Shown here one piece after another: positions 1-64,000 of a stretch of DNA of 64,000 bases (the first letter of the stretch is position 1; every line of letters begins with the position of its first letter). The position numbers and the translations under genes were made by a program. The stretch spans positions 1,240 to 65,239 of the forward strand of contig DAOUKJ010000048.1 in NCBI GenBank assembly GCA_034421435.1, in the 5' to 3' direction. Below the pieces are notes generated by a model. It was not told the DNA's origin. It searched no databases and saw nothing but the letters and a program-made list of their open reading frames with translations. This DNA is from Dehalococcoidia bacterium. Lineage in GTDB: Bacteria; Chloroflexota; Dehalococcoidia; Lucifugimonadales; UBA2985.

Positions 1-125
1 GCGCCTCCTCTGCTGCGGCTGTGAGCGATTCCGGTGGTAGTGTAGTCGCGCCGCCGACGGCTGGCAACCTTCTCACCCCATATGGTAGAGTACGACCTTG
101 TGTACGACTTACGTAAGGCGTTATA

Positions 126-407
126 ATGATTCAGAGCTTCAAAGATCGGAGAACCGAGCGGTTCTTTGAGGGGCAGTTGGTACCGGCATTCCTGGGATTC
201 GCTGACCAGGCTACGCGTCGCCTGACAGTGTTGGACAACGCAGCGTCACTGCGAGACCTATCGAGTCTGCCCAGCAACAGATTGGAGTCGCTATCCGGCA
301 CCCGAGCAGGCCAGCACAGCATTCGCATCAATCGTCAATGGCGTATCTGTTTTCGCTGGGGAGACGATGGACCCTACGATGTGGAGATAGTGGACTATCA
401 CCAGTGA
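126..407 (+). CDS. higB: HigB-family toxin (RelE/ParE superfamily)
   Basis: 93-aa ORF. C-terminal HSIRINRQWRICFRW...VEIVDYH matches the HigB 'killer protein' signature. A HigA-like ORF follows after 10 nt. Confidence 0.85.
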   Translation: MIQSFKDRRTERFFEGQLVPAFLGFADQATRRLTVLDNAASLRDLSSLPSNRLESLSGTRAGQHSIRINRQWRICFRWGDDGPYDVEIVDYHQ

Positions 408-417
408 GGAAATTGAG

Positions 418-711
418 ATGAGCGTCAACAACAGAATGCGCCCGGTGCATCCGGGCGAGATACTGGGGGAAGAGCTTGAAGAGCTTGGCATGTCGGCCAG
501 TGCGATGGCCGTCGCCTTGGGGGTCCCAACCAATCGGATCACCGCAATCCTGAAAGGGCAGCGCGGGATAACCGCCGACACCGCCCTGCGCTTGTCTCGC
601 TACTTTGGCACGAGTGCCCAGCTATGGTTGAACCTTCAGAAGTCCTTTGAGCTGCGCGCGGCTGAGATTAGGTCTGGCAGGGCAATTGCGGAACGCGTGC
701 AACCCCGATAG
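418..711 (+). CDS. higA: HigA-family antitoxin, XRE-type HTH
   Basis: 97-aa ORF. PVHPGEILGEELEELGMS...LGVPTNRITAILKGQRGITADTALRLSRYFGTSAQLWLNLQ is the canonical HigA HTH pattern. Confidence 0.85.
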   Translation: MSVNNRMRPVHPGEILGEELEELGMSASAMAVALGVPTNRITAILKGQRGITADTALRLSRYFGTSAQLWLNLQKSFELRAAEIRSGRAIAERVQPR

Positions 712-901
712 GCGGCACACCTACGCCAATTCGCCAAAGCGGGCTGTGAAGCAGGCGGCCACGTATGAGGAGAACGGCCTGCCCGGCTGCGTGAACTCAA
801 TCGCCAGTTCCACAACTGGCCATGCCTATACGTGCACTTGCATCCGCGGCAATGCGGTATAATGTAGGTGGATCCCACACCTCATCACTCAGGAGCTTCA
901 C

Positions 902-1873
902 ATGAAGATTCTCGTTACCCTGGACGGCTCCACCTTCTCGGAAGCCATTGTGCCCGCTGCGGCTCAGCTTGCGGAGGCCACCGACTCGGAAGTGCACCTG
1001 CTGAGCGTGGTCGAGGACCCAGGCATTCGCCGCTCGTGGGTCGAGGCAATAGCGCTGGGTGAGGCCGGCACGGGCGAGTTCATGCTTCCTCCCACGGCCA
1101 TGCCGCGCTACCCGGACGCCCGCCGCGGCGCAAATATGAGCACGGAGACGCTGGAGGAGGCCATCCACTCCGCCAGGCAGTACCTGGCCGAGGTGGCCCT
1201 GCGCTTCCCTGCCGGCGCAAAGTCCATCGCGGTGCCCGGCAACGACCCGGTCGCGGCCATCGCCGAATACGCCTCTGAGAACGGCATCGACCTGATCGCA
1301 ATGTCCACCCACGGGCGCTCGGGCATCGGCCGTTGGGTCTACGGCAGCAACGCCGACAAGCTCCTCCAGTCCACCGCCTACCCCATTCTGCTCGTGCGAC
1401 CACGGAACGGCGACGCGCCATCGCAGGGCGGCGTGAACATCGACACGCTGATCGTTCCGCTGGACGGCTCGCAGCTTGCCGAGGAGGCGCTGGCCTACGC
1501 CGAAGGCATCGCCTCGCAGATGTCGCTCAAGCTCTCGCTCATACGCATAGTCACCACGCCCGCCATCGCCTACCCGGGCACGGAGACCTACGCCTACGAT
1601 CCCAGGCTCTTCACCGACCTGGAGAACGACGCCACTGCCTACCTGCGGGACAAGCAGGCGCAGCTGGAATCGAGGGGGCTGGAGGTCGCATCCACAGTCA
1701 GAGCCGGCTACCCGGCCGCCCACATAATCGACTTTGCGGAGGACAGCGCGGGCAGCGTCATCGTGATGTCCACGCACGGGCGCGGCGGCCTCGGCAGGTG
1801 GATTATGGGCAGCGTTGCCGACCGCGTGCTTCGAGCGGCCTACCGCCCTATCCTGCTGATTCGCTCCGGCTAG
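902..1873 (+). CDS. Universal stress protein, tandem USP domains
   Basis: 323 aa with two USP-like halves, each ending in the ...STHGRSGIGRW.. / ..STHGRGGLGRW..GSVA motif. AGGAGC lies upstream of the ATG. Confidence 0.8.
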   Translation: MKILVTLDGSTFSEAIVPAAAQLAEATDSEVHLLSVVEDPGIRRSWVEAIALGEAGTGEFMLPPTAMPRYPDARRGANMSTETLEEAIHSARQYLAEVALRFPAGAKSIAVPGNDPVAAIAEYASENGIDLIAMSTHGRSGIGRWVYGSNADKLLQSTAYPILLVRPRNGDAPSQGGVNIDTLIVPLDGSQLAEEALAYAEGIASQMSLKLSLIRIVTTPAIAYPGTETYAYDPRLFTDLENDATAYLRDKQAQLESRGLEVASTVRAGYPAAHIIDFAEDSAGSVIVMSTHGRGGLGRWIMGSVADRVLRAAYRPILLIRSG

Positions 1874-1877
1874 GGTC

Positions 1878-2570
1878 GTGACCGGCAATCAGGCGCTTGA
1901 AGACCTCAACCGCAGGGTAGTCGACTGCCTCCTGTGCCCGCGGCTCGTGGAGCACAGGGAGCGCACCGCCCGAGAGAAGCGCGCCATGTACCGCGACGAC
2001 GACTATTGGGGCAGGCCGCTTCCGTCGTTCGGCGACCCGCAGGCCCGCGTGCTGATAGTCGGCCTTGCGCCCGCGGCGCACGGCGGGAACCGCACGGGGC
2101 GCATGTTCACCGGCGACAGCAGCGGCGACTGGCTCTTCGAGACGCTCCACAAGTTCGGATTCGCAAGCTCACCAACCTCGCGGCGCCGCGACGACGGGCT
2201 GACCTTGATGGACGCCTACATCACCGCGGCCGTGCGCTGCGCGCCGCCGGACAACAAGCCCACGACCGAGGAGAAGGCCACGTGCCGCTCATATCTCACG
2301 GGCGAGCTGTCGCTGCTGGCGGACGTGCGTGTGGTGGTGGCCCTGGGCAGGATCGCGTTCGACGGCTACCTGGCTGCACGGCGGGAGATGGGCCGCGTGG
2401 CAGCCAGGCCTGCGCCGCGGTTCGGCCACGGGACCGTGCACGCGCTGCCGAATGGCGTGACGCTGGTGTCGTCGTACCACCCCAGCCGTCAGAACACCAA
2501 CACCGGCACACTGACGCGCCGGATGTTCGAGGATGTGTTTGCCAGAGTGCGGCAGCTGCTGGATGGCTAG
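1878..2570 (+). CDS. Uracil-DNA glycosylase, family 4/5 (UdgB-like)
   Basis: Has the N-terminal CLLCPRL cysteines and the GLAPAAHGGNRTGRMFTGD motif, with a C-terminal SYHPS motif. GTG start. Confidence 0.75.
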   Translation: MTGNQALEDLNRRVVDCLLCPRLVEHRERTAREKRAMYRDDDYWGRPLPSFGDPQARVLIVGLAPAAHGGNRTGRMFTGDSSGDWLFETLHKFGFASSPTSRRRDDGLTLMDAYITAAVRCAPPDNKPTTEEKATCRSYLTGELSLLADVRVVVALGRIAFDGYLAARREMGRVAARPAPRFGHGTVHALPNGVTLVSSYHPSRQNTNTGTLTRRMFEDVFARVRQLLDG

Positions 2571-2905
2571 CCGTACAGGGTGTCGGTCTTCGCCGCCATG
2601 ATGAAGTCGTTGCGGTGGAGCCCGCGAATCTTGTGGGTCCACCACGTGACCGTCACCCTGCCCCACTCCGTCACGATCCGCGGATGGTGGCCCTCCTCCT
2701 CGGCGGCCTCACCCACGCTGTGGCTGAAGGCAAGGGCATCGGCGAAGTTGGGGAAGCTGAAGGTGCGATTCAGGCGCTGCATCGAGTCCTCCTCCAGCAG
2801 ATCCCAGTCGGCAACCTGTGGATGCAGCTCAGCGACCTCCTCGTCGGTGACCAGCGGCGAGTCCCTGCGGCACGCCACGCACTTTTCGCGATTGAGCATC
2901 GTCAT
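2567..2905 (-). CDS. 4a-hydroxytetrahydrobiopterin (pterin-4a-carbinolamine) dehydratase
   Basis: 112 aa. ...FSFPNFADALAFSHSVGEAAEEEGHHPRI...WGRVTVTWWTHKIRGLHRNDFIMA is the PCD family pattern. Confidence 0.85.
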   Translation of the reverse strand: MTMLNREKCVACRRDSPLVTDEEVAELHPQVADWDLLEEDSMQRLNRTFSFPNFADALAFSHSVGEAAEEEGHHPRIVTEWGRVTVTWWTHKIRGLHRNDFIMAAKTDTLYG

Positions 2906-3001
2906 GTTCGACCTCCTCTGCCTCTGCGATTCGACCGCCCCCAGGCCAACTCCCTTAGCGTGGGCCCAGAGCCCCGTAGACCCCTGCCTACGCAGGGGTG
3001 G

Positions 3002-3517
3002 TCAATCTTGCGGTTCCCTCAGCCGCCGCAGCAGGTTCGCCATCTCGATTGCGGACAGCGCCGCATCGTAGCCGCGGTTGCCGGCATCGCCGCCGGCCCT
3101 CGCCAGCGCCTGCCCCTCCGTGTAGGTCGTCTGGATGCCGAACGCCATCGGCACGCCTGTCTCCCTCGACGTCTCCGCAACGCCCCTAGCCGCCTCAGCG
3201 GCCACATAGTCGAAGTGAGCGGTCTCGCCCTTGATGACGGCGCCGAGGCATATCAGCGCGTCCCACTGGCCGCTGCGGGCCAACTCGGCGGCCGCAAGTG
3301 GCACCTCGAACGAGCCGGGCACCCAGATCACAGCCAGGTCGTCCTCCCGCAGTCCGTGGGCCAAGAGAGCCTCGCACGCGCCATCAACCAGCCTGGACGT
3401 GACGAACCTGTTGAAGCGAGCCACCACCACGCCGATCCGCAGGCCCTGCGCGTCCAGCCCGCCGGCGATTCGAAGTCCGGGGCCGCCCTCGTCCTCCTCG
3501 TAGGAAGGGCCCTTCAA
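3002..3517 (-). CDS. ribH: 6,7-dimethyl-8-ribityllumazine synthase
   Basis: [19 protein letters not shown]...[12 protein letters not shown]...[14 protein letters not shown]. It is the last gene of the rib operon. Confidence 0.9.
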
Positions 3518-4728
3518 CTCCTGGCCTCCCCCATTCCCAGCAGGTGGCCAAGCTTCTGGTGCTTGGTCTCCATGTACCGCTCGTTTTCGGGCGTAGGAGG
3601 CACGACTATGGGAACACGCTCCACCAGCCTGATGCCGTATGCCTCCAGCCCTATCACCTTCTTGGGGTTGTTGGTGAGCAATCGCATGTTCCTCACACCC
3701 AGATCGACCAGTATCTGCGCACCTATGCCGTAGTGGCGGAGGTCCGGCCCAAAGCCCAGGCTGGCATTGGCCTCCACGGTGTCAAGCCCGGTGTCCTGAA
3801 GGGCATAGGCCTTGATCTTGTTGTGAAGCCCAATGCCGCGGCCCTCTTGCCTCATGTACAGGAAGACGCCCTTGCCCTCCTCTGCAATGAGGCGCAACGC
3901 CAGCCCCACCTGCGCGCCGCAGTCGCACCGCTTGCTGCCGAACACGTCTCCGGTCAGGCACTCGCTGTGCACCCTCACCAGCACCGGGTCGTCAGGGCCA
4001 ACCTCACCCAGGACCAGCGCCAGGTGCTCTGCCGTGTCGACCTCGCTGCTGAAGGCAACCGCGGTGAACTCACCGAAACCGGTGGGGAGCCTGGCCTCCG
4101 CGACGCGCTGCACCATGTTCTCGTGCATCCGCCGGTATGCGATGATCTGGGCCACGCTGATTATCAGCAGGCCGTGGGTCTCGGCGAATACTTCCAGGTC
4201 CGGCATCCGGGCCATGGTGCCGTCATCCTTCAGGATCTCGCAGAGGACGGCCGCGGGGTATAGGCCGGCCAGCCTGGCAAGGTCGATGGAGCCTTCCGTC
4301 TGGCCCGCCCTCACTAGCACTCCGCCTTCCTGGTATCGCAGCGGAAAGAGATGGCCGGGCCTCGCCAGGTCCTCAGGCCTCGTGTCAGGGTCCAGCATGG
4401 CGCGGATTGTGACGGCCCTGTCGAACGCCGAGACGCCCGTGGTGGTCCCGTGAGTGGCGTCGACCGAGACTGTGAAGGCCGTGGTGAAGCGGGAGGTGTT
4501 GTCCGATACCATCATCGGCAGCCCAAGCTCCTGCAGACGCTGCGCTGTGAGCGGAATGCACACCAGCCCTCGGCCGTGCGTGACCATGAAGTTTACGGAC
4601 TCCGGCGTCGCCATCTCAGCGGCGACTATGAGGTCGCCCTCGTTCTCCCGGTCCTCATCGTCGACCAGGATCACGGGCTTGCCGTCACGATAGTCCTGAA
4701 TCGCCTCTTCAATCGTAGCCAGTGCCAT
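3514..4728 (-). CDS. ribBA: Bifunctional 3,4-dihydroxy-2-butanone-4-phosphate synthase / GTP cyclohydrolase II
   Basis: [16 protein letters not shown] (DHBPS motif) and [20 protein letters not shown] (GCHII motif). I chose the start at [10 protein letters not shown] (ATG 4728); the longer ORF to 4929 overlaps ribE. Confidence 0.9.
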
Positions 4729-4763
4729 GTTGCGCCCTCCGCGGGGGACGGATGCTCGGATCG

Positions 4764-5363
4764 CTACGCGGAAGGCCTTTGCTGCATCCTGGGCAGCAAC
4801 AGCCTCTCCACGTACTTTGCCAGGATGTCCACCTCCAGGTTCACCGGATCGCCCGGCGCCAGGTGGCCCAGGTTGGTGTGCTTCAATGTATATTCTACCA
4901 CAGAGACCAGGAACGACTCTTCGTCGCACTCCACCACCGTGAGGCTCACACCGTCCACGGCGATGAACCCCTTCTCCACCACGTACCGCGCCAGCCGCTG
5001 CGGCATGCTGAACCGCATCAGCACCGCCTCACCTTCCGGCTGCGCGTCCACCAGCGATCCGGTGGCGTCCACGTGCCCCTGCGTGATGTGCCCTCCCAGC
5101 GGGGTGTTGAGCGTGAGCGCGGGTTCCAGGTTGACCGGGTCGCCCGGCTTCAGCGAGCCCAGGTTCGTGCGCCTGAGCGTCTCCGGCATCGTGTCAACGG
5201 AGAACCAACCGTCGCCCCTGGCCGTGACCGTGAGACAAGCGCCGTTGACGGAAACGCTGTCACCGTCGCGCAGCGCCGCCAGCGTGGTCTCGGCCTCAAC
5301 CCTCATGCCGGAGCCGTCCCGCTCCCGCAGCCTGCCGACCTCCTGCACTATGCCCGTGAACAT
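4764..5363 (-). CDS. ribE: Riboflavin synthase alpha chain
   Basis: 199 aa starting [10 protein letters not shown], with the duplicated lumazine-binding repeat ...[13 protein letters not shown] / ...[11 protein letters not shown]. Confidence 0.9.
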
Positions 5364-5368
5364 CAGCG

Positions 5369-6451
5369 CTACCTCACGTATCCCGTAATCATCACGTCTT
5401 CGCCAATCAGCTCAGTCTTGGAGCGCGTGAGACGTAAGGCTGTGGCCATTGCATCAGCTCCGGCGCCGGCCACAGGTGTTGGAGCGTCACGCCCCCCGAT
5501 TACGACTGGTGAGACGAAAGCCACCACCTTATCGACCAGGCCTAGGTCGAACATCGAACCCAGCAGCACGCCTCCTCCCTCCACCAGCAGGCTTGTCACA
5601 CCCCTGTCGCCCAGGGCCTGCATCAGCGCCTCTAAGTCCACGAGTCCGTTCCCCGCGGGCAGTTGTGCAATATCCGCAACAGCCTCCCCCATGGCAGCCG
5701 CCCTCTCGGCGGCCGCACTGGGCGTTGCGAGGAACACCCGGCCGGGCTCACGCAGGAGCTGCGCGTCCGGCGGCAGCAATGCAGCGCCCTCGACTACTAC
5801 CCGCAGCGGCTGCCTCGGCAGATTGCACCCCGTTTCGTCGCGGGCGGTTAGTCGTGGATCGTCAGCCAGGACGGTGCCTATGCCTACTATCACCGCGTCA
5901 GACTGGCGCCTCAGTTCCCCGGCGCGGCGTCTCGCCTCCTCTGAGCTGATCCAGCGAGAGTCGCCCGATGAGGTCGCTATCTTGCCATCCAGGCTCATTG
6001 CAAACTTGGCAGTAACGAACGGCCTGCCCGTCTCCACGTGCCTGGTGTACGCTTCCACCACCTGCCGGGCCTCGTCGCCGCACTCATTTAGGTGTACGTT
6101 CAGGCCCGCGCCTTCCAGTTCAGTCACGCCCTTGCCGTTCACCAGGGGATTGGGGTCGAGCGTGGCCACGTGAACGTCGGTGATTCCTGCTTTGATGATG
6201 TCGCGCGTGCACGGGGGAGTCTTGCCGAAGTGGCAGCAGGGCTCCAGTGTGGTGTAAAGGTGCCCACCGTGGGCAAGCTCGCCAGCCTGCCGCAGCGCCA
6301 TGATCTCCGCGTGCGCCTGGCCCGCCGGAAGCGTGTGACCCTCACCCACCACCTGCCCGTCCTTCACCACGACCGCGCCCACGGGCGGGTTGGGACTCGA
6401 CAGTCCTAGGGCCTCACGCGAGAGCTCCAAGGCGCGCTGCATGTAGCCCAT
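5369..6451 (-). CDS. ribD: Bifunctional diaminohydroxyphosphoribosylaminopyrimidine deaminase / 5-amino-6-(5-phosphoribosylamino)uracil reductase
   Basis: Deaminase zinc motif HAEIMAL...EPCCHFGKTPPC, followed by a C-terminal reductase domain. Confidence 0.9.
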   Translation of the reverse strand: MGYMQRALELSREALGLSSPNPPVGAVVVKDGQVVGEGHTLPAGQAHAEIMALRQAGELAHGGHLYTTLEPCCHFGKTPPCTRDIIKAGITDVHVATLDPNPLVNGKGVTELEGAGLNVHLNECGDEARQVVEAYTRHVETGRPFVTAKFAMSLDGKIATSSGDSRWISSEEARRRAGELRRQSDAVIVGIGTVLADDPRLTARDETGCNLPRQPLRVVVEGAALLPPDAQLLREPGRVFLATPSAAAERAAAMGEAVADIAQLPAGNGLVDLEALMQALGDRGVTSLLVEGGGVLLGSMFDLGLVDKVVAFVSPVVIGGRDAPTPVAGAGADAMATALRLTRSKTELIGEDVMITGYVR

Positions 6452-6456
6452 GCGCC

Positions 6457-7029
6457 CTATCCGCTAGGGTTGAAGTCCCTGTGAATCCTGCTCGCGGTGG
6501 GCTCCATCTGCCCCTGGTACTTGCTTCCCAAAGCCGGCGAGCCGTATGGATTGTCCGCTTCCGAGGTCAGCCGCAGGAAGGAGATTTGGCCTATCTTCAT
6601 GGCGTAGTAGAGGGTGATGGGTAGGTTGGCCACGTTGCTCAGCTCCAGCGTCAGGTGGCCTGACCAGCCGGGGTCGACGTAGCCGGCCGTGGAGTGGATG
6701 AGCAACCCCAGCCTGCCGAGCGAGCTCTTGCCCTCCAGCCGCGCCACGATGTCCACTGGGAGCGTCACCGCCTCAAGGGTGCTGCCCAGAACGAACTCGC
6801 CGGGGTGCAGGATGAAGGGGCCCTCCTCCGGTATCTCCTCCACCTCCGTAAGGTCCGGCATGTCCCGTCGCACGTCTATGTACGGCTGGCGCGTGTTGCG
6901 GAACACCAGCAGCCTCCGGTCCAGGTGCAGGTCAACGCTTGCGGGCTGAATGCAGGAGGGATCGAGGGGGTCGATGACGATCCTGCCCCCGTCCAGCTCC
7001 TCCCTGATTGTGCGATCGCTGAGTACCAT
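6457..7029 (-). CDS. dcd: dCTP deaminase
   Basis: [12 protein letters not shown]...[28 protein letters not shown] chose the start at ATG 7029. The stop lies 5 nt upstream of the ribD start. Confidence 0.85.
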
Positions 7030-7192
7030 GCGCTCCTCTCGAGGTCGGTGTGGACGGCGAAACGACGGGAGAATTCTAGCAGTCCACCAGGGGTATCGCA
7101 ATCCGACGGCGAGCGATTAGTGAATTCTCCCCATTTGCATTATAATTCCCTAATCCGGCCTTAATCCAGACGCGCTGCCACTACGTATATGT

Positions 7193-7780
7193 ATGTGGAG
7201 CGGCGGCACTCGACCAAGAGGGGACGCCGTGGAATACCACCTTCTGGAGGACTTAGAGCTGACTTCTCTGGTCGCATCTGGGGACCAGCAGGCCCTTGCG
7301 GCCCTTTACGACCGTCACGCCTCCAGGGTCTTCTCCCTGGCTCTCTCGCTCCTGGGGAACTACAGTGACGCCGAGGAGGTTACGCAGGACGTAATCATGT
7401 CTGTCTGGCAGAACAGCGGCTCTTACGACCCACTGAAAGCCCGCTTCGCCACCTGGATTACGCGCATTGCGCACAATCGCGCCGTGGACGAGCTCAGGAG
7501 AAGGCGCAAGCGAGCCGACGAGTCCCGCCTTGAAGACCATGAGATCGCGCGACCGGACACCACGGAGTCCGGCATCGAATACGAGACGGTCCGCAGCGCA
7601 CTCTTCGATCTGCCGGAGGAGCAGCGCAGGGTGGTGTACCTGGGCTTCTTCCAGGGATACACGCACACGGAGATAGCAAGGATGCTGGACAGGCCGCTGG
7701 GCACCGTGAAGACCCAGATGAGGTCAGCCCTCAGACTGCTTAGAGATCGGGTCACCGCATCGGCGGAGGAAGTGCTATGA
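7193..7780 (+). CDS. ECF-type RNA polymerase sigma factor
   Basis: Region 2 (FATWITRIAHNRAVDELRRR) and region 4 (EQRRVVYLGFFQGYTHTEIARMLDRPLGTVKTQM). The stop overlaps the next gene by 4 nt. Confidence 0.85.
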   Translation: MWSGGTRPRGDAVEYHLLEDLELTSLVASGDQQALAALYDRHASRVFSLALSLLGNYSDAEEVTQDVIMSVWQNSGSYDPLKARFATWITRIAHNRAVDELRRRRKRADESRLEDHEIARPDTTESGIEYETVRSALFDLPEEQRRVVYLGFFQGYTHTEIARMLDRPLGTVKTQMRSALRLLRDRVTASAEEVL

Positions 7781-8631
7781 AGTGCGAAGAGGCGGGCGAG
7801 CTTATTCACGCATATCTGCTGGGCGCTCTCGACGAGGACGAGAGGCGCAGACTGGAGGGCCATATCCGCGGCTGTCCCGACTGCCTCGCTCTCTACTACG
7901 AGGAGAGCCCGTCCATGGAGATGCTGGTCAGCGTGGGCGACCCTGTGCCCGCTCCGCCGGGCCTGAAGAGGCGCATCATGGAGTTGGTCAACGCCGGCGC
8001 GCGCCCATCGACGCGACCGGGCTTGATAGGCGGGCCGATGACCCTGCTGAGGAGCGCCCTGCAGCAGCCCGTTGCCGCATCCGCCATGGCCGTCGTGTCG
8101 GTCTCGCTTGTGCTTCTCAGCGCGGGCGCATTCCTGCTGTGGCAGGAGGTGAACGAGTTGAGGGACGAGGACCACCGCCTCTCCACCGACCTGCAGGAGC
8201 AACTGGACCAGATTCAGGAGGAGAACCAGAGGCTCGCCGAGACGCTCCTGAACCAGCTCGACCTTGCCTACCTGGCCTCGATGGAAGGCGTCTCCACCGT
8301 CATGTTGGAGAGCGGCGAGTCCGCCCCCAAGTCAACCGGTATGCTCATGCTCAGCCCGAACGCAACCTGGGGCGTGCTGCTGACGGTGGGCCTTGAAACA
8401 CTGCCCAGGGACAAGGCCTACCAGCTCTGGCTCATGTCGAACAACGGGCGTACGAGCGCGGGCACCTTCAACGTGGACAGCGCGGGCTACGGCCAGCTGA
8501 TGGTGCAGGGACTGGGCGACCTGCGGGACTTCGAGAACGTCGAGGTGTCCATCGAGCCGGCGGAAGGCAGCCCCGAGGCCTCCGGTGACAACGTGCTGAA
8601 GGGGCCGATGGTCACCGACGCCTCTCAGTAA
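7777..8631 (+). CDS. Anti-sigma factor (zf-HC2 N-terminus, RskA-like C-terminus)
   Basis: HIRGCPDCLALYYE zinc-finger motif, a central TM segment, and a C-terminal YQLWLMSNNGRTSAGTF pattern. Translationally coupled to the sigma gene. Confidence 0.8.
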   Translation: MKCEEAGELIHAYLLGALDEDERRRLEGHIRGCPDCLALYYEESPSMEMLVSVGDPVPAPPGLKRRIMELVNAGARPSTRPGLIGGPMTLLRSALQQPVAASAMAVVSVSLVLLSAGAFLLWQEVNELRDEDHRLSTDLQEQLDQIQEENQRLAETLLNQLDLAYLASMEGVSTVMLESGESAPKSTGMLMLSPNATWGVLLTVGLETLPRDKAYQLWLMSNNGRTSAGTFNVDSAGYGQLMVQGLGDLRDFENVEVSIEPAEGSPEASGDNVLKGPMVTDASQ

Positions 8632-8643
8632 GCACGAGACTGG

Positions 8644-8817
8644 CCGTCCTTGTCCGCTCATCCCCGTATCAAGTACGGGGCAAGCTCTGAGCTTGTCGAA
8701 GGGTCTGAGCGAGCCGTCCTTGTCCGCTCATCCTGAGCCCCGTCGAAGGATGTGAGCGGACGGCCTCAGCGCATTCGTGCCCGCTCAAATGGTTCGACAG
8801 GCTCACCACGAGCGGGC
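8644..8817. repeat. REP/MITE-like palindromic repeat cluster A
   Basis: 20-bp direct repeat ccgtccttgtccgctcatcc at 8644 and 8714. Palindromic units are bounded by CCGCTCA...TGAGCGG, including gcccgctcaaatggttcgacaggctcaccacgagcgggc (8779-8817). The same unit types recur at 45.2, 47.7 and 50.9 kb. Confidence 0.85.
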
Positions 8818-8915
8818 TGACTGGCTGGCCGGCTACGACCTAAAGGCCATTACCCCATCCGCAGCGCAGCTTTCGTGTGCCGCAGCCCCTCTGATATACT
8901 GCCCGCAGGTGGCAC

Positions 8916-9653
8916 ATGTCGATCCGAATTCGAAGCATAGCCTGCGGCGCAGCGCTGCTCATTCTGCTGACCTTCTTCACTGCGGCCTGCGGGGAGGCCG
9001 AGCCCACAGCCACACCCACGCCCAGCCCTACGCCACCCCCGACCGCGGAGGACATCCTGGCCGACTCCGGGGAGAGCATGGCCGCCCTGGACTCCTTCAA
9101 CTTCCGCCTGAGCCATGAGAACGGAGGCACACCCCTGGCCATCGGGCTGGTGGTTTCGGACGTGGAGGGCGACGTGGTCAAGCCGGACGGCCTGAGGGTC
9201 TCCCTCGGAGCGACCTTCAGCGGCTTCTACGTGGAAATGCAGCTGGTAGCTCTTGAGGGCGTGACCTACATGACCGACCCGGTCACTCAGGCGTGGGAGA
9301 TCCAGGATGCCGGAGTGAACCCGCTGGCATTCTTCGACCCCGCGACAGGCATTGACTCCATCATGAGCGACCTGGCTGAGCCATCGCTTCAGGGGCAGGA
9401 GACGCTGGAGGGCGTCACCACGCATCACATCAGCGGGAAGCTGCCGTCCGATTCTCTTGTGCCACTGCTGAGCACCGTCACCCCCGACCTTACGGTGGAC
9501 ACGGAGGTCTGGATAGGCACCGATGACTCCTACCTGCGGAAGGTGGTCTTCCGAGGCGTGGCCGTCTCAGGCGACGCAGAGAACATCGTGCGCACCATCA
9601 CGCTGTCCAGCTTCAACCAGGCCTCCGAGATTGAAGCGCCCGAGCTGAACTGA
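8916..9653 (+). CDS. Lipoprotein, LppX/LprAFG-like
   Basis: Signal peptide with lipobox LTFFTAAC, then a Thr/Pro-rich linker. The overall pattern resembles the LprG/LppX family (motif level only). Confidence 0.55.
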   Translation: MSIRIRSIACGAALLILLTFFTAACGEAEPTATPTPSPTPPPTAEDILADSGESMAALDSFNFRLSHENGGTPLAIGLVVSDVEGDVVKPDGLRVSLGATFSGFYVEMQLVALEGVTYMTDPVTQAWEIQDAGVNPLAFFDPATGIDSIMSDLAEPSLQGQETLEGVTTHHISGKLPSDSLVPLLSTVTPDLTVDTEVWIGTDDSYLRKVVFRGVAVSGDAENIVRTITLSSFNQASEIEAPELN

Positions 9654-9671
9654 GGCGCACGGGCCCGGCAC

Positions 9672-10454
9672 CTACCACGTGGCGTGGAAATGGTTCAGCG
9701 GCCCGTGGCCGGCCCCCACGGGAAAGGCATTCCTGATGGCCTCCGTGACGTACTCCTTGGCCCGTACCACGGCGTCCTCCACGCCCATGCCCTGCGCAAG
9801 ACCTGCGGTGATCGCGGACGCGAAGGTACACCCCGTTCCGTGTGTGCTGGTGGTCTCCAAACGCGGCGCGGAGAGCTCGCGGAACTGCCGGCCGTCGTAG
9901 AAGACGTCTATTGCGTCGCCCTGCAGGTGGCCTCCCTTGACCACCACGCTCCTCGCGCCCATGTCCACGATGTCGCGGGCGGCGCGTCGCGCGTCCTCGA
10001 GCGACTCCACACTGCGGCCGACCAGCACCGAGGCCTCCGGCAGGTTGGGCGTGACCACCGCCGCGAGCGGCACCAGAAGGCCTCGCAACGCCTCCACTGC
10101 CTCCTCCTGCAGCAGCCGGTCGCCGCCCTTGGCCACCATCACCGGGTCAACCACCAGATTCTCGATGGCGTGCTCACCAACCTTCTCAGCCACCGTGCGT
10201 ATGATGCCGGAGTTGGCCAGCATTCCGGTCTTTACCGCGTCAGCGCCTATGTCGGACATCACGGCGTCGATCTGCGCGGCGACCATGTCCGGCGGCAGCT
10301 CCTGCACGGCCGTGACGCCCAGCGTGTTTTGAGCGGTGATGGCGGTGAGGGCAGACGAGCCGTACACGCCCAGAGAAGCAAACGTCTTCAGGTCAGCCTG
10401 AATGCCCGCGCCGCCGCCGGAGTCGGAGCCTGCGATGGTCATGGCCTTCTTCAT
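9672..10454 (-). CDS. thiD: Hydroxymethylpyrimidine/phosphomethylpyrimidine kinase
   Basis: [21 protein letters not shown]...TPNLPEA...[10 protein letters not shown]. Confidence 0.9.
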
Positions 10455-10496
10455 TGTGACTCTCCTGTGGCTGTTCTCGGCATCTCGGAGACAAAA

Positions 10497-10537
10497 CCTC
10501 TTCCCCCTTGATGGGGGAAGATTGAGATGGGGGTGAA
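10497..10537. repeat. 41-bp repeat with 8-bp-stem hairpin (copy 1)
   Basis: cctcttcccccttgatgggggaagattgagatgggggtgaa is identical to 35774-35814. On the minus strand it reads CTTCCCCC-ATCAA-GGGGGAAG followed by aggtttt, which is terminator-like. Confidence 0.8.
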
Positions 10538-10547
10538 CTGCGGGTGG

Positions 10548-10868
10548 TCAGTCAGCCCCCATCCTGTCCTTGGCGGATCTGTAGCAAGCCATAGCCGTTG
10601 GCAAGTCGACGCCCTCCCGAGCGGGATCCAAGGTCTTGGAGTGATCCATGATCTGGGTCCAATTCGGAAAGTAGCTGGTGGACGCGTGGTAGCCAACTAT
10701 CCAGTCGATGACGTCCAGCTCCAGCTGGCTGGCCGTCTCCTCCTGAATCCTCTCCTCGTGGGTGGGCCTGAGCCAGCCAATCTGTCGCCGGGCGTCAGCT
10801 CGAAGCTTCAGCAGGTACAATCCCAACAGTGCTACTGCTCCGATGGGGATCAAGATCCACTCTAGCAT
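10548..10868 (-). CDS. Hypothetical small membrane-anchored protein
   Basis: 106-aa ORF with an N-terminal hydrophobic helix (ILIPIGAVALLGLYLL). It lies between the transporter genes and thiD on the same strand. No family recognised. Confidence 0.4.
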   Translation of the reverse strand: MLEWILIPIGAVALLGLYLLKLRADARRQIGWLRPTHEERIQEETASQLELDVIDWIVGYHASTSYFPNWTQIMDHSKTLDPAREGVDLPTAMACYRSAKDRMGAD

Positions 10869-10903
10869 CGTGCGCCTCGCTAAATTGCTCTCGAGAGAAC
10901 GCC

Positions 10904-11911
10904 CTACGGCTGAAACTCGGACGTAAACGCGTCCGCAGCGTCCACGTCCTCCCCAAGCAGGCCCTCAGACTTCATCCAGGCCGCAAGGCTCTCCCACCGC
11001 TCCGCGGTTTGTTGGCCGAATGTCACGCCCTCCTCCTGCCACAGCGGGGCAAGCAGGCCGATGCCCTGCGACTCCAGGTCACCATCGATTTCGGGGTTGG
11101 CCTGAACGAGGATGTCCACGGCCGCCTGCGGATCGGCGATGGCGTCCGCGTAACCCCTAGCCGTAGCACGGAGGAATCGCTCAGCCACGTCCGGGGCGTC
11201 GGCAAGGTAGCTCTCACCGGCCACGAGCACTAGCTCGTAGAAGTCGGGCACGCCCCATTCCTCCATTCGCAGAACGCTCACCGGGTATCCCTGCTTCTCC
11301 ATCGCAATCGACTCGTGCGTCCAGTATGCCCCCACTATGGCGTCCACCTTCTTCCCGATCAGCGAGGGCGACAGCTCGTAGCCCACGTTCACCAGGGTCA
11401 CGTCATCGGCGGTGGCTCCGTCGTGCTGGAGCATCGACAGGAAGAGCGCCTCTTCGAATGGTATCCCGGTCACGCCCACGCTCTTGCCCACCAGGTCAGA
11501 GGGACGTTCGATGCCGGACTCCTCCAGCACCATGATGGAGTTCAGCGGATGCTGCACCATGGCGGCGATGGACTTCACCGGTACGCCTTCGCCCCTTGCC
11601 AGCAGCACCTCAGCCTGGTAGCTCACGCCGAAGTCGTCGCGGCCCGCGCCCACGGTCTTGAGCACGTCCTCCGGGTTGGCCGGCACCACGATATCGACGT
11701 CAAGTCCCTCCTCATCGTAGTAGCCGCGCTCCTGCGCTACGTAGAAGCCGGCGTGGTTGGAGTTGGGGAACCAGTCCAGCGCCAGGCTCACGCTCACGAC
11801 CTCGGGCGTTGGCGTCGCGGTCGGCTCAGGATCCTCGCAGGCGGCCGCAAGAATGACGACCATGACCGACAATGCTGCCATGAACAGGGACATTCCAAGT
11901 TTGGTTCTCAA
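10904..11911 (-). CDS. ABC transporter substrate-binding lipoprotein, NMT1/THI5-like (ThiY-like)
   Basis: Lipobox LAAAC, then LDWFPNSNHAGFYVAQERGYY typical of NMT1/THI5-type binding proteins. It sits in a TPP-riboswitch-led operon. Confidence 0.8.
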   Translation of the reverse strand: MRTKLGMSLFMAALSVMVVILAAACEDPEPTATPTPEVVSVSLALDWFPNSNHAGFYVAQERGYYDEEGLDVDIVVPANPEDVLKTVGAGRDDFGVSYQAEVLLARGEGVPVKSIAAMVQHPLNSIMVLEESGIERPSDLVGKSVGVTGIPFEEALFLSMLQHDGATADDVTLVNVGYELSPSLIGKKVDAIVGAYWTHESIAMEKQGYPVSVLRMEEWGVPDFYELVLVAGESYLADAPDVAERFLRATARGYADAIADPQAAVDILVQANPEIDGDLESQGIGLLAPLWQEEGVTFGQQTAERWESLAAWMKSEGLLGEDVDAADAFTSEFQP

Positions 11912-11915
11912 CGCT

Positions 11916-12755
11916 CTACCTCCGTACAGAACTGTCTCCCAGCGCCTCGTCGCGGCGCCCCCTGTTGTGCCAAGGCACGGCGTATCGCTCCGTCAGCACC
12001 ACCAGCAGGAACAGCGATACGCCCATGACGGACAAGATGAACATGGAAGCGAACACCCTGTCAGTCAGAAACTGCGGAGCGGAACGGGTCATCAGGTAGC
12101 CGAGACCCGCGCTGGCGCCCACCCACTCGCCCACGACGGCGCCTATCACGCTTAGCGCAGTGGCCACTCGCAGGCCCGAGAAGAGGAAGGGCAGGCACGA
12201 TGGCGCCTGCACCTTCGCGAAGAGCTGCCACCTGTTTGCGCCCAAGGTGCGCATCATCCTGAGCAGGTCAGGGTCCGCCGACTTGAGGCCGTCCACGGTG
12301 TTGACAACTATGGGGAAGAACGAGAGCAGAATCACGACGATCACCTTGGGCCAGATGCCGTAGCCTATCCAGATCAGAAGCAGCGGCGCGATGACTATGA
12401 CCGGCACTGTCTGCGAGGCGATGACGAACGGGTAGACGGCGCGCTCGACCAAGCGGGAGTAGGCGATGACGCCTGCGATAGCCACGCCAATCACCACCGC
12501 CAGTGCGAATCCCAGCAATACCTCGCCGAGCGTGACCCACGTGTGCCTGAGCAGCAGGTCACGGCTTGCCAGCAGCTCAGCGCCGATGGCGGAGGGCGGT
12601 GGCAGTAGCCATCGCTCCACGTCGAGCAGGCGCACGGCCGCCTCCCACGCGGCTACCGCCCCTGCAATGACGAGGGCCGGCAGCCCCCACTGTAGCACGA
12701 CCGAAACGCGGCCGCCGGAATGTTCGCGCATGGCAACTGTCGTGTCGCCGCTCAC
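11916..12755 (-). CDS. ABC transporter permease (ThiX-like)
   Basis: Multi-TM protein with an EAA-like loop (MRTLGANRWQLFAKVQAPSCLPFLFSGLRVA). Its start overlaps the stop of the ATPase gene by 4 nt. Confidence 0.8.
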   Translation of the reverse strand: MSGDTTVAMREHSGGRVSVVLQWGLPALVIAGAVAAWEAAVRLLDVERWLLPPPSAIGAELLASRDLLLRHTWVTLGEVLLGFALAVVIGVAIAGVIAYSRLVERAVYPFVIASQTVPVIVIAPLLLIWIGYGIWPKVIVVILLSFFPIVVNTVDGLKSADPDLLRMMRTLGANRWQLFAKVQAPSCLPFLFSGLRVATALSVIGAVVGEWVGASAGLGYLMTRSAPQFLTDRVFASMFILSVMGVSLFLLVVLTERYAVPWHNRGRRDEALGDSSVRR

Positions 12756-13612
12756 TGCCGTTCCTCCGTCCGAGGGACTGCGGTGGCCGCCGCTCCTCCG
12801 GCGCCCGCGGGAGCTTCATCCTCACGCAGCGCGGCAAGCGCCTGCGCCTTGATCTCCACGAACGCCGGCTCCGTCACCATCTCGTACCGGCGCGGGCGAG
12901 GCAGGTCAATCGTGAATTCAACCCTCACGCTGCCGGGTCGCGGCGTGAGCACGTATACCCTGTCCGAGAGAAGTACCGCCTCCTCCACGTCGTGGGTCAC
13001 CAGCACCACGGTCTTGCTCCAGGACTCCCACAGCCCCAGCAGCCACTCCTGCATGCCGGCCCTGGTCAGCGCGTCAAGTGCGCCGAACGGCTCGTCCAGC
13101 AGCATGACGTCCTGATCGGTGAGTACGGTGCGCAGGAAGGCGACCCGCTGGCGCATACCGCCCGATAGATGCGCAGGGTAGCTCTTCTCGAATCCCTCCA
13201 GACCGAATGGCCCCATCAGCGCTATTGCCGAGCTTCGTGCCTGAGACCGGGACTTCCCCATGAGCTCAGGTCCCAGCAGCGCATTGTCCAGCACGCTGCG
13301 CCAGGGGAGGAGCAGGTCCTTCTGGAGCATGTAGCCGACGGTACCAAGGCGCCGCGAGACCTGTCGCCCATCCACGAGGATGCGGCCCTGCGAAGGCTCC
13401 TCCAGTCCGGCGATGAGGTTGAGCAGGGTGCTCTTGCCGCATCCGCTAGGACCGATGATGCTCACAAACTCGCCATCGCAAACGCGCAGGTCAACGCCGC
13501 GCAGTACGGGAAGCGGTTCTCCGCCCAGGAAGAAGTCATGCCCAACGCCGTCCAGCTCAATCTTGAGAGGAGACGCGGCATCGACAGGTCTGCGCTCCTG
13601 GCCGTTGGTCAT
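12752..13612 (-). CDS. ABC transporter ATP-binding protein (ThiZ-like)
   Basis: Walker A GPSGCGKST, signature LSGGMRQRV, Walker B MLLDEP. Confidence 0.85.
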   Translation of the reverse strand: MTNGQERRPVDAASPLKIELDGVGHDFFLGGEPLPVLRGVDLRVCDGEFVSIIGPSGCGKSTLLNLIAGLEEPSQGRILVDGRQVSRRLGTVGYMLQKDLLLPWRSVLDNALLGPELMGKSRSQARSSAIALMGPFGLEGFEKSYPAHLSGGMRQRVAFLRTVLTDQDVMLLDEPFGALDALTRAGMQEWLLGLWESWSKTVVLVTHDVEEAVLLSDRVYVLTPRPGSVRVEFTIDLPRPRRYEMVTEPAFVEIKAQALAALREDEAPAGAGGAAATAVPRTEERQ

Positions 13613-13687
13613 CCCATAGATGGCCGACCAGAAAAGGAACGGCCGCCCCCATCAGGCAGGCGACCAATCGAGAACAAGCTATGGTCC

Positions 13688-13785
13688 GGCACTCTCCCTC
13701 CGCTGGCATTACCCAGATCAGGTGCTCAGGGTCGCCCCGATGTGTCGGGGCCTCTCAGCCTGGCTCACCAAGCTCCCCTCAGGCC
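13688..13785 (-). promoter_or_regulatory. TPP (THI-box) riboswitch
   Basis: The minus strand reads ggtgagccaggCTGAGAggccccgacacatcggggcgACCCTGAgcACCTGATCTGGGTAATGCCAGCGgAGGGAg. This is a near-textbook THI element about 75 nt upstream of the ABC ATPase start. Confidence 0.85.
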
Positions 13786-13924
13786 CTATGCTGTTGTGAC
13801 TCGCGCGTGAGTATAGCGCGGGCGGCGGAGGGAGTCAACGGCGCAGGCCGCCTCCTCCCACAACGTACGGACGGGACAATTGCAATGCAACACCTCGGCT
13901 GATTGCAACATCAGAGATAAAGAG

Positions 13925-14788
13925 CTAGTCCACCAGCCTCCGCAGGAACTCCCCAAAGGCCGGGCCGGTGTCCTCCCGCCTAAGCGCCATCTCAATGGAC
14001 GCCCTCAGCAGCCCCATGGGATTGCCCACGTCGTAGCGGGTGCCTTGGAAGCGGAGCGCGTAGATGTCCTGGTCATTCAGCAGAATGGCAAGGCCATCGG
14101 TGAGCTGGAGCTCACCAATGGCGCCCTCCTTCACCTCGGCTAGGGCGTCGAAGATCTGCGGCGTGAGCACGTACCGGCCAACGATGCCCAGGTTGGACGG
14201 AGCGTCCTCCAGGGCCGGCTTCTCCACCGTGCCCCTGACTCGGTAGACGCCGTCCGCGACCAGCTCCGGGTCTATCACGCCGTAGCTCTGAATCGCTGGG
14301 CCGTCCACCTCCTCCACGGCTATAACGGAGGCCCCGTATAGGTCGAACACCTCCAGCAGCTGGGCCAGCGCGCCCGGCTCAGCGGCGATGATGTCGTCCG
14401 GGAGGATCACGGCGAACGGCTCGCCGCCCACGGTCCTTGCCGCGCACGCCACCGCGTGGCCCAGTCCCAGCTGCTCCGCCTGGCGCACGTACGTCATCTG
14501 CGCCAGCTCGGACGGACGCCTCACCTGTGCGAGGCGGTCGTTGTCGCCGCGGGCGGACAGCAGCCCTTCCAGGTCGGCGTTCTTGTCGAAGTAGTCGGCA
14601 ATGGCCTCCTTGCCACGTGCGGTCACCACAATGACCTCCTCGATACCCGCAGCGGCGGCCTCCTCCACCACGTACTGCATGGCCGCCCGGTCCACCAGTG
14701 GCATCAGCTCCTTGGGCACCGCCTTGGTGACCGGCAGAAATCGAGTGCCCAGTCCGGCGGCGGGAATCACGGCCTTTCTCACCTTCAT
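13925..14788 (-). CDS. galU: UTP--glucose-1-phosphate uridylyltransferase
   Basis: MKVRKAVIPAAGLGTRFLPVTKAVPKELMPLVD... Confidence 0.9.
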   Translation of the reverse strand: MKVRKAVIPAAGLGTRFLPVTKAVPKELMPLVDRAAMQYVVEEAAAAGIEEVIVVTARGKEAIADYFDKNADLEGLLSARGDNDRLAQVRRPSELAQMTYVRQAEQLGLGHAVACAARTVGGEPFAVILPDDIIAAEPGALAQLLEVFDLYGASVIAVEEVDGPAIQSYGVIDPELVADGVYRVRGTVEKPALEDAPSNLGIVGRYVLTPQIFDALAEVKEGAIGELQLTDGLAILLNDQDIYALRFQGTRYDVGNPMGLLRASIEMALRREDTGPAFGEFLRRLVD

Positions 14789-15531
14789 GGCTTCACCTCA
14801 TTGCTGGCCCGCTGCGAAGCGGCTGCGGATATGGCCTCTCCAAGGTCCACGTCGCCGGTGTACAGCGCTCTGCCTATGATCACGCCCTCCACGCCCAGGG
14901 ATGCAAGGCGTTCCACGTGCTCCGGCGAGGATACGCCCCCTGAAACAACCAGCGAGGCGTCGCAGCCCCTCGCTATCTCCTCGATGGCTCCGAAGTTGGG
15001 CGAGGTCAGCGTCCCGTCCCGCGAGATGTCTGTGTAGACGAACCGCCGCACTCCCAGTGCGGCCATGCTTCGAATGAGGTCCAGCGCTGAGATTCCGGTG
15101 GTCTCACGCCACCCCCAGGTTGCCGCCATGCCGTTCCTTGCGTCCACTCCCACCACCACCGCCTCCGCACCAAACCTGCTGCACGCCTGCTCCACCAGGG
15201 CAGGGTCTTCGACCGCGCTTGTGCCCAGTACGAATCGCTGCACACCCATGTCCAGGACTCGCGCGGCGGAGTCCAGGCTGCGTATGCCTCCTCCGGTCTG
15301 AATGGGCACGCTCACCGCCTCGCAGATGCGTCGAAGCGCTTCCAGGTTGGCCGGAACGCCGGTGGCGGCGCCGTCCAGGTCGACTACGTGCAGCCGGGGA
15401 GCGCCCAGTTCCTGCCACTTCAGTGCCACGCTCGTGGGATCGTCCGAGAAGACCGTCTCCCTGTCGTAGTCACCTTGGTAGAGACGGACGCACCTCCCGT
15501 CGCGAAGGTCGATTGCGGGTATGACCTCCAC
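14785..15531 (-). CDS. hisA: 1-(5-phosphoribosyl)-5-[(5-phosphoribosylamino)methylideneamino]imidazole-4-carboxamide isomerase
   Basis: VEVIPAIDLRDGRCVRLYQGDY... I chose the GTG start at 15531, 1 nt after the hisH stop; the longer ORF to 15582 overlaps hisH. Confidence 0.85.
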   Translation of the reverse strand: MEVIPAIDLRDGRCVRLYQGDYDRETVFSDDPTSVALKWQELGAPRLHVVDLDGAATGVPANLEALRRICEAVSVPIQTGGGIRSLDSAARVLDMGVQRFVLGTSAVEDPALVEQACSRFGAEAVVVGVDARNGMAATWGWRETTGISALDLIRSMAALGVRRFVYTDISRDGTLTSPNFGAIEEIARGCDASLVVSGGVSSPEHVERLASLGVEGVIIGRALYTGDVDLGEAISAAASQRASNEVKP

Positions 15532-15532
15532 A

Positions 15533-16153
15533 CTACGCCTCCACCATGGACTTGATGAAGCTCTCGTACAGGCGCAGACCAAGGGCGCCGCTCTTCTCCG
15601 GGTGGAACTGGGTTGCCACCATGTTGTCCCTGGCCATCACGCTGCAGAACCGCAGGCCGTAGTCGGTGGTCCCCAGCACAAGTGACTCGTCTTCCGGGGC
15701 GGCGTAGTAGCTGTGCACGAAGTAGAAGTAGGAGCCGCTCTCAACTCCTCGGAAGACCGGGTGTTCCTCGACGAGATCGACCCGGTTCCAACCCATGTGC
15801 GGGCGCTTCACCTGCTCCGGCAGCAGGCGCACGCGGCCGGGCGCCACTCCAAGGCACGGCGACGGGCCCTCTTCGGACGTCTCCAGCAATAGCTGAAGGC
15901 CCAGGCATACGCCGAAGAAGGGTATCCCACGACCGATCACCTCTCGCAGCGGCTCAACCAGGCCTCCGGCGTGCAGCGCAGTCATTGCCGACTCCGATGC
16001 ACCCTGGCCTGGGAAGATCACCGCGTCGGCGTCCTTGACGTCGTCCGGGTTGCCCGTCACGCTGGGCGCGTATCCCAGCTTCTCGATTGCCTTGGCCACG
16101 CTTCGCAGGTTTCCGGCGCCGTAGTCAACAATGACGATCCTTCCCTGCGTCAT
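15533..16153 (-). CDS. hisH: Imidazole glycerol phosphate synthase, glutamine amidotransferase subunit
   Basis: IVIVDYGAGNLRSV...FGVCLGLQLL...FVHSYY...TQFHPEKS. Confidence 0.9.
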   Translation of the reverse strand: MTQGRIVIVDYGAGNLRSVAKAIEKLGYAPSVTGNPDDVKDADAVIFPGQGASESAMTALHAGGLVEPLREVIGRGIPFFGVCLGLQLLLETSEEGPSPCLGVAPGRVRLLPEQVKRPHMGWNRVDLVEEHPVFRGVESGSYFYFVHSYYAAPEDESLVLGTTDYGLRFCSVMARDNMVATQFHPEKSGALGLRLYESFIKSMVEA

Positions 16154-16899
16154 TCCGAGTTCCTCCCCAGGAAGTCCAGAATGATGCCCTGCGCACGAGG
16201 GCCGGTGTCGCCGGTGAGCATGTCCGTGCCGTGCGCAGCCCCATCAAGGAAGTGCAGCTCCTTTGGGTCATCGGTTCCCTGGTCAAGGAGAGATGCGCTT
16301 CGGGCGTAGAAGCCGTCATCCCTGGCTGCAATGAACAGCTTGGGCGCGGATATGCTGCGCAACTCGCCCCTGGCGTCCAGGTTCTCAATCAGAGGCGGCG
16401 CGGAAAGCGTTACCACGCCGGCCACGTCGGGGCGTGGGGCAACCTTCAGCGATGCTGTGCCTCCCATGCTCGCGCCGACCAGGAACACCTTCGACGCTCC
16501 CCGGCCTCGAAGGATCTCCATCGCGGCAACCACGTCCTTGTCCAGGCTGTCTATGTCAACCTCCCCCTGGGAGTCTCGGAAGCCCCGAAAGTCGAAGGCC
16601 AATACGTGATAGCCCCTGTCCCTCAGCACGCGGGCGAACGGCCACCAGCTCTCCTGGTCGGCCGGTCTCATGTGGCTCAGCACCACGCCGACCTGACCTG
16701 AGCCGAAGACGTGTCCGGACAGCTGCACTCCGTCCTCCGTATCGAATGTGACCTTCTCCGCGCCTCCGCCGGGGCTGGGATTGGCGCTGCACCCGGCCGC
16801 CATCAGCGCGAGGGCCAGTGCGAGTACCGGCACGCCAACCCATCTCGCAGGCGAGAGCCTAGGCGGGTAGTTTACTGTCATCATTGCGGGCCATGACAA
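16150..16899 (-). CDS. Alpha/beta-fold hydrolase, probable lipoprotein
   Basis: Lipobox LMAAGCS. It has a dienelactone-hydrolase/S9-like arrangement with a nucleophile elbow GASMGG. Its stop overlaps the hisH start (ATGA). The start codon is uncertain. Confidence 0.65.
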   Translation of the reverse strand: MSWPAMMTVNYPPRLSPARWVGVPVLALALALMAAGCSANPSPGGGAEKVTFDTEDGVQLSGHVFGSGQVGVVLSHMRPADQESWWPFARVLRDRGYHVLAFDFRGFRDSQGEVDIDSLDKDVVAAMEILRGRGASKVFLVGASMGGTASLKVAPRPDVAGVVTLSAPPLIENLDARGELRSISAPKLFIAARDDGFYARSASLLDQGTDDPKELHFLDGAAHGTDMLTGDTGPRAQGIILDFLGRNSE

Positions 16900-17195
16900 G
16901 TCTCACGTCGTCCCTGCCGAAAGAGGCGGCTTCGCGTTCGCCCGGCGGGACTAAATGCTCCATTTGCTCAGTGTGCCGGAACGCCGCGAAAGTCGCCGTC
17001 CGGCGGTTGCTCCATGCGCGGATTATAGCACACGAGCAAACGGTGACCGGCCTCGAAGATGCCCGCAAATTGCGCTCAACAGCCGACCCGCGCAGGTTGA
17101 CCGCGCCGATACCACCGCTTAGAATTGGGGCTGAAATCGGCGGCTGCCCGCCGGATCAGGCGCCAATGCTGGGGCAACGGTGAAGTGGGGAGCGA

Positions 17196-18140
17196 ATGGA
17201 AGAGAACCTGGAGCATTACCTGGAGACCCTGGCCGACGATGAGCGGTCGCTGAGAAACGCTGACCTCATGCGGCTGTCCAATCTGACGGCCGAGGACCTG
17301 CGACTGGTGAACTCCGTATGGCGTGACATAGACGCCGAGCGGCGGCGGGACGTGCTGGTACGACTGATCGATCTATCCGAAGAGAACCTTGAGGCGGACT
17401 TCAACGATCTCTTCAAGCACTGCCTGAGCGACGATAGCGCGGAGGTCAAGGCCAAGGCAATCGAGGGCCTGTGGGAGTGCGACGACCGTACGCTGGTGGC
17501 GCCGCTGACCACACTACTCGCCCAGGACCCATCGGAGGAGGTGCGAGCTGCTGCGGCCGCTGCTCTCGGAAAGTTCGCCGTTCTGTCGCAGACGGGCAAA
17601 ATGCTCCAGAAGGATGGAGACCGCATAAAGCAGGGTCTCATGAACGCCGTTCTGGACGGCGACGAGAGCCTTTCGGTGAGGCGCAGGGCCATGGAGGCGG
17701 TGGCGCCCTTCAACACCGATGACGTGCAGAAGGTCATCCAGGACGCCTACAAGAGCTCCGTGAAGGGGATGCGTTGCAGCGCCGTCTACGCAATGGGCAA
17801 GAGCTGCGATTCGCGCTGGCTGCCCGTCATCCTGTCGGAGCTTCAGAACTCGGACGCGGCGATGAGATTTGAGGCCTCCAACGCCTGTGGTGAGCTTGGC
17901 GAGGAGCCGGCAGTGCCGCACCTCATCCCTCTCTTCGAGGATGACGACCACGAGACGCAGATATCCGCCATAACCGCCGTGGGGAACATCGGGGGCAGCC
18001 TGGCCCGGAAGGCCCTGCTGCGCTGCATCAAGTCCGCTGACGACCTGGCAGCCGAGGCGGCTCAGGAGGCGCTGGACAACCTGGACGCCGGAGAGCGCAC
18101 CTTCGCCACGGACCCCTATCCGCCCCGTTCGGCTCGCTGA
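17196..18140 (+). CDS. HEAT-repeat (PBS-lyase-like) protein
   Basis: Repeated ...VR.AA..ALG../..MRFEASNACGELG.. helical repeats along 314 aa. Confidence 0.65.
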   Translation: MEENLEHYLETLADDERSLRNADLMRLSNLTAEDLRLVNSVWRDIDAERRRDVLVRLIDLSEENLEADFNDLFKHCLSDDSAEVKAKAIEGLWECDDRTLVAPLTTLLAQDPSEEVRAAAAAALGKFAVLSQTGKMLQKDGDRIKQGLMNAVLDGDESLSVRRRAMEAVAPFNTDDVQKVIQDAYKSSVKGMRCSAVYAMGKSCDSRWLPVILSELQNSDAAMRFEASNACGELGEEPAVPHLIPLFEDDDHETQISAITAVGNIGGSLARKALLRCIKSADDLAAEAAQEALDNLDAGERTFATDPYPPRSAR

Positions 18141-19093
18141 AACGCCATGCGCGCCGCTCCGAGCAGGGGCGCGTCGTCTCCCAGGACAGTCGCGGTGACG
18201 TTCACCTTGTCCCGGAGGTTGGCCATCGTGTGTCGGCGCGTCGCGGCCAGCAGCGCCTCAGCGTAAGCGTCGAAGCTGCGACTCACACCGCCTCCCAGGA
18301 CGATCAGGTCCGGGTCAAAGATGTGCATCAGGTTCGCCAGCCCCAGCCCCAGGTTTTCCACGAACTTCCGCATGATGTCCACGGCAAGCGGATCGCCCCT
18401 GATGGAGGCCTCCACCACCAGCGCCGAGGTAACTTGGGACGGGTCGCCGCCCGCCATCTCAAGCAGCAGTTCACCCTCGCCGCGAGCCAGACCCTCCCGC
18501 GCGAACCTGGCCATCGAAGTGCCGGACGCCAGCGACTCCAGGCAGCCGCGGGCCCCACATGAGCAGAGGGGGCCGTTCCTGTCTATCACCATGTGGCCCA
18601 GCTCGGCGGCATAGCCCCGCGCGCCCAGCAGAGGCTCGCCGTCCGCAATGACGCCACCGCCGATGCCGGTGCTCACGGTCAGGTAGACCATGTTGTCCAG
18701 GCCCCGACCCGCGCCGTACGCGTGCTCACCGACGGCTCCGAGGGTGGCGTCGTTGGCGGCCCACACCGGCAGGCCGAACCTTGGCGTCAGCTCCGCGCCG
18801 GGTGAGAAGCCGTCCCACCCCGGCAGGTTTGGAGGTGCGTAGAGCGTGCCCGTCACCGGATCGACCGGGCCGGCCAGAGACGCCCCGATACCCACCAGTC
18901 GTCGCTCGCCAGTGCGCGTCAGGAGCACCTCGATTATGGACGCTATCCGCTCCAGAGCCTCGTGGGAGCCTGCGAGGGCCTGCGTCTGGCCCCCCTCCCT
19001 CTGCACGATGTTCCCGGCGCGGTCGACTAAGGCGACACGGGTGCGAGTGCCTCCCACGTCCATGGCGATGCACAGGTCGTCCATGCCGGTCAT
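18116..19093 (-). CDS. ROK-family sugar kinase (glucokinase-like)
   Basis: N-terminal AMDVGGTRTRVALVD, and the ROK zinc motif GHMVIDRNGPLCSCGARGCLE. Confidence 0.8.
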   Translation of the reverse strand: MTGMDDLCIAMDVGGTRTRVALVDRAGNIVQREGGQTQALAGSHEALERIASIIEVLLTRTGERRLVGIGASLAGPVDPVTGTLYAPPNLPGWDGFSPGAELTPRFGLPVWAANDATLGAVGEHAYGAGRGLDNMVYLTVSTGIGGGVIADGEPLLGARGYAAELGHMVIDRNGPLCSCGARGCLESLASGTSMARFAREGLARGEGELLLEMAGGDPSQVTSALVVEASIRGDPLAVDIMRKFVENLGLGLANLMHIFDPDLIVLGGGVSRSFDAYAEALLAATRRHTMANLRDKVNVTATVLGDDAPLLGAARMAFQRAERGG

Positions 19094-19280
19094 TTGCTCC
19101 TCCTTGGCGCATCACGCCTCGGTGTGGGGCGCCGCGCCCGGCAGTCGCACCGCGTTGCGACGACTCGCGCCGGCAGCCGGCTGCGGGCCATTATGCGCTT
19201 GTCCACAAACTCAAACAAGGCCGCACTCCTGCTTTCGAACGCCTCTATGTTATTATAGAAGCAGTCTACACGCACGCAGG

Positions 19281-20702
19281 ATGAGCACAGGAGCGGGCAT
19301 GACATCCACCGAAAAGGCAAGGACTCTGGGTGAGCTGAGAGACAGCGGCTACCGCGTCGTCAGCGTCAGGGAGGAGATGAGGCGCAACCTCATCCGCAAG
19401 ATCACGGCGGGCGAGGAGCTGTTTCCTGGCATCGTCGGATACGAGGACACAGTCATACCGGAGGTGGAGAACGCCATTCTAGCCGGTCAGGACGTCATCC
19501 TGCTGGGCGAGCGCGGGCAGGCCAAGTCCAGGCTCATCCGCGCGCTCACGGGGCTGCTGGACGACGCAATTCCATCCGTGGAAGGCTGCGAGATCAACTG
19601 CGACCCCTTTTCTCCCATCTGCAAGGCGTGCGACGACATGCTGATCGAGAAGGGCGACAACCTGCCCATCTCATGGCTGCCGCGTGAGGACCGCTACGCG
19701 GAGAAGCTGGCCACGCCGGACATCGCAGTCGCCGACCTCATAGGCGAGGTTGACCCCATCAAGGTGGCGGAGGGCCGCTACCTCTCCGACGAGCTTACCA
19801 TCCACTACGGCCTCATCCCGCGCACAAATCGCGGCATCTTCTCCATCAACGAGCTGCCGGACCTGGCGGAGCGCATTCAGGTCGGCCTCTTCAACCTGAT
19901 GGAGGAGAAGGACGTGCAGATCAAGGGCTATCGCATCCGGCTGCCCCTGGACGTCTACCTGGTGGCCAGCGCCAACCCGGAGGACTACACCAACCGCGGT
20001 CGCATCATCACGCCTCTGAAAGACCGCTACGGCGCGCAGATACGCACGCACTATCCGCGGCGGTCTGAGGAGGAGATCCGGATCATGGAGCAGGAGGCCT
20101 CCTCCTTCTCAGACGTGGAGGACAGGCTGCTGGTGCCGCGCTACATGAAGGAGATCACGGCGGAGATCACCAGCCTTGCGCGCCGCAGCCCGGAGATCAA
20201 CCAGCGCTCCGGCGTGAGCGTCAGGGTGTCCATCGCCAACTACGAGAGCCTGGTCAGCAACGCCTACCGCCGCAGCCTGCGCCAGCACGAGGAGATGGTG
20301 GTGCCCCGCATCAGCGACCTCGCTGCCATCATACCCTCCACGATGGGCAAGATTGAGCTGGAGACGATGGAGGACGGACGCGAGGGCCGCGTTCTGGAGG
20401 ACCTCACCAAGAGGGCGGTGCTCAACGTGTTCGCGCGGTACCTGGACGTGGACGAGCTGGAGGACATCGTGCTGGGATTCGAGGAAGGGCTGGTGGTGGA
20501 GACGGGCGGCGACAGGCCGTCGTCGGAGTACGTGACGCTTCTCGCGGAGATCGAGGGATTCGACGAGCCACTTCGACGGCTGGGCGTCGACAACAGGCAC
20601 GCGCTGGTGGCGTCCGGCATGGAGTTCATACTGGAGGGGCTGCACCTGAAGCGGCGGCTCAACAAGGACCGCGTGGGCGGGCGCTACCGCTACCGCGGGT
20701 GA
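19281..20702 (+). CDS. AAA+ ATPase, Mg-chelatase ChlI/MoxR-like
   Basis: Walker A-like VILLGERGQAKSRL plus GIFSINELPDL. I chose the start at ATG 19281 (alternative 19299); the 5' part of the 18846 ORF overlaps the ROK gene antisense. Confidence 0.6.
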   Translation: MSTGAGMTSTEKARTLGELRDSGYRVVSVREEMRRNLIRKITAGEELFPGIVGYEDTVIPEVENAILAGQDVILLGERGQAKSRLIRALTGLLDDAIPSVEGCEINCDPFSPICKACDDMLIEKGDNLPISWLPREDRYAEKLATPDIAVADLIGEVDPIKVAEGRYLSDELTIHYGLIPRTNRGIFSINELPDLAERIQVGLFNLMEEKDVQIKGYRIRLPLDVYLVASANPEDYTNRGRIITPLKDRYGAQIRTHYPRRSEEEIRIMEQEASSFSDVEDRLLVPRYMKEITAEITSLARRSPEINQRSGVSVRVSIANYESLVSNAYRRSLRQHEEMVVPRISDLAAIIPSTMGKIELETMEDGREGRVLEDLTKRAVLNVFARYLDVDELEDIVLGFEEGLVVETGGDRPSSEYVTLLAEIEGFDEPLRRLGVDNRHALVASGMEFILEGLHLKRRLNKDRVGGRYRYRG

Positions 20703-20736
20703 TGTGGATTACTACAACACCGCAAGGAGAGGAACC

Positions 20737-21681
20737 ATGACGGACAACCACGTGGAGAACGTGATCATAATCGGCTCAGGGCCTGCCGGCGACACCGCAG
20801 CGCTCTACGCCGCACGGGCCGACCTGCGGCCGCTGATCATCGACGGGGCAACGCCAGGCGGTCAACTCACCATCACCACGGACGTGGAGAACTACCCCGG
20901 CTTCCCGGAGAGCATCATGGGGCCCGACCTCATGTTCAAGTTCAGGGAGCAGGCCGAGCGGTTCGGCACCCGCTACGTCACCGGCAGCGTGTCCGCGGTC
21001 GACTTCTCAAGCCGGCCCTTCCGGCTGGAGGTCGACGAGGAGGACAGCTACTACGCGAAGACCGTCATCATATCGTCGGGCGCCACTGCCAGGCTGCTGG
21101 GCGTGCCGGGCGAGGCGGAGCTGATGGGTCGCGGCGTGTCCGCCTGTGCCACCTGCGATGGCTTCTTCTTCCGCGACAAGGAGCTCATCGTGGTCGGCGG
21201 CGGCGACACGGCAATGGAGGAGTCCAACTTCCTCACCAAGTTCGCCTCCAAGGTCCACGTCGTGCACCGGCGCGACCAGCTACGCGCCTCCAAGATCATG
21301 CAGGAGCGCTCCTTCAACAACCCCAAGATCGACTTCATCTGGGACACTGTGCTGGAGGAGATCTACGGCGTCGACGAAGGCGAGGTGAAGTCCGTCCTGC
21401 TTCGCAACGTGAAGACTGGGGAAGAGGTGAAGCGCCCCATCGACGGCGTGTTCATGGCCATAGGCCACAAGCCCAACACGGAGCCGTTTGTGGGCAAGCT
21501 GGACATCAACGAGAACGGCTACATCGTCACCCACGACGGCACCAAGACCAGCGTGCCCGGCGTGTTCGCCAGCGGCGACGTGCAGGACTGGATCTACCGG
21601 CAGGCGGTGACCGCCGCAGGCACGGGCTGCATGGCGGCGATGGACGCAGAGCACTTCCTGACGGCAAACGGGGAGCTCTAG
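20737..21681 (+). CDS. trxB: Thioredoxin-disulfide reductase
   Basis: IIIGSGPAGDTAALYAAR, redox-active CATCDG, GGGDTAMEE. AAGGAGAGG lies upstream of ATG 20737. Confidence 0.9.
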   Translation: MTDNHVENVIIIGSGPAGDTAALYAARADLRPLIIDGATPGGQLTITTDVENYPGFPESIMGPDLMFKFREQAERFGTRYVTGSVSAVDFSSRPFRLEVDEEDSYYAKTVIISSGATARLLGVPGEAELMGRGVSACATCDGFFFRDKELIVVGGGDTAMEESNFLTKFASKVHVVHRRDQLRASKIMQERSFNNPKIDFIWDTVLEEIYGVDEGEVKSVLLRNVKTGEEVKRPIDGVFMAIGHKPNTEPFVGKLDINENGYIVTHDGTKTSVPGVFASGDVQDWIYRQAVTAAGTGCMAAMDAEHFLTANGEL

Positions 21682-21757
21682 GCGCCGCGCGCGGGCCCCG
21701 CCGATATAGGGCAAATTTGCGCAACTACGCTGCGGATTGGCAGAAAGGATGCCAACT

Positions 21758-21864
21758 GTCATTCTGAACGGAGCGTAGCGGAGTGAAGAATCGCAAGCGG
21801 TCGCAAACAAGGCCACAACACTCTAATGCGAGAGTCCTGGATTCTTCGCTGCGCTCAGAATGAC
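21758..21864. repeat. MITE-like inverted-repeat element
   Basis: The left arm gtcattctgaacggagcgtagcggagtgaagaatc (21758-21792) pairs with the right arm gattcttcgctgcgctcagaatgac (21840-21864). The termini gtcattctga/gaagaatc are perfectly complementary. It lies between trxB and pabB. Confidence 0.7.
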
Positions 21865-21921
21865 CTTGCAGTAGGTGCGTCTCCATAATCTTCGCGAGGT
21901 TTCCGTAGAGGTGGCTCCACA

Positions 21922-23343
21922 TTGAACGCTCAGCCGGTCACAACGCTCGGCACACTGCCGATGGGCCGCTCGTTGCACTCGCTGCCGCATCCGGCGCAGC
22001 TTATGCCGGCGTTCCTCGACATGCCGTTCCCGGTCCTCTTGGACGGCGCCATGCCCGGCGCGCCCGGCAGCCGGTTCTCGTATCTGTCGGCGGACCCGTT
22101 TCTCGTCGTGCGGAGCCGCGGGAATCGCGTATCGCTGCTGCGAAACGGCGTTCTCGAGGAGACCGAGGGCGACCCGTGGACAGTGATGAAGGAGTTTCTG
22201 CAAGACTATCGCGTCGAGCGACGGCCCGGCCTGCCCCCGTTCCAGGGCGGCGTCATCGGCTACTGGGGCTACGATCTGGGCCGCCACCTGGAGCGATTGC
22301 CATCGCAATCGGAGGACGATCTCTGCCTGCCTGAGCTGTACCTGTGCTTCTACGACTGGGTGTTGGCGCACGACGGAGACACAGGCACCTCATACCTCAT
22401 CTCCACCGGCCTGCCCGACGGCTCGGAGCGACGAGCGGAGGAGCGCGAGGCAGAGATTGTGGACAGGCTTGCCGCTGCGCCCGCCGCAGAGCACGCGGAC
22501 GCAGCTGCCTACTGCCCCGCGGAGCTGCGTTCCAACTTCTCGCGCGAGTCGTATATGGCCGTCGTCGAGAGAGTGAAGGCATACCTCGCCGCAGGCGACG
22601 CCTACCAGGTGAACCTGTCGCAGCGGTTCCAGTCGCCCTATGCGGGCGAGTCGTGGCCGCTGTACCTTCGCCTTCGCGAGGCCAACCCAGCGCCATTCGC
22701 CGCGTACCTGGGATTCCCGGAGATGCAGGTGCTGAGCGCGTCGCCGGAAGAGTTCCTTCGGCTGGACGGCGGCCGGGTGAGAGTGCGGCCCATCAAGGGC
22801 ACGCGGCCCGTGGGAGCATCGGACGAAGAGACGGCTGCGCTGGCCGCGGAGCTGCTGGCCAGCGAGAAGGAGCGCGCCGAGAACGTCATGATCGTGGACC
22901 TGATACGCAACGACATCGGTCGCGTCTGCCGCATCGGGTCGGTGGAGGTGCCAAGCCTGTTTGCCGTGGAGCAGCACCCGACGGTGCTGCACCTAGTGTC
23001 CACCGTGACAGGTGAGCTGCGAGAGGGCGCGGACGCCACCGACCTGCTGCGAGCGTGCTTCCCAGGCGGCTCGGTGACAGGCGCTCCCAAGGTGCGCGCC
23101 ATGGAGATCATCGAGGAGCTGGAGCCGGTGCGCCGCGGCGTCTACTGCGGGGCCATAGGCTACGTCTCCTTCAGCGGAGACATGGGCACGAGCATCGCCA
23201 TTCGCACGCTGGTGCTCGCGGGCGGTCAGGCGTACCTGCAGGCGGGCGGCGGCATTGTTGCCGACTCGGAGCCTGCGGCCGAGTACGATGAGACGCTGCA
23301 CAAGGCGAAGGGACTCCGCATGGCGCTGGAGCGCAATGCCTGA
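21922..23343 (+). CDS. pabB: Aminodeoxychorismate synthase component I
   Basis: Chorismate-binding domain with ...FPGGSVTGAPKVRAMEIIEELE...RGVYCGAIGY. The start is TTG 21922 or ATG 21961. Confidence 0.8.
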   Translation: MNAQPVTTLGTLPMGRSLHSLPHPAQLMPAFLDMPFPVLLDGAMPGAPGSRFSYLSADPFLVVRSRGNRVSLLRNGVLEETEGDPWTVMKEFLQDYRVERRPGLPPFQGGVIGYWGYDLGRHLERLPSQSEDDLCLPELYLCFYDWVLAHDGDTGTSYLISTGLPDGSERRAEEREAEIVDRLAAAPAAEHADAAAYCPAELRSNFSRESYMAVVERVKAYLAAGDAYQVNLSQRFQSPYAGESWPLYLRLREANPAPFAAYLGFPEMQVLSASPEEFLRLDGGRVRVRPIKGTRPVGASDEETAALAAELLASEKERAENVMIVDLIRNDIGRVCRIGSVEVPSLFAVEQHPTVLHLVSTVTGELREGADATDLLRACFPGGSVTGAPKVRAMEIIEELEPVRRGVYCGAIGYVSFSGDMGTSIAIRTLVLAGGQAYLQAGGGIVADSEPAAEYDETLHKAKGLRMALERNA

Positions 23344-24208
23344 CGCAGACGCGCTCATGTACGTGAATGGCGAGTTCGTGACCGAGGCCGAGGCAACGAT
23401 CTCCCCGCTCGATCGCGGCTTCACGCTCGCGGATGGCCTGTTCGAGACAATGGTTGCTGCGGGCACCAGGGTGTTCCGCATCGACGACCACCTGGAGCGG
23501 ATGCGCCGCGGCGCCGACCTGCTCCAGCTGCACATGCCGGACGCGGAATTCCTTGAGGCGCTCCTCGAAGAGTGCCTGAGGCGCAGAGGCTTGCCTCTGT
23601 CGGTGGTGAGGCTCACGCTGAGCCGTGGCGTGGACGTCGATCGCGGGCTGAATGCGCCCGCCGCGCTGGACCCCAGCGTGGTCGTTCGAGTCACGCCGTG
23701 GCCCGGACCGCCATCGTCGCTGCCTCCGGGCCGGACGCTCGTTACCTCGACAGTAGCCCGCAACGATCGCTCGCCCCTTTCGAGCGTAAAATCGCTGTCG
23801 TACGTGGACGGCGTCGTGGCGCGGCTGGAGGCGCAGCGCGCCGGCGCAGACGATGCGCTGATGTGCAACACACGCGGCCTCGTGACGGGCGCAACCTCCA
23901 GCAACATATTCGCGGTGATGGGCGGTGTGCTGGTGACGCCGCCCGTGGAGGACGGCGCGCTACCCGGCATATCGAGGCTCACGCTGCTTGAGGAGGCGGA
24001 ACGCCTGGGCATAGCCTGCGAGGAGCGATCGCTTACGACCCAGGACGTGGCCGGTGCAGAAGAGGCGCTGCTATCGAACGTGGTGCAGGGGCCAGTGGCG
24101 GTTGCGTCGGTGGACGGATTGCGGCTGCGTTCGGGCGCGCCGGGCCCGTTGACGCAACAGTTGTGTGATGCGTACTGGTCGCGCGTGCGGCGGGAGGTGG
24201 GGGGATAG
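23336..24208 (+). CDS. pabC: Aminodeoxychorismate lyase (class IV aminotransferase fold)
   Basis: MPDADALMYVNGEFV...SPLDRGFTLADGLFET. ATG 23336 overlaps the pabB stop by 8 nt. Confidence 0.75.
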   Translation: MPDADALMYVNGEFVTEAEATISPLDRGFTLADGLFETMVAAGTRVFRIDDHLERMRRGADLLQLHMPDAEFLEALLEECLRRRGLPLSVVRLTLSRGVDVDRGLNAPAALDPSVVVRVTPWPGPPSSLPPGRTLVTSTVARNDRSPLSSVKSLSYVDGVVARLEAQRAGADDALMCNTRGLVTGATSSNIFAVMGGVLVTPPVEDGALPGISRLTLLEEAERLGIACEERSLTTQDVAGAEEALLSNVVQGPVAVASVDGLRLRSGAPGPLTQQLCDAYWSRVRREVGG

Positions 24209-24226
24209 GGGGGCGGAGGCGTCTAG

Positions 24227-24475
24227 CTACGCCTGCGGGACGGCCGGCGCAGTCAGCATGCCCTCGAGTATGTTCTGCAGCGCCATCGTATGGCTGCAAA
24301 AGCCGCGGATAGCGAAGAAGTCGCAGGTGCACTTGAAGATTCCGTCGCGGTACTCCAGTCGGTGATCGTCGTTCTCGCCCTTAAAGTCGGCCACAAAGCT
24401 CTGGAAGGTTACCCGGCCCTTCTCCTCCGCGTACCTCTTGGCCTTCTCTATCTTGCCGATCACGCTTGAGTACAT
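24227..24475 (-). CDS. Small SWIM-type zinc-finger protein
   Basis: 82 aa. FKCTCDFFAIRGFCSHTMAL fits the SWIM CxCx(n)CxH motif. Confidence 0.6.
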   Translation of the reverse strand: MYSSVIGKIEKAKRYAEEKGRVTFQSFVADFKGENDDHRLEYRDGIFKCTCDFFAIRGFCSHTMALQNILEGMLTAPAVPQA

Positions 24476-24660
24476 AGATGCTCTCCTTTGGCGGCGCAGA
24501 CTTCACCTCAATTCTATGCCCCAGCGCCTTCAGGGTCAATCTCTGGCGCAGGCAATCCTGCGCGAGCATATCGAAGAGCAGCTACACCTGCCGAGCCGAC
24601 CTGTGCTATAATTCACGATACTTCCAGTCGATTGCGTAAGGAGGCAGCCGAGCGACCGTC

Positions 24661-25677
24661 ATGGCCACACTCTACGTAGCATCAGACAGGCCGCGAGCGG
24701 GCAGGACCGCCCTGTGCGTCACCCTGACCCAGCGCCTTCGACAGGACGGCCGGCAGGTGGCCGTGTTCAAGCCGTTCCACTCACCTGCGAACGGCAGCGA
24801 CAGCGACCCCGACGCCGCGATCCTCACGGCCGCTGCGGGCGCGACTGCGCCGGGCGCAGCGTGGCCGATACCCGTGAGCCAGGACGCGACGCCGGACGTG
24901 GCCCGCGCAATGACAGCGTTCGGTGAGGCAACCGCCGGCGCCGACGTTGCCATCGTTGAGGGGCTGAGCGGCTTCGAGGGCGCCACCGGCGAGGCTTCCG
25001 CTCGCCTAGCCAGCGAGATGGACGCCACCGTGATCGCGGTAATCGCATATCGCGAAGGCATCGGTCTGGAGGTGGCCAGGGCCGCCAGGCAGCTCTTCGG
25101 CGATAGGTTGGCCGGCGTCGTCATCAACGGCGTCACAAGGTACAAGTCCCGCGAGGCCAGCGAGCAGCTTGCGCCGCGATTCCAGGCGGCCAACGCGAGG
25201 GTGCTGGCCGCCATCCCGGAGGACAGGAGGCTGCTGGGCGTCACGGCGGGCCAGATCGCCGAACACCTGGGTGGCACCTTCCTCGACTGGGAGGAGAAGC
25301 GCGACAACTTCGTGGAGCACTACCTAATCGGAGGCATGGTGCTGGACTGGGGAGTGCTGTACTTCCAGCGGTTCGAAAACAAGGCCGTCATCGTCAGGGG
25401 AAACCGCCCGGACCTCCAGATGGCTGCGCTAAGGACGCCAACCAGTTGCATTGTGCTAACGGGCGGGCATCCCCCCATCCAGTACGTGAGCTACGAGGCG
25501 GGCGAAGAGGAAGTCCCCCTGATCCAGGTGGAGACGGACACGCTTGAGACCGCCGCCGCGCTGGAGTCGCTACAGGAGCGGACGCAGTTCGACCATCCGC
25601 TGAAGCACGCTCAGTTCCGCGATCTGATGTCTCGCCACGCCGACTGGGACGCGCTGCTCGGCGCGCTGGCCGGCTAG
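24661..25677 (+). CDS. BioD-like P-loop + DRTGG domain protein (Pta N-terminal-like)
   Basis: N-terminal LYVASDRPRAGRTALCVTL...VAVFKPF resembles the non-catalytic N-terminal domains of phosphotransacetylase. No PTA_PTB catalytic domain is present. Confidence 0.55.
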   Translation: MATLYVASDRPRAGRTALCVTLTQRLRQDGRQVAVFKPFHSPANGSDSDPDAAILTAAAGATAPGAAWPIPVSQDATPDVARAMTAFGEATAGADVAIVEGLSGFEGATGEASARLASEMDATVIAVIAYREGIGLEVARAARQLFGDRLAGVVINGVTRYKSREASEQLAPRFQAANARVLAAIPEDRRLLGVTAGQIAEHLGGTFLDWEEKRDNFVEHYLIGGMVLDWGVLYFQRFENKAVIVRGNRPDLQMAALRTPTSCIVLTGGHPPIQYVSYEAGEEEVPLIQVETDTLETAAALESLQERTQFDHPLKHAQFRDLMSRHADWDALLGALAG

Positions 25678-25683
25678 GAACGC

Positions 25684-26124
25684 CTACGGAGCGGGCGGAG
25701 TCGCCGCCGCATCGCCGCTCTGGCTGCCCACCCAGACCTCGCCGCCCTGGAACACCTCTTTCTTCCAGATGGGCACAATCGTCTTGATGCGGTCGATCAT
25801 GTACGCGGACGCCTCCAGGGCCTCCTTGCGATGGGGCGAGCCGATGGCCACCACAAGGCTGATCTCGCCGACGTCCACCCTGCCCACGCGATGAGCGATG
25901 GCCACGTCCTCGATCGCCCACTGCTCCCTGATCTCGTCCACAATCTGCTGCAGCATGTTCTCGGCCATGGGCTGGTAGGCCTCGTACTCTAGGTGGTCCA
26001 CGTCCCGGCCCTCGAACAGGTCGCGGGTGGAGCCCAGGAACGTGACCACGGCGCCGTTGGACGGCTTGCGCACAAGCTCGGTGACCTCCCCTGGATCCAA
26101 GGGGTCGTGCGTGATGCGTATCAT
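25684..26124 (-). CDS. moaE: Molybdopterin synthase catalytic subunit
   Basis: 146 aa. ...GAVVTFLGSTRD...HLEYEAYQPMAE...IAHRVGRVDVGEISLVVAIGSPHRKEA. Confidence 0.85.
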   Translation of the reverse strand: MIRITHDPLDPGEVTELVRKPSNGAVVTFLGSTRDLFEGRDVDHLEYEAYQPMAENMLQQIVDEIREQWAIEDVAIAHRVGRVDVGEISLVVAIGSPHRKEALEASAYMIDRIKTIVPIWKKEVFQGGEVWVGSQSGDAAATPPAP

Positions 26125-26126
26125 CT

Positions 26127-26408
26127 CTAACCTCCGCTTACGGGCGGAATGAATGCGACCTCGTCGCCGTCTTGCAGTGCGGCCTCGTCGCTAACGTACT
26201 CGGAGTTGACGGCTATGAGCACCGGGGCGTCCGCCGGCAGCGATGGGTACTCGCTCCGAAGGCGCTCGAGCAGCTGCGCGGGCGAAGTGCCGTCCGGCAG
26301 CTCCACCTCCGTGTGGGACACGCCGGCCCGCTCTCGATACATGGCGAAGAAGCGCACCGCAACCCTCAAGCCGAGACCTCCAAGCCGCTCATCGATGCCA
26401 GTATACAA
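26127..26408 (-). CDS. moaD: MoaD/ThiS-family sulfur-carrier protein
   Basis: 93 aa ending ...DGDEVAFIPPVSGG (C-terminal Gly-Gly). It lies 2 nt upstream of moaE. Confidence 0.8.
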   Translation of the reverse strand: MYTGIDERLGGLGLRVAVRFFAMYRERAGVSHTEVELPDGTSPAQLLERLRSEYPSLPADAPVLIAVNSEYVSDEAALQDGDEVAFIPPVSGG

Positions 26409-26617
26409 CCCGGCACGGCGGGTGGGGAAGGGCGGGGAGAGATGGATCAGGGCTGCATGACCACCTCTTTATGCACCGAATTGGCCTCTGTATTTGACGT
26501 ACGTTATTGCCATCTATGAGTGCCTTTCCGAACGTAATCTGATACACTGGCAATGCCGAATCGAATAGCAACCCGCTGGCATGTGAACGTATCGGTTGGA
26601 CGGGCCAGGTACCAGAA

Positions 26618-27553
26618 TTGAGCCCTGAAATATACCCTCAGCTTCCTCTACCCGTCACGGATGAAGGCGATTCCTGGCAGGCCACCAGGCCTGCCAGGGC
26701 CGCGCGATCCAAGAAAGCTAACGAATTGGATGGCAGAACGTGGCAGCGATATTCGATTAGCGTTTGGAGTGATATTCGGAAGACCCCAGAGGAACTCCGA
26801 CTAGGTCATCCAGCGATATTTCCTATGCAACTTGTTATGAGGATAATCGAGTGTTTCACATCGAAAGAGGACACCACTGTCCTAGATCCGTTCTGTGGTA
26901 TTGGTTCTACGCCAATTGCAGCTGAACTCCTTGGGAAGCATGGAATTGGCATAGACCTCGAATCTCGATTCTGCAGTATTGCACGTGAGAGGCACCCCTC
27001 AGTCATCTACGAGTTCGACCCGGACGGCACGCATCAAGGTAAGACCCTCCAAGGTGGAGCACGAATCGCGGACGAGTCCGGCACGAGAACTATTCACTGC
27101 GACGACGCGAGAAATCTCCTGAGTCACGTATCCAGAGATTCAATAGATTTGGTGGTCACATCTCCGCCCTATTGGGACATATTGCTCCAAAGCAGGTCCG
27201 CGGATCAGAAGGCAATCCGCAACTACGGGCAGTCTGAGCGAGACATAGGCAGAATCCCCGGATATTTGGAATTCTTGGAAGCGCTTACCGATGTCTTCCA
27301 ACCTACCTATTGCGCGCTTAGGCCAGGGGGATACTGCGTAGTGATCGTTATGGACTTGAGAAAGAAGAATCAATTCTATCCACTGCATGCTGACCTGGCA
27401 CACCAAATGCAGGAGATTGGCTTCATATATGACGACCTAATCATTTGGGATCGCAGACACGAATACAACAACATGAGGCCGCTCGGACATCCCTATAAGT
27501 TCAGAGTCAACAAAGCCCACGAATACGTGTTGATCTTTCAGAAGCCAAGCTAA
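26618..27553 (+). CDS. DNA methyltransferase, N4/N6 (SPPY) type, with motif I upstream of motif IV
   Basis: HPAIFPMQLVMRIIECFTSKEDTTVLDPFCGIGSTPIAA...GIDLE (motifs X/I/II), then DLVVTSPPYWD (motif IV), ending ...NKAHEYVLIFQKP. TTG start with a weak RBS. The gene is lower in G+C than its flanks. Confidence 0.8.
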   Translation: MSPEIYPQLPLPVTDEGDSWQATRPARAARSKKANELDGRTWQRYSISVWSDIRKTPEELRLGHPAIFPMQLVMRIIECFTSKEDTTVLDPFCGIGSTPIAAELLGKHGIGIDLESRFCSIARERHPSVIYEFDPDGTHQGKTLQGGARIADESGTRTIHCDDARNLLSHVSRDSIDLVVTSPPYWDILLQSRSADQKAIRNYGQSERDIGRIPGYLEFLEALTDVFQPTYCALRPGGYCVVIVMDLRKKNQFYPLHADLAHQMQEIGFIYDDLIIWDRRHEYNNMRPLGHPYKFRVNKAHEYVLIFQKPS

Positions 27554-27565
27554 AGTGATGCAAGC

Positions 27566-28498
27566 ATGAGCTACGAGCTGGACTACATGGATGAGGATGT
27601 TGCGTATCTGCTGGGTATGCTTGTTGCACGCGGCGAGGTGATTAGCGGTGAAGGTCTCAATCGCATAATCATTCACTTCCCTAGGGGGCCTCTGTTGGCT
27701 CAAGGCATTAATCTCTCGTTCGATACAGATACTGAGATTCGTCTCGGCATTGAGAAGATTCGTGAACGCGTAGCGGAGCTGCTCGGGGGAGACATTCAGA
27801 CGGTTGTAGGAGATGCCAGCATTGACCTAGTAGTACAGTTCACACGCTCTACCATCGCGTGGCGCGATATTCGAATGCTCCTCAATTACAAGACCAGCTT
27901 CCCCTACTTCCGCATACCTGACCTGTTCTTCGAAGATGGCATCCCGATAGATTGGATCAGAGAGTTCGTGAAAGGCTACTCAGACGTGGCCGGGAATCTG
28001 CGCCCGGCCAATCGGGACCAAGCAGGGAGGTATCGTGTGAGACTCGACACGTTGAATTACCCCTCGAACTGGGAAACACCCGTCAAGCTATGTTTGCTCC
28101 TACAAGACCGTTTGAACGTGCCGGTACCTAGCGTAATCTGGGGCCATCCGAATCTGGGACGAGAATGGCGCGAGCATCAACTCAATGTCTATCCAGAGGA
28201 CTTTCTAAATGTTGGGTTCTACTTCGGATACAAACAGAAAGTACTTGAGGAACTCGCGCGCCACAACAGTTTGAGATTTGCCATCTCCACTAAAGGCTGT
28301 CCTGGTCAGAGGGAGGTGAGAGGAGCCAAGCCCCCGCATGCCGCAGAGGATGACGAGCGGAGATTGCCATCTGAATTGGTAGGCAAGCATTTCAACGGCT
28401 ACTGGCAAATCTGCCGCCAATTGGGATGCCCGAGACGCCCTGATCCCCAAGAGCAGCTAACCCTCGACTTTGAGTCTGACGCAGACGATGAGCAGTGA
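27566..28498 (+). CDS. Hypothetical protein with two degenerate LAGLIDADG-like motifs
   Basis: 310 aa. AYLLGMLVARGE (aa 13-24) and FVKGYSDVAGN (aa 134-144) are spaced about 120 aa apart, as in single-chain LAGLIDADG proteins. Both canonical catalytic Asp positions are non-acidic (R22, A142). It starts 12 nt after the methyltransferase stop. Confidence 0.45.
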   Translation: MSYELDYMDEDVAYLLGMLVARGEVISGEGLNRIIIHFPRGPLLAQGINLSFDTDTEIRLGIEKIRERVAELLGGDIQTVVGDASIDLVVQFTRSTIAWRDIRMLLNYKTSFPYFRIPDLFFEDGIPIDWIREFVKGYSDVAGNLRPANRDQAGRYRVRLDTLNYPSNWETPVKLCLLLQDRLNVPVPSVIWGHPNLGREWREHQLNVYPEDFLNVGFYFGYKQKVLEELARHNSLRFAISTKGCPGQREVRGAKPPHAAEDDERRLPSELVGKHFNGYWQICRQLGCPRRPDPQEQLTLDFESDADDEQ

Positions 28499-28988
28499 AG
28501 TTGCCATGTACGCGCCTGTCGCGGAGTGGTTTCAGGCGTTTTTGAAGGGAAGATTGCCGAGGACTCTTGTTGAGGTTCACGACACCCATGCCATGCCTCT
28601 CAATGGCTACATAAGACGGCTCGGCCTATTTGATTACTTTGACTCAGATTTGTGGGAGACGTTCGATATACGCGTAGACGTCACCGCCTTCCTTTCGGGA
28701 AGAATCAAAGGCGTGGCATTTGTAGAGTGCAAGACTACCGCCATCTCTCTGAGCCATATTTCGCAGCTGTTGGGCTATTCCAGGGTCGCTTTGCCTCAGT
28801 TCTCATATCTCATCTCGAGCAGCGGCATCGGGGGGAATGTCAGATCTATCCTACAGAGCCACGGACGTGTCGACGTCTTGGAGTACGATTGGCCGCGAGG
28901 CAGCGAACCAAAAAGGTTAGTGCTTGCCAAATGGGACTCCATGACAAGGAGCCTCGACGCGACAACTATATTCCCTCCAGGTGCATAG
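28488..28988 (+). CDS. PD-(D/E)xK-like (restriction-endonuclease-fold) protein
   Basis: FDIRVDVTAF...GVAFVECKT gives a D...ExK arrangement. ATG 28488 overlaps the upstream stop (alternative ATG 28506). Confidence 0.5.
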   Translation: MSSEVAMYAPVAEWFQAFLKGRLPRTLVEVHDTHAMPLNGYIRRLGLFDYFDSDLWETFDIRVDVTAFLSGRIKGVAFVECKTTAISLSHISQLLGYSRVALPQFSYLISSSGIGGNVRSILQSHGRVDVLEYDWPRGSEPKRLVLAKWDSMTRSLDATTIFPPGA

Positions 28989-29048
28989 ACTTGAAGTCAT
29001 ACCGCCTCTCGGCGGCACTTCAGGGCCAGCGCGAAAGGCAGTCGCCCC

Positions 29049-29276
29049 TCAAGACACCCTATCAATCGTTACGCCGGGGAGATACAGCCTCACGTCCGCG
29101 CTGAAGCCGGAGGCCTGCTCGAAGTGCGGGAACAGGAACTCCAGACTGCTCCGCTCCCCGCTCACGCTGCGGCCGGAGGCGCCGCCGTAGTACCTGCCCG
29201 CCAAATCGACCAGGGCCGGGTCCAGCTCGCGGGAGCCTTGCGTGTCGCAGTAGGAAACCTCGACGAAGTGAGTCAA
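29049..29276 (-). CDS. Hypothetical protein (possibly a gene remnant)
   Basis: 75-aa ORF in native-composition DNA next to the islet-1 boundary. No recognisable family. Confidence 0.25.
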   Translation of the reverse strand: MTHFVEVSYCDTQGSRELDPALVDLAGRYYGGASGRSVSGERSSLEFLFPHFEQASGFSADVRLYLPGVTIDRVS

Positions 29277-29310
29277 GTCGTGCGATCCTCGAATGTCAGC
29301 TGCGAGCGGG

Positions 29311-29505
29311 TTACCATAGACTGCTGCCGGGAGGCGGTTCGGTTCGCTTCGCCATGCGTCGGTAGAGCGCGTAGAGCAGATGCGGAGCGATCAGGAGTAC
29401 CCAGAAGGTCAGCACTCCAATCCACCACTCAATCGCAATCCCGGCGACAAACCCGGATGGGAATGCGACCCAGAACCAGTACTTGCCAAAGCTCTTCGGC
29501 AGCAT
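29311..29505 (-). CDS. Small two-TM membrane protein
   Basis: 64 aa with two hydrophobic helices (YWFWVAFPSGFVAGIAI / IGVLTFWVLLIAPHLLYAL). It lies immediately downstream of the displaced thrS 3' fragment. Confidence 0.4.
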   Translation of the reverse strand: MLPKSFGKYWFWVAFPSGFVAGIAIEWWIGVLTFWVLLIAPHLLYALYRRMAKRTEPPPGSSLW

Positions 29506-29547
29506 GGCGCAATGATACGCTTGGGATGGGCGCTCGGCAAGCGCGCT

Positions 29548-29645
29548 TTAAGCCCGCGCGTCTATGGCCTCACGGATGAGGTCCGCGACGGCCGACAAGG
29601 CCGTGGGGCCGAGGTCGCTGCCATCGCGCAGGCGCACGGACACCG
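29548..29645 (-). pseudogene. Displaced duplicate of the thrS 3' end
   Basis: Encodes ...SVRLRDGSDLGPTALSAVADLIREAIDARA*, versus the ThrS C-terminus ...SVRLRDGSDLGPTAVSAVADLIREAIDARA*. Manual alignment of 29551-29645 against 31904-31998 gives 10 mismatches in 95 nt. Confidence 0.85.
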
Positions 29646-29701
29646 AATCTGACTCAGTTACCCAATCTAGAATGCCAAAGGCGAAGCGGTGAGTGGCAAA
29701 C

Positions 29702-31150
29702 CTAGCTGAAAAGCGACCGCTGCCTTGCAGGTTGGTATGATCGAAACACGCAACTTTGGCCCGAGTCAAACGCAGTCTTTGCGAGCAACATAGTACCACC
29801 GCCGCGACGCTTGATTTGCTGTGAACTCACGCTTCTGACCCATCCCAGACCAAATAATGGATGACTTACGCGCTGACCCTGATACACCTGGCGGTTTACA
29901 GAAAGCCGAACTACATCTCGCGTCTCAAACTGGTCCTGATTGTGATCAACATATAGGTCGTTGCCAGATGCCTCTCGGAGCGCAATTCTTGTTAACGCTT
30001 CCGCAACACGGAGAAAGTAACCATAATCCTGCATCGCGTTTGCCCATCTGTCGGGAATGGCCATCTGCCCCCTCCGCGCGCAAATCAGCCCACCTACCAT
30101 CGCAGCTATTGTGTCTGTGTCAGAACCGAGCATATTTACAGCCCTCACTATTGCCTTCTCGTAATTCCCCCCATGCCGGAGAAATACGCCAATGGCTGCG
30201 GCTACTGTTGCTGTTCCCGACCCCTTGGTCTTCGGATCCAGACACCCCATCTCCAGGTACAAATCTCCTAGGGAAGTTTCTAGCTTCGAAGCCTTGGACA
30301 GCAGGAACACCATTTCATTCTTGGTCTCCTCAAACAAGATGGCGAATGAACTCCCGGAATGTTGCTGCCACGACCGCATCCATTCTTGTATTGAGTCGGG
30401 AAGTGTCTCAAGACTTAGCCCAGTCACATAATCTTCTAGAGCGCCAAGGAACTCTTCGCTGCCTGATGATTCATCTCTGATAAGGGTGTGGAGGGCTTTT
30501 GCGTACACCAAGGCGCCTAGAATGGCCCGCGGGTGACCGTGGGTTACGATGGAGTTTTCCCATACAGCGCATGTCAACATAGTCTCGTCTCCTCTGTTGG
30601 CAAGTGCCAACGGAGAAACCCTCATCGCTGCGCCGTTTGCGCCAGCATCCATATAGCTGGTTTTCCTGCCTTTGCTCTCAAATGAGAAAAAATTGCTGTT
30701 CCAAGCAACCCTCTTTCTCGAGGCAGCCTTGGCGGCACGCGTGACGGTCGCACCAGCACCTCTAGCATAGGCAAGCCAATTCGGGAGTTCACGCTTGGCG
30801 AAGTGTTGCCCGTCAAAGGAACCATCTGGTCGTAAGGACCGCGCAGTGCTCAATGTGAGTTGCGTATCGTCCGAATAGTCCCCTGGTTGGATGTAGTCGA
30901 TGTAGGCGTTGAATCTGCCCCCGGTCAACTTCTCCCAAGGGATAAAGTCTCGAACCTCTTCAGCACCATGAAGTCTCTCGAGTTGAGCCTTAGTCTTGAT
31001 GAACTCCGTAGGCCAACCTAGGGCATCCGCGACTGCCGAGCCGAGCAAGACTCCCGAGAATCTGTCCCTTAGGTCATCGCAGGGCTCAAACTCATCAATA
31101 AGCTGATGACCTTCGTTCCACGCATTGGTCTCCAGCATGGGCCTCACCAC
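29702..31150 (-). CDS. ADP-ribosylglycohydrolase (ARH/DraG family) with an ~100-aa C-terminal extension
   Basis: DRFSGVLLGSAVADALGWPTEF, GDYSDDTQLTL and LGSDTDTIAAMVGGLICARRGQMAIPDRW are the ARH signatures. The C-terminal GQRVSHPLFGLGWV resembles a PcrA/UvrD Tudor-like motif. The start is GTG 31150 or ATG 31138 (preceded by GGTGAGG). Confidence 0.85.
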   Translation of the reverse strand: MVRPMLETNAWNEGHQLIDEFEPCDDLRDRFSGVLLGSAVADALGWPTEFIKTKAQLERLHGAEEVRDFIPWEKLTGGRFNAYIDYIQPGDYSDDTQLTLSTARSLRPDGSFDGQHFAKRELPNWLAYARGAGATVTRAAKAASRKRVAWNSNFFSFESKGRKTSYMDAGANGAAMRVSPLALANRGDETMLTCAVWENSIVTHGHPRAILGALVYAKALHTLIRDESSGSEEFLGALEDYVTGLSLETLPDSIQEWMRSWQQHSGSSFAILFEETKNEMVFLLSKASKLETSLGDLYLEMGCLDPKTKGSGTATVAAAIGVFLRHGGNYEKAIVRAVNMLGSDTDTIAAMVGGLICARRGQMAIPDRWANAMQDYGYFLRVAEALTRIALREASGNDLYVDHNQDQFETRDVVRLSVNRQVYQGQRVSHPLFGLGWVRSVSSQQIKRRGGGTMLLAKTAFDSGQSCVFRSYQPARQRSLFS

Positions 31151-31164
31151 CTTCCCTACATTTG

Positions 31165-31809
31165 CTAATACCTGCCTCTAAACTGGTTGGCACCAACCAA
31201 CAACCTATAGGACTCAGTAACGGCTCTTCCATCAGGTAAATTGACTCCCCAGAGTTCGTTCAGTGCGTAGTCTTTCGACTGCTCACTGTGAAAGAACATT
31301 AGGGGAATAAAGTATGCCAAGTCTATGCTGTGGGGAATCAAGATTTCACCCGGAGCTGGCGAAGGAAAATCGGTTGTTGAGTTTTGGAACATTGAATCGA
31401 ACACCCTAGCAGTATTGTTGCGGAGGAGGCTAGAAAGTGTAATTTCGTTATGGGAACTCCAGTCTGGTGAGAACAAGGTGCCATCACGCCAAAGGAGGCT
31501 TGGTTGAAGTTGAAGCAATACCTTGCTGTCAGAATCGTGTCTAGCCATGCCCCAAGGAGAGGCGAGCGAACAACAGATGTAATCCTTCAACTCTTCATCT
31601 TTCCCAGCCGCGCCCCAACTGCTCATGTCATAGGCAATTCCTGCCTGATCCATCTTGGCTCTACTCAACAAACCTCTCTTCGAGAAGATTGACTTCAGGT
31701 GATCTACACGACTCAAGTGCCAAAGTCGCTGAATCCGACGCCTCCGAACGATCGATTCAATGGCATCTGCGTCCGCGGAGCGTTCAAATGACCGATCTGC
31801 ATTCTCCAT
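31165..31809 (-). CDS. DarT-like (DUF4433-like) ADP-ribosyltransferase
   Basis: 214 aa. LWHLSRVDHLKSIFSKRGLLS, KDYICCSLASPWGM and GEILIPHSIDL parallel DarT (I)YH(I)TH..NL.SIL..G.L, DYVPFYF and AEFLV. This is motif-level recognition only. Confidence 0.55.
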   Translation of the reverse strand: MENADRSFERSADADAIESIVRRRRIQRLWHLSRVDHLKSIFSKRGLLSRAKMDQAGIAYDMSSWGAAGKDEELKDYICCSLASPWGMARHDSDSKVLLQLQPSLLWRDGTLFSPDWSSHNEITLSSLLRNNTARVFDSMFQNSTTDFPSPAPGEILIPHSIDLAYFIPLMFFHSEQSKDYALNELWGVNLPDGRAVTESYRLLVGANQFRGRY

Positions 31810-31900
31810 TCGAGAGTATTGTACAGGAAGCTGTCAATTGACTGGAGTTTCTCCTGACGCAATCCCCAATAGGATGAAATGCCTGAACTAACTCTACTCC

Positions 31901-33658
31901 TCACGCCCGCGCGTCTATGGCCTCGCGGATGAGGTCCGCCACGGCGGACACTGCCGTGGGGCCGAGGTCGCTGCCGTCTCGCAGGCGCACCGACGCCGTC
32001 TCCGCCTCCGCCTCCTTGTCGCCCACCACCAGCATGTACGGCACCTTCTGGAGCTGCGCGTGGCGTATCTTGGCGTTCATCCGCTCCGAGCGGTCGTCCA
32101 CGTCAACGCGGATGTTGTGCTGCTTGAGCCTCTGCGATACTTCTTGGGCGTAGTCGATGTGCCTGTCTGCGATCGGTATGACGACCGCCTGCACGGGCGC
32201 AAGCCACACCGGGAATGCCCCGGCGTAGTGCTCGATCAGCACGCCGAAGAACCGCTCCATCGACCCCAGCAGGGCTCTATGCACCATGTAGGGACGGTGC
32301 TCGCGGCCGTCCTCGCCCACGTAGGTCACGTCGAACCGCTCAGGCAGGTTGAAGTCGAACTGGATGGTGGTGCACTGCCACTCGCGGCCCAGTGCGTCCA
32401 CCATCTTCACGTCGATCTTGGGGCCGTAGAACACGGCGCCGCCCTCGTCCTCCTCGTAGGGTAGACCGCGGGAGCGGATCACGTCTCGCAGAGCCTCCGT
32501 CGCCATGTTCCAGTCCTCCAGGGAGCCGGCGAACTTGCCGCCCTCGTTGCGGGTGGACAGATAGACGTTGAACTCCTGGAACCCGAAGGCGTTCAGGAAG
32601 AATCGCATGAAGTCGACGCAGCCTTCAAGCTCGTCTCGAACCTGGTCAGGGCGGCAGAAGATGTGGGCGTCGTCCTGGGTGAATCCTCGGACGCGCAGGA
32701 GGCCGTGGAGCACACCGGAGCGCTCGTAGCGGTACACGGTGCCCAGCTCGCCCAGTCGGATGGGAAGCTCACGGTAGCTCCTGAGCGAGGTCTTGTATAT
32801 CTGGATGTGGAACGGGCAGTTCATGGGCTTCACGTAGTAGTCCTGGCCGTCCACGTCCATGGGCGAGTACATGTTCTCGGCGTAGAAGTCCAGGTGGCCG
32901 CTGGTTTCCCACAGCGTGGACTTGCCGATGTGAGGCGAATAGACCAGCTCGTAGCCGGCGCGGTAGTGCTCCCGGCGCCAGAAGTCCTCGATGACGCTGC
33001 GTATGCGGCCGCCCTTGGGGTGCCAGAACGCCAGCCCAGGCCCGTAGTCCTCGTGGAACGACAGCAGGTCGAGCTCGCGGCCCAGCCTGCGATGATCGCG
33101 GCGCTGCGCCTCCTCCAGGCGCGCCAGGTGGTCGTCGAGTGCGTCTGCGGTCTCGAATGCGGTGCCGTAGATGCGCTGCAGCATCGGGCGATGCTCGTCG
33201 CCGCGCCAGTATGCGCCGGCCACGTTCAGCAGCCTGTAGGCGCTGATCTTGCCCGTGGACGCCACGTGAGGCCCCTGGCACAGGTCGGCAAACTCACCGT
33301 GGCGGTAGATGCTGATAGTCTCATCCTCAGGCAGGTCTTCGATGATCTCCAGCTTGAAGGGCTGCTCCGCGAACATGCGAATGGCGTCCTCGCGGCTCAG
33401 CTCCTCGCGCACGAACGGCATGTCGCTGTCGATGGTCTGCCGGATGTGGTCATTGATGGCCTCCAAGTCCTCCGGGGTGAAGGGCCTGGAAACCTGGAAG
33501 TCGTAGTAGAAGCCGTCGGCGGTCGGCGGGCCGATGCCCAGCTTGGCGTCCGGGAACAGGCGCGTCACGGCGTCGGCCATGACGTGCGAGGCGGAGTGGC
33601 GCATCCGCTCGCGGAGTGCGTCTACCTCTGTATCTGCGTGTGCGTGCTGAATGCTCAT
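31901..33658 (-). CDS. thrS: Threonine--tRNA ligase (no N-terminal TGS domain)
   Basis: 585 aa beginning at the editing-domain HSASHVMADA...FYYDF region, followed by the class II core and anticodon-binding domain. Confidence 0.9.
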   Translation of the reverse strand: MSIQHAHADTEVDALRERMRHSASHVMADAVTRLFPDAKLGIGPPTADGFYYDFQVSRPFTPEDLEAINDHIRQTIDSDMPFVREELSREDAIRMFAEQPFKLEIIEDLPEDETISIYRHGEFADLCQGPHVASTGKISAYRLLNVAGAYWRGDEHRPMLQRIYGTAFETADALDDHLARLEEAQRRDHRRLGRELDLLSFHEDYGPGLAFWHPKGGRIRSVIEDFWRREHYRAGYELVYSPHIGKSTLWETSGHLDFYAENMYSPMDVDGQDYYVKPMNCPFHIQIYKTSLRSYRELPIRLGELGTVYRYERSGVLHGLLRVRGFTQDDAHIFCRPDQVRDELEGCVDFMRFFLNAFGFQEFNVYLSTRNEGGKFAGSLEDWNMATEALRDVIRSRGLPYEEDEGGAVFYGPKIDVKMVDALGREWQCTTIQFDFNLPERFDVTYVGEDGREHRPYMVHRALLGSMERFFGVLIEHYAGAFPVWLAPVQAVVIPIADRHIDYAQEVSQRLKQHNIRVDVDDRSERMNAKIRHAQLQKVPYMLVVGDKEAEAETASVRLRDGSDLGPTAVSAVADLIREAIDARA

Positions 33659-33800
33659 GACCGTGAAATACCCTTGGGTAGTCTACAGCCTGCCACATGG
33701 GCGGGCAAGTGGCGGCGGGAGGGGCCGAGTAGAGAGTAGCCGTTGGCTCGGTTCGCTTCTCTCGCACCGCTCCCGCTCGAACGCCTGCTATAATCGCGCC

Positions 33801-34493
33801 GTGGACATCCAATCGCTGCACCCGTGGGACGTCGACCAGCGCACCGCCGCAAGCATACAGCGTGACCTGGCAACCCGCGTCATCGTGCGTGACGAGGTCG
33901 CTACCGAGCCACGCTTTGTGGCCGGCGTGGACCTGTCGCCGCCGGACGCATCCGGCGAGGCCACGGCCGCCGCGGTGCTCCTGGAGCTGCCCGCGCTAAG
34001 TGTCGTCGAGGTGCGGCTGCACCGGGGCGGGCCCGCGTTCCCGTATGTGCCCGGCCTGCTCTCCTTCCGCGAGGCGCCTCTGGTTCTCGGCGCGCTGGCG
34101 ATGCTGTCCACAACGCCGGACGCAATACTCGTGGACGGCCACGGCATGGCGCATCCGCGCCGGTTCGGCCTGGCCTGCCACATCGGGCTGCTCACCGAGA
34201 CTGCCACCATCGGCTGCGCCAAGTCCATCCTCAGCGGCAGGCCGGACGGCAGCCCGGAGCCTGAGCGTGGGTCGCACGTGCCTCTCGTGGACCGCGGCGA
34301 GGTGGTGGGCGCGGCCGTTCGAACCCGGACCAACGTAAGCCCCATCTACGTGTCAGTGGGACACCGCACCAGCCTCGAGCGGGCCGTGGAGTTGACTCTC
34401 GCCTGCTGCAAGGGTTATCGTATGCCGGAACCCACGCGGCTGGCGCATCTCGCCGCCGCGGGACGCATTGAATCGGTGGGCGCTGGCACATAG
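33801..34493 (+). CDS. nfi: Endonuclease V
   Basis: FVAGVDLS...YVPGLLSFREAP...VDGHGMAHPRRFGLACHIG...GCAKS. I chose GTG 33801, 6 nt after TGCTATAAT, which would make the transcript leaderless. Confidence 0.8.
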   Translation: MDIQSLHPWDVDQRTAASIQRDLATRVIVRDEVATEPRFVAGVDLSPPDASGEATAAAVLLELPALSVVEVRLHRGGPAFPYVPGLLSFREAPLVLGALAMLSTTPDAILVDGHGMAHPRRFGLACHIGLLTETATIGCAKSILSGRPDGSPEPERGSHVPLVDRGEVVGAAVRTRTNVSPIYVSVGHRTSLERAVELTLACCKGYRMPEPTRLAHLAAAGRIESVGAGT

Positions 34494-34540
34494 GAGCCGC
34501 GTCCGGCTCGAACACGAACGACGGAGGAAGACGACCAACC

Positions 34541-35645
34541 ATGCAAGACCTCAGAGGCCGCTTCCAGGAACTCGGCGAGCGCATCTCACACATGATGGTG
34601 CGACTTTGACGTACTTGGCAAAGAGACAGAGATAACGAAGCTGGAGGCGGAGGCCTCCAATCCGCAGTTCTGGGACAACCCTCAGTCGGCGCAGGCCTCC
34701 ATGATACGGCTGGCCGACCTGAAGCAGGTTACACAGACCTGGCAGTCGCTCAGCACCCGCGCCTCGCAGGCACACGACCTACTGGAGCTCGCGCTTGAGG
34801 AGGGCGACACCTCCCTGGAGGAGACGCTACTCGGCGAGTTCGAGTCCATCTCGAAGGAGCTGAGCTCACGCGAGTTCACGCTCATCCTGTCCGACGAACA
34901 CGACCAGCGGGACGCGATACTGGCGATCCACGCGGGCGCCGGGGGCACGGAGTCGCAGGACTGGGCGCAGATGCTGCTGCGGATGTACCTGCGCTGGTCG
35001 GAGCGCGAGGGCTACGCAAGCAGTATCATGGACGTGTCGCCGGGGGACGAGGCGGGAATCAAGAGCGCGTACGTCAACGTCGCCGGGCGGTACGCGTATG
35101 GCTACCTGAAGGCAGACCGGGGCACGCACCGGCTCGTGCGGCTCTCGCCGTTCGACTCGGCGCACATGCGCCACACGTCGTTCGCGCTGGTGGAGGTGCT
35201 GCCGGAGGCGGAGGACCGCGTGGACGTGGACATCAACCAGGATGACCTCCGCATAGACGTGTTCCGGGCCAGCGGCCACGGCGGTCAGGCGGTTCAGAAG
35301 AACGCCACGGCAGTGCGTATCACCCATCTGCCTACCGGCATTGTGGTCAGCTGCCAAAACGAGCGGTCACAGTTCCAGAACCGCGAGTACGCCATGAAGG
35401 TGCTGCGAGCGCGCCTCATGGAGCTTGAGGTGAAGCGCAGGGCGGAAGAGCAGGCACGGTTGAAGGGCGAGCACGTCTCCGCCGAGTGGGGCAGCCAGAT
35501 CAGGAGCTACGTGCTGCACCCCTACAGGATGGTCAAGGACCACCGCAGCGGCTACGAGACCTCAGACACGGCCGCCGTGCTCGATGGCGATCTGAACCCG
35601 CTCTTAGAGGCGTACCTGCTATCCAGGGTGGGCCGGCAGGAGTAG
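34541..35645 (+). CDS. prfB: Peptide chain release factor 2, with programmed +1 frameshift
   Basis: Frame 0 runs from ATG 34541 (GGAGGA upstream) and gives MQDLRGRFQELGERISHMMVRL, ending at CTT TGA C (34604-34610). The +1 frame continues DVLGKETEITKLEAEA... and carries the SPF and GGQ motifs. Confidence 0.9.
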
Positions 35646-35773
35646 CGCCCGCGGCCATCTGTCGGTGACCATAGAGAAGCCTTCTTGATGCCTCCGACCT
35701 TCCCGCGCAGAGGGGAAAGGGACTCTGGATTGCGGCTTTCGCCGCAACGACGGTCGGGAGGCGGCCGCCAAAC

Positions 35774-35814
35774 CCTCTTCCCCCTTGATGGGGGAAGATT
35801 GAGATGGGGGTGAA
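35774..35814. repeat. 41-bp repeat with 8-bp-stem hairpin (copy 2)
   Basis: Identical to 10497-10537. It lies 9 nt beyond the stop of the minus-strand MFS gene, a terminator-like position. Confidence 0.8.
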
Positions 35815-35822
35815 ATGGCTTC

Positions 35823-37181
35823 TCACCGGTACCGCGGACGCCTGAGCGACACGAACAGCGCGGCCGCAATCAACAGCAGCACCGCGAAGCTGAGGAAAGC
35901 AAGCCGGTAGCTGCCCGTGGTCTCGAACACGAAGGCGGCGTAGACAGGCCCCAGCATCGAGCCGACCACCTGCACCATCCCCGACAAGCCCAGTATCGAG
36001 CCAAACGACCGCCGCCCGAAGTAGTCGCCCTTGATGGCCGGCATCGTCGCCGCGGAGCAGCCGTAGGAAGGCGCGTAGAGCGCCACGAACAGCCACACCT
36101 GCCACAGATTGTTCGCGTAGGCGATGATCAGGCACGAGATGGCAAGTGTGCATACGCTCGCCACGTTTACCGTCTTGGTGCCCAGAATGTCGTTCAGGAA
36201 GCCGCCGCCCAGCCTGCCGACTATGCTCACCATGCCCATGCTGCCGAGCACCGCCGCCGCCGTCGCCCGGGAGTGGCCCATGTCCTCCACGAGCGGTATC
36301 GCGTGTAGCGTCGCCGCGCCCGTCACCATCAGCCTTATCGCAAAGCCGAACGAGAGAGCCCAGAAGGGTCGAGATTGCAGCGCCTGCCTCACCGTCATGC
36401 CGATGTCTTCGTCGAGCGGTTCCGCACGAGCCTGAGCGCTCTCGACGCCGGCCGCGGACTCCGGTTGAGCAGCGCCCTGCAGGTCGCCCGCGGCCGCGGC
36501 ATCCGATCGGTAGCCCTCGCCGTCCGAGCCACCGGACACATCCTGCGTCCGGGCCCGCCGCGGCTCACGAGGCACGCCGTCCGGCAGCATTCCGTACTGC
36601 TCCGGCCTGTGGCGCATCACCAGCGCCGCCGGTATGCCCACCAGCAGCGTTCCGATGCCGGACGCCACGAAGGCCATCCTCCAGCCGAACATGTCGATGA
36701 ACCAAGCCACCAGTATCACGCCTGCGGCCCCGACGGCCACCGCGGAGCGCAGCAGTCCGAAGGCCGTGCCGCGCCGCCGGATGAACCAGTTGGCCACTGT
36801 GGTGTCTATCGCGATCATGGAGCTGAGGCTTCGCCCTACAGTCACCAGCAGTATGAAAATCAGGTAGAACGCGAGCAGAGAGTGAATGAAGGACAGCAGT
36901 ACCATCCCGATGCTGGTGAGGATTACGCCCAGCAGTATCATGATCCGCGGGCCGAACCTGTCGACCAGGAATCCCTCAATGCCACCCAGGAACCCGGCCT
37001 CCAGCCGCGAGAGCGCTATAGCACCCGCGAGCGCCGTGCGTCCCCATCCGAAGTAGTCGATGAGTCGCTTGTAGAAGAGGCTCAGGCCATAACCGCCGGT
37101 CATACTGGTGAAGGTCAGCACAAGGAACGCCGCCAAGACGATCCACCAGCCATAGAAGACCTTTGGTCTGTCCTGCTGCAT
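35823..37181 (-). CDS. MFS transporter
   Basis: 452 aa with about 12 TM segments and a long Ala/Gly/Asp-rich central loop. Confidence 0.75.
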   Translation of the reverse strand: MQQDRPKVFYGWWIVLAAFLVLTFTSMTGGYGLSLFYKRLIDYFGWGRTALAGAIALSRLEAGFLGGIEGFLVDRFGPRIMILLGVILTSIGMVLLSFIHSLLAFYLIFILLVTVGRSLSSMIAIDTTVANWFIRRRGTAFGLLRSAVAVGAAGVILVAWFIDMFGWRMAFVASGIGTLLVGIPAALVMRHRPEQYGMLPDGVPREPRRARTQDVSGGSDGEGYRSDAAAAGDLQGAAQPESAAGVESAQARAEPLDEDIGMTVRQALQSRPFWALSFGFAIRLMVTGAATLHAIPLVEDMGHSRATAAAVLGSMGMVSIVGRLGGGFLNDILGTKTVNVASVCTLAISCLIIAYANNLWQVWLFVALYAPSYGCSAATMPAIKGDYFGRRSFGSILGLSGMVQVVGSMLGPVYAAFVFETTGSYRLAFLSFAVLLLIAAALFVSLRRPRYR

Positions 37182-37182
37182 C

Positions 37183-37782
37183 CTAGCTACCGCGCAGCTC
37201 CCTGTGGATGTGCCAGAAGCGGTGCAACGAGGTGAAGACCGTCAGGACGGCGATGACCGCCAGCGCGATTGTCACCTGGCCCAGCAGCAGACCGACGGCC
37301 AGGGCCACCACGCGCTCGGGCCGCGTCATGATGCCCACGCGGCAGTCGACGCCGAGGCCCTCGCTTCTTGCGCGAAGGTAGCTGACCATGAAGGAGCCGG
37401 CAAGCGAGACGTTGATGAGCACGATCTCCGCGGCGGATACGGGGTCCAGGTAGTACACAAGCAGGCCAAGGAACACCGTCGCCTCCGCCACGCGGTCGAC
37501 GACGGAGTCCAGCAGTGCGCCTCGCGGAGAGGCCGTGCAGCTTCGCCGCGCCAGTGCGCCGTCGACCATGTCCATCATGCCGGCGAAGATTAGCACCGCG
37601 CCGCCGGCAAGAAACATGCCCTGGCTGAGCAGGTAGGCGCACCCCACGCTCACGAGCAGGCCCAGGAACGTGACCCGGTTGGGAGTTAGCCCGACCGCCA
37701 TCAGCGAGCGCGCAAGCGGCTCTTCAAAGTAGCGCGTAGAGACCGTGCGGGCGCGGCTCCTGTAGTCCTGCCACGTAGGCAT
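37183..37782 (-). CDS. CDP-alcohol phosphatidyltransferase (phosphatidylinositol-phosphate synthase-like)
   Basis: DMVDGALARRSCTASPRGALLDSVVDRVAE fits DGx2ARx8Gx3Dx3D. I chose ATG 37782; the longer ORF to 38307 overlaps the GT4 gene. Confidence 0.8.
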   Translation of the reverse strand: MPTWQDYRSRARTVSTRYFEEPLARSLMAVGLTPNRVTFLGLLVSVGCAYLLSQGMFLAGGAVLIFAGMMDMVDGALARRSCTASPRGALLDSVVDRVAEATVFLGLLVYYLDPVSAAEIVLINVSLAGSFMVSYLRARSEGLGVDCRVGIMTRPERVVALAVGLLLGQVTIALAVIAVLTVFTSLHRFWHIHRELRGS

Positions 37783-37787
37783 AGCGC

Positions 37788-38954
37788 TCAGGGAAGGATG
37801 GAGCCTTCCCTTGGCTCCGCCAAGTCTGTCGACTGGCTGGCGCTCCGCCTCTCCAGCAGGTGGGTGTAGTAGTCGATTATCTGGGCCGTGACCCGCTCCC
37901 AGTCGTAGCGGGGGGCCTTCTCCGCGCCGCGTGCGCCCATCTCCTCCCGCAGGGCGGGATCGGCGATCAGGGTCTCGAGCGCGGTCTGCAAGGCCTCCTC
38001 GCTCCGCGGCGGCACGAGCAGTCCTTCCTCGCCGTGCGACATCACGGACGAGTAGCCCTCGATGCTGGTGGCAACGATTGGCTTGCCGGACGCCATCGCC
38101 TCCAGCAGCACAATGCCGAAGCTCTCCTTGCCCGTGGCAGGCGAGCAGAAGATGTCCGCGGCCTGATAGTAGCGCGGCAGGTCCTCGTAGGACACGCCTC
38201 CAACCAGGACCACATCCTCCAGGTTGCGCTCGGCTATGAAACGGAAGACCTCCGGCTCCGGGTTGCCGGGGCCCACCACGATGAGCCGCGTATTGGGGTG
38301 CCTCCACTTCAGCTTGCTGTACGCGCCCAGCAGATACTTCAGCCCCTTGCGCTTCTCCAGGCGCCCCACAAACAGGATGTTCAACTTGCCGTCCTGGAAG
38401 TCGTTGAGGGGACGTGCCGGAGTGGCGAAGCGGCTGAACTCGATGCCGTTGGGGATGACGCGATAGTCGCCGGGGAAGTGGCGGCTCACCATGCTTAGCG
38501 CGGGACTTGAGACGGCTATGCGACCGTCCAGCTTGTCGTGGTATCGCCTGAGTGCGTACTTGCTCACTCGGTAGACCCGGCCGCTGCCGTGGAAGGCGTG
38601 GAACGTGCCCACGTTCACGGCTTTAGACAGGCGGAGTATGTACAGCGGAATGACTGGCGCGAGCGGCTCGTGGAGGTGAATGACGTCGAACTGCTCCTCC
38701 GCCAGCAGGCGCTTGATGCGAGGCTCAAGCCACACGGACAGGGATATGCGGGCCATGGAGCCGCCTGTTGGGACGGGAACGGAGCGTCCGAGGCGAATGA
38801 AGCCCTTGTCCAGGATGGCGGGCGGGCTAGTGAGCGGGGCGATGATCTTGATTTCGTGACCGGCGTCGATCAGGTGGCGGCTCAAGTGGAAGATGTGAGC
38901 CATCACGCCGCCGGGGTAAGCGTAGTCGTATGGAGAGACAAGGCCAATCTTCAT
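37788..38954 (-). CDS. GT4-family glycosyltransferase (PimA/MshA-like)
   Basis: MKIGLVSPYDYAYPGGV...GRLEKRKG...FCSPATGKESFGIVLLEAMASGKPIV (EX7E motif). Confidence 0.8.
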   Translation of the reverse strand: MKIGLVSPYDYAYPGGVMAHIFHLSRHLIDAGHEIKIIAPLTSPPAILDKGFIRLGRSVPVPTGGSMARISLSVWLEPRIKRLLAEEQFDVIHLHEPLAPVIPLYILRLSKAVNVGTFHAFHGSGRVYRVSKYALRRYHDKLDGRIAVSSPALSMVSRHFPGDYRVIPNGIEFSRFATPARPLNDFQDGKLNILFVGRLEKRKGLKYLLGAYSKLKWRHPNTRLIVVGPGNPEPEVFRFIAERNLEDVVLVGGVSYEDLPRYYQAADIFCSPATGKESFGIVLLEAMASGKPIVATSIEGYSSVMSHGEEGLLVPPRSEEALQTALETLIADPALREEMGARGAEKAPRYDWERVTAQIIDYYTHLLERRSASQSTDLAEPREGSILP

Positions 38955-38997
38955 GTAGCTTGCCCCTTCTTGGCCCCGCGCGAGGCCGGCTGCCGTG

Positions 38998-40068
38998 CTA
39001 GTCGCCGTCTATGAAGCTCTCCACCATCTGGCGCGCCTCGTCGTCTGAGTACTGGATGGGTGGAGACTTCATGAAGTAGGCCGCGGGCCCCTTGAGGGTG
39101 CCGCTGATGCCCCGGTCGAGCGCCAGCTTGCAGCACCGGATTGCGTCCACAACCACGCCTGCGGAGTTGGGGCTGTCCCACACCTCCAGCTTCAGCTCCA
39201 GGTTTATGGGCACGTCGCCAAAGGTGCGCCCCTCCATGCGGATGTGGCACCACTTCCGGTCCGCCAGCCACGGCACGTAGTCGCTGGGGCCAACGTGTAC
39301 GTTGTCCGGCCCCAGGTCGTAGTCCAGCTGCGAGGTCACGGCGTTGGTCTTCGATATCTTCTTGGACTCCAGCCTGTCCCTCTCCAGCATGTTGTAGAAG
39401 TCGGTGTTGCCGCCGAAGTTGAGCTGGTACGTGCGCTCCAGCTTGATGCCGCGCTCGCGCATCAGCCGGGTGAGAACGCGGTGCGTGATGGTTGCGCCAA
39501 GCTGCGACTTGATGTCGTCGCCGATGATGGGCAGGCCCTTCTCCTCGAACCGCCTCTGCCAGTAGTCCTCGCGGCCGATGAAGACCGGGATGCAGTTGAT
39601 GAAGCCGCAGCCGGCCGCCAGCACCTGCTCCACGTACCACTTGGTGGCCTGCTCGCTGCCCACGGGCAGGTAGTTGATGACTACGTGCGCCTCCCTCTCC
39701 TTGAGGATGCCGACTATGTCTGCGGTGGAGCCGGCGTCCTTGACGATGACCTGCTTGAGGTACTTGCCCAGGCCGTCGTGGGTCATTCCGCGCTCCACGG
39801 GCACGTTCATGAACGGCACGTCCGCGAACTCCACGGTGTTGTTGGGAGGCGTGAAGATGGCCTGCGATAGGTCCTTGCCCACCTTGTTGCGGTCGATGTC
39901 AAAGGCGGCAACGAAGTTGATGTCGGAGATGTGGTAGCCGCCCAGGACGGGGTGCATGAGGCCGGGGATGAAGGCGTCCTCGTCAGCCTCCTGGTACTTG
40001 TAGACTCCCTGCACCAGGGAGGAGGCGCAGTTGCCCGCCCCGATTATTGCCACGTTGATCTTGGACAC
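38998..40068 (-). CDS. ino1: myo-Inositol-1-phosphate synthase
   Basis: [18 protein letters not shown] Rossmann motif and overall Ino1 pattern. I chose GTG 40068 (AAGAGG upstream); the ORF extends to 40155. Confidence 0.8.
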
Positions 40069-40234
40069 AGCCGTGTACCTCTTGAACCTTAGTCTGCGTG
40101 CCCGGCCCATTGCGAGCGTGAGCAACGCGTCAAAGCATCTTAGCAGGTTTCGCACGCTGCAACAACCTGCCGACCCGCGACCCGAGAGGCGTGAAAAATG
40201 AGGTTAGCTAGGCACGGATCTACGAGGTTGCAGT

Positions 40235-40735
40235 TTATCGAAGCTCAATCGAAGATTCGGGCAGAATGGCCATCCACTCAAGGGCCTGCTCGCTATCTGT
40301 GTCCAGCAGGATAACCACCGGTACACCGACGTCCACGCTCTCGAAGGGCCCCAAGTCTATGGCGACCGAGCCGCTCACTTGAAGGGTAGCGCTGAATCGA
40401 GATTCACCCTCGTAGGCGGCTTCCACAAACGCCACGGTCAGTGCGTTGCCCAGGTCGTCCTCAATGATCCCGCTTAGGAGTGTAGGAGCACCCAGCCTCA
40501 CGAGTGCCGGCACTCTTTCCTCAACCTCAGGGGCCGCCATGATTGCTTCGACGACCAGATCGGCGATCACTTCGGCATTGTCGCCAGCCCACTGTAGCGC
40601 TAAGGGCTTGGGGGAGGGCGTCGCTGTGGGAGCCGGTGTCGGCGTGGAAGTGGGAACCGGCGTAGACGTGGGATCCGCACCAGTGCAAGCGACGAGCACC
40701 AGCAACAACGAAAGCGCAAGTACGACGAATCTCAT
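40235..40735 (-). CDS. Hypothetical lipoprotein
   Basis: MRFVVLALSLLLVLVAC lipobox followed by a Thr/Pro-rich linker. I chose ATG 40735. Confidence 0.5.
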   Translation of the reverse strand: MRFVVLALSLLLVLVACTGADPTSTPVPTSTPTPAPTATPSPKPLALQWAGDNAEVIADLVVEAIMAAPEVEERVPALVRLGAPTLLSGIIEDDLGNALTVAFVEAAYEGESRFSATLQVSGSVAIDLGPFESVDVGVPVVILLDTDSEQALEWMAILPESSIELR

Positions 40736-41021
40736 GCGGCATTTTATAGTTTGTCGGCCCGTGTAAGTCAAGAGTTGCGGCGGGCGGTCCGATGGTCTAG
40801 AATTCCACGCAAGCAGAGTCGCAGGCGTTCTGAGCGCCTGCGACTCAATTGCCACGGGGAGTATAGGTATGGCGTGCCCTCCCGACGGCTACGACACGGA
40901 CCCACTCCCAGGATATCCACACCCCCGGCCTCCACGCTCGCGCAGGAAAGGGCGGCGATGGTGGAAGCCGAGACACTTCCGCAGTACCTATCGAGCGTTC
41001 CCCTACAGAGGTCGACGGCAC

Positions 41022-41672
41022 ATGAGGGGGCGGGCTGGCCTTGATTGGAAGTGGGGCGTGGTGTTCGCAATCGCCCTGGTGGGCGTAACCTGGCTGGCGG
41101 CATCGTCGGGGTTCATTCGTGTAGATGTCTTGGAGGAGTTCCTTGCGGGCAACAGTGCCGAAGTGTCGACCGACGCGCCGGCCAGCATCCCCGCCGGCAC
41201 GGGCGATGCTGAGTGGACCACATCGATGACGGTAGAGCTGCACCGGCTGGTCAATCTGGAGCGCACCAAACATCTAGGCAATGAGCATTTCAACCTAGAC
41301 TATGACGCTGACCTGGCGGCCATCGCCCAAGCGCACAGCGAGTACATGGGAGTCAATCGGCACTTCTACCACACCGACACCGAGGGCAGGGGCCCCACCG
41401 AGAGGGCGTTGGACCACGACTATACCTGCGAGACGTTCTTCAGTGCGGGAGTGGGCGAGAACATTCACCGAGGGAGTCTGTGGTACGAACGGACCGCAGC
41501 CGGCGCGCCGGACTACCTCTCAGTGCCCGATCTTGCCGCCAGTATTGTCGAGTCCTGGATGGATAGCAAAGGCCACCGGGAGAACATCCTGAATCACCGC
41601 TACAAGTCTCAGGGCTTTGGGATCCACGTCGCCCATCCCGAAAGAGTCTACACGACTCAGAATTTCTGCTGA
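41022..41672 (+). CDS. CAP/SCP-domain (YkwD-like) secreted protein
   Basis: N-terminal TM/signal segment, then LVNLERTK...LAAIAQAHSEYM...GENI...SWMDSKGHRENILN..YKSQGFGI. Confidence 0.75.
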   Translation: MRGRAGLDWKWGVVFAIALVGVTWLAASSGFIRVDVLEEFLAGNSAEVSTDAPASIPAGTGDAEWTTSMTVELHRLVNLERTKHLGNEHFNLDYDADLAAIAQAHSEYMGVNRHFYHTDTEGRGPTERALDHDYTCETFFSAGVGENIHRGSLWYERTAAGAPDYLSVPDLAASIVESWMDSKGHRENILNHRYKSQGFGIHVAHPERVYTTQNFC

Positions 41673-41724
41673 GGGGCGTAGGGATGCTGGACATCGAGGA
41701 GAGGAACGAGGCTAGGCACACTGG

Positions 41725-41988
41725 CTACCAACCGCTCGTGTTGAGTTCCCCGCAGCCATCCGCAGATTCTTGGCCCGGCGGGGTGCAGATGTAACACGGC
41801 TTCATCGGAGCCCGGAGCTTCGCTTGGAACTTATCGAAGAGTTCCTCGATACTCTCTTCGGGCACCCCGCCAAGGTCAATCTTCAACCCCATCTTCAAGC
41901 TGAGTTTGACGCCGGGGTCAGAGAATTCCTTCAGGAATACCAGAACGCAGCATCCCTTCAGTCCTTCTAGCGCTTCCTTTGCCTGCAT
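41725..41988 (-). CDS. Hypothetical protein
   Basis: 87 aa from ATG 41988, with GAGGTG 5 nt upstream. Somewhat lower G+C than the flanks. No family recognised. Confidence 0.35.
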   Translation of the reverse strand: MQAKEALEGLKGCCVLVFLKEFSDPGVKLSLKMGLKIDLGGVPEESIEELFDKFQAKLRAPMKPCYICTPPGQESADGCGELNTSGW

Positions 41989-42077
41989 GGGCACACCTCA
42001 GAGAGAGTTTCACACGCGTCGACCATAACAGAGCCGCGAGCGGGCCACAACAGCGCAGCCACGATAGGAGGGCTACC

Positions 42078-42227
42078 ATGAGCGATCTACACGACGGCGA
42101 CGAAGAGGAGAAGCTAAAGCAAGAGAAGCCCGGACAAAGAGTCTGTTTCTGCGGCATTCCCGCCGAAGACGCGAACCGCATGTGTACGGAGCGTGACTGT
42201 CCCTTCAAGTCCCCCCGCCGTTGCTGA
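42078..42227 (+). CDS. Hypothetical small Cys-rich protein
   Basis: 49 aa (MSDLHDGDEEEKLKQEKPGQRVCFCGIPAEDANRMCTERDCPFKSPRRC). AGGAGGG lies 6 nt upstream of the ATG. Confidence 0.4.
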   Translation: MSDLHDGDEEEKLKQEKPGQRVCFCGIPAEDANRMCTERDCPFKSPRRC

Positions 42228-42585
42228 GTCGGCAGGGGGCAGACCGTCAGTTGGGCAATCCGCATCGACAGCATGGGCATGAATCCGGACTGAGTGCACC
42301 CTGACTGGGCTAGTTGGCAAGGGCAGCGATGAATGAGGTGAGTGAATTGTTGGCAAATATGACTCTAAGTCAGGGGGTAATTGCTTTCGGGATCGCGCTT
42401 ACGCCATGGCCACAGTGGCGGGACTCTGGTCTAAGGACCTGCGATACCTGAGAGCGGTACCCGCGGGCGTCGTACTGATTCTCCTCGGCATGTTCATCAT
42501 TGACTCAGCCTGACTTCCCCTCCCGCCATAGCCTCATCGTGTCTGAGAGTTCATTTTTCACACCTCTCCGCGACCGCCACTCGCC

Positions 42586-42614
42586 TTGACACCCCCACAG
42601 CCTCCAACTATAAT
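42586..42614 (+). promoter_or_regulatory. Consensus sigma-70-type promoter
   Basis: TTGACA (42586-42591), a 17-nt spacer, then TATAAT (42609-42614), about 40 nt upstream of the yceD-like ATG. Confidence 0.55.
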
Positions 42615-42653
42615 CGCAAGCTGTTGCAGGCGCGCGCGCCCCGGAGACTTACC

Positions 42654-43190
42654 ATGCGATTCAACGTGTCCCAGCTGCTCAAGGAAGGCGTCGGAGCGCG
42701 CAGAAGCTATGCCTTCGACGAGACCCTGGAGCCCCTGGCCGAGACCGGCACTACCCGCGTAAAAGGCAGCATGACCGTCATGCGCATCGACAAGGGCGTG
42801 TGGGCCAGCGGCTCCATCGAGACCAACGCCTTCAGCGCATGCGCCCGCTGCCTGACGCCCGTGGAGCACCCTGTGCGGTTCCTCGTGGACGAGGAGTTTC
42901 TCCCCACCGTGACCATAGACTCCGGGACCCCGCAGGCCGTCAAGAGCTCGCAGGCAGCCAGGGAGGGAATGTTCACGCTGGACTCCCACCACAACCTTGA
43001 CCTGACCGAGGCCGTCAGGCAGTATGTCATCATCAATCTGCCCATGAAGCCACTCTGCAGGCGGGACTGTGCCGGTCTGTGCGCTTCCTGCGGCCACAAC
43101 CTCAACGACCACCAGTGCGGCTGCCCAGCCGGCGCGGACGCCCGATGGGGCCCTCTGCTGGACCTGCTGACAGCCAGCGGCAGGGGATGA
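42654..43190 (+). CDS. yceD: YceD/DUF177 family protein
   Basis: C-terminal CRRDCAGLCASCGHNLNDHQCGC, and the conserved position immediately upstream of rpmF. Confidence 0.8.
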   Translation: MRFNVSQLLKEGVGARRSYAFDETLEPLAETGTTRVKGSMTVMRIDKGVWASGSIETNAFSACARCLTPVEHPVRFLVDEEFLPTVTIDSGTPQAVKSSQAAREGMFTLDSHHNLDLTEAVRQYVIINLPMKPLCRRDCAGLCASCGHNLNDHQCGCPAGADARWGPLLDLLTASGRG

Positions 43191-43203
43191 ACGGAGGATA
43201 GAC

Positions 43204-43407
43204 ATGGGAGCGCTCCCAAAGAAGAAGAGGACCAGATCGCGCATAGGGCACCGGAAGATTGCATACCGCCTGAAGGTGCCGCAGCTCAGCCCTTGCCCGC
43301 AGTGCCCCAGCATGCGCAGGCCGCATCGCGTGTGCAGCACGTGCGGCTACTACGACGGCCGAGAGGTCATAGTGAAGGAGGAGGCGGGACAGGCAGCGGG
43401 CGGCTAG
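43204..43407 (+). CDS. rpmF: 50S ribosomal protein L32
   Basis: MGALPKKKRTRSRIGHRK...CPQCPSMRRPHRVCSTCGYY. Confidence 0.9.
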   Translation: MGALPKKKRTRSRIGHRKIAYRLKVPQLSPCPQCPSMRRPHRVCSTCGYYDGREVIVKEEAGQAAGG

Positions 43408-43453
43408 CCGCCGGCTGACCGACGGGCAAGCGCCCGACCTAGCCCGCAAACGT

Positions 43454-44410
43454 ATGGCCAGCAACACTTCAGCAGCAAGAGTGGCTTTCCTGTTCCCCGG
43501 TCAGGGTGCGCAGGCCGTGGGCATGGGCCTCGACCTCTACCGGGAGTCGCCTGCCGCCAAGGCCGTCATCGACGAGGTGGACGAGGCGCTGGGCGCTTCG
43601 CTATCGCGCATCATCTTCGAGGGGCCGGAGGACGAGCTCCGGCGCACCGTCAACACGCAGCCGGGGATCATGGCCGTCAGCCTGGCATGCCTGCGTGCGA
43701 TGGAGGAGACGCTGGGTGAGTCACTGATGCCTTCGCCGTCGCTGGTGGCCGGCCACAGCCTGGGCGAGTACACCGCGCTAGTGGCCGCCGGAGCGCTGAG
43801 CGCCGCGGACGGCGTGCGCCTGGTGCGGGAGCGCGGCCGGCTGATGCAGTACGCAGCGGAGATGTCGGAGGGCGCAATGGCCGCCATCCTGAGCATGGAG
43901 GACGCCGCCCTGGAGGAGATCTGCCGGGAGACCGACACGGAGATCTCCAACATGAACACGCCGGACCAGACGGTCATCAGCGGGGCCAGGGCCGCCGTCG
44001 AGCGGGCTATGGAGCTTGCGAACGAGCGCGGTGCCCGCAGGACGGTTCCGCTGCCGGTGGCTGGAGCCTTCCACTCGCGGCTCATGCAGCCCGCGCAGGA
44101 AGGGTTGGACGCCGCGGTCGCAGGCGTCGCTATGAGCGACCCGACCGTTCCCATCGTCGCCAACTGCACCGGCACGCCGATATTCACCGCGGACGAGATT
44201 CGCAACGAGCTCACCACCGGCCTGTGCAGCTGCGTGCGGTGGAAGGACTGCGTACAGCACATGCTGCAGTCCGGCATAAACGTCTTCTACGAGATAGGTC
44301 CGGGCAGGATACTGACCGGCACGGTCAAGCGCATGGAGCCGGACGCGGAGGTATTCAACGTCGGCGACATGGAGGGCCTGCGGCAGCTTGCGGAGGCTCT
44401 CCGAGGCTGA
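43454..44410 (+). CDS. fabD: Malonyl-CoA:ACP transacylase
   Basis: AFLFPGQGAQAVGMG...GHSLGEYTAL...AFHSRLM. Confidence 0.9.
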   Translation: MASNTSAARVAFLFPGQGAQAVGMGLDLYRESPAAKAVIDEVDEALGASLSRIIFEGPEDELRRTVNTQPGIMAVSLACLRAMEETLGESLMPSPSLVAGHSLGEYTALVAAGALSAADGVRLVRERGRLMQYAAEMSEGAMAAILSMEDAALEEICRETDTEISNMNTPDQTVISGARAAVERAMELANERGARRTVPLPVAGAFHSRLMQPAQEGLDAAVAGVAMSDPTVPIVANCTGTPIFTADEIRNELTTGLCSCVRWKDCVQHMLQSGINVFYEIGPGRILTGTVKRMEPDAEVFNVGDMEGLRQLAEALRG

Positions 44411-44495
44411 ATCGCCCGTTGGCCCGGCGTTACCGGCGGACCGCCTTAACCGGGTTCTTTAACAATCTAGCAGGATCAGCGCGGGGTCGAGAGAG

Positions 44496-44939
44496 ATGGC
44501 GGATGACGGGTACGTCCCGGCCAGGCACATGGCGAGGATCGCAGCCTTTCAGGTCCTCTACGAGGTGGACTGCGTGAACCACCCGCTGGACGAGGTGTGC
44601 AAGCGTCACCTGGACGGCCTGCGCCTCTCCGGCGAGGCGGCGGCCTTTGCAGAGGGGCTTGTGGACGGCGTGCAGGACAACAGGGCCTACATCGACGGCG
44701 TCATCTCCTCGCTGGCGCCTACGTGGCCCGTGTCGCAGCTCTCGATAGTGGACCGCAGCCTGCTCAGGCTGGCCCTGCTTGAGCTGCTGGTCGAGAGGAC
44801 GACCCCGCCAAAGGTGGTCATCAACGAGACGGTGGAGCTGGCCAAGCAGTACGGCAGCGACGGCTCGCCAAGGTTCATCAACGGGGTACTTGGCTCGGCG
44901 GCGGCAATGAGCGAGGCCCTGAACGGCACAAACGAATAG
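44496..44939 (+). CDS. nusB: Transcription antitermination factor NusB
   Basis: [13 protein letters not shown]...[14 protein letters not shown]...[30 protein letters not shown]. Confidence 0.85.
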
Positions 44940-44969
44940 AGACACAACAGCACTCACAGGAGGTTCCGG

Positions 44970-45230
44970 GTGGCAACAGTTCTAGAGCGAGTACAGAAGA
45001 TCGTGGCGGAGAGGCTGGGCGTAGACGAGTCGGCAGTGGTGCCGGAGGCGTCGTTTACGGATGACCTCGAGGCCGATTCGCTGGACCTGGTGGACCTCAT
45101 CCTTGCGTTCCAGGACGAGTTCAGCACGGACGACAACCCCATAGAGATCTCCGACGAGGACGCGGAGTCGCTTCTGACCGTGCAGGACGCCATCACGTAC
45201 CTCACCGGCCGCGGCGTCGCCGACGAGTAG
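44970..45230 (+). CDS. acpP: Acyl carrier protein
   Basis: 86 aa with [11 protein letters not shown] (phosphopantetheine Ser in DSLD). GTG start. Confidence 0.85.
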
Positions 45231-45247
45231 AGACAGCCAGCCGCGGG

Positions 45248-45457
45248 CCGCTCACCCTGAGCTTGTGGAAGGGCGTGAGCGGCTAGCCGCGCCTTTGCCC
45301 GCTCAAATGGTTCGACGGGCTCACCATGAGCGGTCAGAGAATACCGCTCATCCCTGCATCGGAGTGCGAGGCAGGCTACGAGCTTGTGGAAGGACATGAG
45401 CGGTCTGCGCGCGACTGCCCCGCTCAAATGGTTCGACGGGGCTCACCATGAGCGGGG
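45248..45457. repeat. REP/MITE-like palindromic repeat cluster B
   Basis: Four units bounded by CCGCTCA...TGAGCGG, including two copies of cccgctcaaatggttcgacgg(g)gctcaccatgagcgg. It lies between the convergent acpP and proS. Confidence 0.85.
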
Positions 45458-45488
45458 TGCCAGGACGCCGCCCCCGCCCCTCAGTCCC

Positions 45489-47180
45489 CTACAGCAGCTC
45501 CCTGACGGCCTCAGCCACGCCTGCAAGCTCCACGGCGCGGCCTTCCGACTCATCGCGCCGCCTCACCTCCGCGGCGCCCTCGCGCAGGCCGCGAGGGCCA
45601 ACCACCACTCGCACCGGCAGCCCCAGCAGGTCGGCGTCGTTGAACTTCACACCGGCCGACTCCACGCGGTCGTCGTACAGCGTTTCGAGGCCCGCCTCCA
45701 CCAGCTGCGCGTACACGTCACCCGCGGCCTGTGAGACCTCCGGGTCGTCCACGTTCAGAGCCGCCAGGTAAACCTGGAATGGGGCGATTGACGCCGGGAA
45801 CACGATGCCCTTCTCGTCGTTGTTCTGCTCAATGGCGGCAGCAAGCAGACGCCCAACGCCTATCCCGTAGCACCCCATGATGATGGGCTTCTGCGCGCCG
45901 TCGCTGTCCAGGTAGGTGGCCTCCAGAGACTCGCTGTAGAACGTCCCCAGCTTGAACACGTGGCCCACCTCGATCGCCCTGTCGGCCTGCAGAGACGAGT
46001 CGCACTGCGTGCAGCCGTGGCCGGCCTGAGTCAAGGCGATGTCTGCGATCACGTCCGGCTTGATGTCGCGCGGGTAGCAGGCGTTGCGCACGTGGTAGTC
46101 GGGACGGTTGGCGCCCACAACGAAGTTGGCGCCGGTCCGGATGGAGTCGTCGGCGACGGAGCGCATGCCCTCCAACCCGATGGACGATGCGGAGCCTGCC
46201 ACCAGGCCAGCCGCCTCCACCTCCTCCGGCGATGCAAGGCGCAGCTCCCGGCATCCGAGCAGCCGGCTCAGCTTGATCTCGTTCACCTCCAGGTCGCCGC
46301 GTATGGTGACAAACACAACCTCGCCGTCACAGGCATAGAAGACGGCCTTGAGCGTCTTGGAAGCTGGAATGCCAAGATGCACACCCAGGTCCTCGATGGT
46401 CTTCATGCCGGGCGTGTGAATCTCCTCCAGCGGCAGCGGCTCCTCAGGCTCCAGAGGCGGCTTCACGCTCTCCGCTCGTTCCGCGTTGGCCGCGTAGTTG
46501 CAGCCGTAGCAGTGGATTAGCAGGTCCTCCCCGCTTTCGGCGGGCAGCAGGAACTCGTGGGATTCCTTGCCCCCGATTGCTCCGCTGTCGGCCTCCGCCA
46601 TCACGGCGTTCAGTCCGCACCGGCGATAGATGTTCCGGTAGGCCTGCACCATGGCGTCGTAGCTGCGGTCCAGCCCCTCCTCGTCGGCGTCGAAGCTGTA
46701 GGCGTCCTTCATGTCGAATTCGCGCACGCGGATGAGGCCGGCGCGGGGGCGCGGTTCGTCGCGGAACTTGGTCTGGATCTGGTAGAGGATCTGCGGCAGG
46801 TCACGATAGCTGTGGACGTTGGCCTTGACCGTGAGGGTGACCACCTCCTCGTGCGTGGGTGCCATGACCAGCGAGCGCTCACGACGGTCCCGTAGCCCGA
46901 AGAGCGTCTGGCCCATCGCCTCCGCACGGCCGGTGGACTCCCACAGCTCCAGAGGATGAAGCGCGGGCATGCGCAGCTCGTGGCTGCCCGCCGCGTCCAT
47001 CTCCTCCCTGATGATGTTCTCAATCTTGCGGAGGGAGCGCCAGGCGAGCGGCATGTAGGTGTACACGCCGGAGGCCACCTGCCGGATCATGCCGGACTTC
47101 AGAAGGAGGCGATGGCTGGAGGTCTCGGCCTCCGCGGGCTCCTCCCGCAGGGTCTTGCCGAAGAAAGCGGTCATTCGCAT
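45489..47180 (-). CDS. proS: Proline--tRNA ligase
   Basis: 563 aa with class II motifs, a central INS editing domain, and a C-terminal anticodon-binding domain. Confidence 0.9.
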   Translation of the reverse strand: MRMTAFFGKTLREEPAEAETSSHRLLLKSGMIRQVASGVYTYMPLAWRSLRKIENIIREEMDAAGSHELRMPALHPLELWESTGRAEAMGQTLFGLRDRRERSLVMAPTHEEVVTLTVKANVHSYRDLPQILYQIQTKFRDEPRPRAGLIRVREFDMKDAYSFDADEEGLDRSYDAMVQAYRNIYRRCGLNAVMAEADSGAIGGKESHEFLLPAESGEDLLIHCYGCNYAANAERAESVKPPLEPEEPLPLEEIHTPGMKTIEDLGVHLGIPASKTLKAVFYACDGEVVFVTIRGDLEVNEIKLSRLLGCRELRLASPEEVEAAGLVAGSASSIGLEGMRSVADDSIRTGANFVVGANRPDYHVRNACYPRDIKPDVIADIALTQAGHGCTQCDSSLQADRAIEVGHVFKLGTFYSESLEATYLDSDGAQKPIIMGCYGIGVGRLLAAAIEQNNDEKGIVFPASIAPFQVYLAALNVDDPEVSQAAGDVYAQLVEAGLETLYDDRVESAGVKFNDADLLGLPVRVVVGPRGLREGAAEVRRRDESEGRAVELAGVAEAVRELL

Positions 47181-47190
47181 TGGCTTGCCC

Positions 47191-47637
47191 CTATCGGAAC
47201 AGGCCCTTCATGCGGTCGCCGAAGGACTTGGACTTGAACCGCCTCAGCATGCCGGCCCACTCGGCCTCCGCGTCCCCGGAGCGCTTCAGGTCCTTCACGC
47301 GCTGCTTCATGATCTCCAGCACGCGCTTCTCCTCGCCGCTGTCCAGCCAGAAGCCGCACTGCTTTGGGCAGAAGTCCAGCTCCAGGTTGAAGGCGCGGTA
47401 GTGGAACATCTGCATCCCGCTGTCGCAGGCGGGGCAGCGCAGCTCGCTCACGAAAGAGCGGAACATCAGGGAGCCCTTCAACTCGTCATCGTCCATCGCC
47501 CGGTCCTCTAGCTGGTCGAGCTCGTCGTACTCCAGCCACATGCCTTTGCAGGTGGAGCAACGGTCCACCTCGATGTCCTTGAACTTCTCGACTGTCAGTG
47601 TGGACGGGCACCTTGGACAGACCAAACTGTTTCTCAC
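47191..47637 (-). CDS. Zinc-ribbon protein, two zf-TFIIB-like modules
   Basis: CPRCPSTL...VDRCSTCKGMWLEYDELDQL and CPACDSGM...LDFCPKQCGFWLDSGE. Confidence 0.7.
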   Translation of the reverse strand: MRNSLVCPRCPSTLTVEKFKDIEVDRCSTCKGMWLEYDELDQLEDRAMDDDELKGSLMFRSFVSELRCPACDSGMQMFHYRAFNLELDFCPKQCGFWLDSGEEKRVLEIMKQRVKDLKRSGDAEAEWAGMLRRFKSKSFGDRMKGLFR

Positions 47638-47748
47638 AACCTGACCCCCTTCTGCGGAGAGACGCCCAGTATCCGATACTCGGCAGATTATCGCCCGATG
47701 GTGCGCTTGTCAATGAATGCGTGGAGGAGCGGCCTCCTACCTTGGCCA

Positions 47749-47916
47749 CCCCACGCCCGCTCGTGGTGAGCCCGTCGAACCATGCGAGCGGGCTCAGGCA
47801 CGCAACAGCATTCCGCTCATTTCCTTCGACAAGCTCAGGATGAGCGGAATATGAATCCTGGTCGTCGTGAAACCCCACGCCCGCTCGTGGTGAGCCTGTC
47901 GAACCATGCGAGCGGG
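47749..47916. repeat. REP/MITE-like palindromic repeat cluster C
   Basis: A 44-bp direct repeat, ccccacgcccgctcgtggtgagcc(c/t)gtcgaaccatgcgagcggg, at 47749-47792 and 47873-47916 with 1 mismatch. The copies flank ccgctcatttccttcgacaagctcaggatgagcgg (47813-47847). Confidence 0.9.
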
Positions 47917-47935
47917 CACGCCTAGCCCAAAGGCG

Positions 47936-48361
47936 CTACTGCGTAGACGGCCAGTGGCCTGCAACAGGGAAGGCCTCGTCGGCGCCGGGCCAAGGAGGCA
48001 TGGTGACGATCACAAACCTGAGTGGGCGGTCGCCGGTCGCCCTGAACTGGAAGTGAGCGCCAACAGGGATCGACAGGCTCACGCCCGGGGCCACGTCCAC
48101 GACCCGCTCCTCGTCGCCGAGTCTCCTCCACACCTGCCCGGCGCCCTCAAGAAAGTACCAGACCTCCTCGACCGTCCTGTGGGCTACGGGCGATGACACT
48201 TCTCCGGGGTTGAGGGTGCAGTGCACCATGCTCCCCCGGCTCGTCACCGATAGCAGCCGGATCTCCGAGCCGTCGGGCGCAAGAACGTCCCGGTCATTCG
48301 GAAGCTCCTTGTAATCCAGTTCCTGATTCATGACGGTTGGCCTGCTGGTTGGAATGATCAT
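47936..48361 (-). CDS. Cupin-domain protein
   Basis: 141 aa. The cupin-like beta-barrel pattern (...HRTVEEVWYFLEGAGQVW...GVSLSIPVGAHFQF) is recognised at motif level only. Confidence 0.6.
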   Translation of the reverse strand: MIIPTSRPTVMNQELDYKELPNDRDVLAPDGSEIRLLSVTSRGSMVHCTLNPGEVSSPVAHRTVEEVWYFLEGAGQVWRRLGDEERVVDVAPGVSLSIPVGAHFQFRATGDRPLRFVIVTMPPWPGADEAFPVAGHWPSTQ

Positions 48362-48419
48362 ACCACGCTACGCGCCCGCCACGTTATAATGCGAGGCACA
48401 GTTACCGCACGCAAACATC

Positions 48420-49397
48420 ATGAAGTACCGCAGCGTTGCAGACACCGGAATCGAGGTCTCCGCAGTGGGCCTCGACTTGTGGTCGCTCGTCGGGCCGGAG
48501 GCGGCTTGGCGCGATGAGCGCGAGGCTCTCGCGCTGCTCAGCGAGGCCATCGACCTGGGCGTCACCCTCTTCGACACGGCAGACGTCCACGGCCGCGGCT
48601 ACGGCGAAGAGCTGCTCGCGCGGGCGCTCGGCAGGGGCCGCAGCCGCTTCGTCGTCTCCACCAAGGCGGGATACGACTTCTACTCAGTCCCGATGCTGGA
48701 GCCGGACGCCGCGCCCGCCCAGGACTTCTCCCCTGCGTACATCCGCCGCGCCTGCGAGGAGAGTCTGAGACGCCTGAAAAGCGACTATATCGACGTGTTC
48801 CACCTCCACTTTCCGCCCTGGGAGGCGTTGGAGTCGGACGAGCTTATCGAGACGCTGGAGGCGTTGGTGCGGGAGGGCAAGGTGCGCTGCTACGGCGTGG
48901 CAGTGGCGTCGGACGCGGAGCGCCTCGACGAAGGTGCGCAGACCGTGCGGGAGCGTCGCATCGCCGCCCTGCAGATCGCTCACAACATCTTGTGGCAGGA
49001 GCACGCACGACAACTGGCGCCCGCGGGGCAGCCGGACGCGGCGGCACTCCTGTGCCGCGCTCCTCACGCCTCCGGCCTGCTTGACGGCGCCATTAACGCG
49101 AACGCCGCCCAGCCCGACGCGGATGACCGTCTACAGGAAGGCCTGAAGAAGCTACAAATGCTGGACTTCCTGACGCACGAGAGCGACGCTACGCTGGGCC
49201 AGGTTGCGCTTCAGTTCGTGTTGTCCGACGTCCGGGCGGCCTCAGCCCTGCCCACCGTCACGAGCCTGAACAGGCTGCGCGAGTTCGCCGCGGCGGCGGA
49301 CATGCCGGAGCTAGACGCCGCCACGCTATCACGCATCAACGAGCTGTACGAAGCGGGTTTCGACCCGGAGGGGACAGAGCCGGAGCGCGGAGGCTAG
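48420..49397 (+). CDS. Aldo/keto reductase
   Basis: GIEVSAVGLDLW...GVTLFDTADVHGRGYGEELL...KSDYIDVFHLH... Confidence 0.8.
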   Translation: MKYRSVADTGIEVSAVGLDLWSLVGPEAAWRDEREALALLSEAIDLGVTLFDTADVHGRGYGEELLARALGRGRSRFVVSTKAGYDFYSVPMLEPDAAPAQDFSPAYIRRACEESLRRLKSDYIDVFHLHFPPWEALESDELIETLEALVREGKVRCYGVAVASDAERLDEGAQTVRERRIAALQIAHNILWQEHARQLAPAGQPDAAALLCRAPHASGLLDGAINANAAQPDADDRLQEGLKKLQMLDFLTHESDATLGQVALQFVLSDVRAASALPTVTSLNRLREFAAAADMPELDAATLSRINELYEAGFDPEGTEPERGG

Positions 49398-49795
49398 CAG
49401 CCGTCTCGTGCCCGCAGCCGATTACGTAGACAACCAGGACTATCCGGGCTACGATAACGTTGCAGATCCGAGAGATGGTCTGACCACGGTATGCGTTGCT
49501 CACCTCAAGAGAGGGCGCTTCGGCGGTCAGACGCACCGGTAAATTGGAATGTTGCAGAAGGACATGCCGATCTTGCGCTTATGGAACATCTCCTCTGCCA
49601 AATTCAGCACTCACGTTATGGCTGTCAGGCCTCTCTGAGTGGAACATTCGAGAATTGAGCAAGATTAGACTGAAATCGTGCCTGAACAGGCTTGACGAGC
49701 GAGACTGAGGAATCGTAGATTAGTAGGCTGCCAACTAGGCGGTAGGGAGCGTAGGTGAACTACACACGCAGGCAGGAAAATCGCAAGGAGGCGAC

Positions 49796-49981
49796 ATGGA
49801 AGAGCTGAAGGCATATTCGGTGAAGCTGCGGAAGATGGTGACCATCAAGGACCCGGAGTTGGTGACCCTCAAGAATGGACGTAAGGCTGTCCGCGGCGTC
49901 GCGGAGGAAGACCCATCCAACAAGGTTCTCAGAATCGTGAGTGAGAAGCAGGCGGAAGAGATCCGAGGCATGCTCGGCTGA
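49796..49981 (+). CDS. Small protein resembling DUF5679-type zinc-ribbon proteins but lacking the Cys ligands
   Basis: 61 aa, with AAGGAGG 6 nt upstream of the ATG. LKAYSVKLRKMVTIKDPELVTLKNGRKAVRGV...KVLRIV resembles (from memory) AYCVKCR...VTLKNGR.A..G.C..CG.K..RI. Confidence 0.4.
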   Translation: MEELKAYSVKLRKMVTIKDPELVTLKNGRKAVRGVAEEDPSNKVLRIVSEKQAEEIRGMLG

Positions 49982-50192
49982 TCGGCGCCTCATCCCACTT
50001 CACAGGGGCGGTATTGCAACCTTGCCCCTGCACTTCCAAGACCTCAAGGCCCTTCAGGCGGAGGAGACGCAGGCACTTGACTCCACCCCGACTCGTTGAG
50101 CGTGGGACGGTCAAGGCGTGTCTCTGAGGTTTCCCGCGGGGTCTGAAGTGTCGATCGCGCACCAAGTCGGCTCGCTCCAAGGCGAGTTGATT

Positions 50193-50336
50193 CGGCGTGG
50201 CGGTAGCATTGGACGCGAACCCGCTCGACGAAGGGGCGCAGGCCGTGCGCTTCACCCCGCCACGCTATCACGCATCAACGGGCTGTACGAAGCGGAGTTC
50301 GGTCCAGCAGCGAATGAGCCGGAGCAGGGCGGCTAG
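50193..50336 (+). pseudogene. Decayed aldo/keto reductase fragment
   Basis: 50193-50249 resembles 48893-48949 and 50257-50336 resembles 49318-49397 (14 mismatches in 80 nt). The two parts are in different frames and about 370 nt of intervening gene are missing. Confidence 0.75.
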
Positions 50337-50821
50337 TAGCCGTTCTGAGCCCGCCGCCGCTGAGCGTGGCGCGAGGTGACCTTACGCATCTCCTGCTCCA
50401 GCAGCTCGAAGTCCGCCTTGGGCAGGATGTGGAGATTGCCCTGGAACGCCAGGGGCCACATCTCCGGGGGCCACCTGCGCACGTACTCCATCCGCGGGCC
50501 AATTTCCCTGGCATCCAAGAACTGCTCGTCTGCCAGGGCCACCTCTGCCCGTATGCTCACGCGCCACGGGAAGTCATCCGCTTTGCCGTCGCTCTTCCAG
50601 ATGACCTCGTGGTCCTCCGAGCACTTTGACGTGACGGTGGCCGTTGCCCCGAAAACCTGCGAGCCGGTGATGTAGTAGACCAGCCTGTCGCCCGGCTCCA
50701 TGCGCTGCGCCTTGCGTCGCTGGCGGGACATCATGCCCTGCAGCGTGAAGTCCAGCTTGCGCGTGATGCGGAAGTTTTCGAGGGAGCTGGCCACCATCCA
50801 GTAGGTCTTGCCTCTAGCCAC
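50333..50821 (-). CDS. EVE/PUA-like domain protein
   Basis: KTYWMVASS...RRKAQRMEPGDRLVYYITGSQVFGATATV...FPWRVSIRAEV. I chose GTG 50821 (GGGAGAG upstream); the 5' extension to 50974 runs through repeat cluster D. Confidence 0.6.
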   Translation of the reverse strand: MARGKTYWMVASSLENFRITRKLDFTLQGMMSRQRRKAQRMEPGDRLVYYITGSQVFGATATVTSKCSEDHEVIWKSDGKADDFPWRVSIRAEVALADEQFLDAREIGPRMEYVRRWPPEMWPLAFQGNLHILPKADFELLEQEMRKVTSRHAQRRRAQNGY

Positions 50822-50942
50822 TGCTCTCTCCCGATGTATCGAATACGGGTTGCACGCCGTGCCGCCATAGTACCACGCAGCGGGCGGCTCGGCAAACGCG
50901 GGGCGTGAGTGTGTGGCTTTTCGATTATGGCCAGCGGAGTGA

Positions 50943-51043
50943 TCTCCCCGCTCATGGTGAGCCGGTCGAACCATATGAGCGGGAGGATTTAAGGAGATTT
51001 AGTCTCCCCGCTCATTTCCTTCGACGAGCTCAGGACGAGCGGG
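50943..51043. repeat. REP/MITE-like palindromic repeat cluster D
   Basis: tctccccgctcatggtgagccggtcgaaccatatgagcggg (50943-50983) and tctccccgctcatttccttcgacgagctcaggacgagcggg (51003-51043). Confidence 0.85.
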
Positions 51044-51174
51044 ATCGGGGCCAATGCTAAACTGCCTACTTTCGCAGCAAGAGTCCGAATGAGCAGTCCC
51101 GGAAGACAACGGCCCCGGGTGTGGCCGCGGAGTCACCGGGTGAAGCGGTGGGCGCCCATTCACTGATCCCGCAC

Positions 51175-51840
51175 CTACAGGTTGCTGCGGAGCACGGCCA
51201 CCACCTTGCCCTGGACCTCCAGGTTCTCCGGGTCCACGTAGATGGGGCTCATGGTGGAGTTGGCGGGTTGGAGCCTGACACGATCGCCCTCGTTGTAGAG
51301 GCGCTTGAGCGTGACCTCCTTCTCCGTCTGAAGCCACGCCACCACCATGTCGCCGTTCCTCACGGAGTCCACGGGGCGCACGATGACCACGTCGCCGTCG
51401 TCCACCAGGGCGTCGATCATGGATGTTCCCTTTACCCGCAGCGCGTAGGCGTCGGCCGGGACCTCGCCCAGGAGGCCCTGCGGCACCTCCAGCTCGTCGA
51501 TGGCCTCGAAGTCGCTCCACGACTCCTGAGTGGGCACGGGTGTCGGCTCACCTGCGGCGATGTATCCGAGCACCGGCACTCGTCCGCGCCGCCGGCCGCC
51601 CACCAGCACCTCGATGCCGCGGGACACCTCGCGGTCGCGGCGGATGTGACCCAACCGCTCCAGTATGCGGAGGTTGTAGTCGACCACGGACGTGGAGCTT
51701 ATGCTGCACGCCTGCTGAATGTCGCGGATCGTGGGGGGATAGCTGTGCTCCTCATAGAAGGACTGGATGAACTCCAGGATACGCTGCTGCCTTGTGCTGA
51801 GACCTTTCTTTGCCAATGGACCACTCCTCAATGAACGCAT
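51175..51840 (-). CDS. lexA: LexA repressor
   Basis: N-terminal winged HTH (LSTRQQRILEFIQSFYEEHSYPPTIRDI) and a C-terminal S24 peptidase domain (VKGTSMIDA...). Confidence 0.9.
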   Translation of the reverse strand: MRSLRSGPLAKKGLSTRQQRILEFIQSFYEEHSYPPTIRDIQQACSISSTSVVDYNLRILERLGHIRRDREVSRGIEVLVGGRRRGRVPVLGYIAAGEPTPVPTQESWSDFEAIDELEVPQGLLGEVPADAYALRVKGTSMIDALVDDGDVVIVRPVDSVRNGDMVVAWLQTEKEVTLKRLYNEGDRVRLQPANSTMSPIYVDPENLEVQGKVVAVLRSNL

Positions 51841-51844
51841 GTTC
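51833..51844. promoter_or_regulatory. SOS (LexA) box, GAAC-N4-GTTC
   Basis: Palindrome GAACGCATGTTC overlapping the lexA ATG and lying 6 nt downstream of the predicted -10. Confidence 0.6.
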
Positions 51845-51850
51845 GTTGGG

Positions 51851-51879
51851 AAGATAGCACATGTGATTCAACCTGTCAA
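51851..51879 (-). promoter_or_regulatory. lexA promoter
   Basis: The minus strand reads TTGACA, a 17-nt spacer, then TATCTT preceded by TGC (extended -10). Confidence 0.45.
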
Positions 51880-51940
51880 TGGGCGCTTGTCCCGTGTTGA
51901 TTTCCCTTGCCCCTTGTGGGCGGCTTGCCTATAATCAGCC

Positions 51941-52807
51941 GTGGCACGGGAGGGTTGGGGCATCATCTGCGGCTGGGCCGCTAACCGGGGCCGTCGCAGA
52001 CCGATGGAAAGGCAGGCACAGATGAACGAGACAGGCGCTCAGCCCCCGGGGACATATCAGGCCCTGGACAGCGTCGTCGAGCGGCTGCTGGCCCCCGGCG
52101 GCTGCCCCTGGGACCGGCAGCAGACCCACCAATCGCTCAAGCGCTACCTCCTGGAGGAGTGCTACGAGCTGATGGAAGCCATCGACGCCGGCGACCCCAA
52201 GGACATGCTGGAGGAGCTGGGCGATCTTCTGGCACAGGTTGTCTTCCACATACGGCTGGCGGAGGAGGCCGGGACGTTCACCGCCGAGGACGTTTTCGGC
52301 GCAGTAGTGGACAAGCTGGAGCGCAGGCACCCCCACGTTTTCGGCGACGATCAGGCCGACACGCCGGAACAGGTGAAGGCCAGGTGGGAGGAGATCAAGC
52401 GTCAGGAGCGCGGCGAGTCCGCTTCCAGGCTGGGGCAGGTGCCGGACTACCTGCCCGCGCTCGCGCAGGCGCAACTGATCCAGGACCGGGCTGCGCTAGC
52501 CGCCTTCGACTGGGACCGCGCGGACGACGTGCTAGAGAAGGTGGAAGAGGAGGTGCGCGAGCTGGGCGAAGCCACAACCGACGATGAGCGTGAGGCCGAG
52601 ATGGGCGACGTGCTGTTCTCGCTGGTGAACTCGGGCCGGTGGCTTGGGATACGTATGGAGGACTCGCTGCGAGGCGCCAACCGACGCTTCACTCGTCGGT
52701 TCGTGCACATGGAGCGCCTCTGCGCGGAGCGCGGAGTAGACTTCGCAGGCCTGACCATGGAGGAGAAGGAAGCTCTGTGGCAGGAAGCCAAGAGGAGCGT
52801 GGGCTAG
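51941..52807 (+). CDS. mazG: MazG-family nucleoside triphosphate pyrophosphohydrolase
   Basis: [27 protein letters not shown], plus a second MazG repeat (EEVRELGEA...[11 protein letters not shown]). The start is GTG 51941 (5 nt after TATAAT) or ATG 52004. Confidence 0.85.
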
Positions 52808-52844
52808 CCCCGCTTCATCAATCGAAGAAAGGCAGGAAGTTGCC

Positions 52845-53954
52845 ATGCGGTACAACGTAGCTCTACTACCGGGGGACGGAGTAGGACCGGAGGTCATCGC
52901 AGAGGGTGTGAAGGTCCTCCGGCGCGTGGAGCAGGTCACGGACGCGTCGTTCAACCTGGAGACCGAACTCGTCGGGGGCATCGCCATTGACGAGGTGGGC
53001 AACCCACTGCCCGCGGCGGCACTGGACCTGGCGCGCAGGAGCCACGCGGTGCTCTTTGGAGCGGTCGGCGGCCCCAAGTGGGACAACCCGCTGGCGCCGC
53101 ACCGCCCGGAGGACGCCATACTCGGCCTCCGGAAGGCCCTGGGGCTGTTCGCCAACCTGCGACCGGTCAAGGTCTTCCCCTCCCTCATCAATTCAAGCTC
53201 CATCAAGCCGTCCGTCCTTGAGGGCGTGGACATCCTGGTGATCCGCGAGCTGACCGGCGGCCTCTACTTCGCCAAGCCGAAGAAGCGGTGGCAGACCTCC
53301 CGCGGCCGGCGCGGCGTCGACACGCTGCGTTACACCGAGGGCGAGATCGAGAGGGCGCTGCGCGTGGGTTTCGAGTCGGCGCGCAGGCGTCGCGGCAAGC
53401 TCACGTCCGTGGACAAGGCGAACGTGCTGGAGAGCTCACGCCTTTGGCGCGAGATCGCCATCGAGGTCGGGCGCGAGTACCCGGACGTGGAGCTGGAGCA
53501 CATGCTGGTGGACTCGTGCGCGATGGCCCTGGTGAGGACGCCGTCGCGGTTCGACGTGCTGGTGGCGGAGAACATGTTCGGCGACATCCTCACGGACGAG
53601 GCTGCGATCCTGGCCGGCTCGCTCGGCATGTTGCCGTCGGCCAGCCTGGCCGGCATACCACGCGAGGAGGGCAGCCGAGGCCGCCCGGCGCTGGGCCTCT
53701 ACGAGCCGATCCACGGCACCGCGCCGGACATTGCCGGGCAGGGCAAGGCCAACCCGATCGCCACCATCCTGAGCGTTGCGTTCATGCTCCGCTACTCGCT
53801 GAACCTGTCGGCAGCGGCCGCAGCGGTGGAGCAGGCCGTGCAGCGCGTGCTGGAGCAGGGCTACCGCACTCAGGACATCGCTGAGGAGGGCGCGGGCAGC
53901 GTGCTGAGCACCGGAGAGATGGGCCAGCGCATAGTGGACGCGATTGAGTTGTAG
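52845..53954 (+). CDS. leuB: 3-isopropylmalate dehydrogenase
   Basis: [13 protein letters not shown]...NLRP...[13 protein letters not shown]...[11 protein letters not shown]. Confidence 0.9.
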
Positions 53955-54033
53955 CAGAAAGTGGGGCGAATGCCGGCATGATGTCGAGCGCATAGGTGGC
54001 GCCTTTGGACGACAAAGTGATTACCTGGCTGGG

Positions 54034-54651
54034 ATGCGAAAACAAAGTGGAACCTGGGTAGCAATAGGCCTCGTCGCTGCCTGTGGAGCATTCGTCGCCA
54101 TAAGCTTGCTGATTGGCCCCCTGCTACCGAAGCCTGCGTCCACTGGACCCGGAGGGCCATGCCCGACCGCGCCTCCGTACGATGCAGGGCATATGCCCAT
54201 AGAGACGTACATGAGTCAAGCGGACTCAATCGTCGTTGGGACCGTCGGGCAGGGTGAGGCTGAGATGCAGGCAGGTCGCAGCTTCTATCAGGACTGGGAA
54301 CTGGACGTAGAGCTGTATCTGACAGACGCGCTGCCCTACGATACCATTGTGGTGCGTACGTTCACGGGCGCTACAGATGCCGGAGGCGACCGCATGCCGG
54401 TCAAGATGCCCCGGCTGGCGCAAGGAGAGCGGGTCTTGCTGTTCCTCAACAAGGACTGGGACGCACCGCCCCTGGCGAGCCATGAGTTCGTTATGCCCGA
54501 CCCGCTGGGAGGCAAGTTCCTAATCGTGGACGACGAGGTGCATGTGCGGTATGCGGATGAAGAGGCGCTATCCAGCAGAGGCCTGTCGGAAACTGTGTCG
54601 AGAATCACCGACCGTATAGCAGCCTGCGATGGAGTGGGAGCAGCTCGATGA
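54034..54651 (+). CDS. Hypothetical membrane-anchored/secreted protein
   Basis: I chose ATG 54034. It has an N-terminal TM segment (WVAIGLVAACGAFVAISLLIG). No family recognised. Confidence 0.4.
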   Translation: MRKQSGTWVAIGLVAACGAFVAISLLIGPLLPKPASTGPGGPCPTAPPYDAGHMPIETYMSQADSIVVGTVGQGEAEMQAGRSFYQDWELDVELYLTDALPYDTIVVRTFTGATDAGGDRMPVKMPRLAQGERVLLFLNKDWDAPPLASHEFVMPDPLGGKFLIVDDEVHVRYADEEALSSRGLSETVSRITDRIAACDGVGAAR

Positions 54652-54867
54652 ATCAGATGGGGTACCCCGATGCTCCAGCCGACATTTGCATCAAGCGAGT
54701 CTTACTCGCCGATTCCGCTCAAGACTGGACAACCGGTCGCGTACTCTCTATCATCTAGATAGCGACGCTCCCGGGCGCGCATTGCTGGCAACCTTCAGTA
54801 TCCAACTCCGACCTGCATTTGTGGCCGGAGGGAGATACAAGACATCGGCCGCGAGGGATGGGCCGCC

Positions 54868-56301
54868 GTGAACTTCGACAGCTACAGCCTCGACCCCGCC
54901 ATCTACGACGAGATGTTCCTGCCGGACGGGACGCCCCGGGAACACTGCCGCGAGCTCTACAACACGCTCCTTGGACTCAATGTGGAGGACATGCTCACCA
55001 TGCAGGAGCGGGTGACGCGCTCGTTCTCACAGGAGGGAATCTCCTTCAAGGTCTACGGTGACGACCAGGAGGAGGAGCGGATCATCCCGGTCGACTGCCT
55101 GCCCCGCATAGTTTCCGCCGAGGACTGGCGGGTGCTGGAGCAGGGACTGGCCCAGCGCCTCAAGACCCTCAACCTGTTCCTGGAGGACGTCTACAACGAT
55201 GGACGTATAATCCGCGATGGCGTTATACCCGAGGACGTCGTCACCGAGTGCCCCCAATACCGGCGCGAGCTGAAGGGCTTCTCTGCGCCGCAGGGCGCAT
55301 GGGCCGTCATCTGCGGCACGGACGTGGTCCGCACCAACGACGGCTTTCACATCCTGGAGGACAACCTGCGCGTGCCCTCCGGCATGTCCTACATGATAGC
55401 CAACCGCAAAGCAATCAAGGCCACCATGAGGAGGCTGTTCCGCGGCTCGCACGTCTACGGTGTTGAGCAGTACGGCGAGACCCTGCAGGCGACGCTGCGA
55501 GAGCTGGCGCCAGAGGGCAGCACGGACCCGGTCATCGCTCTGCTCACGCCAGGCGTATACAACTCCGCATTCTACGAGCACATGTTCCTAGCCCACGAGC
55601 TGCGCGCCGAGCTTGTGGAGGGACGTGACCTGCTGGTGGAGGGCGGCTACGTGTACATGCGAACCTCTCAGGGACTCCGGCGCGTAGACATCATATACCG
55701 GCGCGTGGACGACGACTTCCTGGATCCGACGGTCTTTCGCTCCGACTCGCTGCTGGGGGTGCCCGGCCTGCTCGACGTCTACAAGCGCGGCAACGTCACG
55801 CTGGCCAACGCGCCCGGCACGGGCGTCGCCGATGACAAGAGCGTCTATGCCTATGTGCCTGACATGATGCGCTACTACCTGGGCGAGGAGCCTCTGATCG
55901 CCAACGTGGAGACCTACCTCTGCCGTCGACCCCGCGACCTGGAGTACACGCTGGACAACATGCAGGACCTGGTGGTGAAGCGGGTGGGCGAGTCCGGCGG
56001 CTACGGCATGATCGTCGGTCCGCACGCCACTCCCGAGGAGCGCGCCGACTACGCCGTGCAGCTGCGAGCCAACCCCGCCGACTTCATATCGCAGCCCGTG
56101 CTCTCGCTCTCTCGCTCGCCGTGCCTTGTCGATGGGCGTTTCGAGCCGAGGCACGTGGACCTTCGTCCCTTCGTGCTTCATGGGCGCGTGAGCCGGGTCG
56201 TAACGGGCGCATTCTGCCGCGTCGCGCTGCGACGGGGCAGCCTCGTGGTGAACTCGAGCCAGGGCGGCGGCGGCAAGGACGTCTGGGTGCTGGAGGACTG
56301 A
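54868..56301 (+). CDS. Circularly permuted type-2 ATP-grasp protein
   Basis: 477 aa with an overall CP_ATPgrasp_2 pattern (...VDIIYRRVDDDFLDP...GNVTLANAPGTGVADDK..Y.YVP). It is followed by an alpha-E partner. GTG start. Confidence 0.75.
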   Translation: MNFDSYSLDPAIYDEMFLPDGTPREHCRELYNTLLGLNVEDMLTMQERVTRSFSQEGISFKVYGDDQEEERIIPVDCLPRIVSAEDWRVLEQGLAQRLKTLNLFLEDVYNDGRIIRDGVIPEDVVTECPQYRRELKGFSAPQGAWAVICGTDVVRTNDGFHILEDNLRVPSGMSYMIANRKAIKATMRRLFRGSHVYGVEQYGETLQATLRELAPEGSTDPVIALLTPGVYNSAFYEHMFLAHELRAELVEGRDLLVEGGYVYMRTSQGLRRVDIIYRRVDDDFLDPTVFRSDSLLGVPGLLDVYKRGNVTLANAPGTGVADDKSVYAYVPDMMRYYLGEEPLIANVETYLCRRPRDLEYTLDNMQDLVVKRVGESGGYGMIVGPHATPEERADYAVQLRANPADFISQPVLSLSRSPCLVDGRFEPRHVDLRPFVLHGRVSRVVTGAFCRVALRRGSLVVNSSQGGGGKDVWVLED

Positions 56302-56306
56302 CGGAT

Positions 56307-57251
56307 ATGCTGGCCAGGAGCGCAGAGGGTCTCTACTGGATGGGGCGATACCTGGAGCGGGCGGGCCATCTGTGCCGCCTGCTTCGCCTGCAGACGGAGG
56401 CGCTGGTGGACCGGCCCATCGTTGAGATATACGCAGGCTGGAGCCTCATCTATCGCAGCCTGGACCGGGAGCCTCCCGGCGGCAGGCTTGTGGTAGTCAG
56501 CAGCGACGACTTCACCCTGGCAGACTCGTTCACGCTCGCCGATGACCTGACCTTCGAGCCGTCCAACCCGGACTCCATACGCAGCTGCTTTGTCATGGGC
56601 CGCGAGAACGCCCGGCAGATGCGCCACTACATCTCGGGCGAGATGTGGCTGCGCCTCAACCTGGCCTACCTCCGCATGCAGGGACGTGGCATCAGCGAGA
56701 TCTGGCGGACGTCGCCGGAGGGGTTCTACGCCGAAACAGAGGCGGACATCGACACCTTCATGGGCACGGCCGCCGCGACCATGTACCGCGACCTGGCCTG
56801 GAGCTTCGTGCAGCTGGGGCGATTCATCGAGCGAGCGCAGGCGTTGGCGTCGCTGCTGCTGACGCAGACCACGCTCGACGGCGAGGCGGACGAGCAATCG
56901 GAGACGGACTGGACCGGGCTGCTGCGCCTTCACCACGCGCTGGAGGCCTATAATCGTATATACAGCGTGGAAGTGCTGCCTGATCAGGCCCTGGACCTGC
57001 TGGCGACTGACCCGCAGCTGCCCGACTCTATCGGCCACTCGGTGGACAGGGTGGCGGGCGAGTTGCAGGCCATAGGTTCGGGCATCAACGAAGGAGCCGT
57101 GGCCGCCGCTCACCGGCTGGCCGGGCGCCTCAGCGGGCTGATACACCACCACTGGCCCGACAGCGACGACCACGCGGCACTGCTGTCGCAGGCGGTTCGC
57201 GACTGCCGCCGCCTCCACGAGTTGGTCACCACCGCGTACTTCAGCCACTAG
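56307..57251 (+). CDS. Alpha-E domain protein
   Basis: MLARSAEGLYWMGRYLERAGHLCRLLRLQ is the alpha-E (DUF403) N-terminal signature. I chose ATG 56307, 5 nt after the ATP-grasp stop. Confidence 0.8.
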   Translation: MLARSAEGLYWMGRYLERAGHLCRLLRLQTEALVDRPIVEIYAGWSLIYRSLDREPPGGRLVVVSSDDFTLADSFTLADDLTFEPSNPDSIRSCFVMGRENARQMRHYISGEMWLRLNLAYLRMQGRGISEIWRTSPEGFYAETEADIDTFMGTAAATMYRDLAWSFVQLGRFIERAQALASLLLTQTTLDGEADEQSETDWTGLLRLHHALEAYNRIYSVEVLPDQALDLLATDPQLPDSIGHSVDRVAGELQAIGSGINEGAVAAAHRLAGRLSGLIHHHWPDSDDHAALLSQAVRDCRRLHELVTTAYFSH

Positions 57252-57279
57252 GGCCGGCGGCGAGCGAGCCCGCCCACCT

Positions 57280-58665
57280 CTACTCCTCTTCCTCCTCGTA
57301 ATCTTCAGGCATCAGCACAAACTCAGGGTATGCCTCAATGCCCAGCTCGCCAACGTCCTGGCCCAGCCGCTCCACCTGTGGCGACACCCGCAGTCCCAAC
57401 GTCTTGTCGAGCACTATCCACACCACCAGAGACGTCGTGAAGGCGAACGCGCCTATCGCCACAACGCCCAGCAGCTGCACATGGAGCTGAGCGCCTGCTG
57501 CGATGCTCGCCGCCAGCGTGCCCCAGATGCCCGACACCAGGTGGGCCGGGATCGCGCCCACCACGTCGTCCAGCTTGACCATCTCCAGCACCCTGAGGGC
57601 CGCCGTACACAGGACGCCGCCGACCGCGCCGATTATGATAGCCCAGTAGTGGTCGACGATGTCGGGGCCGGCGGTTATGGACACCAGCCCGGCGATTGCC
57701 CCGTTCAGGCCGGCAAACAGCGCCATGCGGCCAAGGATGGGCCTGGAAACTGCCAGGGCCGCCATCACGCCCGCGGCAGCCGCGAGGTTGGTGTTGACCA
57801 GCACGTGGCTTATGGCGACTGCGTCGAGGGCGCTGCCCAGCGCGAGCTGCGACCCACCGTTGAAGCCGAACCACCCGAGCCACAGGATGAAGACGCCCAG
57901 CGTCACAATCAGCACGTTGGAGGGAGGCGTCGGGCTGACGCTGCCGTCTCGCCGGAACTTGCCCAGCCTGGGCCCGACCATGATCACGCCGGCCAGTGCA
58001 GCCCAGCCGCCCGTGCTATGCACGATGGTTGAGCCTGCGAAGTCCTGGAACCCGAGACTATCCAGCCATCCGCCGCCCCACGTCCACGCGCCCACCACCG
58101 GATAGATGAAGCCGGTGAGTATCAGCGTGACGAGGAAGAATGACCAGATCTTCACGCGCTCGGCGATGGCGCCGGACACGATGGACGCGGCGGTTGCCAC
58201 GAACACCATCTGGAAGAACCAGTCGGACATTGTGGAGTAGCCGCCATCTATCACTCTCCCCGCCGCCTCGGCGTCTCCACCCACCAGGGCCACTTCGTCG
58301 GCGCTCGGCCCGTAGAGGAACTTGAAGGTGCCGATCACCTCATCGACGTCCACGTACATCAGGTTGTAGCCGATGAAGAAGTAAGCCAGCCCGGCGATGG
58401 AGTAGATGCCGATGTTCTTCAGGCAGATCATGGAGGCGTTCTTGGTGCGGACCGCGCCCGACTCCAGCATGGTGAAGCCGGCGCACATCCACATCACCAG
58501 TACGCCCCAGATCAGGAATGCGAAGGTGTTGAGAACGAACTGGGTCTCCTGGTCCACTCCCTGAGCGTGGGCGATGGAGGGTCTCGCCAGAAAGTAGCCC
58601 ATCCCAAGTACAGCGATCCCAACCAGTATGGTCACCGACCGCCTGCGGCTCAGAATCGTACTCAT
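57280..58665 (-). CDS. amt: Ammonium transporter
   Basis: Amt/MEP pattern (DFAGSTIVHSTGGWAAL..., 11 TM segments). I chose ATG 58665 (GGGAGGTGG upstream). It has an acidic tail, EDYEEEEE. Confidence 0.9.
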   Translation of the reverse strand: MSTILSRRRSVTILVGIAVLGMGYFLARPSIAHAQGVDQETQFVLNTFAFLIWGVLVMWMCAGFTMLESGAVRTKNASMICLKNIGIYSIAGLAYFFIGYNLMYVDVDEVIGTFKFLYGPSADEVALVGGDAEAAGRVIDGGYSTMSDWFFQMVFVATAASIVSGAIAERVKIWSFFLVTLILTGFIYPVVGAWTWGGGWLDSLGFQDFAGSTIVHSTGGWAALAGVIMVGPRLGKFRRDGSVSPTPPSNVLIVTLGVFILWLGWFGFNGGSQLALGSALDAVAISHVLVNTNLAAAAGVMAALAVSRPILGRMALFAGLNGAIAGLVSITAGPDIVDHYWAIIIGAVGGVLCTAALRVLEMVKLDDVVGAIPAHLVSGIWGTLAASIAAGAQLHVQLLGVVAIGAFAFTTSLVVWIVLDKTLGLRVSPQVERLGQDVGELGIEAYPEFVLMPEDYEEEEE

Positions 58666-58877
58666 CGGCCACCTCCCGAGCGTATCGAGTCCTGCTCCGA
58701 TGCGCATGATAGCACGGCGGCCTCCCGGTGGTCACGCAAGCTGATTTGGCTTGTCACCACGAACACGTAACGGACTCCCGTTGGCAATGGCAAGCTCCGT
58801 CGGCGTCTGGTGACCGGCGGGGGCTCGTTGTGTTACGATGACAACGGGAGAGGCGACGATTCGCGGGAGAATAAGCC

Positions 58878-59252
58878 ATGCAGAACACCGCAACTCATCT
58901 GGAGCAGAGCAGGGCCTTGCTGAAGCAGGCGAGTGAGGGGCTTGAGGCCGGTAACCTGCACCGGGCCGCGGAGAGTGGATGGTACGCAGCCTTGGAAGTG
59001 CTCAAGGCCGTTGCGGAGGAGCGCGGGTGGGAGCACGGCAGCGAGCGCCAGGTCGTCGGAGTCTTCAGCAAGCTTGCCGCTGAAACCGGCAGCGAGAAGC
59101 TGCGCCACCAGTTCAACTCAGCCTTCATGCTGCACACCTTCTTCGGCGAGGGTTGGTTGGAAGAGGAATGGGTGAAGAGAGAACTCGACCGTGTGCAAGA
59201 GTTCGTGGCAGAGGTAGAGGGGCTTCTAAATGGCCGCGGTCCCGACGCGTAA
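58878..59252 (+). CDS. PaREP1/HEPN-like helical protein
   Basis: 124 aa. ...A.E.L..GNLHRAAESGWYAALEVLKAVAE...AFMLHTFFGEGW resembles PaREP1-type 4-helix proteins (motif level only). Confidence 0.4.
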   Translation: MQNTATHLEQSRALLKQASEGLEAGNLHRAAESGWYAALEVLKAVAEERGWEHGSERQVVGVFSKLAAETGSEKLRHQFNSAFMLHTFFGEGWLEEEWVKRELDRVQEFVAEVEGLLNGRGPDA

Positions 59253-59278
59253 CCCTCCTACTCTTCAGGCCCATTCCA

Positions 59279-59860
59279 TCAACCCCCCAGCCGCGCCGTG
59301 TGCAGCCGCGTGTACTCGGAGCCTCCGGGCGCCAGCACGCTGCGGATGAGCGATATGCTCTCGACGGGCAGTATCGCGCCTTCCTCCACGGCCGCGCCGG
59401 CCAGCGCATCCGCCACGGTACGCCTCTGCGGGACCGGTGCGCCGTCCCTCACGCGGCCAAGCGTGATGTGAGGCCGGAATGCGCGCCGCTCCCTCGCAAA
59501 CCCCAGCGACTCCAGCTCCCCCTCCAGCGAGCGGTACAGCTCCGTCAGAGGCTCCAGGTCGCCGGCTACCGACATCCAGATCACACGCATGGCCCGCAGG
59601 CGCTCGAAACCGCCGATGCGGCTCAGCGCGACCTCGAACGGGCGCGCGGCAGCCCCGCAGCGTGACACTGCGTCCGACACGGCAGGCACAGACTCCTCGT
59701 CAATGTTGCCCAGGAACCGCAGCGTCAGGTGCAGGCTCTCCGGCCTCGTCCACCGCACGCCGCCGTCCACGCGGGAGGCGAGATGCCGCACCACGCCCGC
59801 GAGCATGTCGCGCGTCGGTGGGGGCAGTTCCACAGCGATGAAGGCTCGGATCTGTGACAT
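59279..59860 (-). CDS. thpR: RNA 2',3'-cyclic phosphodiesterase (2H family, ThpR/LigT)
   Basis: Two HxTx motifs: LHLTLRFLG and PHITLGR. Confidence 0.85.
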   Translation of the reverse strand: MSQIRAFIAVELPPPTRDMLAGVVRHLASRVDGGVRWTRPESLHLTLRFLGNIDEESVPAVSDAVSRCGAAARPFEVALSRIGGFERLRAMRVIWMSVAGDLEPLTELYRSLEGELESLGFARERRAFRPHITLGRVRDGAPVPQRRTVADALAGAAVEEGAILPVESISLIRSVLAPGGSEYTRLHTARLGG

Positions 59861-59897
59861 GGTCAGGCTCAGGAGTCCCGGTGAAGCCCACGGAAGG

Positions 59898-60755
59898 CTA
59901 GGTCAACTCGCCCTGCGGCAGGCCGAGCATTCTAGCCGCGTTCCGGTAGAGGATGCCCTCCTTGGCGTCGTCGGAGATGGGCGCGTCGACCACCTGCCGG
60001 AGGAGCCTCTTCTGGCTGATGAGCGGGTAGTCGGTGCCGAACAGCACCTTGTCCTCGCCGACCAACCCCACGACCGTCGCGAACACCTCCTCGCGGTAGA
60101 GAAACGGTGATGCGGCGGAATCGAAGTACACGCGCTTCAGGGACTCCATCACCTCTGGCATGAGCGCGTAGAATGGAAGGCCGCCGCCCCAGTGAGCGCA
60201 GACGATCGTTGCCTCCGGGAAGGCCTCGATGAAGCGGCAGAGAATCACCGGCGTGGTGCTCCCCTTGCCTCCGTAGGTATGCCCCACCGGCTCGGACGTG
60301 TGAGTCATGATGGGCATGCCCAACGCCACGGCCGCCTCCACCACGGGCGCCATGACCGACCTGTCGCCCAGGTCGAAGCCCTGCGTGTCCGGGTGCAGCT
60401 CTCCGACGCCCGACAGCCCGGCGGCGGCGCATCGCTCGATCTCGGCGACGGCTGCGGCGCCCCACGCCGGGTTGACGGCGCAGAAGCCCCTGAGCCTCAG
60501 CGGGAAGCGGCGCACCGCGTCGATGAGGTAGTCGTTCGCCTCACGCGCCAGGCCGGGATCGTTCCAGCCTATGCCCACCATCACGGACAGGTCCACCGCC
60601 GCGCCGTCCATGGTGGCCACAAGCTCCTCCGCGTCGGCCATTCGCGAGCGGGGGTCGGAGAACATCTCGGACAGCGTGACGTCGCGGTCCAGAAGCGACT
60701 CACGGCGCCTGATCAGCTCCGGCGGGAAGACGTGCGTGTGCGAATCGATGATCAT
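59898..60755 (-). CDS. Amidohydrolase-2 family metal-dependent hydrolase
   Basis: MIIDSHTHVFPPE... I chose ATG 60755, which overlaps the upstream stop (ATGA). Confidence 0.75.
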   Translation of the reverse strand: MIIDSHTHVFPPELIRRRESLLDRDVTLSEMFSDPRSRMADAEELVATMDGAAVDLSVMVGIGWNDPGLAREANDYLIDAVRRFPLRLRGFCAVNPAWGAAAVAEIERCAAAGLSGVGELHPDTQGFDLGDRSVMAPVVEAAVALGMPIMTHTSEPVGHTYGGKGSTTPVILCRFIEAFPEATIVCAHWGGGLPFYALMPEVMESLKRVYFDSAASPFLYREEVFATVVGLVGEDKVLFGTDYPLISQKRLLRQVVDAPISDDAKEGILYRNAARMLGLPQGELT

Positions 60756-61570
60756 GACGCCGCTGCGACTGCCGCCTGCTTGCGGCTTCTCCTCGTAAAC
60801 AGCAGACCGGACCACGTATGATCGATGGAGCATATCTTGTAGTCCACTAGGCCCATCTCCAAGCCGGTGTCCCGCACGACCACCTGCGTCAGGTCGGAGG
60901 AAACACCGGACGCCTTCTTGGGCCACGCAATCCAGAGGCTGCCGTTCTCAGCGACGCCACTTAGCACCTCGTCTACCCGCTCCGCAATGTCACTCCTGGA
61001 CATTGCGAACCAGATTCCCACCCTGCACGGCTCGTCCGGCCGGTAGTGGAGCATGACGCCCTCAGGCAGCGGACCAAGCGTCTCTGCGAACCCGTCCGGC
61101 GCGTCGACCAGGAGCACTGAGCAGCCGGCGCGAATACCCAGCTTGCTGACGAGCGGCGTAGCGGCGTACGCCTCGAAGCCGGAGCCAGGCACGCGTGGCG
61201 CAGCGGGCGCGTCCTCAATGGCGTTCCGCAGCGCATTTCCAACGTCGCTCCACGAGGCGTATGCGGCATCCGGCAGTACGTCCCTCACGCGCTGCACCTT
61301 GTCCGGCTGGCCTCCAACGAACAGCAGCGGCGTACCGCGGGACGACTTGCGGCTGCGCAGGTATACGCCCAGCTCGCGTCCGTGCGACGGAAGCCTGCCA
61401 AGGTCTATGACCACGGCGTCGCCCGGGTCGGCGGACAGCGCCTTCATGTCGTCGAGCGTGTCCAGCGGCCGGAAGGTAGCCTCAAAGCCGGCGTCCCGCA
61501 GCCACTCGACGCGCTCCGGGGCCTCCGTGGCCTTCCAGTGCACCAAGCGCACTCTGTGCTCGGATGTCAC
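60752..61570 (-). CDS. DUF3052-like protein with an N-terminal receiver-like extension
   Basis: The C-terminal half (PLVSKLGIRAGCSVLLVDAP...LWIAWPKKASGVSSDL...WSGLLF) resembles DUF3052. I chose GTG 61570, which overlaps the tmk stop (GTGA). Confidence 0.5.
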   Translation of the reverse strand: MTSEHRVRLVHWKATEAPERVEWLRDAGFEATFRPLDTLDDMKALSADPGDAVVIDLGRLPSHGRELGVYLRSRKSSRGTPLLFVGGQPDKVQRVRDVLPDAAYASWSDVGNALRNAIEDAPAAPRVPGSGFEAYAATPLVSKLGIRAGCSVLLVDAPDGFAETLGPLPEGVMLHYRPDEPCRVGIWFAMSRSDIAERVDEVLSGVAENGSLWIAWPKKASGVSSDLTQVVVRDTGLEMGLVDYKICSIDHTWSGLLFTRRSRKQAAVAAAS

Positions 61571-62343
61571 GACGAGCCCGCCTCTCCGCGCACCGCGGAC
61601 AGCAACGACTCCACGCGCTGCCATATGAGCTGTGTAATCTCTTCCTGCGGCAACCGCGCGTCCAGGACGTACCACCGCTCAGGCTCTGCGCGGGCCATCT
61701 CCAGATACCCCTGGCGAACGCGGCGGTGAAACTCCATCGCTCCCGTGTCCTCGTAGCCTCCCTCGAACAGCGTGCCCTGTCTCGACCACTGGCTGGCGCC
61801 GGCGGCGTCCTTCTCCTCAATCGCTTCGGGGAACAGGTAGCCCTGGCTCAGAACATCCCTGAAGTCGCCTACGGCCTTCTGCTCCAGCCGGTCCCCTGAC
61901 CAGGTGTCCCGTCTCAGCCTCTCCTCAGGCGGAAAGTCCAGCAGAACGGTCAGGTCCGGGCGAAGGCCGCCCGCGCCCACGCTGTTCACCGCCTCAACGT
62001 CCCCCAGCGGCAGGCCGCGGCCGTACCCCTGGTAGGCAACAGTCGAGTCTGTGAAGCGGTCTGACAGGACGATCTCTCCTCGCTCAAGCGCCGGGCGTAT
62101 GGTTTCCGACACCAGCTGCGATCGCGATGCGTTGAAGAGCAGGAGCTCCGCTTCCGGCGTCCTCGGCGCGGTTGAGAACTTGAGCACCTGCCGCAGCAGT
62201 ATCCCGAGCTGTGTCCCGCCGGGCTCACGCACGGTGGTCACTGGTATCCTCCGCTGTCGAAGGCGCTCGACGAGAGCGGCGACCTGCGTGGACTTGCCAC
62301 TGCCGTCTCCGCCCTCAAGCGTGATGAAGATACCTCCCGGCAT
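61567..62343 (-). CDS. tmk: dTMP kinase, with a C-proximal insertion
   Basis: IFITLEGGDGSGKSTQ...REPGGT...DRF..ST.AYQG. At 258 aa it is longer than typical Tmk. Confidence 0.85.
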   Translation of the reverse strand: MPGGIFITLEGGDGSGKSTQVAALVERLRQRRIPVTTVREPGGTQLGILLRQVLKFSTAPRTPEAELLLFNASRSQLVSETIRPALERGEIVLSDRFTDSTVAYQGYGRGLPLGDVEAVNSVGAGGLRPDLTVLLDFPPEERLRRDTWSGDRLEQKAVGDFRDVLSQGYLFPEAIEEKDAAGASQWSRQGTLFEGGYEDTGAMEFHRRVRQGYLEMARAEPERWYVLDARLPQEEITQLIWQRVESLLSAVRGEAGSS

Positions 62344-62353
62344 GGACTCGTAC

Positions 62354-63874
62354 CTACCGTCGGGAGATGGTCACGCGTCGGTTTGGCTCTCTGCCCACGC
62401 TCGTGGAGGCCAGGCTGCTCTCCTCGGCGATCTGGTGCTGGAGCCTCCTGATGTAGGCCATCTGAGGCGTAAGCGTCACCGCATCCTCGCCGCCCTGGAC
62501 CTGGCGCGCAGCCTGCTCAGCCTCTCGCACCGCCTGCACCACCGGGTCCTCCCATCCTCTCTCCCGCGACAGGCCCGTGAGGAACTCGCGTATCTGCGGT
62601 GGCGTGTTGTTCCTGAGCACGAATATCGATCTGCCGGACTCCTCGGCGTTCTTGAGCGTCCGAGGCATCTTGCGGAAGAACTGCTTGGTGGTGAGAAGTA
62701 TCTCCGCCCGCTCCATCCTGTCCACAACCTCGATGGGCATCCTGCCGGCCTGCACAGTCTGGACCAGGCGGCCCTTGTTCACGCCGAACGGCAGTATCCT
62801 GATGCGGTCTCCTGCGGGCTGGAAGCTGAGCCTCTCGTCTACCGGTTCCGCCGCGCCATTGCCGGGTAGAAGAGTGGAGGCCGGCGCTTCCCTGGTAACG
62901 CTGACCTCACCGCTTTCGTCCGCGGAGCGTATCTCAGGGGCGATTGGCATACCGCGCAGCATCGCGTCCACGACCCGCGCAACGTCGTCATGGACGGCTA
63001 CGCGATCCCAGGACTGTATCTCCACCACCACGTCGAACGTGGGCGGAGACTTGCGCTCCAGCACGCTCTTTTGAGTACGGCGCCTGCGGGCCTCCTCGTC
63101 GCCGAGCGTGACCGTCTGTATGCCTCCTATCAGGTCGGACAGCGTGGGGTTGAGCACCAGGTTGCTGAGCGTGTTGCCGTGGGCGGTGGCGATGAGCTGC
63201 ACGCCGCGCTCCGCGATGGTGCGGGCTGCGGCGGCCTCAAGCTCCGTGCCCATCTCGTCGATGATGATGACCTGCGGCATGTGGTTCTCCACCGCCTCTA
63301 TCATCACCGCGTGCTGCAACGCAGGCGTGACGACCTGCATGCGCCGTGCGCGGCCGATGGCGGGATGCGGTATGTCGCCGTCGCCCGCGATCTCGTTGGA
63401 CGTGTCCACGATTATCACGCGCTTGCGCACGTCATCGGCCAGGACGCGCGCCACCTCTCGCAGCATCGTTGTCTTGCCCATGCCCGGGCGGCCCAGCAGC
63501 AGGATGCTCTTACCGCTCCTCACCAGGTCATCGATGACGCGGATGGTGCCGAATACAGCCCTACCCACGCGGCACGTGAGGCCCACGACCTTGGCGCGCC
63601 GGTTGCGAATGGCTGATATGCGGTGAAGCGTCCTTTCGATTCCGGCACGGTTGTCGTCGCCAAAGTCGCCGATGCGCTCAACCACGTGCTGGATGTCCGC
63701 CTCCGTGACCTCGCCGGGCGCCAGCACCACCTCGCGCTCCGGGAACCTGGCCTCGGGCGGGCGCCCCAGGTCCAGCACAGCCTCCAGTAGCTCATCCATG
63801 CCGCCCAGTTCCCTCAGCGGCGCCTGCACGTAAGGCGGCAGCGCGCCGACCAAGGCTTCCAGGTCGTCGAACAC
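62354..63874 (-). CDS. AAA ATPase of the SpoIIIAA/Ycf45 type with a C-terminal nucleic-acid-binding (R3H-like) region
   Basis: Walker [17 protein letters not shown] and Walker B VIIIDEMG. The N-terminal region matches the Ycf45/SpoIIIAA-like pattern. Confidence 0.65.
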
Positions 63875-64000
63875 GTACTTCTCGATGCGTTCCTCTATTG
63901 CGTCACCCCTTGATTGCGATTACGCCCTCGCGGGCGCCAGGGCCTGTTCTTTCACCCTCACGGCCAGAGGCTTGACCATCAGCTGGTACTGGCGGACCGG

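Follow-up and report, generated by a model that had tools for sequence, protein, structure and literature searches.

What is the function of three tightly linked genes that stand within a lower-G+C block of a bacterial chromosome, and do their products work together? The block lies in a window of 64,000 nt (the whole stretch of DNA that was analyzed) from a Dehalococcoidia bacterium (contig DAOUKJ010000048.1, positions 1,240 to 65,239, forward strand), and all coordinates given here are those of the window. The first-pass annotation of this DNA read the genes as an SPPY-type DNA methyltransferase, a protein with two LAGLIDADG-like motifs but without the catalytic acidic residues, and a nuclease with the D...ExK arrangement of the restriction-endonuclease fold. 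Together these were thought to form a modular restriction-modification (R-M)-like system that differs from the standard layouts. Fold comparison of the second and third proteins and a search for the same three-gene order in other genomes were proposed there as checks.

Organization and acquisition of the cassette

The cassette contains three intact open reading frames on the plus strand. Gene 1 (26618–27553) begins with a TTG start codon and encodes a methyltransferase of 311 aa (35.6 kDa). Gene 2 (27566–28498) encodes a predicted LAGLIDADG-fold pseudo-nuclease of 310 aa (35.7 kDa, pI 5.2), and gene 3 (28488–28988), which begins with ATG and has an alternative TTG start at 28470, encodes a small predicted PD-(D/E)xK nuclease of 166 aa (18.6 kDa). 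The tight linkage described in the first-pass annotation can be read directly from the sequence: genes 1 and 2 are separated by 12 nt (27554–27565), and genes 2 and 3 share an 11-nt overlap, ATGAGCAGTGA, in which the ATG of gene 3 overlaps the stop codon of gene 2.

The reported drop in G+C is equally evident, with a value of 0.518 for positions 26460–28990 compared to 0.657 in the left flank and 0.651 in the right flank, making the cassette a 2.5-kb block of 52% G+C in a 65% G+C genome. The G+C content falls within the moaD-proximal spacer at the left junction (26409–26617), the presumed promoter region, and is back at the host level in the right junction (28989–29048). The next gene after the cassette is orf75 (29049–29276, minus strand). 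In related genomes moaD and orf75 are adjacent and the cassette is absent. Based on the low G+C content and this empty site in relatives, the cassette is horizontally acquired. No direct or inverted repeats were found flanking the cassette, no tRNA was found in the window, and searches around gene 2 found no intron RNA family and no intron or intein context. Neither a sigma-70-like promoter on the plus strand nor an intrinsic terminator was detected.

Gene 1 encodes a DNA methyltransferase

The assignment of gene 1 is borne out by matches to PF01555 (E 1e-30) and to the PADLOC model MTase_II (E 4e-43), as well as by the presence of motif X (HPAIFP, aa 64–69), motif I (DPFCGIGST, aa 90–98), and motif IV (SPPY, aa 182–185). 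The AdoMet-binding and catalytic motifs are therefore intact, as is characteristic of the methyltransferase of a Type II R-M system. Residue conservation and co-evolution were computed on 64 complete loci, and both SPPY and FxGxG are invariant in the 64 gene 1 homologues. The best PDB match of gene 1 is TTHA0409 (2zie, E 1.3e-28). Residues 30–130 of gene 1 align to residues 187–281 of TTHA0409 while residues 154–310 align to residues 19–176, suggesting that the domain order in gene 1 is circularly permuted compared to this beta-class enzyme. Because of its SPPY motif, gene 1 is predicted to methylate cytosine, probably yielding N4-methylcytosine, with N6-methyladenine as the alternative product.

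Gene 3 encodes a small PD-(D/E)xK nuclease

The AlphaFold model of gene 3 has a pLDDT of 95 and contains, in order, a helix (residues 5–22), three strands (26–32, 65–71, and 75–82), a second helix (88–101), and a final strand (106–110). This is the alpha-beta-beta-beta-alpha-beta order of the PD-(D/E)xK core, with an Asp (D64) at the start of the second strand and the (D/E)xK motif (E80, K82) in the third. The motifs DIRVD (aa 60–64) and FVECK (aa 78–82) supply D64 and E80-x-K82, and they are followed by Q93-x3-Y97. All five side chains (D64, E80, K82, Q93, and Y97) are invariant in 64 of 64 homologues, and the conservation of the catalytic residues of genes 1 and 3 across the 64 loci points to purifying selection.

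Sequence profiles of the gene 2 and gene 3 families returned nothing significant from Pfam, NCBIfam, PADLOC, or all PDB sequences, and only fold comparison was informative. For gene 3 it returned the expected nuclease-fold homology. The leading Foldseek matches in the PDB are NucS/EndoMS (top), BstEII, EcoRI, Can2, EcoT38I, MspJI, and BsaWI, with weak E-values of 0.002–0.03. Matches in BFVD include MmcB-like proteins (top), proteins labeled "Restriction endonuclease", and RecB-family nucleases, with probabilities of up to 1.00. Additionally, weak matches to the Pfam families HSDR_N_2 and HSDR_N were obtained for seven members of the gene 3 family. As in Type II systems, the predicted endonuclease has an intact active site and is encoded by a separate, adjacent gene, and the cassette contains no ATPase or helicase.

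Gene 2 is predicted to adopt a LAGLIDADG fold that lacks the catalytic acids

Gene 2 has no match in Pfam, NCBIfam, or PADLOC, and its fold was assigned from an AlphaFold model (pLDDT 89, pTM 0.89). The Foldseek search against the PDB returned homing endonucleases, WhiA, and a maturase (top E 2.6e-6), including 72 matches with E ≤ 1e-3; among the matches listed, 50 of 50 are LAGLIDADG proteins at a probability of 1.00. The third-best match is the WhiA structure 3hyi. This result provides the DNA-binding-fold homology that had been anticipated for gene 2. Each of the two LAGLIDADG-like motifs (YLLGMLVARG, aa 14–23, and KGYSDVAGN, aa 136–144) opens one of the two domains of the model. The penultimate positions of these motifs, which hold the catalytic acids in active enzymes, are occupied by R22 and A142. 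Across the 64 loci, position 22 is Arg in 63 and Lys in one and is never acidic, while position 142 is Ala in 52, Ser in six, Asn in three, and otherwise Gly, Thr, or Cys, but never Asp or Glu. The same two positions hold Asn or Arg, and Thr or Ala, in distant gene 2 clades. Gene 2 is thus predicted to be a LAGLIDADG pseudo-enzyme from which both catalytic acids have been lost, consistent with the first reading of its motifs.

The electrostatic properties of the model also bear on its role. The N-terminal domain and its beta-hairpins are net negative (family mean −3.7), and only the C-terminal half looks competent for DNA binding in the model. Since gene 2 is acidic overall and its N-terminal domain is negative, the canonical, full-saddle binding of roughly 20 bp observed for homing endonucleases is unlikely; instead of reading the sequence, gene 2 might act as a protein scaffold. 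The tail of the model (aa 241–296) is largely coil, with many Cys and His residues. A zinc site formed by C245, C283, and C288 of this tail was considered as a universal feature and rejected; the Firmicutes/phage clade lacks these cysteines, and such a site is therefore not family-wide. No WhiA or HTH match to Pfam was obtained in 46 gene 2 members.

Distribution and co-evolution of the three genes

The order methyltransferase–gene 2–gene 3 on one strand was found in approximately 80 species-level loci from more than 10 phyla, with hosts that include Chloroflexota, Poribacteria, Armatimonadota, Planctomycetota, Acidobacteriota, and Asgard archaea. The junctions between the genes are mostly between −44 and +30 nt. 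The order fails only at contig ends, such that genes 2 and 3 are syntenic with a methyltransferase in practically all genomes with a contig that allows this to be seen, and the proposed search for conserved synteny was in this sense answered clearly. Because the same gene order recurs in approximately 80 independent genomes, the association is far beyond chance. The surrounding neighborhoods are unrelated to each other and are often mobile or defense-rich; neighbors include an integrase with AlpA, HepT/MNT, another methyltransferase with an HNH nuclease, a transposase, and GmrSD. The three genes also co-evolve (Mantel r 0.85–0.89, p = 0.001). One protein from the clade of the window itself, P0108 (491 aa), has the appearance of a gene 2–gene 3 fusion. 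It was set aside as a probable frameshift or assembly error because its junction reads like an out-of-frame stretch.

More distant homologues of gene 2 (26–29% identity) are found in plasmids of Lactiplantibacillus plantarum and in gut phages, and each is followed by a homologue of gene 3 (hhalign probability 99.3–99.6%). These pairs come after a 700-aa fusion of an EcoRI-type m6A methyltransferase to a C5 (m5C) methyltransferase that is unrelated to gene 1. Across clades, the partners of the gene 2/gene 3 module comprise beta-class N4/N6 enzymes, the fused EcoRI-type m6A and C5 enzyme, Dam-like enzymes, and Eco57I-type enzymes, and the module itself is found on plasmids, phages, and integrative elements. 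Such swapping of methyltransferases between clades is a hallmark of R-M systems. Hosts of the proposed class range from Asgard archaea to Acinetobacter prophages and gut phages.

Genes 2 and 3 also occur as single-chain fusions, which form nineteen clusters at 50% identity or at least 205 clusters at 90% identity. The fusions are 539–557 aa in length and consist of a gene 2 domain, a linker of approximately 60 aa, and a gene 3 domain that retains ExK...QxxxY. In the four loci that were examined, two methyltransferases are found beside the fusion in every case, and an HTH gene is nearby in three. In one locus, the small ORF that follows the fused enzyme is a paralogue of gene 3 (hhalign 97%) whose ExK is degenerate, while the corresponding ORF in the Acinetobacter locus has no detectable relation to gene 3. 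No methyltransferase–gene 2 fusions were found, and a methyltransferase domain is absent from the 905–1299-aa proteins that contain a gene 2 domain.

Proposed function and alternatives

Taken together, the cassette is probably a horizontally acquired R-M system in which the restriction enzyme has two subunits and is built in a new way. The basis for this reading is the folds of the proteins, the conservation of their motifs, strict synteny, co-evolution, methyltransferase swapping, natural fusions, and the empty site; the reading is strengthened by the swapping, the gene 2–gene 3 fusions, and the R-M accessories around the fusions. In the proposed mechanism, gene 1 would methylate a short motif in host DNA, probably at N4 of cytosine. 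Gene 2 would serve as a non-catalytic targeting or scaffold subunit with the fold of a monomeric homing endonuclease, contacting DNA probably mainly through a conserved, basic hairpin of its C-terminal domain and its basic tail. Gene 3, which is translationally coupled to gene 2, would bind gene 2 and function as the catalytic subunit, a minimal nuclease domain with an HsdR-like D...ExK...QxxxY site, and would cleave DNA that lacks the methyl mark, either at the site or close to it. Two copies of gene 3 would probably make the two strand cuts, as in FokI. For the split form present in the window, we infer the complex itself, the sequence-reading subunit, the motif, the cleavage geometry, and the defense phenotype. 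Analysis of k-mer under-representation in 0.89 Mb of carrier loci, carried out with no non-carrier control, revealed only generic avoidance of short palindromes (GATC, GGCC, CTAG, GGCGCC). A point against the R-M model, and one that needs explaining, is that only one methyltransferase accompanies a recognition subunit that is presumably asymmetric and monomeric.

Several other readings share part of this evidence. The cassette could be an ordinary Type IIP pair in which gene 1 protects the site of a self-reading, homodimeric gene 3, leaving gene 2 as an accessory such as a WhiA-like regulator or a modulator of restriction. The nuclease core of gene 3 is complete, and its size matches that of the smallest Type II enzymes that work on their own (PvuII is 157 aa), so that it could recognize DNA alone. 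The charge pattern of gene 2 and its substitution of the catalytic acids by Arg and a small residue also mirror the transcription factor WhiA (Taylor and Stoddard review, PMC3384342). However, gene 2 is never missing, is conserved as much as gene 3 or more (mean pairwise identity 0.46 vs 0.40), is translationally coupled to gene 3, and is covalently fused to it in more than 200 clusters. Known controller proteins are HTH proteins of approximately 80–100 aa, whereas gene 2 contains no HTH domain and, in the fusion clade, 3/4 loci have an HTH gene of this kind besides. Together these observations make the Type IIP arrangement unlikely. A selfish homing element, with genes 2 and 3 as a rare-cutting nuclease that spreads the cassette and a methyltransferase that only protects the carrier, would account for the descent of the gene 2 fold from homing endonucleases, the intergenic insertion at a site that is empty in relatives, and the homologues on phages and small plasmids. 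Yet the flanking genes differ at every locus examined, and there is therefore no common homing site. Homing is rendered quite improbable by this result together with the lack of flanking repeats and of an intron or intein context, the half of the gene 2 saddle that looks unfit for a long target, and the accompanying methyltransferases, which are of short-motif families and, as in R-M systems, change from clade to clade.

The position of gene 2, always between methyltransferase and nuclease, raises the prospect of a Type I-like logic in which gene 2 would steer both enzymes to one site as their common specificity subunit. The co-evolution of genes 1 and 2 (r 0.85) and the compactness of gene 1 (311 aa), which has no large, separate target-recognition domain, are compatible with such an arrangement. 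Nevertheless, gene 1 spans all of TTHA0409, a beta-class enzyme of the same size (297 aa) that is assumed to be self-sufficient, and elsewhere the gene 2/gene 3 module pairs with EcoRI-type m6A plus C5, Dam-like, and Eco57I-type enzymes, unrelated families whose members carry their own recognition elements. Given this end-to-end alignment with an enzyme of similar size and the unrelated methyltransferases that pair with genes 2 and 3, a scheme in which gene 1 has no target-recognition domain and relies on gene 2 was rejected as the main model; the absence of methyltransferase–gene 2 fusions also counts against Type I-like logic, for which the chance appears slim. The top fold matches of gene 3 (NucS/EndoMS in the PDB and MmcB-like repair proteins in BFVD) could instead suggest a methylation-linked repair or nicking module, similar to Vsr or NucS/EndoMS, in which genes 2 and 3 process mismatches or lesions at methylated sites. 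These matches reflect only the shared nuclease core, and the partner methyltransferases include N4/N6 enzymes, the products of which create no T:G mismatches. Furthermore, the loci are carried by phages, plasmids, and integrative elements and have other defense genes as neighbors, and no other restriction gene that could own the methyltransferase is adjacent to it in the window or in loci L002 and L003. A role in repair is consequently very improbable. The R-M reading, with the gene assignments upheld by profile, structure prediction, and fold search, is the one supported by the swapping, fusions, and accessories described above, in line with the modular system that was first suggested.

Comparison with known systems

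The claim that the layout is non-standard stands in part. The cassette is not a Type I system, as it contains no HsdS, HsdM, or HsdR motor (SF2 helicase/translocase), although gene 3 resembles the nuclease domain of Type I HsdR in its D...ExK...QxxxY motif set and its family's weak HSDR_N/HSDR_N_2 matches. It would not, however, be placed outside Type II; the appropriate label would be an unusual heteromeric Type II system (IIT/IIS-like). Close parallels are the Class III heterodimeric Type IIS/IIT enzymes BtsI, BsrDI, and BspD6I/BstNBI, which contain a large recognition subunit and a PD-(D/E)xK subunit of approximately 18 kDa that is inactive alone (PMC3017599, PMC1950550). The subunits of BtsI (38 and 18 kDa) are nearly the same size as the products of genes 2 and 3 (35.7 and 18.6 kDa), and the active sites of the small subunits are alike (BtsI-A: D65/E78/K80; BsrDI-A: D67/E82/K84; gene 3: D64/E80/K82). 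The cassette family also shares with these Class III systems its adjacent subunit genes and, in related clades, two methyltransferases or a fused double methyltransferase. In contrast to gene 2, the large subunits of BtsI, BsrDI, and BspD6I have a working PD-type site and nick DNA alone. The recognition domain of Nt.BspD6I is FokI-like, whereas gene 2 is predicted to be a LAGLIDADG protein with neither a nuclease site nor a PD-(D/E)xK domain. No match of genes 2 and 3 to PADLOC REase models or to NCBIfam models, including REBASE-derived ones, was obtained, and BtsI and BsrDI were compared by published description only. The fusion relatives follow the plan of FokI-type Type IIS enzymes, with a targeting domain, a linker, and a one-site PD-(D/E)xK domain. 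The DNA-binding domain of FokI consists of three winged-helix subdomains; the targeting domain of the cassette family is instead a LAGLIDADG fold, and in the window the modules are separate polypeptides.

Among LAGLIDADG proteins, gene 2 has the fold of I-DmoI, I-SceI, I-AniI, and PI-SceI, and each of its domains begins with the packing motif found in these proteins. Unlike these homing endonucleases, gene 2 lacks both metal-binding acids, with the nuclease role predicted to reside on another fold, and it is always the middle gene of an operon in unrelated neighborhoods with no fixed homing site. WhiA is also similar, as the part of the review used here describes a monomeric, two-domain fold with an acidic N-terminal domain, a more basic C-terminal domain, and loss of the catalytic acids (Arg and Gly in T. 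maritima; Arg and Ala/Gly/Ser in gene 2), and indicates that the LAGLIDADG domain of WhiA may not bind DNA (PMC3384342). In contrast to WhiA, which is a conserved housekeeping gene, gene 2 resides in a methyltransferase/nuclease operon on mobile DNA. The design proposed for genes 2 and 3, in which a dead LAGLIDADG protein targets and a PD-(D/E)xK domain cuts, is also that of laboratory chimeras in which inactive I-SceI is joined to FokI or PvuII nuclease modules and the target is 18 bp long (PMC2685105, PMC3258161). Unlike these chimeras, the gene 2/gene 3 family is natural, widespread, and paired with methyltransferases.

Implications

Catalytic folds known among restriction enzymes include PD-(D/E)xK, HNH, GIY-YIG, phospholipase-D, and half-pipe. 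The Taylor and Stoddard review, in the part considered here, ties homing-endonuclease families to host proteins that include restriction enzymes, and for the LAGLIDADG fold that part describes only WhiA as a host relative (PMC3384342). No natural LAGLIDADG-based restriction system was found in the literature searched, and neither gene 2 nor gene 3 is represented by a model in PADLOC-DB 2.0. The chances are about even that the cassette is the founding example of a large, unrecognized R-M class with split and fused forms and hundreds of protein clusters, in which a dead LAGLIDADG scaffold targets an HsdR-like nuclease domain. If genes 2 and 3 do form a restriction enzyme, LAGLIDADG would join the homing-endonuclease folds for which that part of the review gives a restriction-enzyme relative, providing the first natural link between this fold and restriction enzymes and a case in which a homing-endonuclease scaffold was recycled as a non-catalytic module. 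The family would be a natural counterpart of the engineered meganuclease–FokI chimeras, and would combine targeting and cleavage in a compact design, built on the scaffold that has been explored most in meganuclease engineering. Defense-system finders, which currently overlook this family, would have one more to include, and hundreds of "hypothetical proteins" carried by plasmids, phages, and defense islands across many phyla would gain names and a testable function.

Cassette organization and inheritance

Three plus-strand genes make up the cassette: gene 1 (26618–27553; 311 aa, TTG start), gene 2 (27566–28498; 310 aa) and gene 3 (28488–28988; 166 aa, or 172 aa from an alternative TTG at 28470). 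In the window sequence a 12-nt gap divides gene 1 from gene 2, and the ATG of gene 3 lies within the final codons of gene 2 (ATGAGCAGTGA), resulting in an 11-nt overlap. The G+C content of the cassette (26460–28990) is 0.518, compared to 0.657 (20000–26400) and 0.651 (32000–40000) on its flanks. The first-pass annotation had described both this arrangement and the low-G+C stretch, and both are present.

The same annotation proposed looking for the three-gene order in other genomes, and the order is indeed conserved. A scan of one genome per species yielded 101 confirmed loci, 80 of which were retrieved for analysis. ORF and HMM searches place a gene 1 homologue directly upstream and a gene 3 homologue directly downstream of gene 2, on the same strand, in essentially all 80, with junctions mostly between -44 and +30 nt. 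The exceptions are contigs ending within the cassette and a degraded copy (locus L061); at three archaeal loci gene 3 is adjacent but convergent. The hosts span Chloroflexota (Dehalococcoidia, Anaerolineae, Chloroflexia), Poribacteria, Armatimonadota, Planctomycetota, Acidobacteriota, Gemmatimonadota, Binatia, Myxococcota, Latescibacterota, Ignavibacteria, Hydrothermota, Promethearchaeota and Jordarchaeia. Furthermore, pairwise identities in the 64 complete loci are strongly correlated between genes 1 and 2 and between genes 2 and 3 (Mantel r 0.85 and 0.89, respectively; p = 0.001), and the three genes are one inherited unit. The neighbourhoods are unrelated between loci and often mobile or defence-like; one contains an element with integrase, AlpA and primase that also carries an AAA_15 ATPase and a further REase-like gene, while others contain a HepT/MNT pair, a transposase, or a C5 methyltransferase with an HNH nuclease.

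Gene 1: a permuted methyltransferase

The first-pass assignment of gene 1 as an SPPY-type DNA methyltransferase is borne out by its match to PF01555 (N6_N4_Mtase; E 1e-30, as two pieces) and by the SPPY and FxGxG motifs, which are invariant in 64/64 cassette homologues. Many PADLOC Type II methyltransferase models also match (best E 3.7e-43). The SPPY motif is typical of N4-cytosine methyltransferases, and both m4C and m6A enzymes are found among the solved relatives. The nearest of these is TTHA0409 from Thermus thermophilus (2zie; E 1.3e-28), in which residues 19–176 align to gene 1 residues 154–310 (containing SPPY) and residues 187–281 align to gene 1 residues 30–130 (containing HPAxFP and FxGxG). 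Because the two segments align in swapped order, gene 1 is a full-length circular permutation of this same-sized beta-class enzyme.

The public gene call on the source contig is only 238 aa, starting 73 codons downstream at Met74 (window 26618–26836; locus L086, 1272–1988). Since the shorter start loses the conserved HPAIFP and the 2zie-aligned region from residue 30, the 311-aa TTG-start ORF is the better gene model; it also agrees in length with its homologues (290–313 aa).

Gene 2: a LAGLIDADG-fold pseudo-nuclease

Gene 2 has no match in Pfam, NCBIfam or PADLOC, its family profile has none among PDB sequences, and just 1/46 family members gives a weak LAGLIDADG_3 match. The AlphaFold model built from the 46-sequence alignment is nevertheless confident (pLDDT 89.1, pTM 0.89). 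The fold search advised in the first-pass annotation returned 72 PDB matches at E <= 1e-3 with Foldseek, and the best 50 of these 72 are all LAGLIDADG proteins at probability 1.00. Matches include the intein endonucleases TliVMA and PI-SceI, WhiA, the bI3 maturase, I-DmoI, I-AniI, I-SceI, I-Tsp061I and I-OnuI variants. The two LAGLIDADG-like motifs recognized earlier correspond to the LAGLIDADG helices of the predicted fold (YLLGMLVARG, aa 14–23; KGYSDVAGN, aa 136–144).

The Taylor and Stoddard review indicates that the penultimate motif position binds metal in active enzymes, and that T. maritima WhiA carries Arg and Gly at the two catalytic positions (PMC3384342). The equivalent positions in gene 2 are R22 (R in 63 and K in 1 of 64 loci) and A142 (A in 52, S in 6, N in 3, and G, T and C in 1 each). 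Neither is ever D or E in the 64 loci or in distant clades, and the acids are also absent from the one fused gene 2–gene 3 protein read in sequence. The lack of catalytic acids described previously is confirmed, and gene 2 is predicted to be a LAGLIDADG-fold protein that is catalytically dead.

Charge and conservation are unevenly distributed. The N-terminal domain, which may be a protein interface, is acidic: its net charge averages -3.7 over the family and its hairpins are negative. In the C-terminal domain the beta1–beta2 hairpin is basic (+3), and this hairpin and beta3–beta4 are the most conserved parts of the protein (0.80–0.82); the tail (aa 241–296) is also basic (+5.5). Residues kept even at 26–30% identity include G193-H194-P195, E203, R157, K223, K255, E261 and H275. 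If gene 2 reads DNA, it would probably do so with the C-terminal half-saddle and tail, a mode of reading more in keeping with a short target of the restriction type than with a homing site of 20 bp.

A C-terminal gene 2-like LAGLIDADG pseudo-nuclease domain was also observed in seven cluster representatives of 905–1299 aa (P0219, P0222, P0225, P0229, P0261, P0311 and P0317). Arg occupies the first catalytic position in 3/3 of those read, and the 600–1000 residues preceding the domain have no Pfam match.

Gene 3: a PD-(D/E)xK nuclease

The gene 3 family gives sub-threshold matches to the restriction-fold families HSDR_N_2 (5 members, best E 0.0016), HSDR_N (2 members), NA-iREase1 and pPIWI_RE_REase, and none to PDB sequences. 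The AlphaFold model is very confident (pLDDT 95.4) and has the canonical alpha-beta-beta-beta-alpha-beta order, with D64 opening the second strand and E80-x-K82 within the third. Foldseek, also advised for this gene, returned PD-(D/E)xK nucleases as the leading PDB matches, with weak E values of 0.02–0.1: NucS/EndoMS (probability 0.96), BstEII, EcoRI, Can2, EcoT38I, MspJI and BsaWI. The best matches among viral models, at probability up to 1.00, are MmcB-like proteins, several annotated 'Restriction endonuclease' and a RecB-family nuclease. D64, E80, K82, Q93 and Y97 are invariant in 64/64 loci; the D...ExK arrangement noted from the sequence lies in a predicted PD-(D/E)xK fold. A QxxxY element after ExK is the pattern of HsdR/RecB-type nuclease domains, in agreement with the HSDR_N matches.

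Partner swapping and single-chain forms

Two small Lactiplantibacillus plantarum plasmids and two gut phages carry relatives of gene 2 with 26–29% identity (tblastn). In all four cases the next gene overlaps and encodes 165–168 aa; 2/2 of those checked are gene 3 homologues (hhalign probability 99.3% and 99.6%) that keep D, ExK and QxxxY. Upstream is a ~700-aa methyltransferase combining EcoRI-type N6-adenine (E ~1e-118) and C5-cytosine (E ~1e-72) domains. A double methyltransferase that combines two chemistries is usually required at asymmetric (Type IIS-like) sites. In the Anaeroplasmataceae phage (locus L088, 4202–6295), a GmrSD-family Type IV restriction enzyme directly follows the gene 2/gene 3-type module, and together they make a small defence cluster at one end of the phage genome.

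When 1.84 billion cluster representatives were searched with a profile, 342 relatives of gene 2 emerged, and 19 of these clusters among the matches listed are 539–557 aa long. These chains consist of the gene 2 domain, ~60 residues and then a domain matching gene 3 (HMM E 1e-13 to 1e-30; hhalign probability 99.0–99.3%), with ExK...QxxxY found in 17/19 by simple pattern search. Seeding with one of the fusions extended this to at least 205 90%-identity fusion clusters, all 'hypothetical', whose named sources include Nanoarchaeota, Patescibacteria/Campbellbacteria, Firestonebacteria, Empedobacter and Acinetobacter baumannii. At 4/4 loci examined an overlapping 158–168-aa ORF follows the fusion; after it come two methyltransferases that are convergent, one of PF01555 and one Dam-like (D12) or Eco57I-type, and a small HTH gene lies nearby in 3/4. 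The Acinetobacter locus adjoins phage lysis genes and ardA. Within the set L090–L094, the extra small ORF of L094 is a gene 3 paralogue (hhalign 97%), possibly an inactive dimerisation partner since its ExK is replaced (FLNRE); that of the Acinetobacter prophage locus has no recognisable relation to gene 3. The combination of fusion, methyltransferase-partner swapping, paired methyltransferases and HTH genes is the standard signature of a Type II restriction-modification module.

Genomic surroundings

Metagenomic contigs with MoaE 72–73% identical keep the order memb64-orf75-moaD-moaE-DRTGG gene. The variable moaD–orf75 spot (window 26409–29048) was compared with loci L096, L098 and L100: orf75 and moaD lie only 0.4–0.7 kb apart, with no cassette, in two relatives, and a third has unrelated genes there, a response regulator and a GlcG-like gene. 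In the window the distance is 2.64 kb, filled by the low-G+C cassette, which points to its acquisition in this genome. Neither flanking repeats nor a tRNA or integrase turned up at the cassette. An 82-aa minus-strand ORF (24227–24475) resembles a SWIM-type zinc finger in its CxC...CxH pattern (FKCTCDFFAIRGFCSH) and is conserved at the same position in related genomes (49–76% identity). In relatives thrS neighbours this SWIM-like gene across moaE, on its other side, indicating that the region has also been rearranged.

A second low-G+C island (29552–32008; 0.515) lies next to the cassette, bounded by 104-nt direct repeats (29552–29655 and 31905–32008; 88% identity). Because the repeat duplicates the thrS 3' end, insertion of this island into the thrS 3' end is suggested. 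Its minus-strand genes (29702–31150 and 31165–31809) encode a 482-aa ADP-ribosylglycohydrolase (PF03747, E 1.5e-55) and, next to it, a DarT-family ADP-ribosyltransferase (PF14487, E 1.7e-6). The usual partner of DarT is the macrodomain protein DarG, so the pair may combine a DarT toxin and an antidote of the ARH type. Across the 64-kb window a single Rfam family exceeds the threshold, a minus-strand TPP riboswitch (RF00059, 13677–13789; 60.9 bits, E 1.7e-9), and there are no tRNA genes.

Proposed mechanism and relation to known systems

The restriction-modification-like interpretation of the first-pass annotation is supported by the predicted folds, the intact motifs, inheritance as one unit and the gene 2–gene 3 fusions; taken as a whole, a restriction-modification or heteromeric nuclease system is a fairly probable reading. 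Genes 2 and 3 would form the restriction enzyme. Gene 2 could target the enzyme by means of the C-terminal half-saddle and the basic tail, and/or serve as a platform that activates gene 3; the chance that it is the subunit that reads sequence is put at about even. Gene 3 would cut unmethylated DNA and gene 1 would protect the host. Since each gene 3 chain has one active site, a double-strand break would need two copies, comparable to FokI dimerisation; otherwise the enzyme would nick.

BtsI, BsrDI and BspD6I, which are Class III heterodimeric Type IIS/IIT enzymes, come nearest to gene 2/gene 3 as functional analogues; each pairs a large recognition subunit with a small PD-(D/E)xK subunit that has no activity by itself (PMC3017599, PMC1950550). 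The subunit masses are closely similar (38 + 18 kDa for BtsI, 35.7 + 18.6 kDa for gene 2/gene 3), as are the catalytic residues (D65/E78/K80 in BtsI-A, D67/E82/K84 in BsrDI-A, D64/E80/K82 in gene 3). In contrast to gene 2, a LAGLIDADG pseudo-enzyme, the large subunits of these enzymes have a functional nuclease site and nick by themselves, and Nt.BspD6I, the one of known structure, recognises DNA via a FokI-like domain. The fold of gene 2 is closest to homing endonucleases, while its substitutions and charge pattern are closest to WhiA, whose HTH domain it lacks. No literature was found on natural restriction-modification or defence systems built on the LAGLIDADG fold, and the passages considered from the Taylor and Stoddard review discuss the fold only in relation to WhiA (PMC3384342). 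Inactive I-SceI has been joined to FokI or PvuII in engineered proteins (PMC2685105, PMC3258161).

The cassette is a probable restriction-modification system whose restriction enzyme would have a new architecture. Relatives in the 90%-identity protein collection (153 of gene 2 and 48 of gene 3, several on common contigs) are all without a protein name, and it represents a sizeable, widely distributed, unannotated family.

Follow-up and report, generated by a model that had tools for sequence, protein, structure and literature searches.

A helicase-free gene pair for a DarT-like ADP-ribosyltransferase and an ARH-fold hydrolase inserted next to thrS in a Dehalococcoidia genome: relation to DarHTG and other DarT systems

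The DarT systems serve as a model both for reversible ADP-ribosylation of DNA and for toxin-antitoxin phage defence, and the partners of DarT are replaceable, the antitoxin of DarTG1 being a NADAR domain (PMC11543638). A described and validated phage-defence system to which the locus considered here has to be compared in the first place is DarHTG (DarH-DarT-DarG3; Liu et al., NAR, April 2026, PMC13069673). According to that article, DarG3 is most similar to ADP-ribosylglycohydrolases and not to macrodomain or NADAR DarGs, the ATP-binding site of the helicase DarH is required for defence, and the system occurs in below 0.5% of E. coli with a bias towards Bacteroidota and Thermodesulfobacteriota. 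In sequence comparisons with DarHTG the helicase-DarT-ARH operon of a Salmonella plasmid and the E. coli chromosome was used as a proxy for the published system; this operon (helicase-DUF4433-ARH in Salmonella, present with 100% identity in 21 of 5426 E. coli genomes) agrees in architecture, frequency and taxonomic distribution with the published description of DarHTG. A Marinicella locus of DarHTG type gave no match to the E. coli genomes in a “distant” blastn comparison. The designations “DarT3/DarG3” in a Vibrio preprint were rejected as citation superscripts, not protein names. The window, that is, the whole analysed stretch of 64,000 nucleotides from a Dehalococcoidia bacterium, contains a gene pair that the initial annotation interpreted as an undescribed hybrid of a DarT-fold writer with an ARH-fold eraser. 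The pairing itself stands and is conserved, but the claim of an undescribed architecture must be abandoned, since DarHTG with its ARH-like DarG3 is already published (PMC13069673) and the window’s ARH is homologous to the ARH of the E. coli/Salmonella operon (32% identity, E 4e-50). Moreover, a single set of profiles for DarT, helicase and ARH recognises loci of both types. Relative to DarHTG, what is new at the window is the absence of the helicase, the divergent sub-clade of its DarT and a Tudor-like domain on the ARH; no mention of such a domain was found in the passages of the DarHTG article that were consulted.

Both genes are encoded on the minus strand. The darT-like gene (31165..31809, 214 aa), specifying a DarT-fold ADP-ribosyltransferase as putative toxin, precedes the gene for an ARH-fold ADP-ribosylglycohydrolase (29702..31150, 482 aa if counted from the GTG start), a putative antitoxin of DarG3 type, and the reading of the ORFs leaves between them 14 nt to this GTG or 26 nt to the ATG at 31138. 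Re-examination confirmed the two co-directional ORFs with the spacing given in the initial annotation, the toxin-first order known from darT-darG and, in the two translations, every motif that had been quoted. The Shine-Dalgarno-like element GGGAAGGTGGTGAGG (31142..31156, minus strand) precedes the ATG at 31138, where translation of the ARH probably starts, giving 478 aa, rather than at the GTG. No comparable element was found ahead of darT, and a consensus scan of its upstream region returned no sigma-70-type site; a TACAAT was read there by eye only.

The low-GC islet reported earlier was likewise recovered, with a GC content of 0.50-0.56 over 29.5-32.0 kb versus ~0.65 in the flanks, and GC3 amounts to 0.52-0.56 in the darT and ARH genes versus 0.89 in thrS and prfB. 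The insert of 2.35 kb contains these two genes alone and is enclosed by a direct repeat of 104 nt (copies 88% identical), a duplication of the 3′ end of thrS, whose ORF (31901..33658) lies upstream of darT. The proximal copy (31905..32008) is the functional thrS 3′ end and the distal copy (29552..29655), at the far edge of the insert, a displaced non-functional one; the translation of ORF 29548..29799 is the C-terminal peptide of thrS. Shorter counterparts of the distal repeat are present in the relatives L001 and L003. A tRNA-linked integration site was considered and rejected, tRNA genes being absent from the window. A type II methyltransferase islet adjoins the insert, with no convincing flanking repeats found around it. 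The PADLOC scan of neighbour genes was dominated by GajB-like matches to helicases.

At least four related genomes carry the pair at this site, which would suit a housekeeping role in the control of replication or growth rather than phage defence, as proposed for DarTG of M. tuberculosis, which controls replication and gene expression (PMC12170906). We regard such a role as highly improbable in view of the strongly foreign GC3, a module dS 2-10 times as high as in the genes on either side, the mosaic pattern of toxin and antitoxin similarity, the repeat-bounded insert lying beside other cassettes, and the patchy distribution of the DarT-ARH family over phyla, with members on plasmids and in BREX loci, where the cyanobacterial versions lie. 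The foreign GC3, flanking repeats, methyltransferase islet, BREX settings, high dS and mosaic similarity argue instead for a horizontal, defence-type origin.

The DarT-like nature of the upstream protein, suggested initially from motifs, is supported by both profile and structure. The protein scores 28.4 bits against Pfam DarT PF14487 (gathering score 22.5), the match spanning its residues 30-179 and profile positions 1-177 of 201, and the AF2 model (pLDDT 86.6) adopts the DarT fold: in the PDB Foldseek yields eight matches at E below 1e-3, every one of them a DarT, and neither type of search places the protein outside the ART superfamily. The best structural match is E. coli DarT1 8baq (TM 0.70/0.72, rmsd 3.2 Å, 207 columns), to which the family profile of the window DarT also matches at E 1.9e-13; at the sequence level DarT2 is marginally similar (E 0.72), and the PADLOC DarT model gives a weak match to the protein (15.9 bits). 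The product of the first gene is a DarT-fold ADP-ribosyltransferase nearer to guanine-specific DarT1 than to thymine-specific DarT2. Mapping of the DarT1 residues with assigned roles (R52, M71, base-coordinating N104 and E152; PMC11543638) showed that H31 and E155 correspond to the conserved catalytic His of the NAD site and the ART Glu (E152 of DarT1), M88 aligns with M71, the position of N104 is taken by W117 (motif WSS), a Trp invariant in the window’s clade, and R52 pairs with Lys70 or with Glu, according to the alignment used. A residue census of ARH-linked DarT domains found the catalytic His in 76/80 and the Glu in 78/80. The window’s DarT belongs to a divergent sub-clade with Trp in place of Asn, and since this clade differs from DarT1 at two of the four key positions, its activity or target could differ as well.

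The downstream protein, read from the outset as an ADP-ribosylglycohydrolase, matches Pfam PF03747 (ADP_ribosyl_GH) with 189 bits over residues 33-368 (30047..31054, minus strand), the catalytic core that is helical in the AF2 model (pLDDT 91.3, pTM 0.91). Foldseek matches of this model are ARH proteins only, including MJ1187 (TMt 0.88), DraG, ARH3 and Tri1, and a Listeria ART-ARH immunity protein is also among the closest structural neighbours. Among 50 homologues no variation occurs at D42, E49, S93-D94-D95 and D344-T345-D346-T347, and we take these residues to match the metal ligands of ARH3 and DraG. The fold and the binuclear-metal motifs D..G..E, S-D-D-T and D-T-D-T are those of the ARH/DraG superfamily, and the NCBIfam equivalog scores in the DraG/Tri1-type comparison are far under the cut-offs (77.7 vs 337 and 62.3 vs 490). 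Profile searches with Pfam, PADLOC and NCBIfam returned no macro or NADAR domain in the 482-aa protein, which thereby differs from the antitoxins of canonical DarTG. The second gene encodes a Mg-type ARH/DraG-fold hydrolase with every metal-binding motif present. ARH-fold enzymes tested so far do not remove guanine-linked ADP-ribose (PMC11833690), and de-ADP-ribosylation of a base by an ARH would thus be unprecedented.

Beyond the catalytic core the ARH carries a small C-terminal beta-domain (residues ~422-473; 29732..29887, minus strand), for which the initial annotation noted a Tudor-like motif and which is built of four strands with pLDDT above 90 in the AF2 model. It displays the motifs GQRVSHPLFGLGWV and FDSGQSCVF and is conserved across the family, H430, G436, F461 and Q465 being invariant. 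Its likeness to UvrD is suggested by sub-significant matches: the UvrD C-terminal-domain entries 7egt, 7egs and 6yi2 rank first, third and fourth among six weak PDB matches (E 0.1-0.8), and an hhalign comparison with the C-terminal domain of E. coli UvrD, for which the UvrD sequence was entered by hand, gives 86.7% probability and E 4.4e-6. Single-sequence Pfam searches with C-terminal domains of the family yielded weak hits to PcrA_UvrD_tudor (E 0.17, one member) and CarD_TRCF_RID (0.13) and no match for the window’s own domain, for which profile methods alone pointed to UvrD. The domain thus may resemble the C-terminal Tudor domain of UvrD/PcrA.

This resemblance makes RNA polymerase, or a factor associated with it, a candidate target should the transferase modify protein or RNA, with the ARH reversing an Arg or Ser linkage as in a pair of DraT/DraG or Tre1/Tri1 kind. 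Such an arrangement would accord with the action of known ARH-fold enzymes on protein Arg/Ser linkages or phosphate ends and the inactivity of those assayed on guanine adducts (PMC11833690), with DraG, Tri1 and the Listeria immunity protein as structural neighbours, and with the Trp that the window clade has instead of the base-contacting residue of DarT1 and DarT2. We nevertheless find it unlikely, because the sole significant structure and sequence relatives of the transferase are the DNA-modifying DarT1 and DarT2, the DarT1 motifs TNAA and QAE(I/V)LV are kept by most ARH-linked DarTs, and a nucleic-acid substrate is suggested by the helicase that accompanies the pair in the sister clade.

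To follow the pair through other genomes, 79 loci were chosen only by the presence of a long ARH. A DarT ORF lies directly upstream on the same strand in 67 of the 79, within 3 kb in four more and fused to the ARH in one; Pfam DarT is matched by 65 of 73 ORFs upstream of the long ARH. DarT-ARH gene fusions exist in both orders, and the pair recurs in dozens of unrelated genomes from several phyla, so the co-occurrence on which the initial reading depended does extend beyond the window: the DarT and ARH genes form an evolutionarily conserved unit, at times fused. A UvrD-like helicase is encoded upstream in 38 of the 65 long-ARH loci that could be decided, giving the DarH-DarT-DarG3 arrangement of DarHTG, and is absent from the other 27, the window included; searched with the helicase HMM, neither the window nor its syntenic relatives L001, L003, L009 and L011 showed a DarH-type helicase. 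Helicase-less pairs are found in Chloroflexota, Actinobacteria, Cyanobacteria, Acidobacteriota and deltaproteobacteria.

A few long-ARH loci (L016, L022, L025 and L081) have no DarT, and for ARG-centred systems that have no ART linked to them a role against viral ADP-ribosylation has been suggested (PMC9503650), so the ARH might confer immunity to transferases of phages or competitors instead of serving as the antidote of DarT; alternatively, with the helicase essential in DarHTG (PMC13069673), the pair might be a decayed, non-functional remnant of that system. Both versions appear quite improbable against the adjacency at 67/79 loci together with the fusions and against the intact motifs and purifying selection on both genes (dN/dS versus orthologues 0.11-0.19 for darT and 0.07-0.09 for the ARH). 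The remnant is further disfavoured by the phylogeny, as helicase-less loci constitute three deep, taxonomically broad clades separate from the helicase-bearing loci, not scattered recent losses.

We consider it probable that the two genes of the insert form a module of toxin-antitoxin type which belongs to the DarT family and was acquired horizontally at a cassette hotspot just after thrS. In such a module DarT would transfer ADP-ribose from NAD+ to a base of single-stranded DNA and thereby stop the replication of phage and/or host DNA, and the ARH would strip the adduct, so that the cell survives until infection tips the balance, with abortive infection or growth arrest as the defence outcome. 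An excess of antitoxin might be secured by the ribosome-binding site, which is strong on the ARH gene and missing from darT, the Tudor-like domain could tether the hydrolase to RNA polymerase, DNA or DarT, and Trp in place of the base-contacting Asn (DarT1) or His (DarT2) may direct the toxin to a target base or sequence context unlike both. Since the ATP-binding site of DarH is required in DarHTG, a module without helicase may work differently or not defend. Only tentatively, and as a joint proposition that we rather doubt, the helicase-less pairs could be the ancestral autonomous form of the DarHTG family combining an ARH active on base-linked ADP-ribose, Tudor guidance and a third DarT specificity. 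If this were true, their ARH would become the first ARH-fold enzyme shown to take ADP-ribose off a nucleobase, the UvrD-type Tudor domain would lead it to RNA polymerase or exposed single-stranded DNA, and the exchange of Asn for Trp would give the window’s sub-clade a base or sequence specificity apart from DarT1 (G) and DarT2 (T).

The window and the other helicase-less loci, 27 in all, show that the ARH-type antitoxin (DarG3) is not limited to the three-gene DarHTG, and the two-gene module occurs in several phyla thinly covered by defence catalogues. They raise the questions of whether an ARH fold can cleave the bond between base and ADP-ribose given the inactivity of the ARHs tested, what the helicase contributes to a system occurring in nature with and without it, and whether the UvrD-like Tudor domain couples antitoxin activity to transcription. 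The cassette hotspot beside thrS, where the target ends are duplicated and an integrase is absent, also offers a small clean case of defence-gene swapping in Dehalococcoidia-like genomes.

Compared with the known systems, the locus shares individual elements with each. DraT/DraG and Tre1/Tri1 have in common with it the ARH fold and metal-binding motifs of the eraser, but their writers are R-S-E ARTs acting on protein arginine, whereas the writer here is a DarT of H-Y-E type. The Tudor domain of UvrD/PcrA (7egs, 7egt, 6yi2) and the domain of the ARH are both small, beta and C-terminal and share the motifs G-x-R-V-x-H-x-x-F-G-x-G-x-V and V-x-F-x-G-Q; the former sits on a helicase and the latter on a hydrolase, with a similarity under database-wide significance. 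DarTG2 (DarT with macrodomain DarG; Thermus, M. tuberculosis, EPEC) has the same toxin fold (Foldseek E 3e-8 to 2e-5), the same logic of toxin-antitoxin pairing and an extra C-terminal domain on the antitoxin, its hydrolase being a macrodomain and that of the window a Mg-dependent all-helical ARH. The toxin finds its best match, by sequence as well as by structure, in DarTG1 (DarT1-NADAR, E. coli C7, 8baq; PMC11543638), likewise a two-gene operon with the toxin first; the catalytic Glu and the Met are kept in both, while N104 and R52 of DarT1 are set against Trp and the ambiguous Lys70/Glu, and the NADAR antitoxin against the ARH fold. With DarHTG the window shares gene order and orientation, a transferase of the DarT family coming first and an antitoxin resembling ADP-ribosylglycohydrolases second, and most helicase-containing members from Bacteroidota possess the window’s C-terminal domain (alignments to residue ~469). 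E. coli-type DarG3, in contrast, has an unrelated C-terminal region, most members of the family retain, like DarT1, the Asn that is Trp here, and the window locus belongs to a deep clade separate from DarHTG-type loci. DarHTG includes DarH with its essential ATP-binding site (PMC13069673); the insert and the locus around it are without helicase, and on sequence homology the pair is best described as a helicase-free counterpart of the DarT and DarG3 of DarHTG.

The two minus-strand reading frames proposed in the initial annotation, for a DarT-like protein of 214 aa (31165..31809) and an ADP-ribosylglycohydrolase (ARH) of 482 aa (29702..31150), are present in the window, every quoted motif being found in the translations, and the low-GC islet is likewise confirmed (GC 0.50-0.56 over the pair vs. 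~0.65 around it; GC3 0.52-0.56 vs. 0.89 for thrS and prfB). The ATG at 31138 is more probably the start of the ARH gene than the GTG, as it is preceded by the Shine-Dalgarno-like GGGAAGGTGGTGAGG and was also chosen by the gene caller for the database protein P0012; the two candidate starts account for the intergenic gap previously given as 14-26 nt. No comparable element precedes darT. A TACAAT hexamer with TG before it (31818-31823, minus strand), read by eye and uncalled by a consensus promoter scan, lies 8 nt 5′ of the darT ATG, and this position together with the missing Shine-Dalgarno element could mean that darT mRNA is leaderless or near-leaderless. The pair is flanked by a direct repeat of 104 nt (29552-29655 and 31905-32008, 88% identical), both copies corresponding to the last ~100 nt of thrS, which delimits an insert of 2.35 kb holding darT and the ARH gene only; its context is foreign and mobile. 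No tRNA was found in the window and no integrase in the 2.35-kb insert.

Thr­S-end repeats shorter than those of the window surround the DarT-ARH unit of the related locus L001 (7879-7909/10113-10143) and are also seen in L003 (7878-7917/10103-10142), which carries a second cassette, a methylase-HNH gene between its own 40-nt repeats (10143-10182/12065-12104). The site directly 3′ of thrS is a cassette hotspot in the lineage of the window, each cassette being bracketed by a target duplication of 30-104 nt with no integrase nearby. Another low-GC islet of the window (26500-29000, GC ~0.51) contains three plus-strand ORFs (26618-27553, 27566-28498, and 28470-28988), encoding a type II N4/N6 DNA methyltransferase and two products without Pfam or PADLOC match; a search for flanking repeats around it found none, and it may be a cassette for restriction-modification or for another kind of defence. 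The sole Rfam match in the window is a TPP riboswitch (RF00059, 60.9 bits, 13677-13789, minus strand).

Assignment of the 214-aa protein to DarT-like ADP-ribosyltransferases is upheld by its Pfam DarT match (28.4 bits, gathering score 22.5) and by the AF2 model (pLDDT 86.6, pTM 0.86), for which all 8 significant PDB neighbours are DarT, the top one being DarT1, the NADAR-partnered enzyme of E. coli C7 (8baq; TM 0.70/0.72, rmsd 3.2 Å). The PADLOC DarT model is matched only weakly. A word-indexed search of 5.8 billion proteins gave 11 close relatives, and an exhaustive profile search gave 774 representatives with E≤1e-3, of which 18 had E≤1e-30; the profile built from the 11 relatives (A1) matches DarT1 with E 1.9e-13 vs. 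E 0.72 for the macrodomain-partnered DarT2 of Thermus. Residues essential for DarT1 are R52, M71, N104, and E152 (PMC11543638). In the window protein, E152 and M71 are conserved as E155 and M88, and the NAD-site His as H31; the base-coordinating N104 corresponds to W117, within a WSS motif invariant across the clade of the window, and R52 to Lys70 or Glu depending on the alignment. Catalytic His and Glu are retained in 76 and 78, respectively, of 80 ARH-linked DarT domains, in which the N104 position is occupied by Asn (67) or Trp (9), the latter nine constituting the clade of the window. The nearest sister clade (P0004 and P0006, 48-52% identical, WSS kept) comes from loci having no ARH gene (L006 1282-4678, L007 5231-8627, and L008 5310-8627), where darT is divergent from an adjoining gene for a helicase of 752 aa (DEAD/Helicase_C/MZB) that PADLOC reads as SngC/BrxHI-like, amid transposases, GmrSD, and integrase.

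The 482-aa protein is an ARH-fold glycohydrolase, as initially annotated: it matches ADP_ribosyl_GH with 189 bits, and in the AF2 model (pLDDT 91.3, pTM 0.91) its core of ~370 residues superposes on MJ1187 (TMt 0.88), DraG, ARH3, Tri1, and a Listeria ART-ARH immunity protein. D42, E49, S93-D94-D95, and D344-T345-D346-T347 are invariant in 50 homologues, positions which, from established ARH3/DraG structures, we take to be metal-binding and catalytic. Scores far under the cut-offs ruled out equivalence to DraG or Tri1. As to the Tudor-like C-terminal extension, an additional four-stranded beta-domain does exist behind a low-confidence linker (residues ~422-473) and is conserved throughout the family, H430, G436, F461, and Q465 being invariant; its identity as a UvrD-type Tudor domain is likely, judging from profile comparisons. 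The domain profile (A4) finds UvrD C-terminal-domain entries as best PDB matches (7egt, E 0.1; 7egs and 6yi2, E ~0.8), and comparison by hhalign with the C-terminal domain of E. coli UvrD, in a sequence whose core is confirmed by the 7egs alignment, gives 86.7% probability (E 4.4e-6) over 40 columns encompassing both GxRVxHxxFGxGxV and VxFxGQ.

The long-ARH family comprises 694 clusters at E≤1e-10 among scored candidates, and GTDB species representatives contain at least 543 loci of it, in taxa that include Chloroflexota, Cyanobacteria, Bacteroidota, Proteobacteria, Actinobacteria, Acidobacteriota, Thermotogota, Cloacimonadota, and one archaeal MAG; it is nearly absent from IMG/VR (just 3 loci). 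Conservation of the neighbourhood, for which the initial annotation called, was surveyed in the best 79 of these at least 543 loci, picked by ARH match alone, and the operon is conserved: a DarT-like ORF lies immediately upstream on the same strand in 67, DarT and ARH are fused in one ORF in 1, a DarT domain is located 2-3 kb upstream in 4, upstream sequence is too short for decision in 3, and 4 have a long ARH without DarT. Pfam DarT is matched by 65 of 73 ORFs upstream of ARH. Fusions occur in both orders, DarT-ARH (L078 3124-5190, 689 aa) and ARH-DarT followed by a second ARH (L090 3908-5989, 694 aa). Other arrangements include two tandem ARH genes (L019 2268-7374) and, in Bacteroidota, four-gene operons of TPR-DarT (498 aa), two unknown genes, and ARH (L024, L034, and L058, ~2270-7380). 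Cyanobacterial DarT (L092, Nostoc sp. C052 plasmid pC052_C; L029 and L039) has an N-terminal extension of 350-540 aa and is situated with ARH inside BREX loci (AAA protein - DarT - ARH - PglZ - BrxL).

Among the nearest neighbours of these modules are 24 UvrD-like helicases (~505-550 aa), and of the 65 loci that could be decided, a helicase HMM located such a gene immediately ahead of DarT in 38, mostly from Bacteroidota, with no match in the remaining 27. A helicase is absent from the window, from the syntenic L001, L003, and L011-L014, and from the unrelated groundwater locus L009. In the neighbour-joining tree of ARH, the loci with a helicase group in one large clade, apart from an enterobacterial outlier, and helicase-less loci form three deep clades, namely, Chloroflexia/Acidobacteriota/delta, Chloroflexota with Actinobacteria (the window within), and cyanobacteria. 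Thus, the two-gene form is an old and widespread variant, and these deep clades argue against a recent decay product. Judged by dN/dS (0.11-0.19 for DarT, 0.07-0.09 for ARH), both genes are under purifying selection. Between genomes, dS of the module (0.5-2.7) is 2-10 times that of thrS/prfB (0.25-0.45), and the window DarT is nearest to L001 (83%, dS 0.52) while its ARH is nearest to L003 (78%, dS 1.5); this mosaic similarity along with high dS indicates toxin/antitoxin recombination or repeated replacement at a fixed hotspot rather than simple vertical descent.

In the mechanism we propose, DarT would spend NAD+ to ADP-ribosylate a base in ssDNA, with W117 possibly shifting base specificity, and ARH would strip the adduct in a Mg-dependent manner, the Tudor-like domain perhaps acting as a tether; the Shine-Dalgarno element of ARH, lacking at darT, may keep the antitoxin in excess. 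Base-adduct cleavage by an ARH is so far without precedent (PMC11833690), for which reason we retain the main rival, a protein or RNA target of the DarT-like enzyme, as an improbable alternative to the DNA-directed scheme.

Up to 2025, listed DarT antitoxins were macrodomain and NADAR proteins only (PMC11833690). The initial observation and largely its interpretation stand, but the pairing of DarT with an ARH antitoxin is not an undescribed hybrid architecture, having been published in 2026 as DarG3 of DarHTG (DarH-DarT-DarG3), a helicase-DarT-ARH system. Liu et al. (NAR, April 2026; PMC13069673) validated it against T4, T5, and T7 and reported that it is commonest in Thermodesulfobacteriota and Bacteroidota and that <0.5% of E. 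coli genomes carry it. As a stand-in for the published sequences, we used a Salmonella plasmid operon (helicase-DUF4433-ARH, 3.76 kb), which recurs with 100% identity in 21 (0.39%) of the 5426 complete genomes of E. coli. In the E. coli copies, RefSeq currently calls the helicase "3′-5′ exonuclease" and gives the other two products generic family names (e.g., NZ_CP021722.1 3045330-3049088), making the system unrecognisable from E. coli annotation. By sequence homology, the window pair can securely be placed in the DarHTG family, since its ARH is 32% identical to that of the operon over 391 residues (E 4e-50) and the operon is recognised by the DarT (1.5e-24) and helicase (5.5e-46) profiles. 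What is new in the window is a helicase-less form with a divergent toxin, within the known DarG3/DarHTG kind. Like the window, DarHTG has DarT followed by ARH but, unlike it, a UvrD-like helicase upstream; the C-terminal region of enterobacterial DarG3 differs from that of the window ARH, whereas in most Bacteroidota members the ARH alignment extends through the Tudor-like domain.
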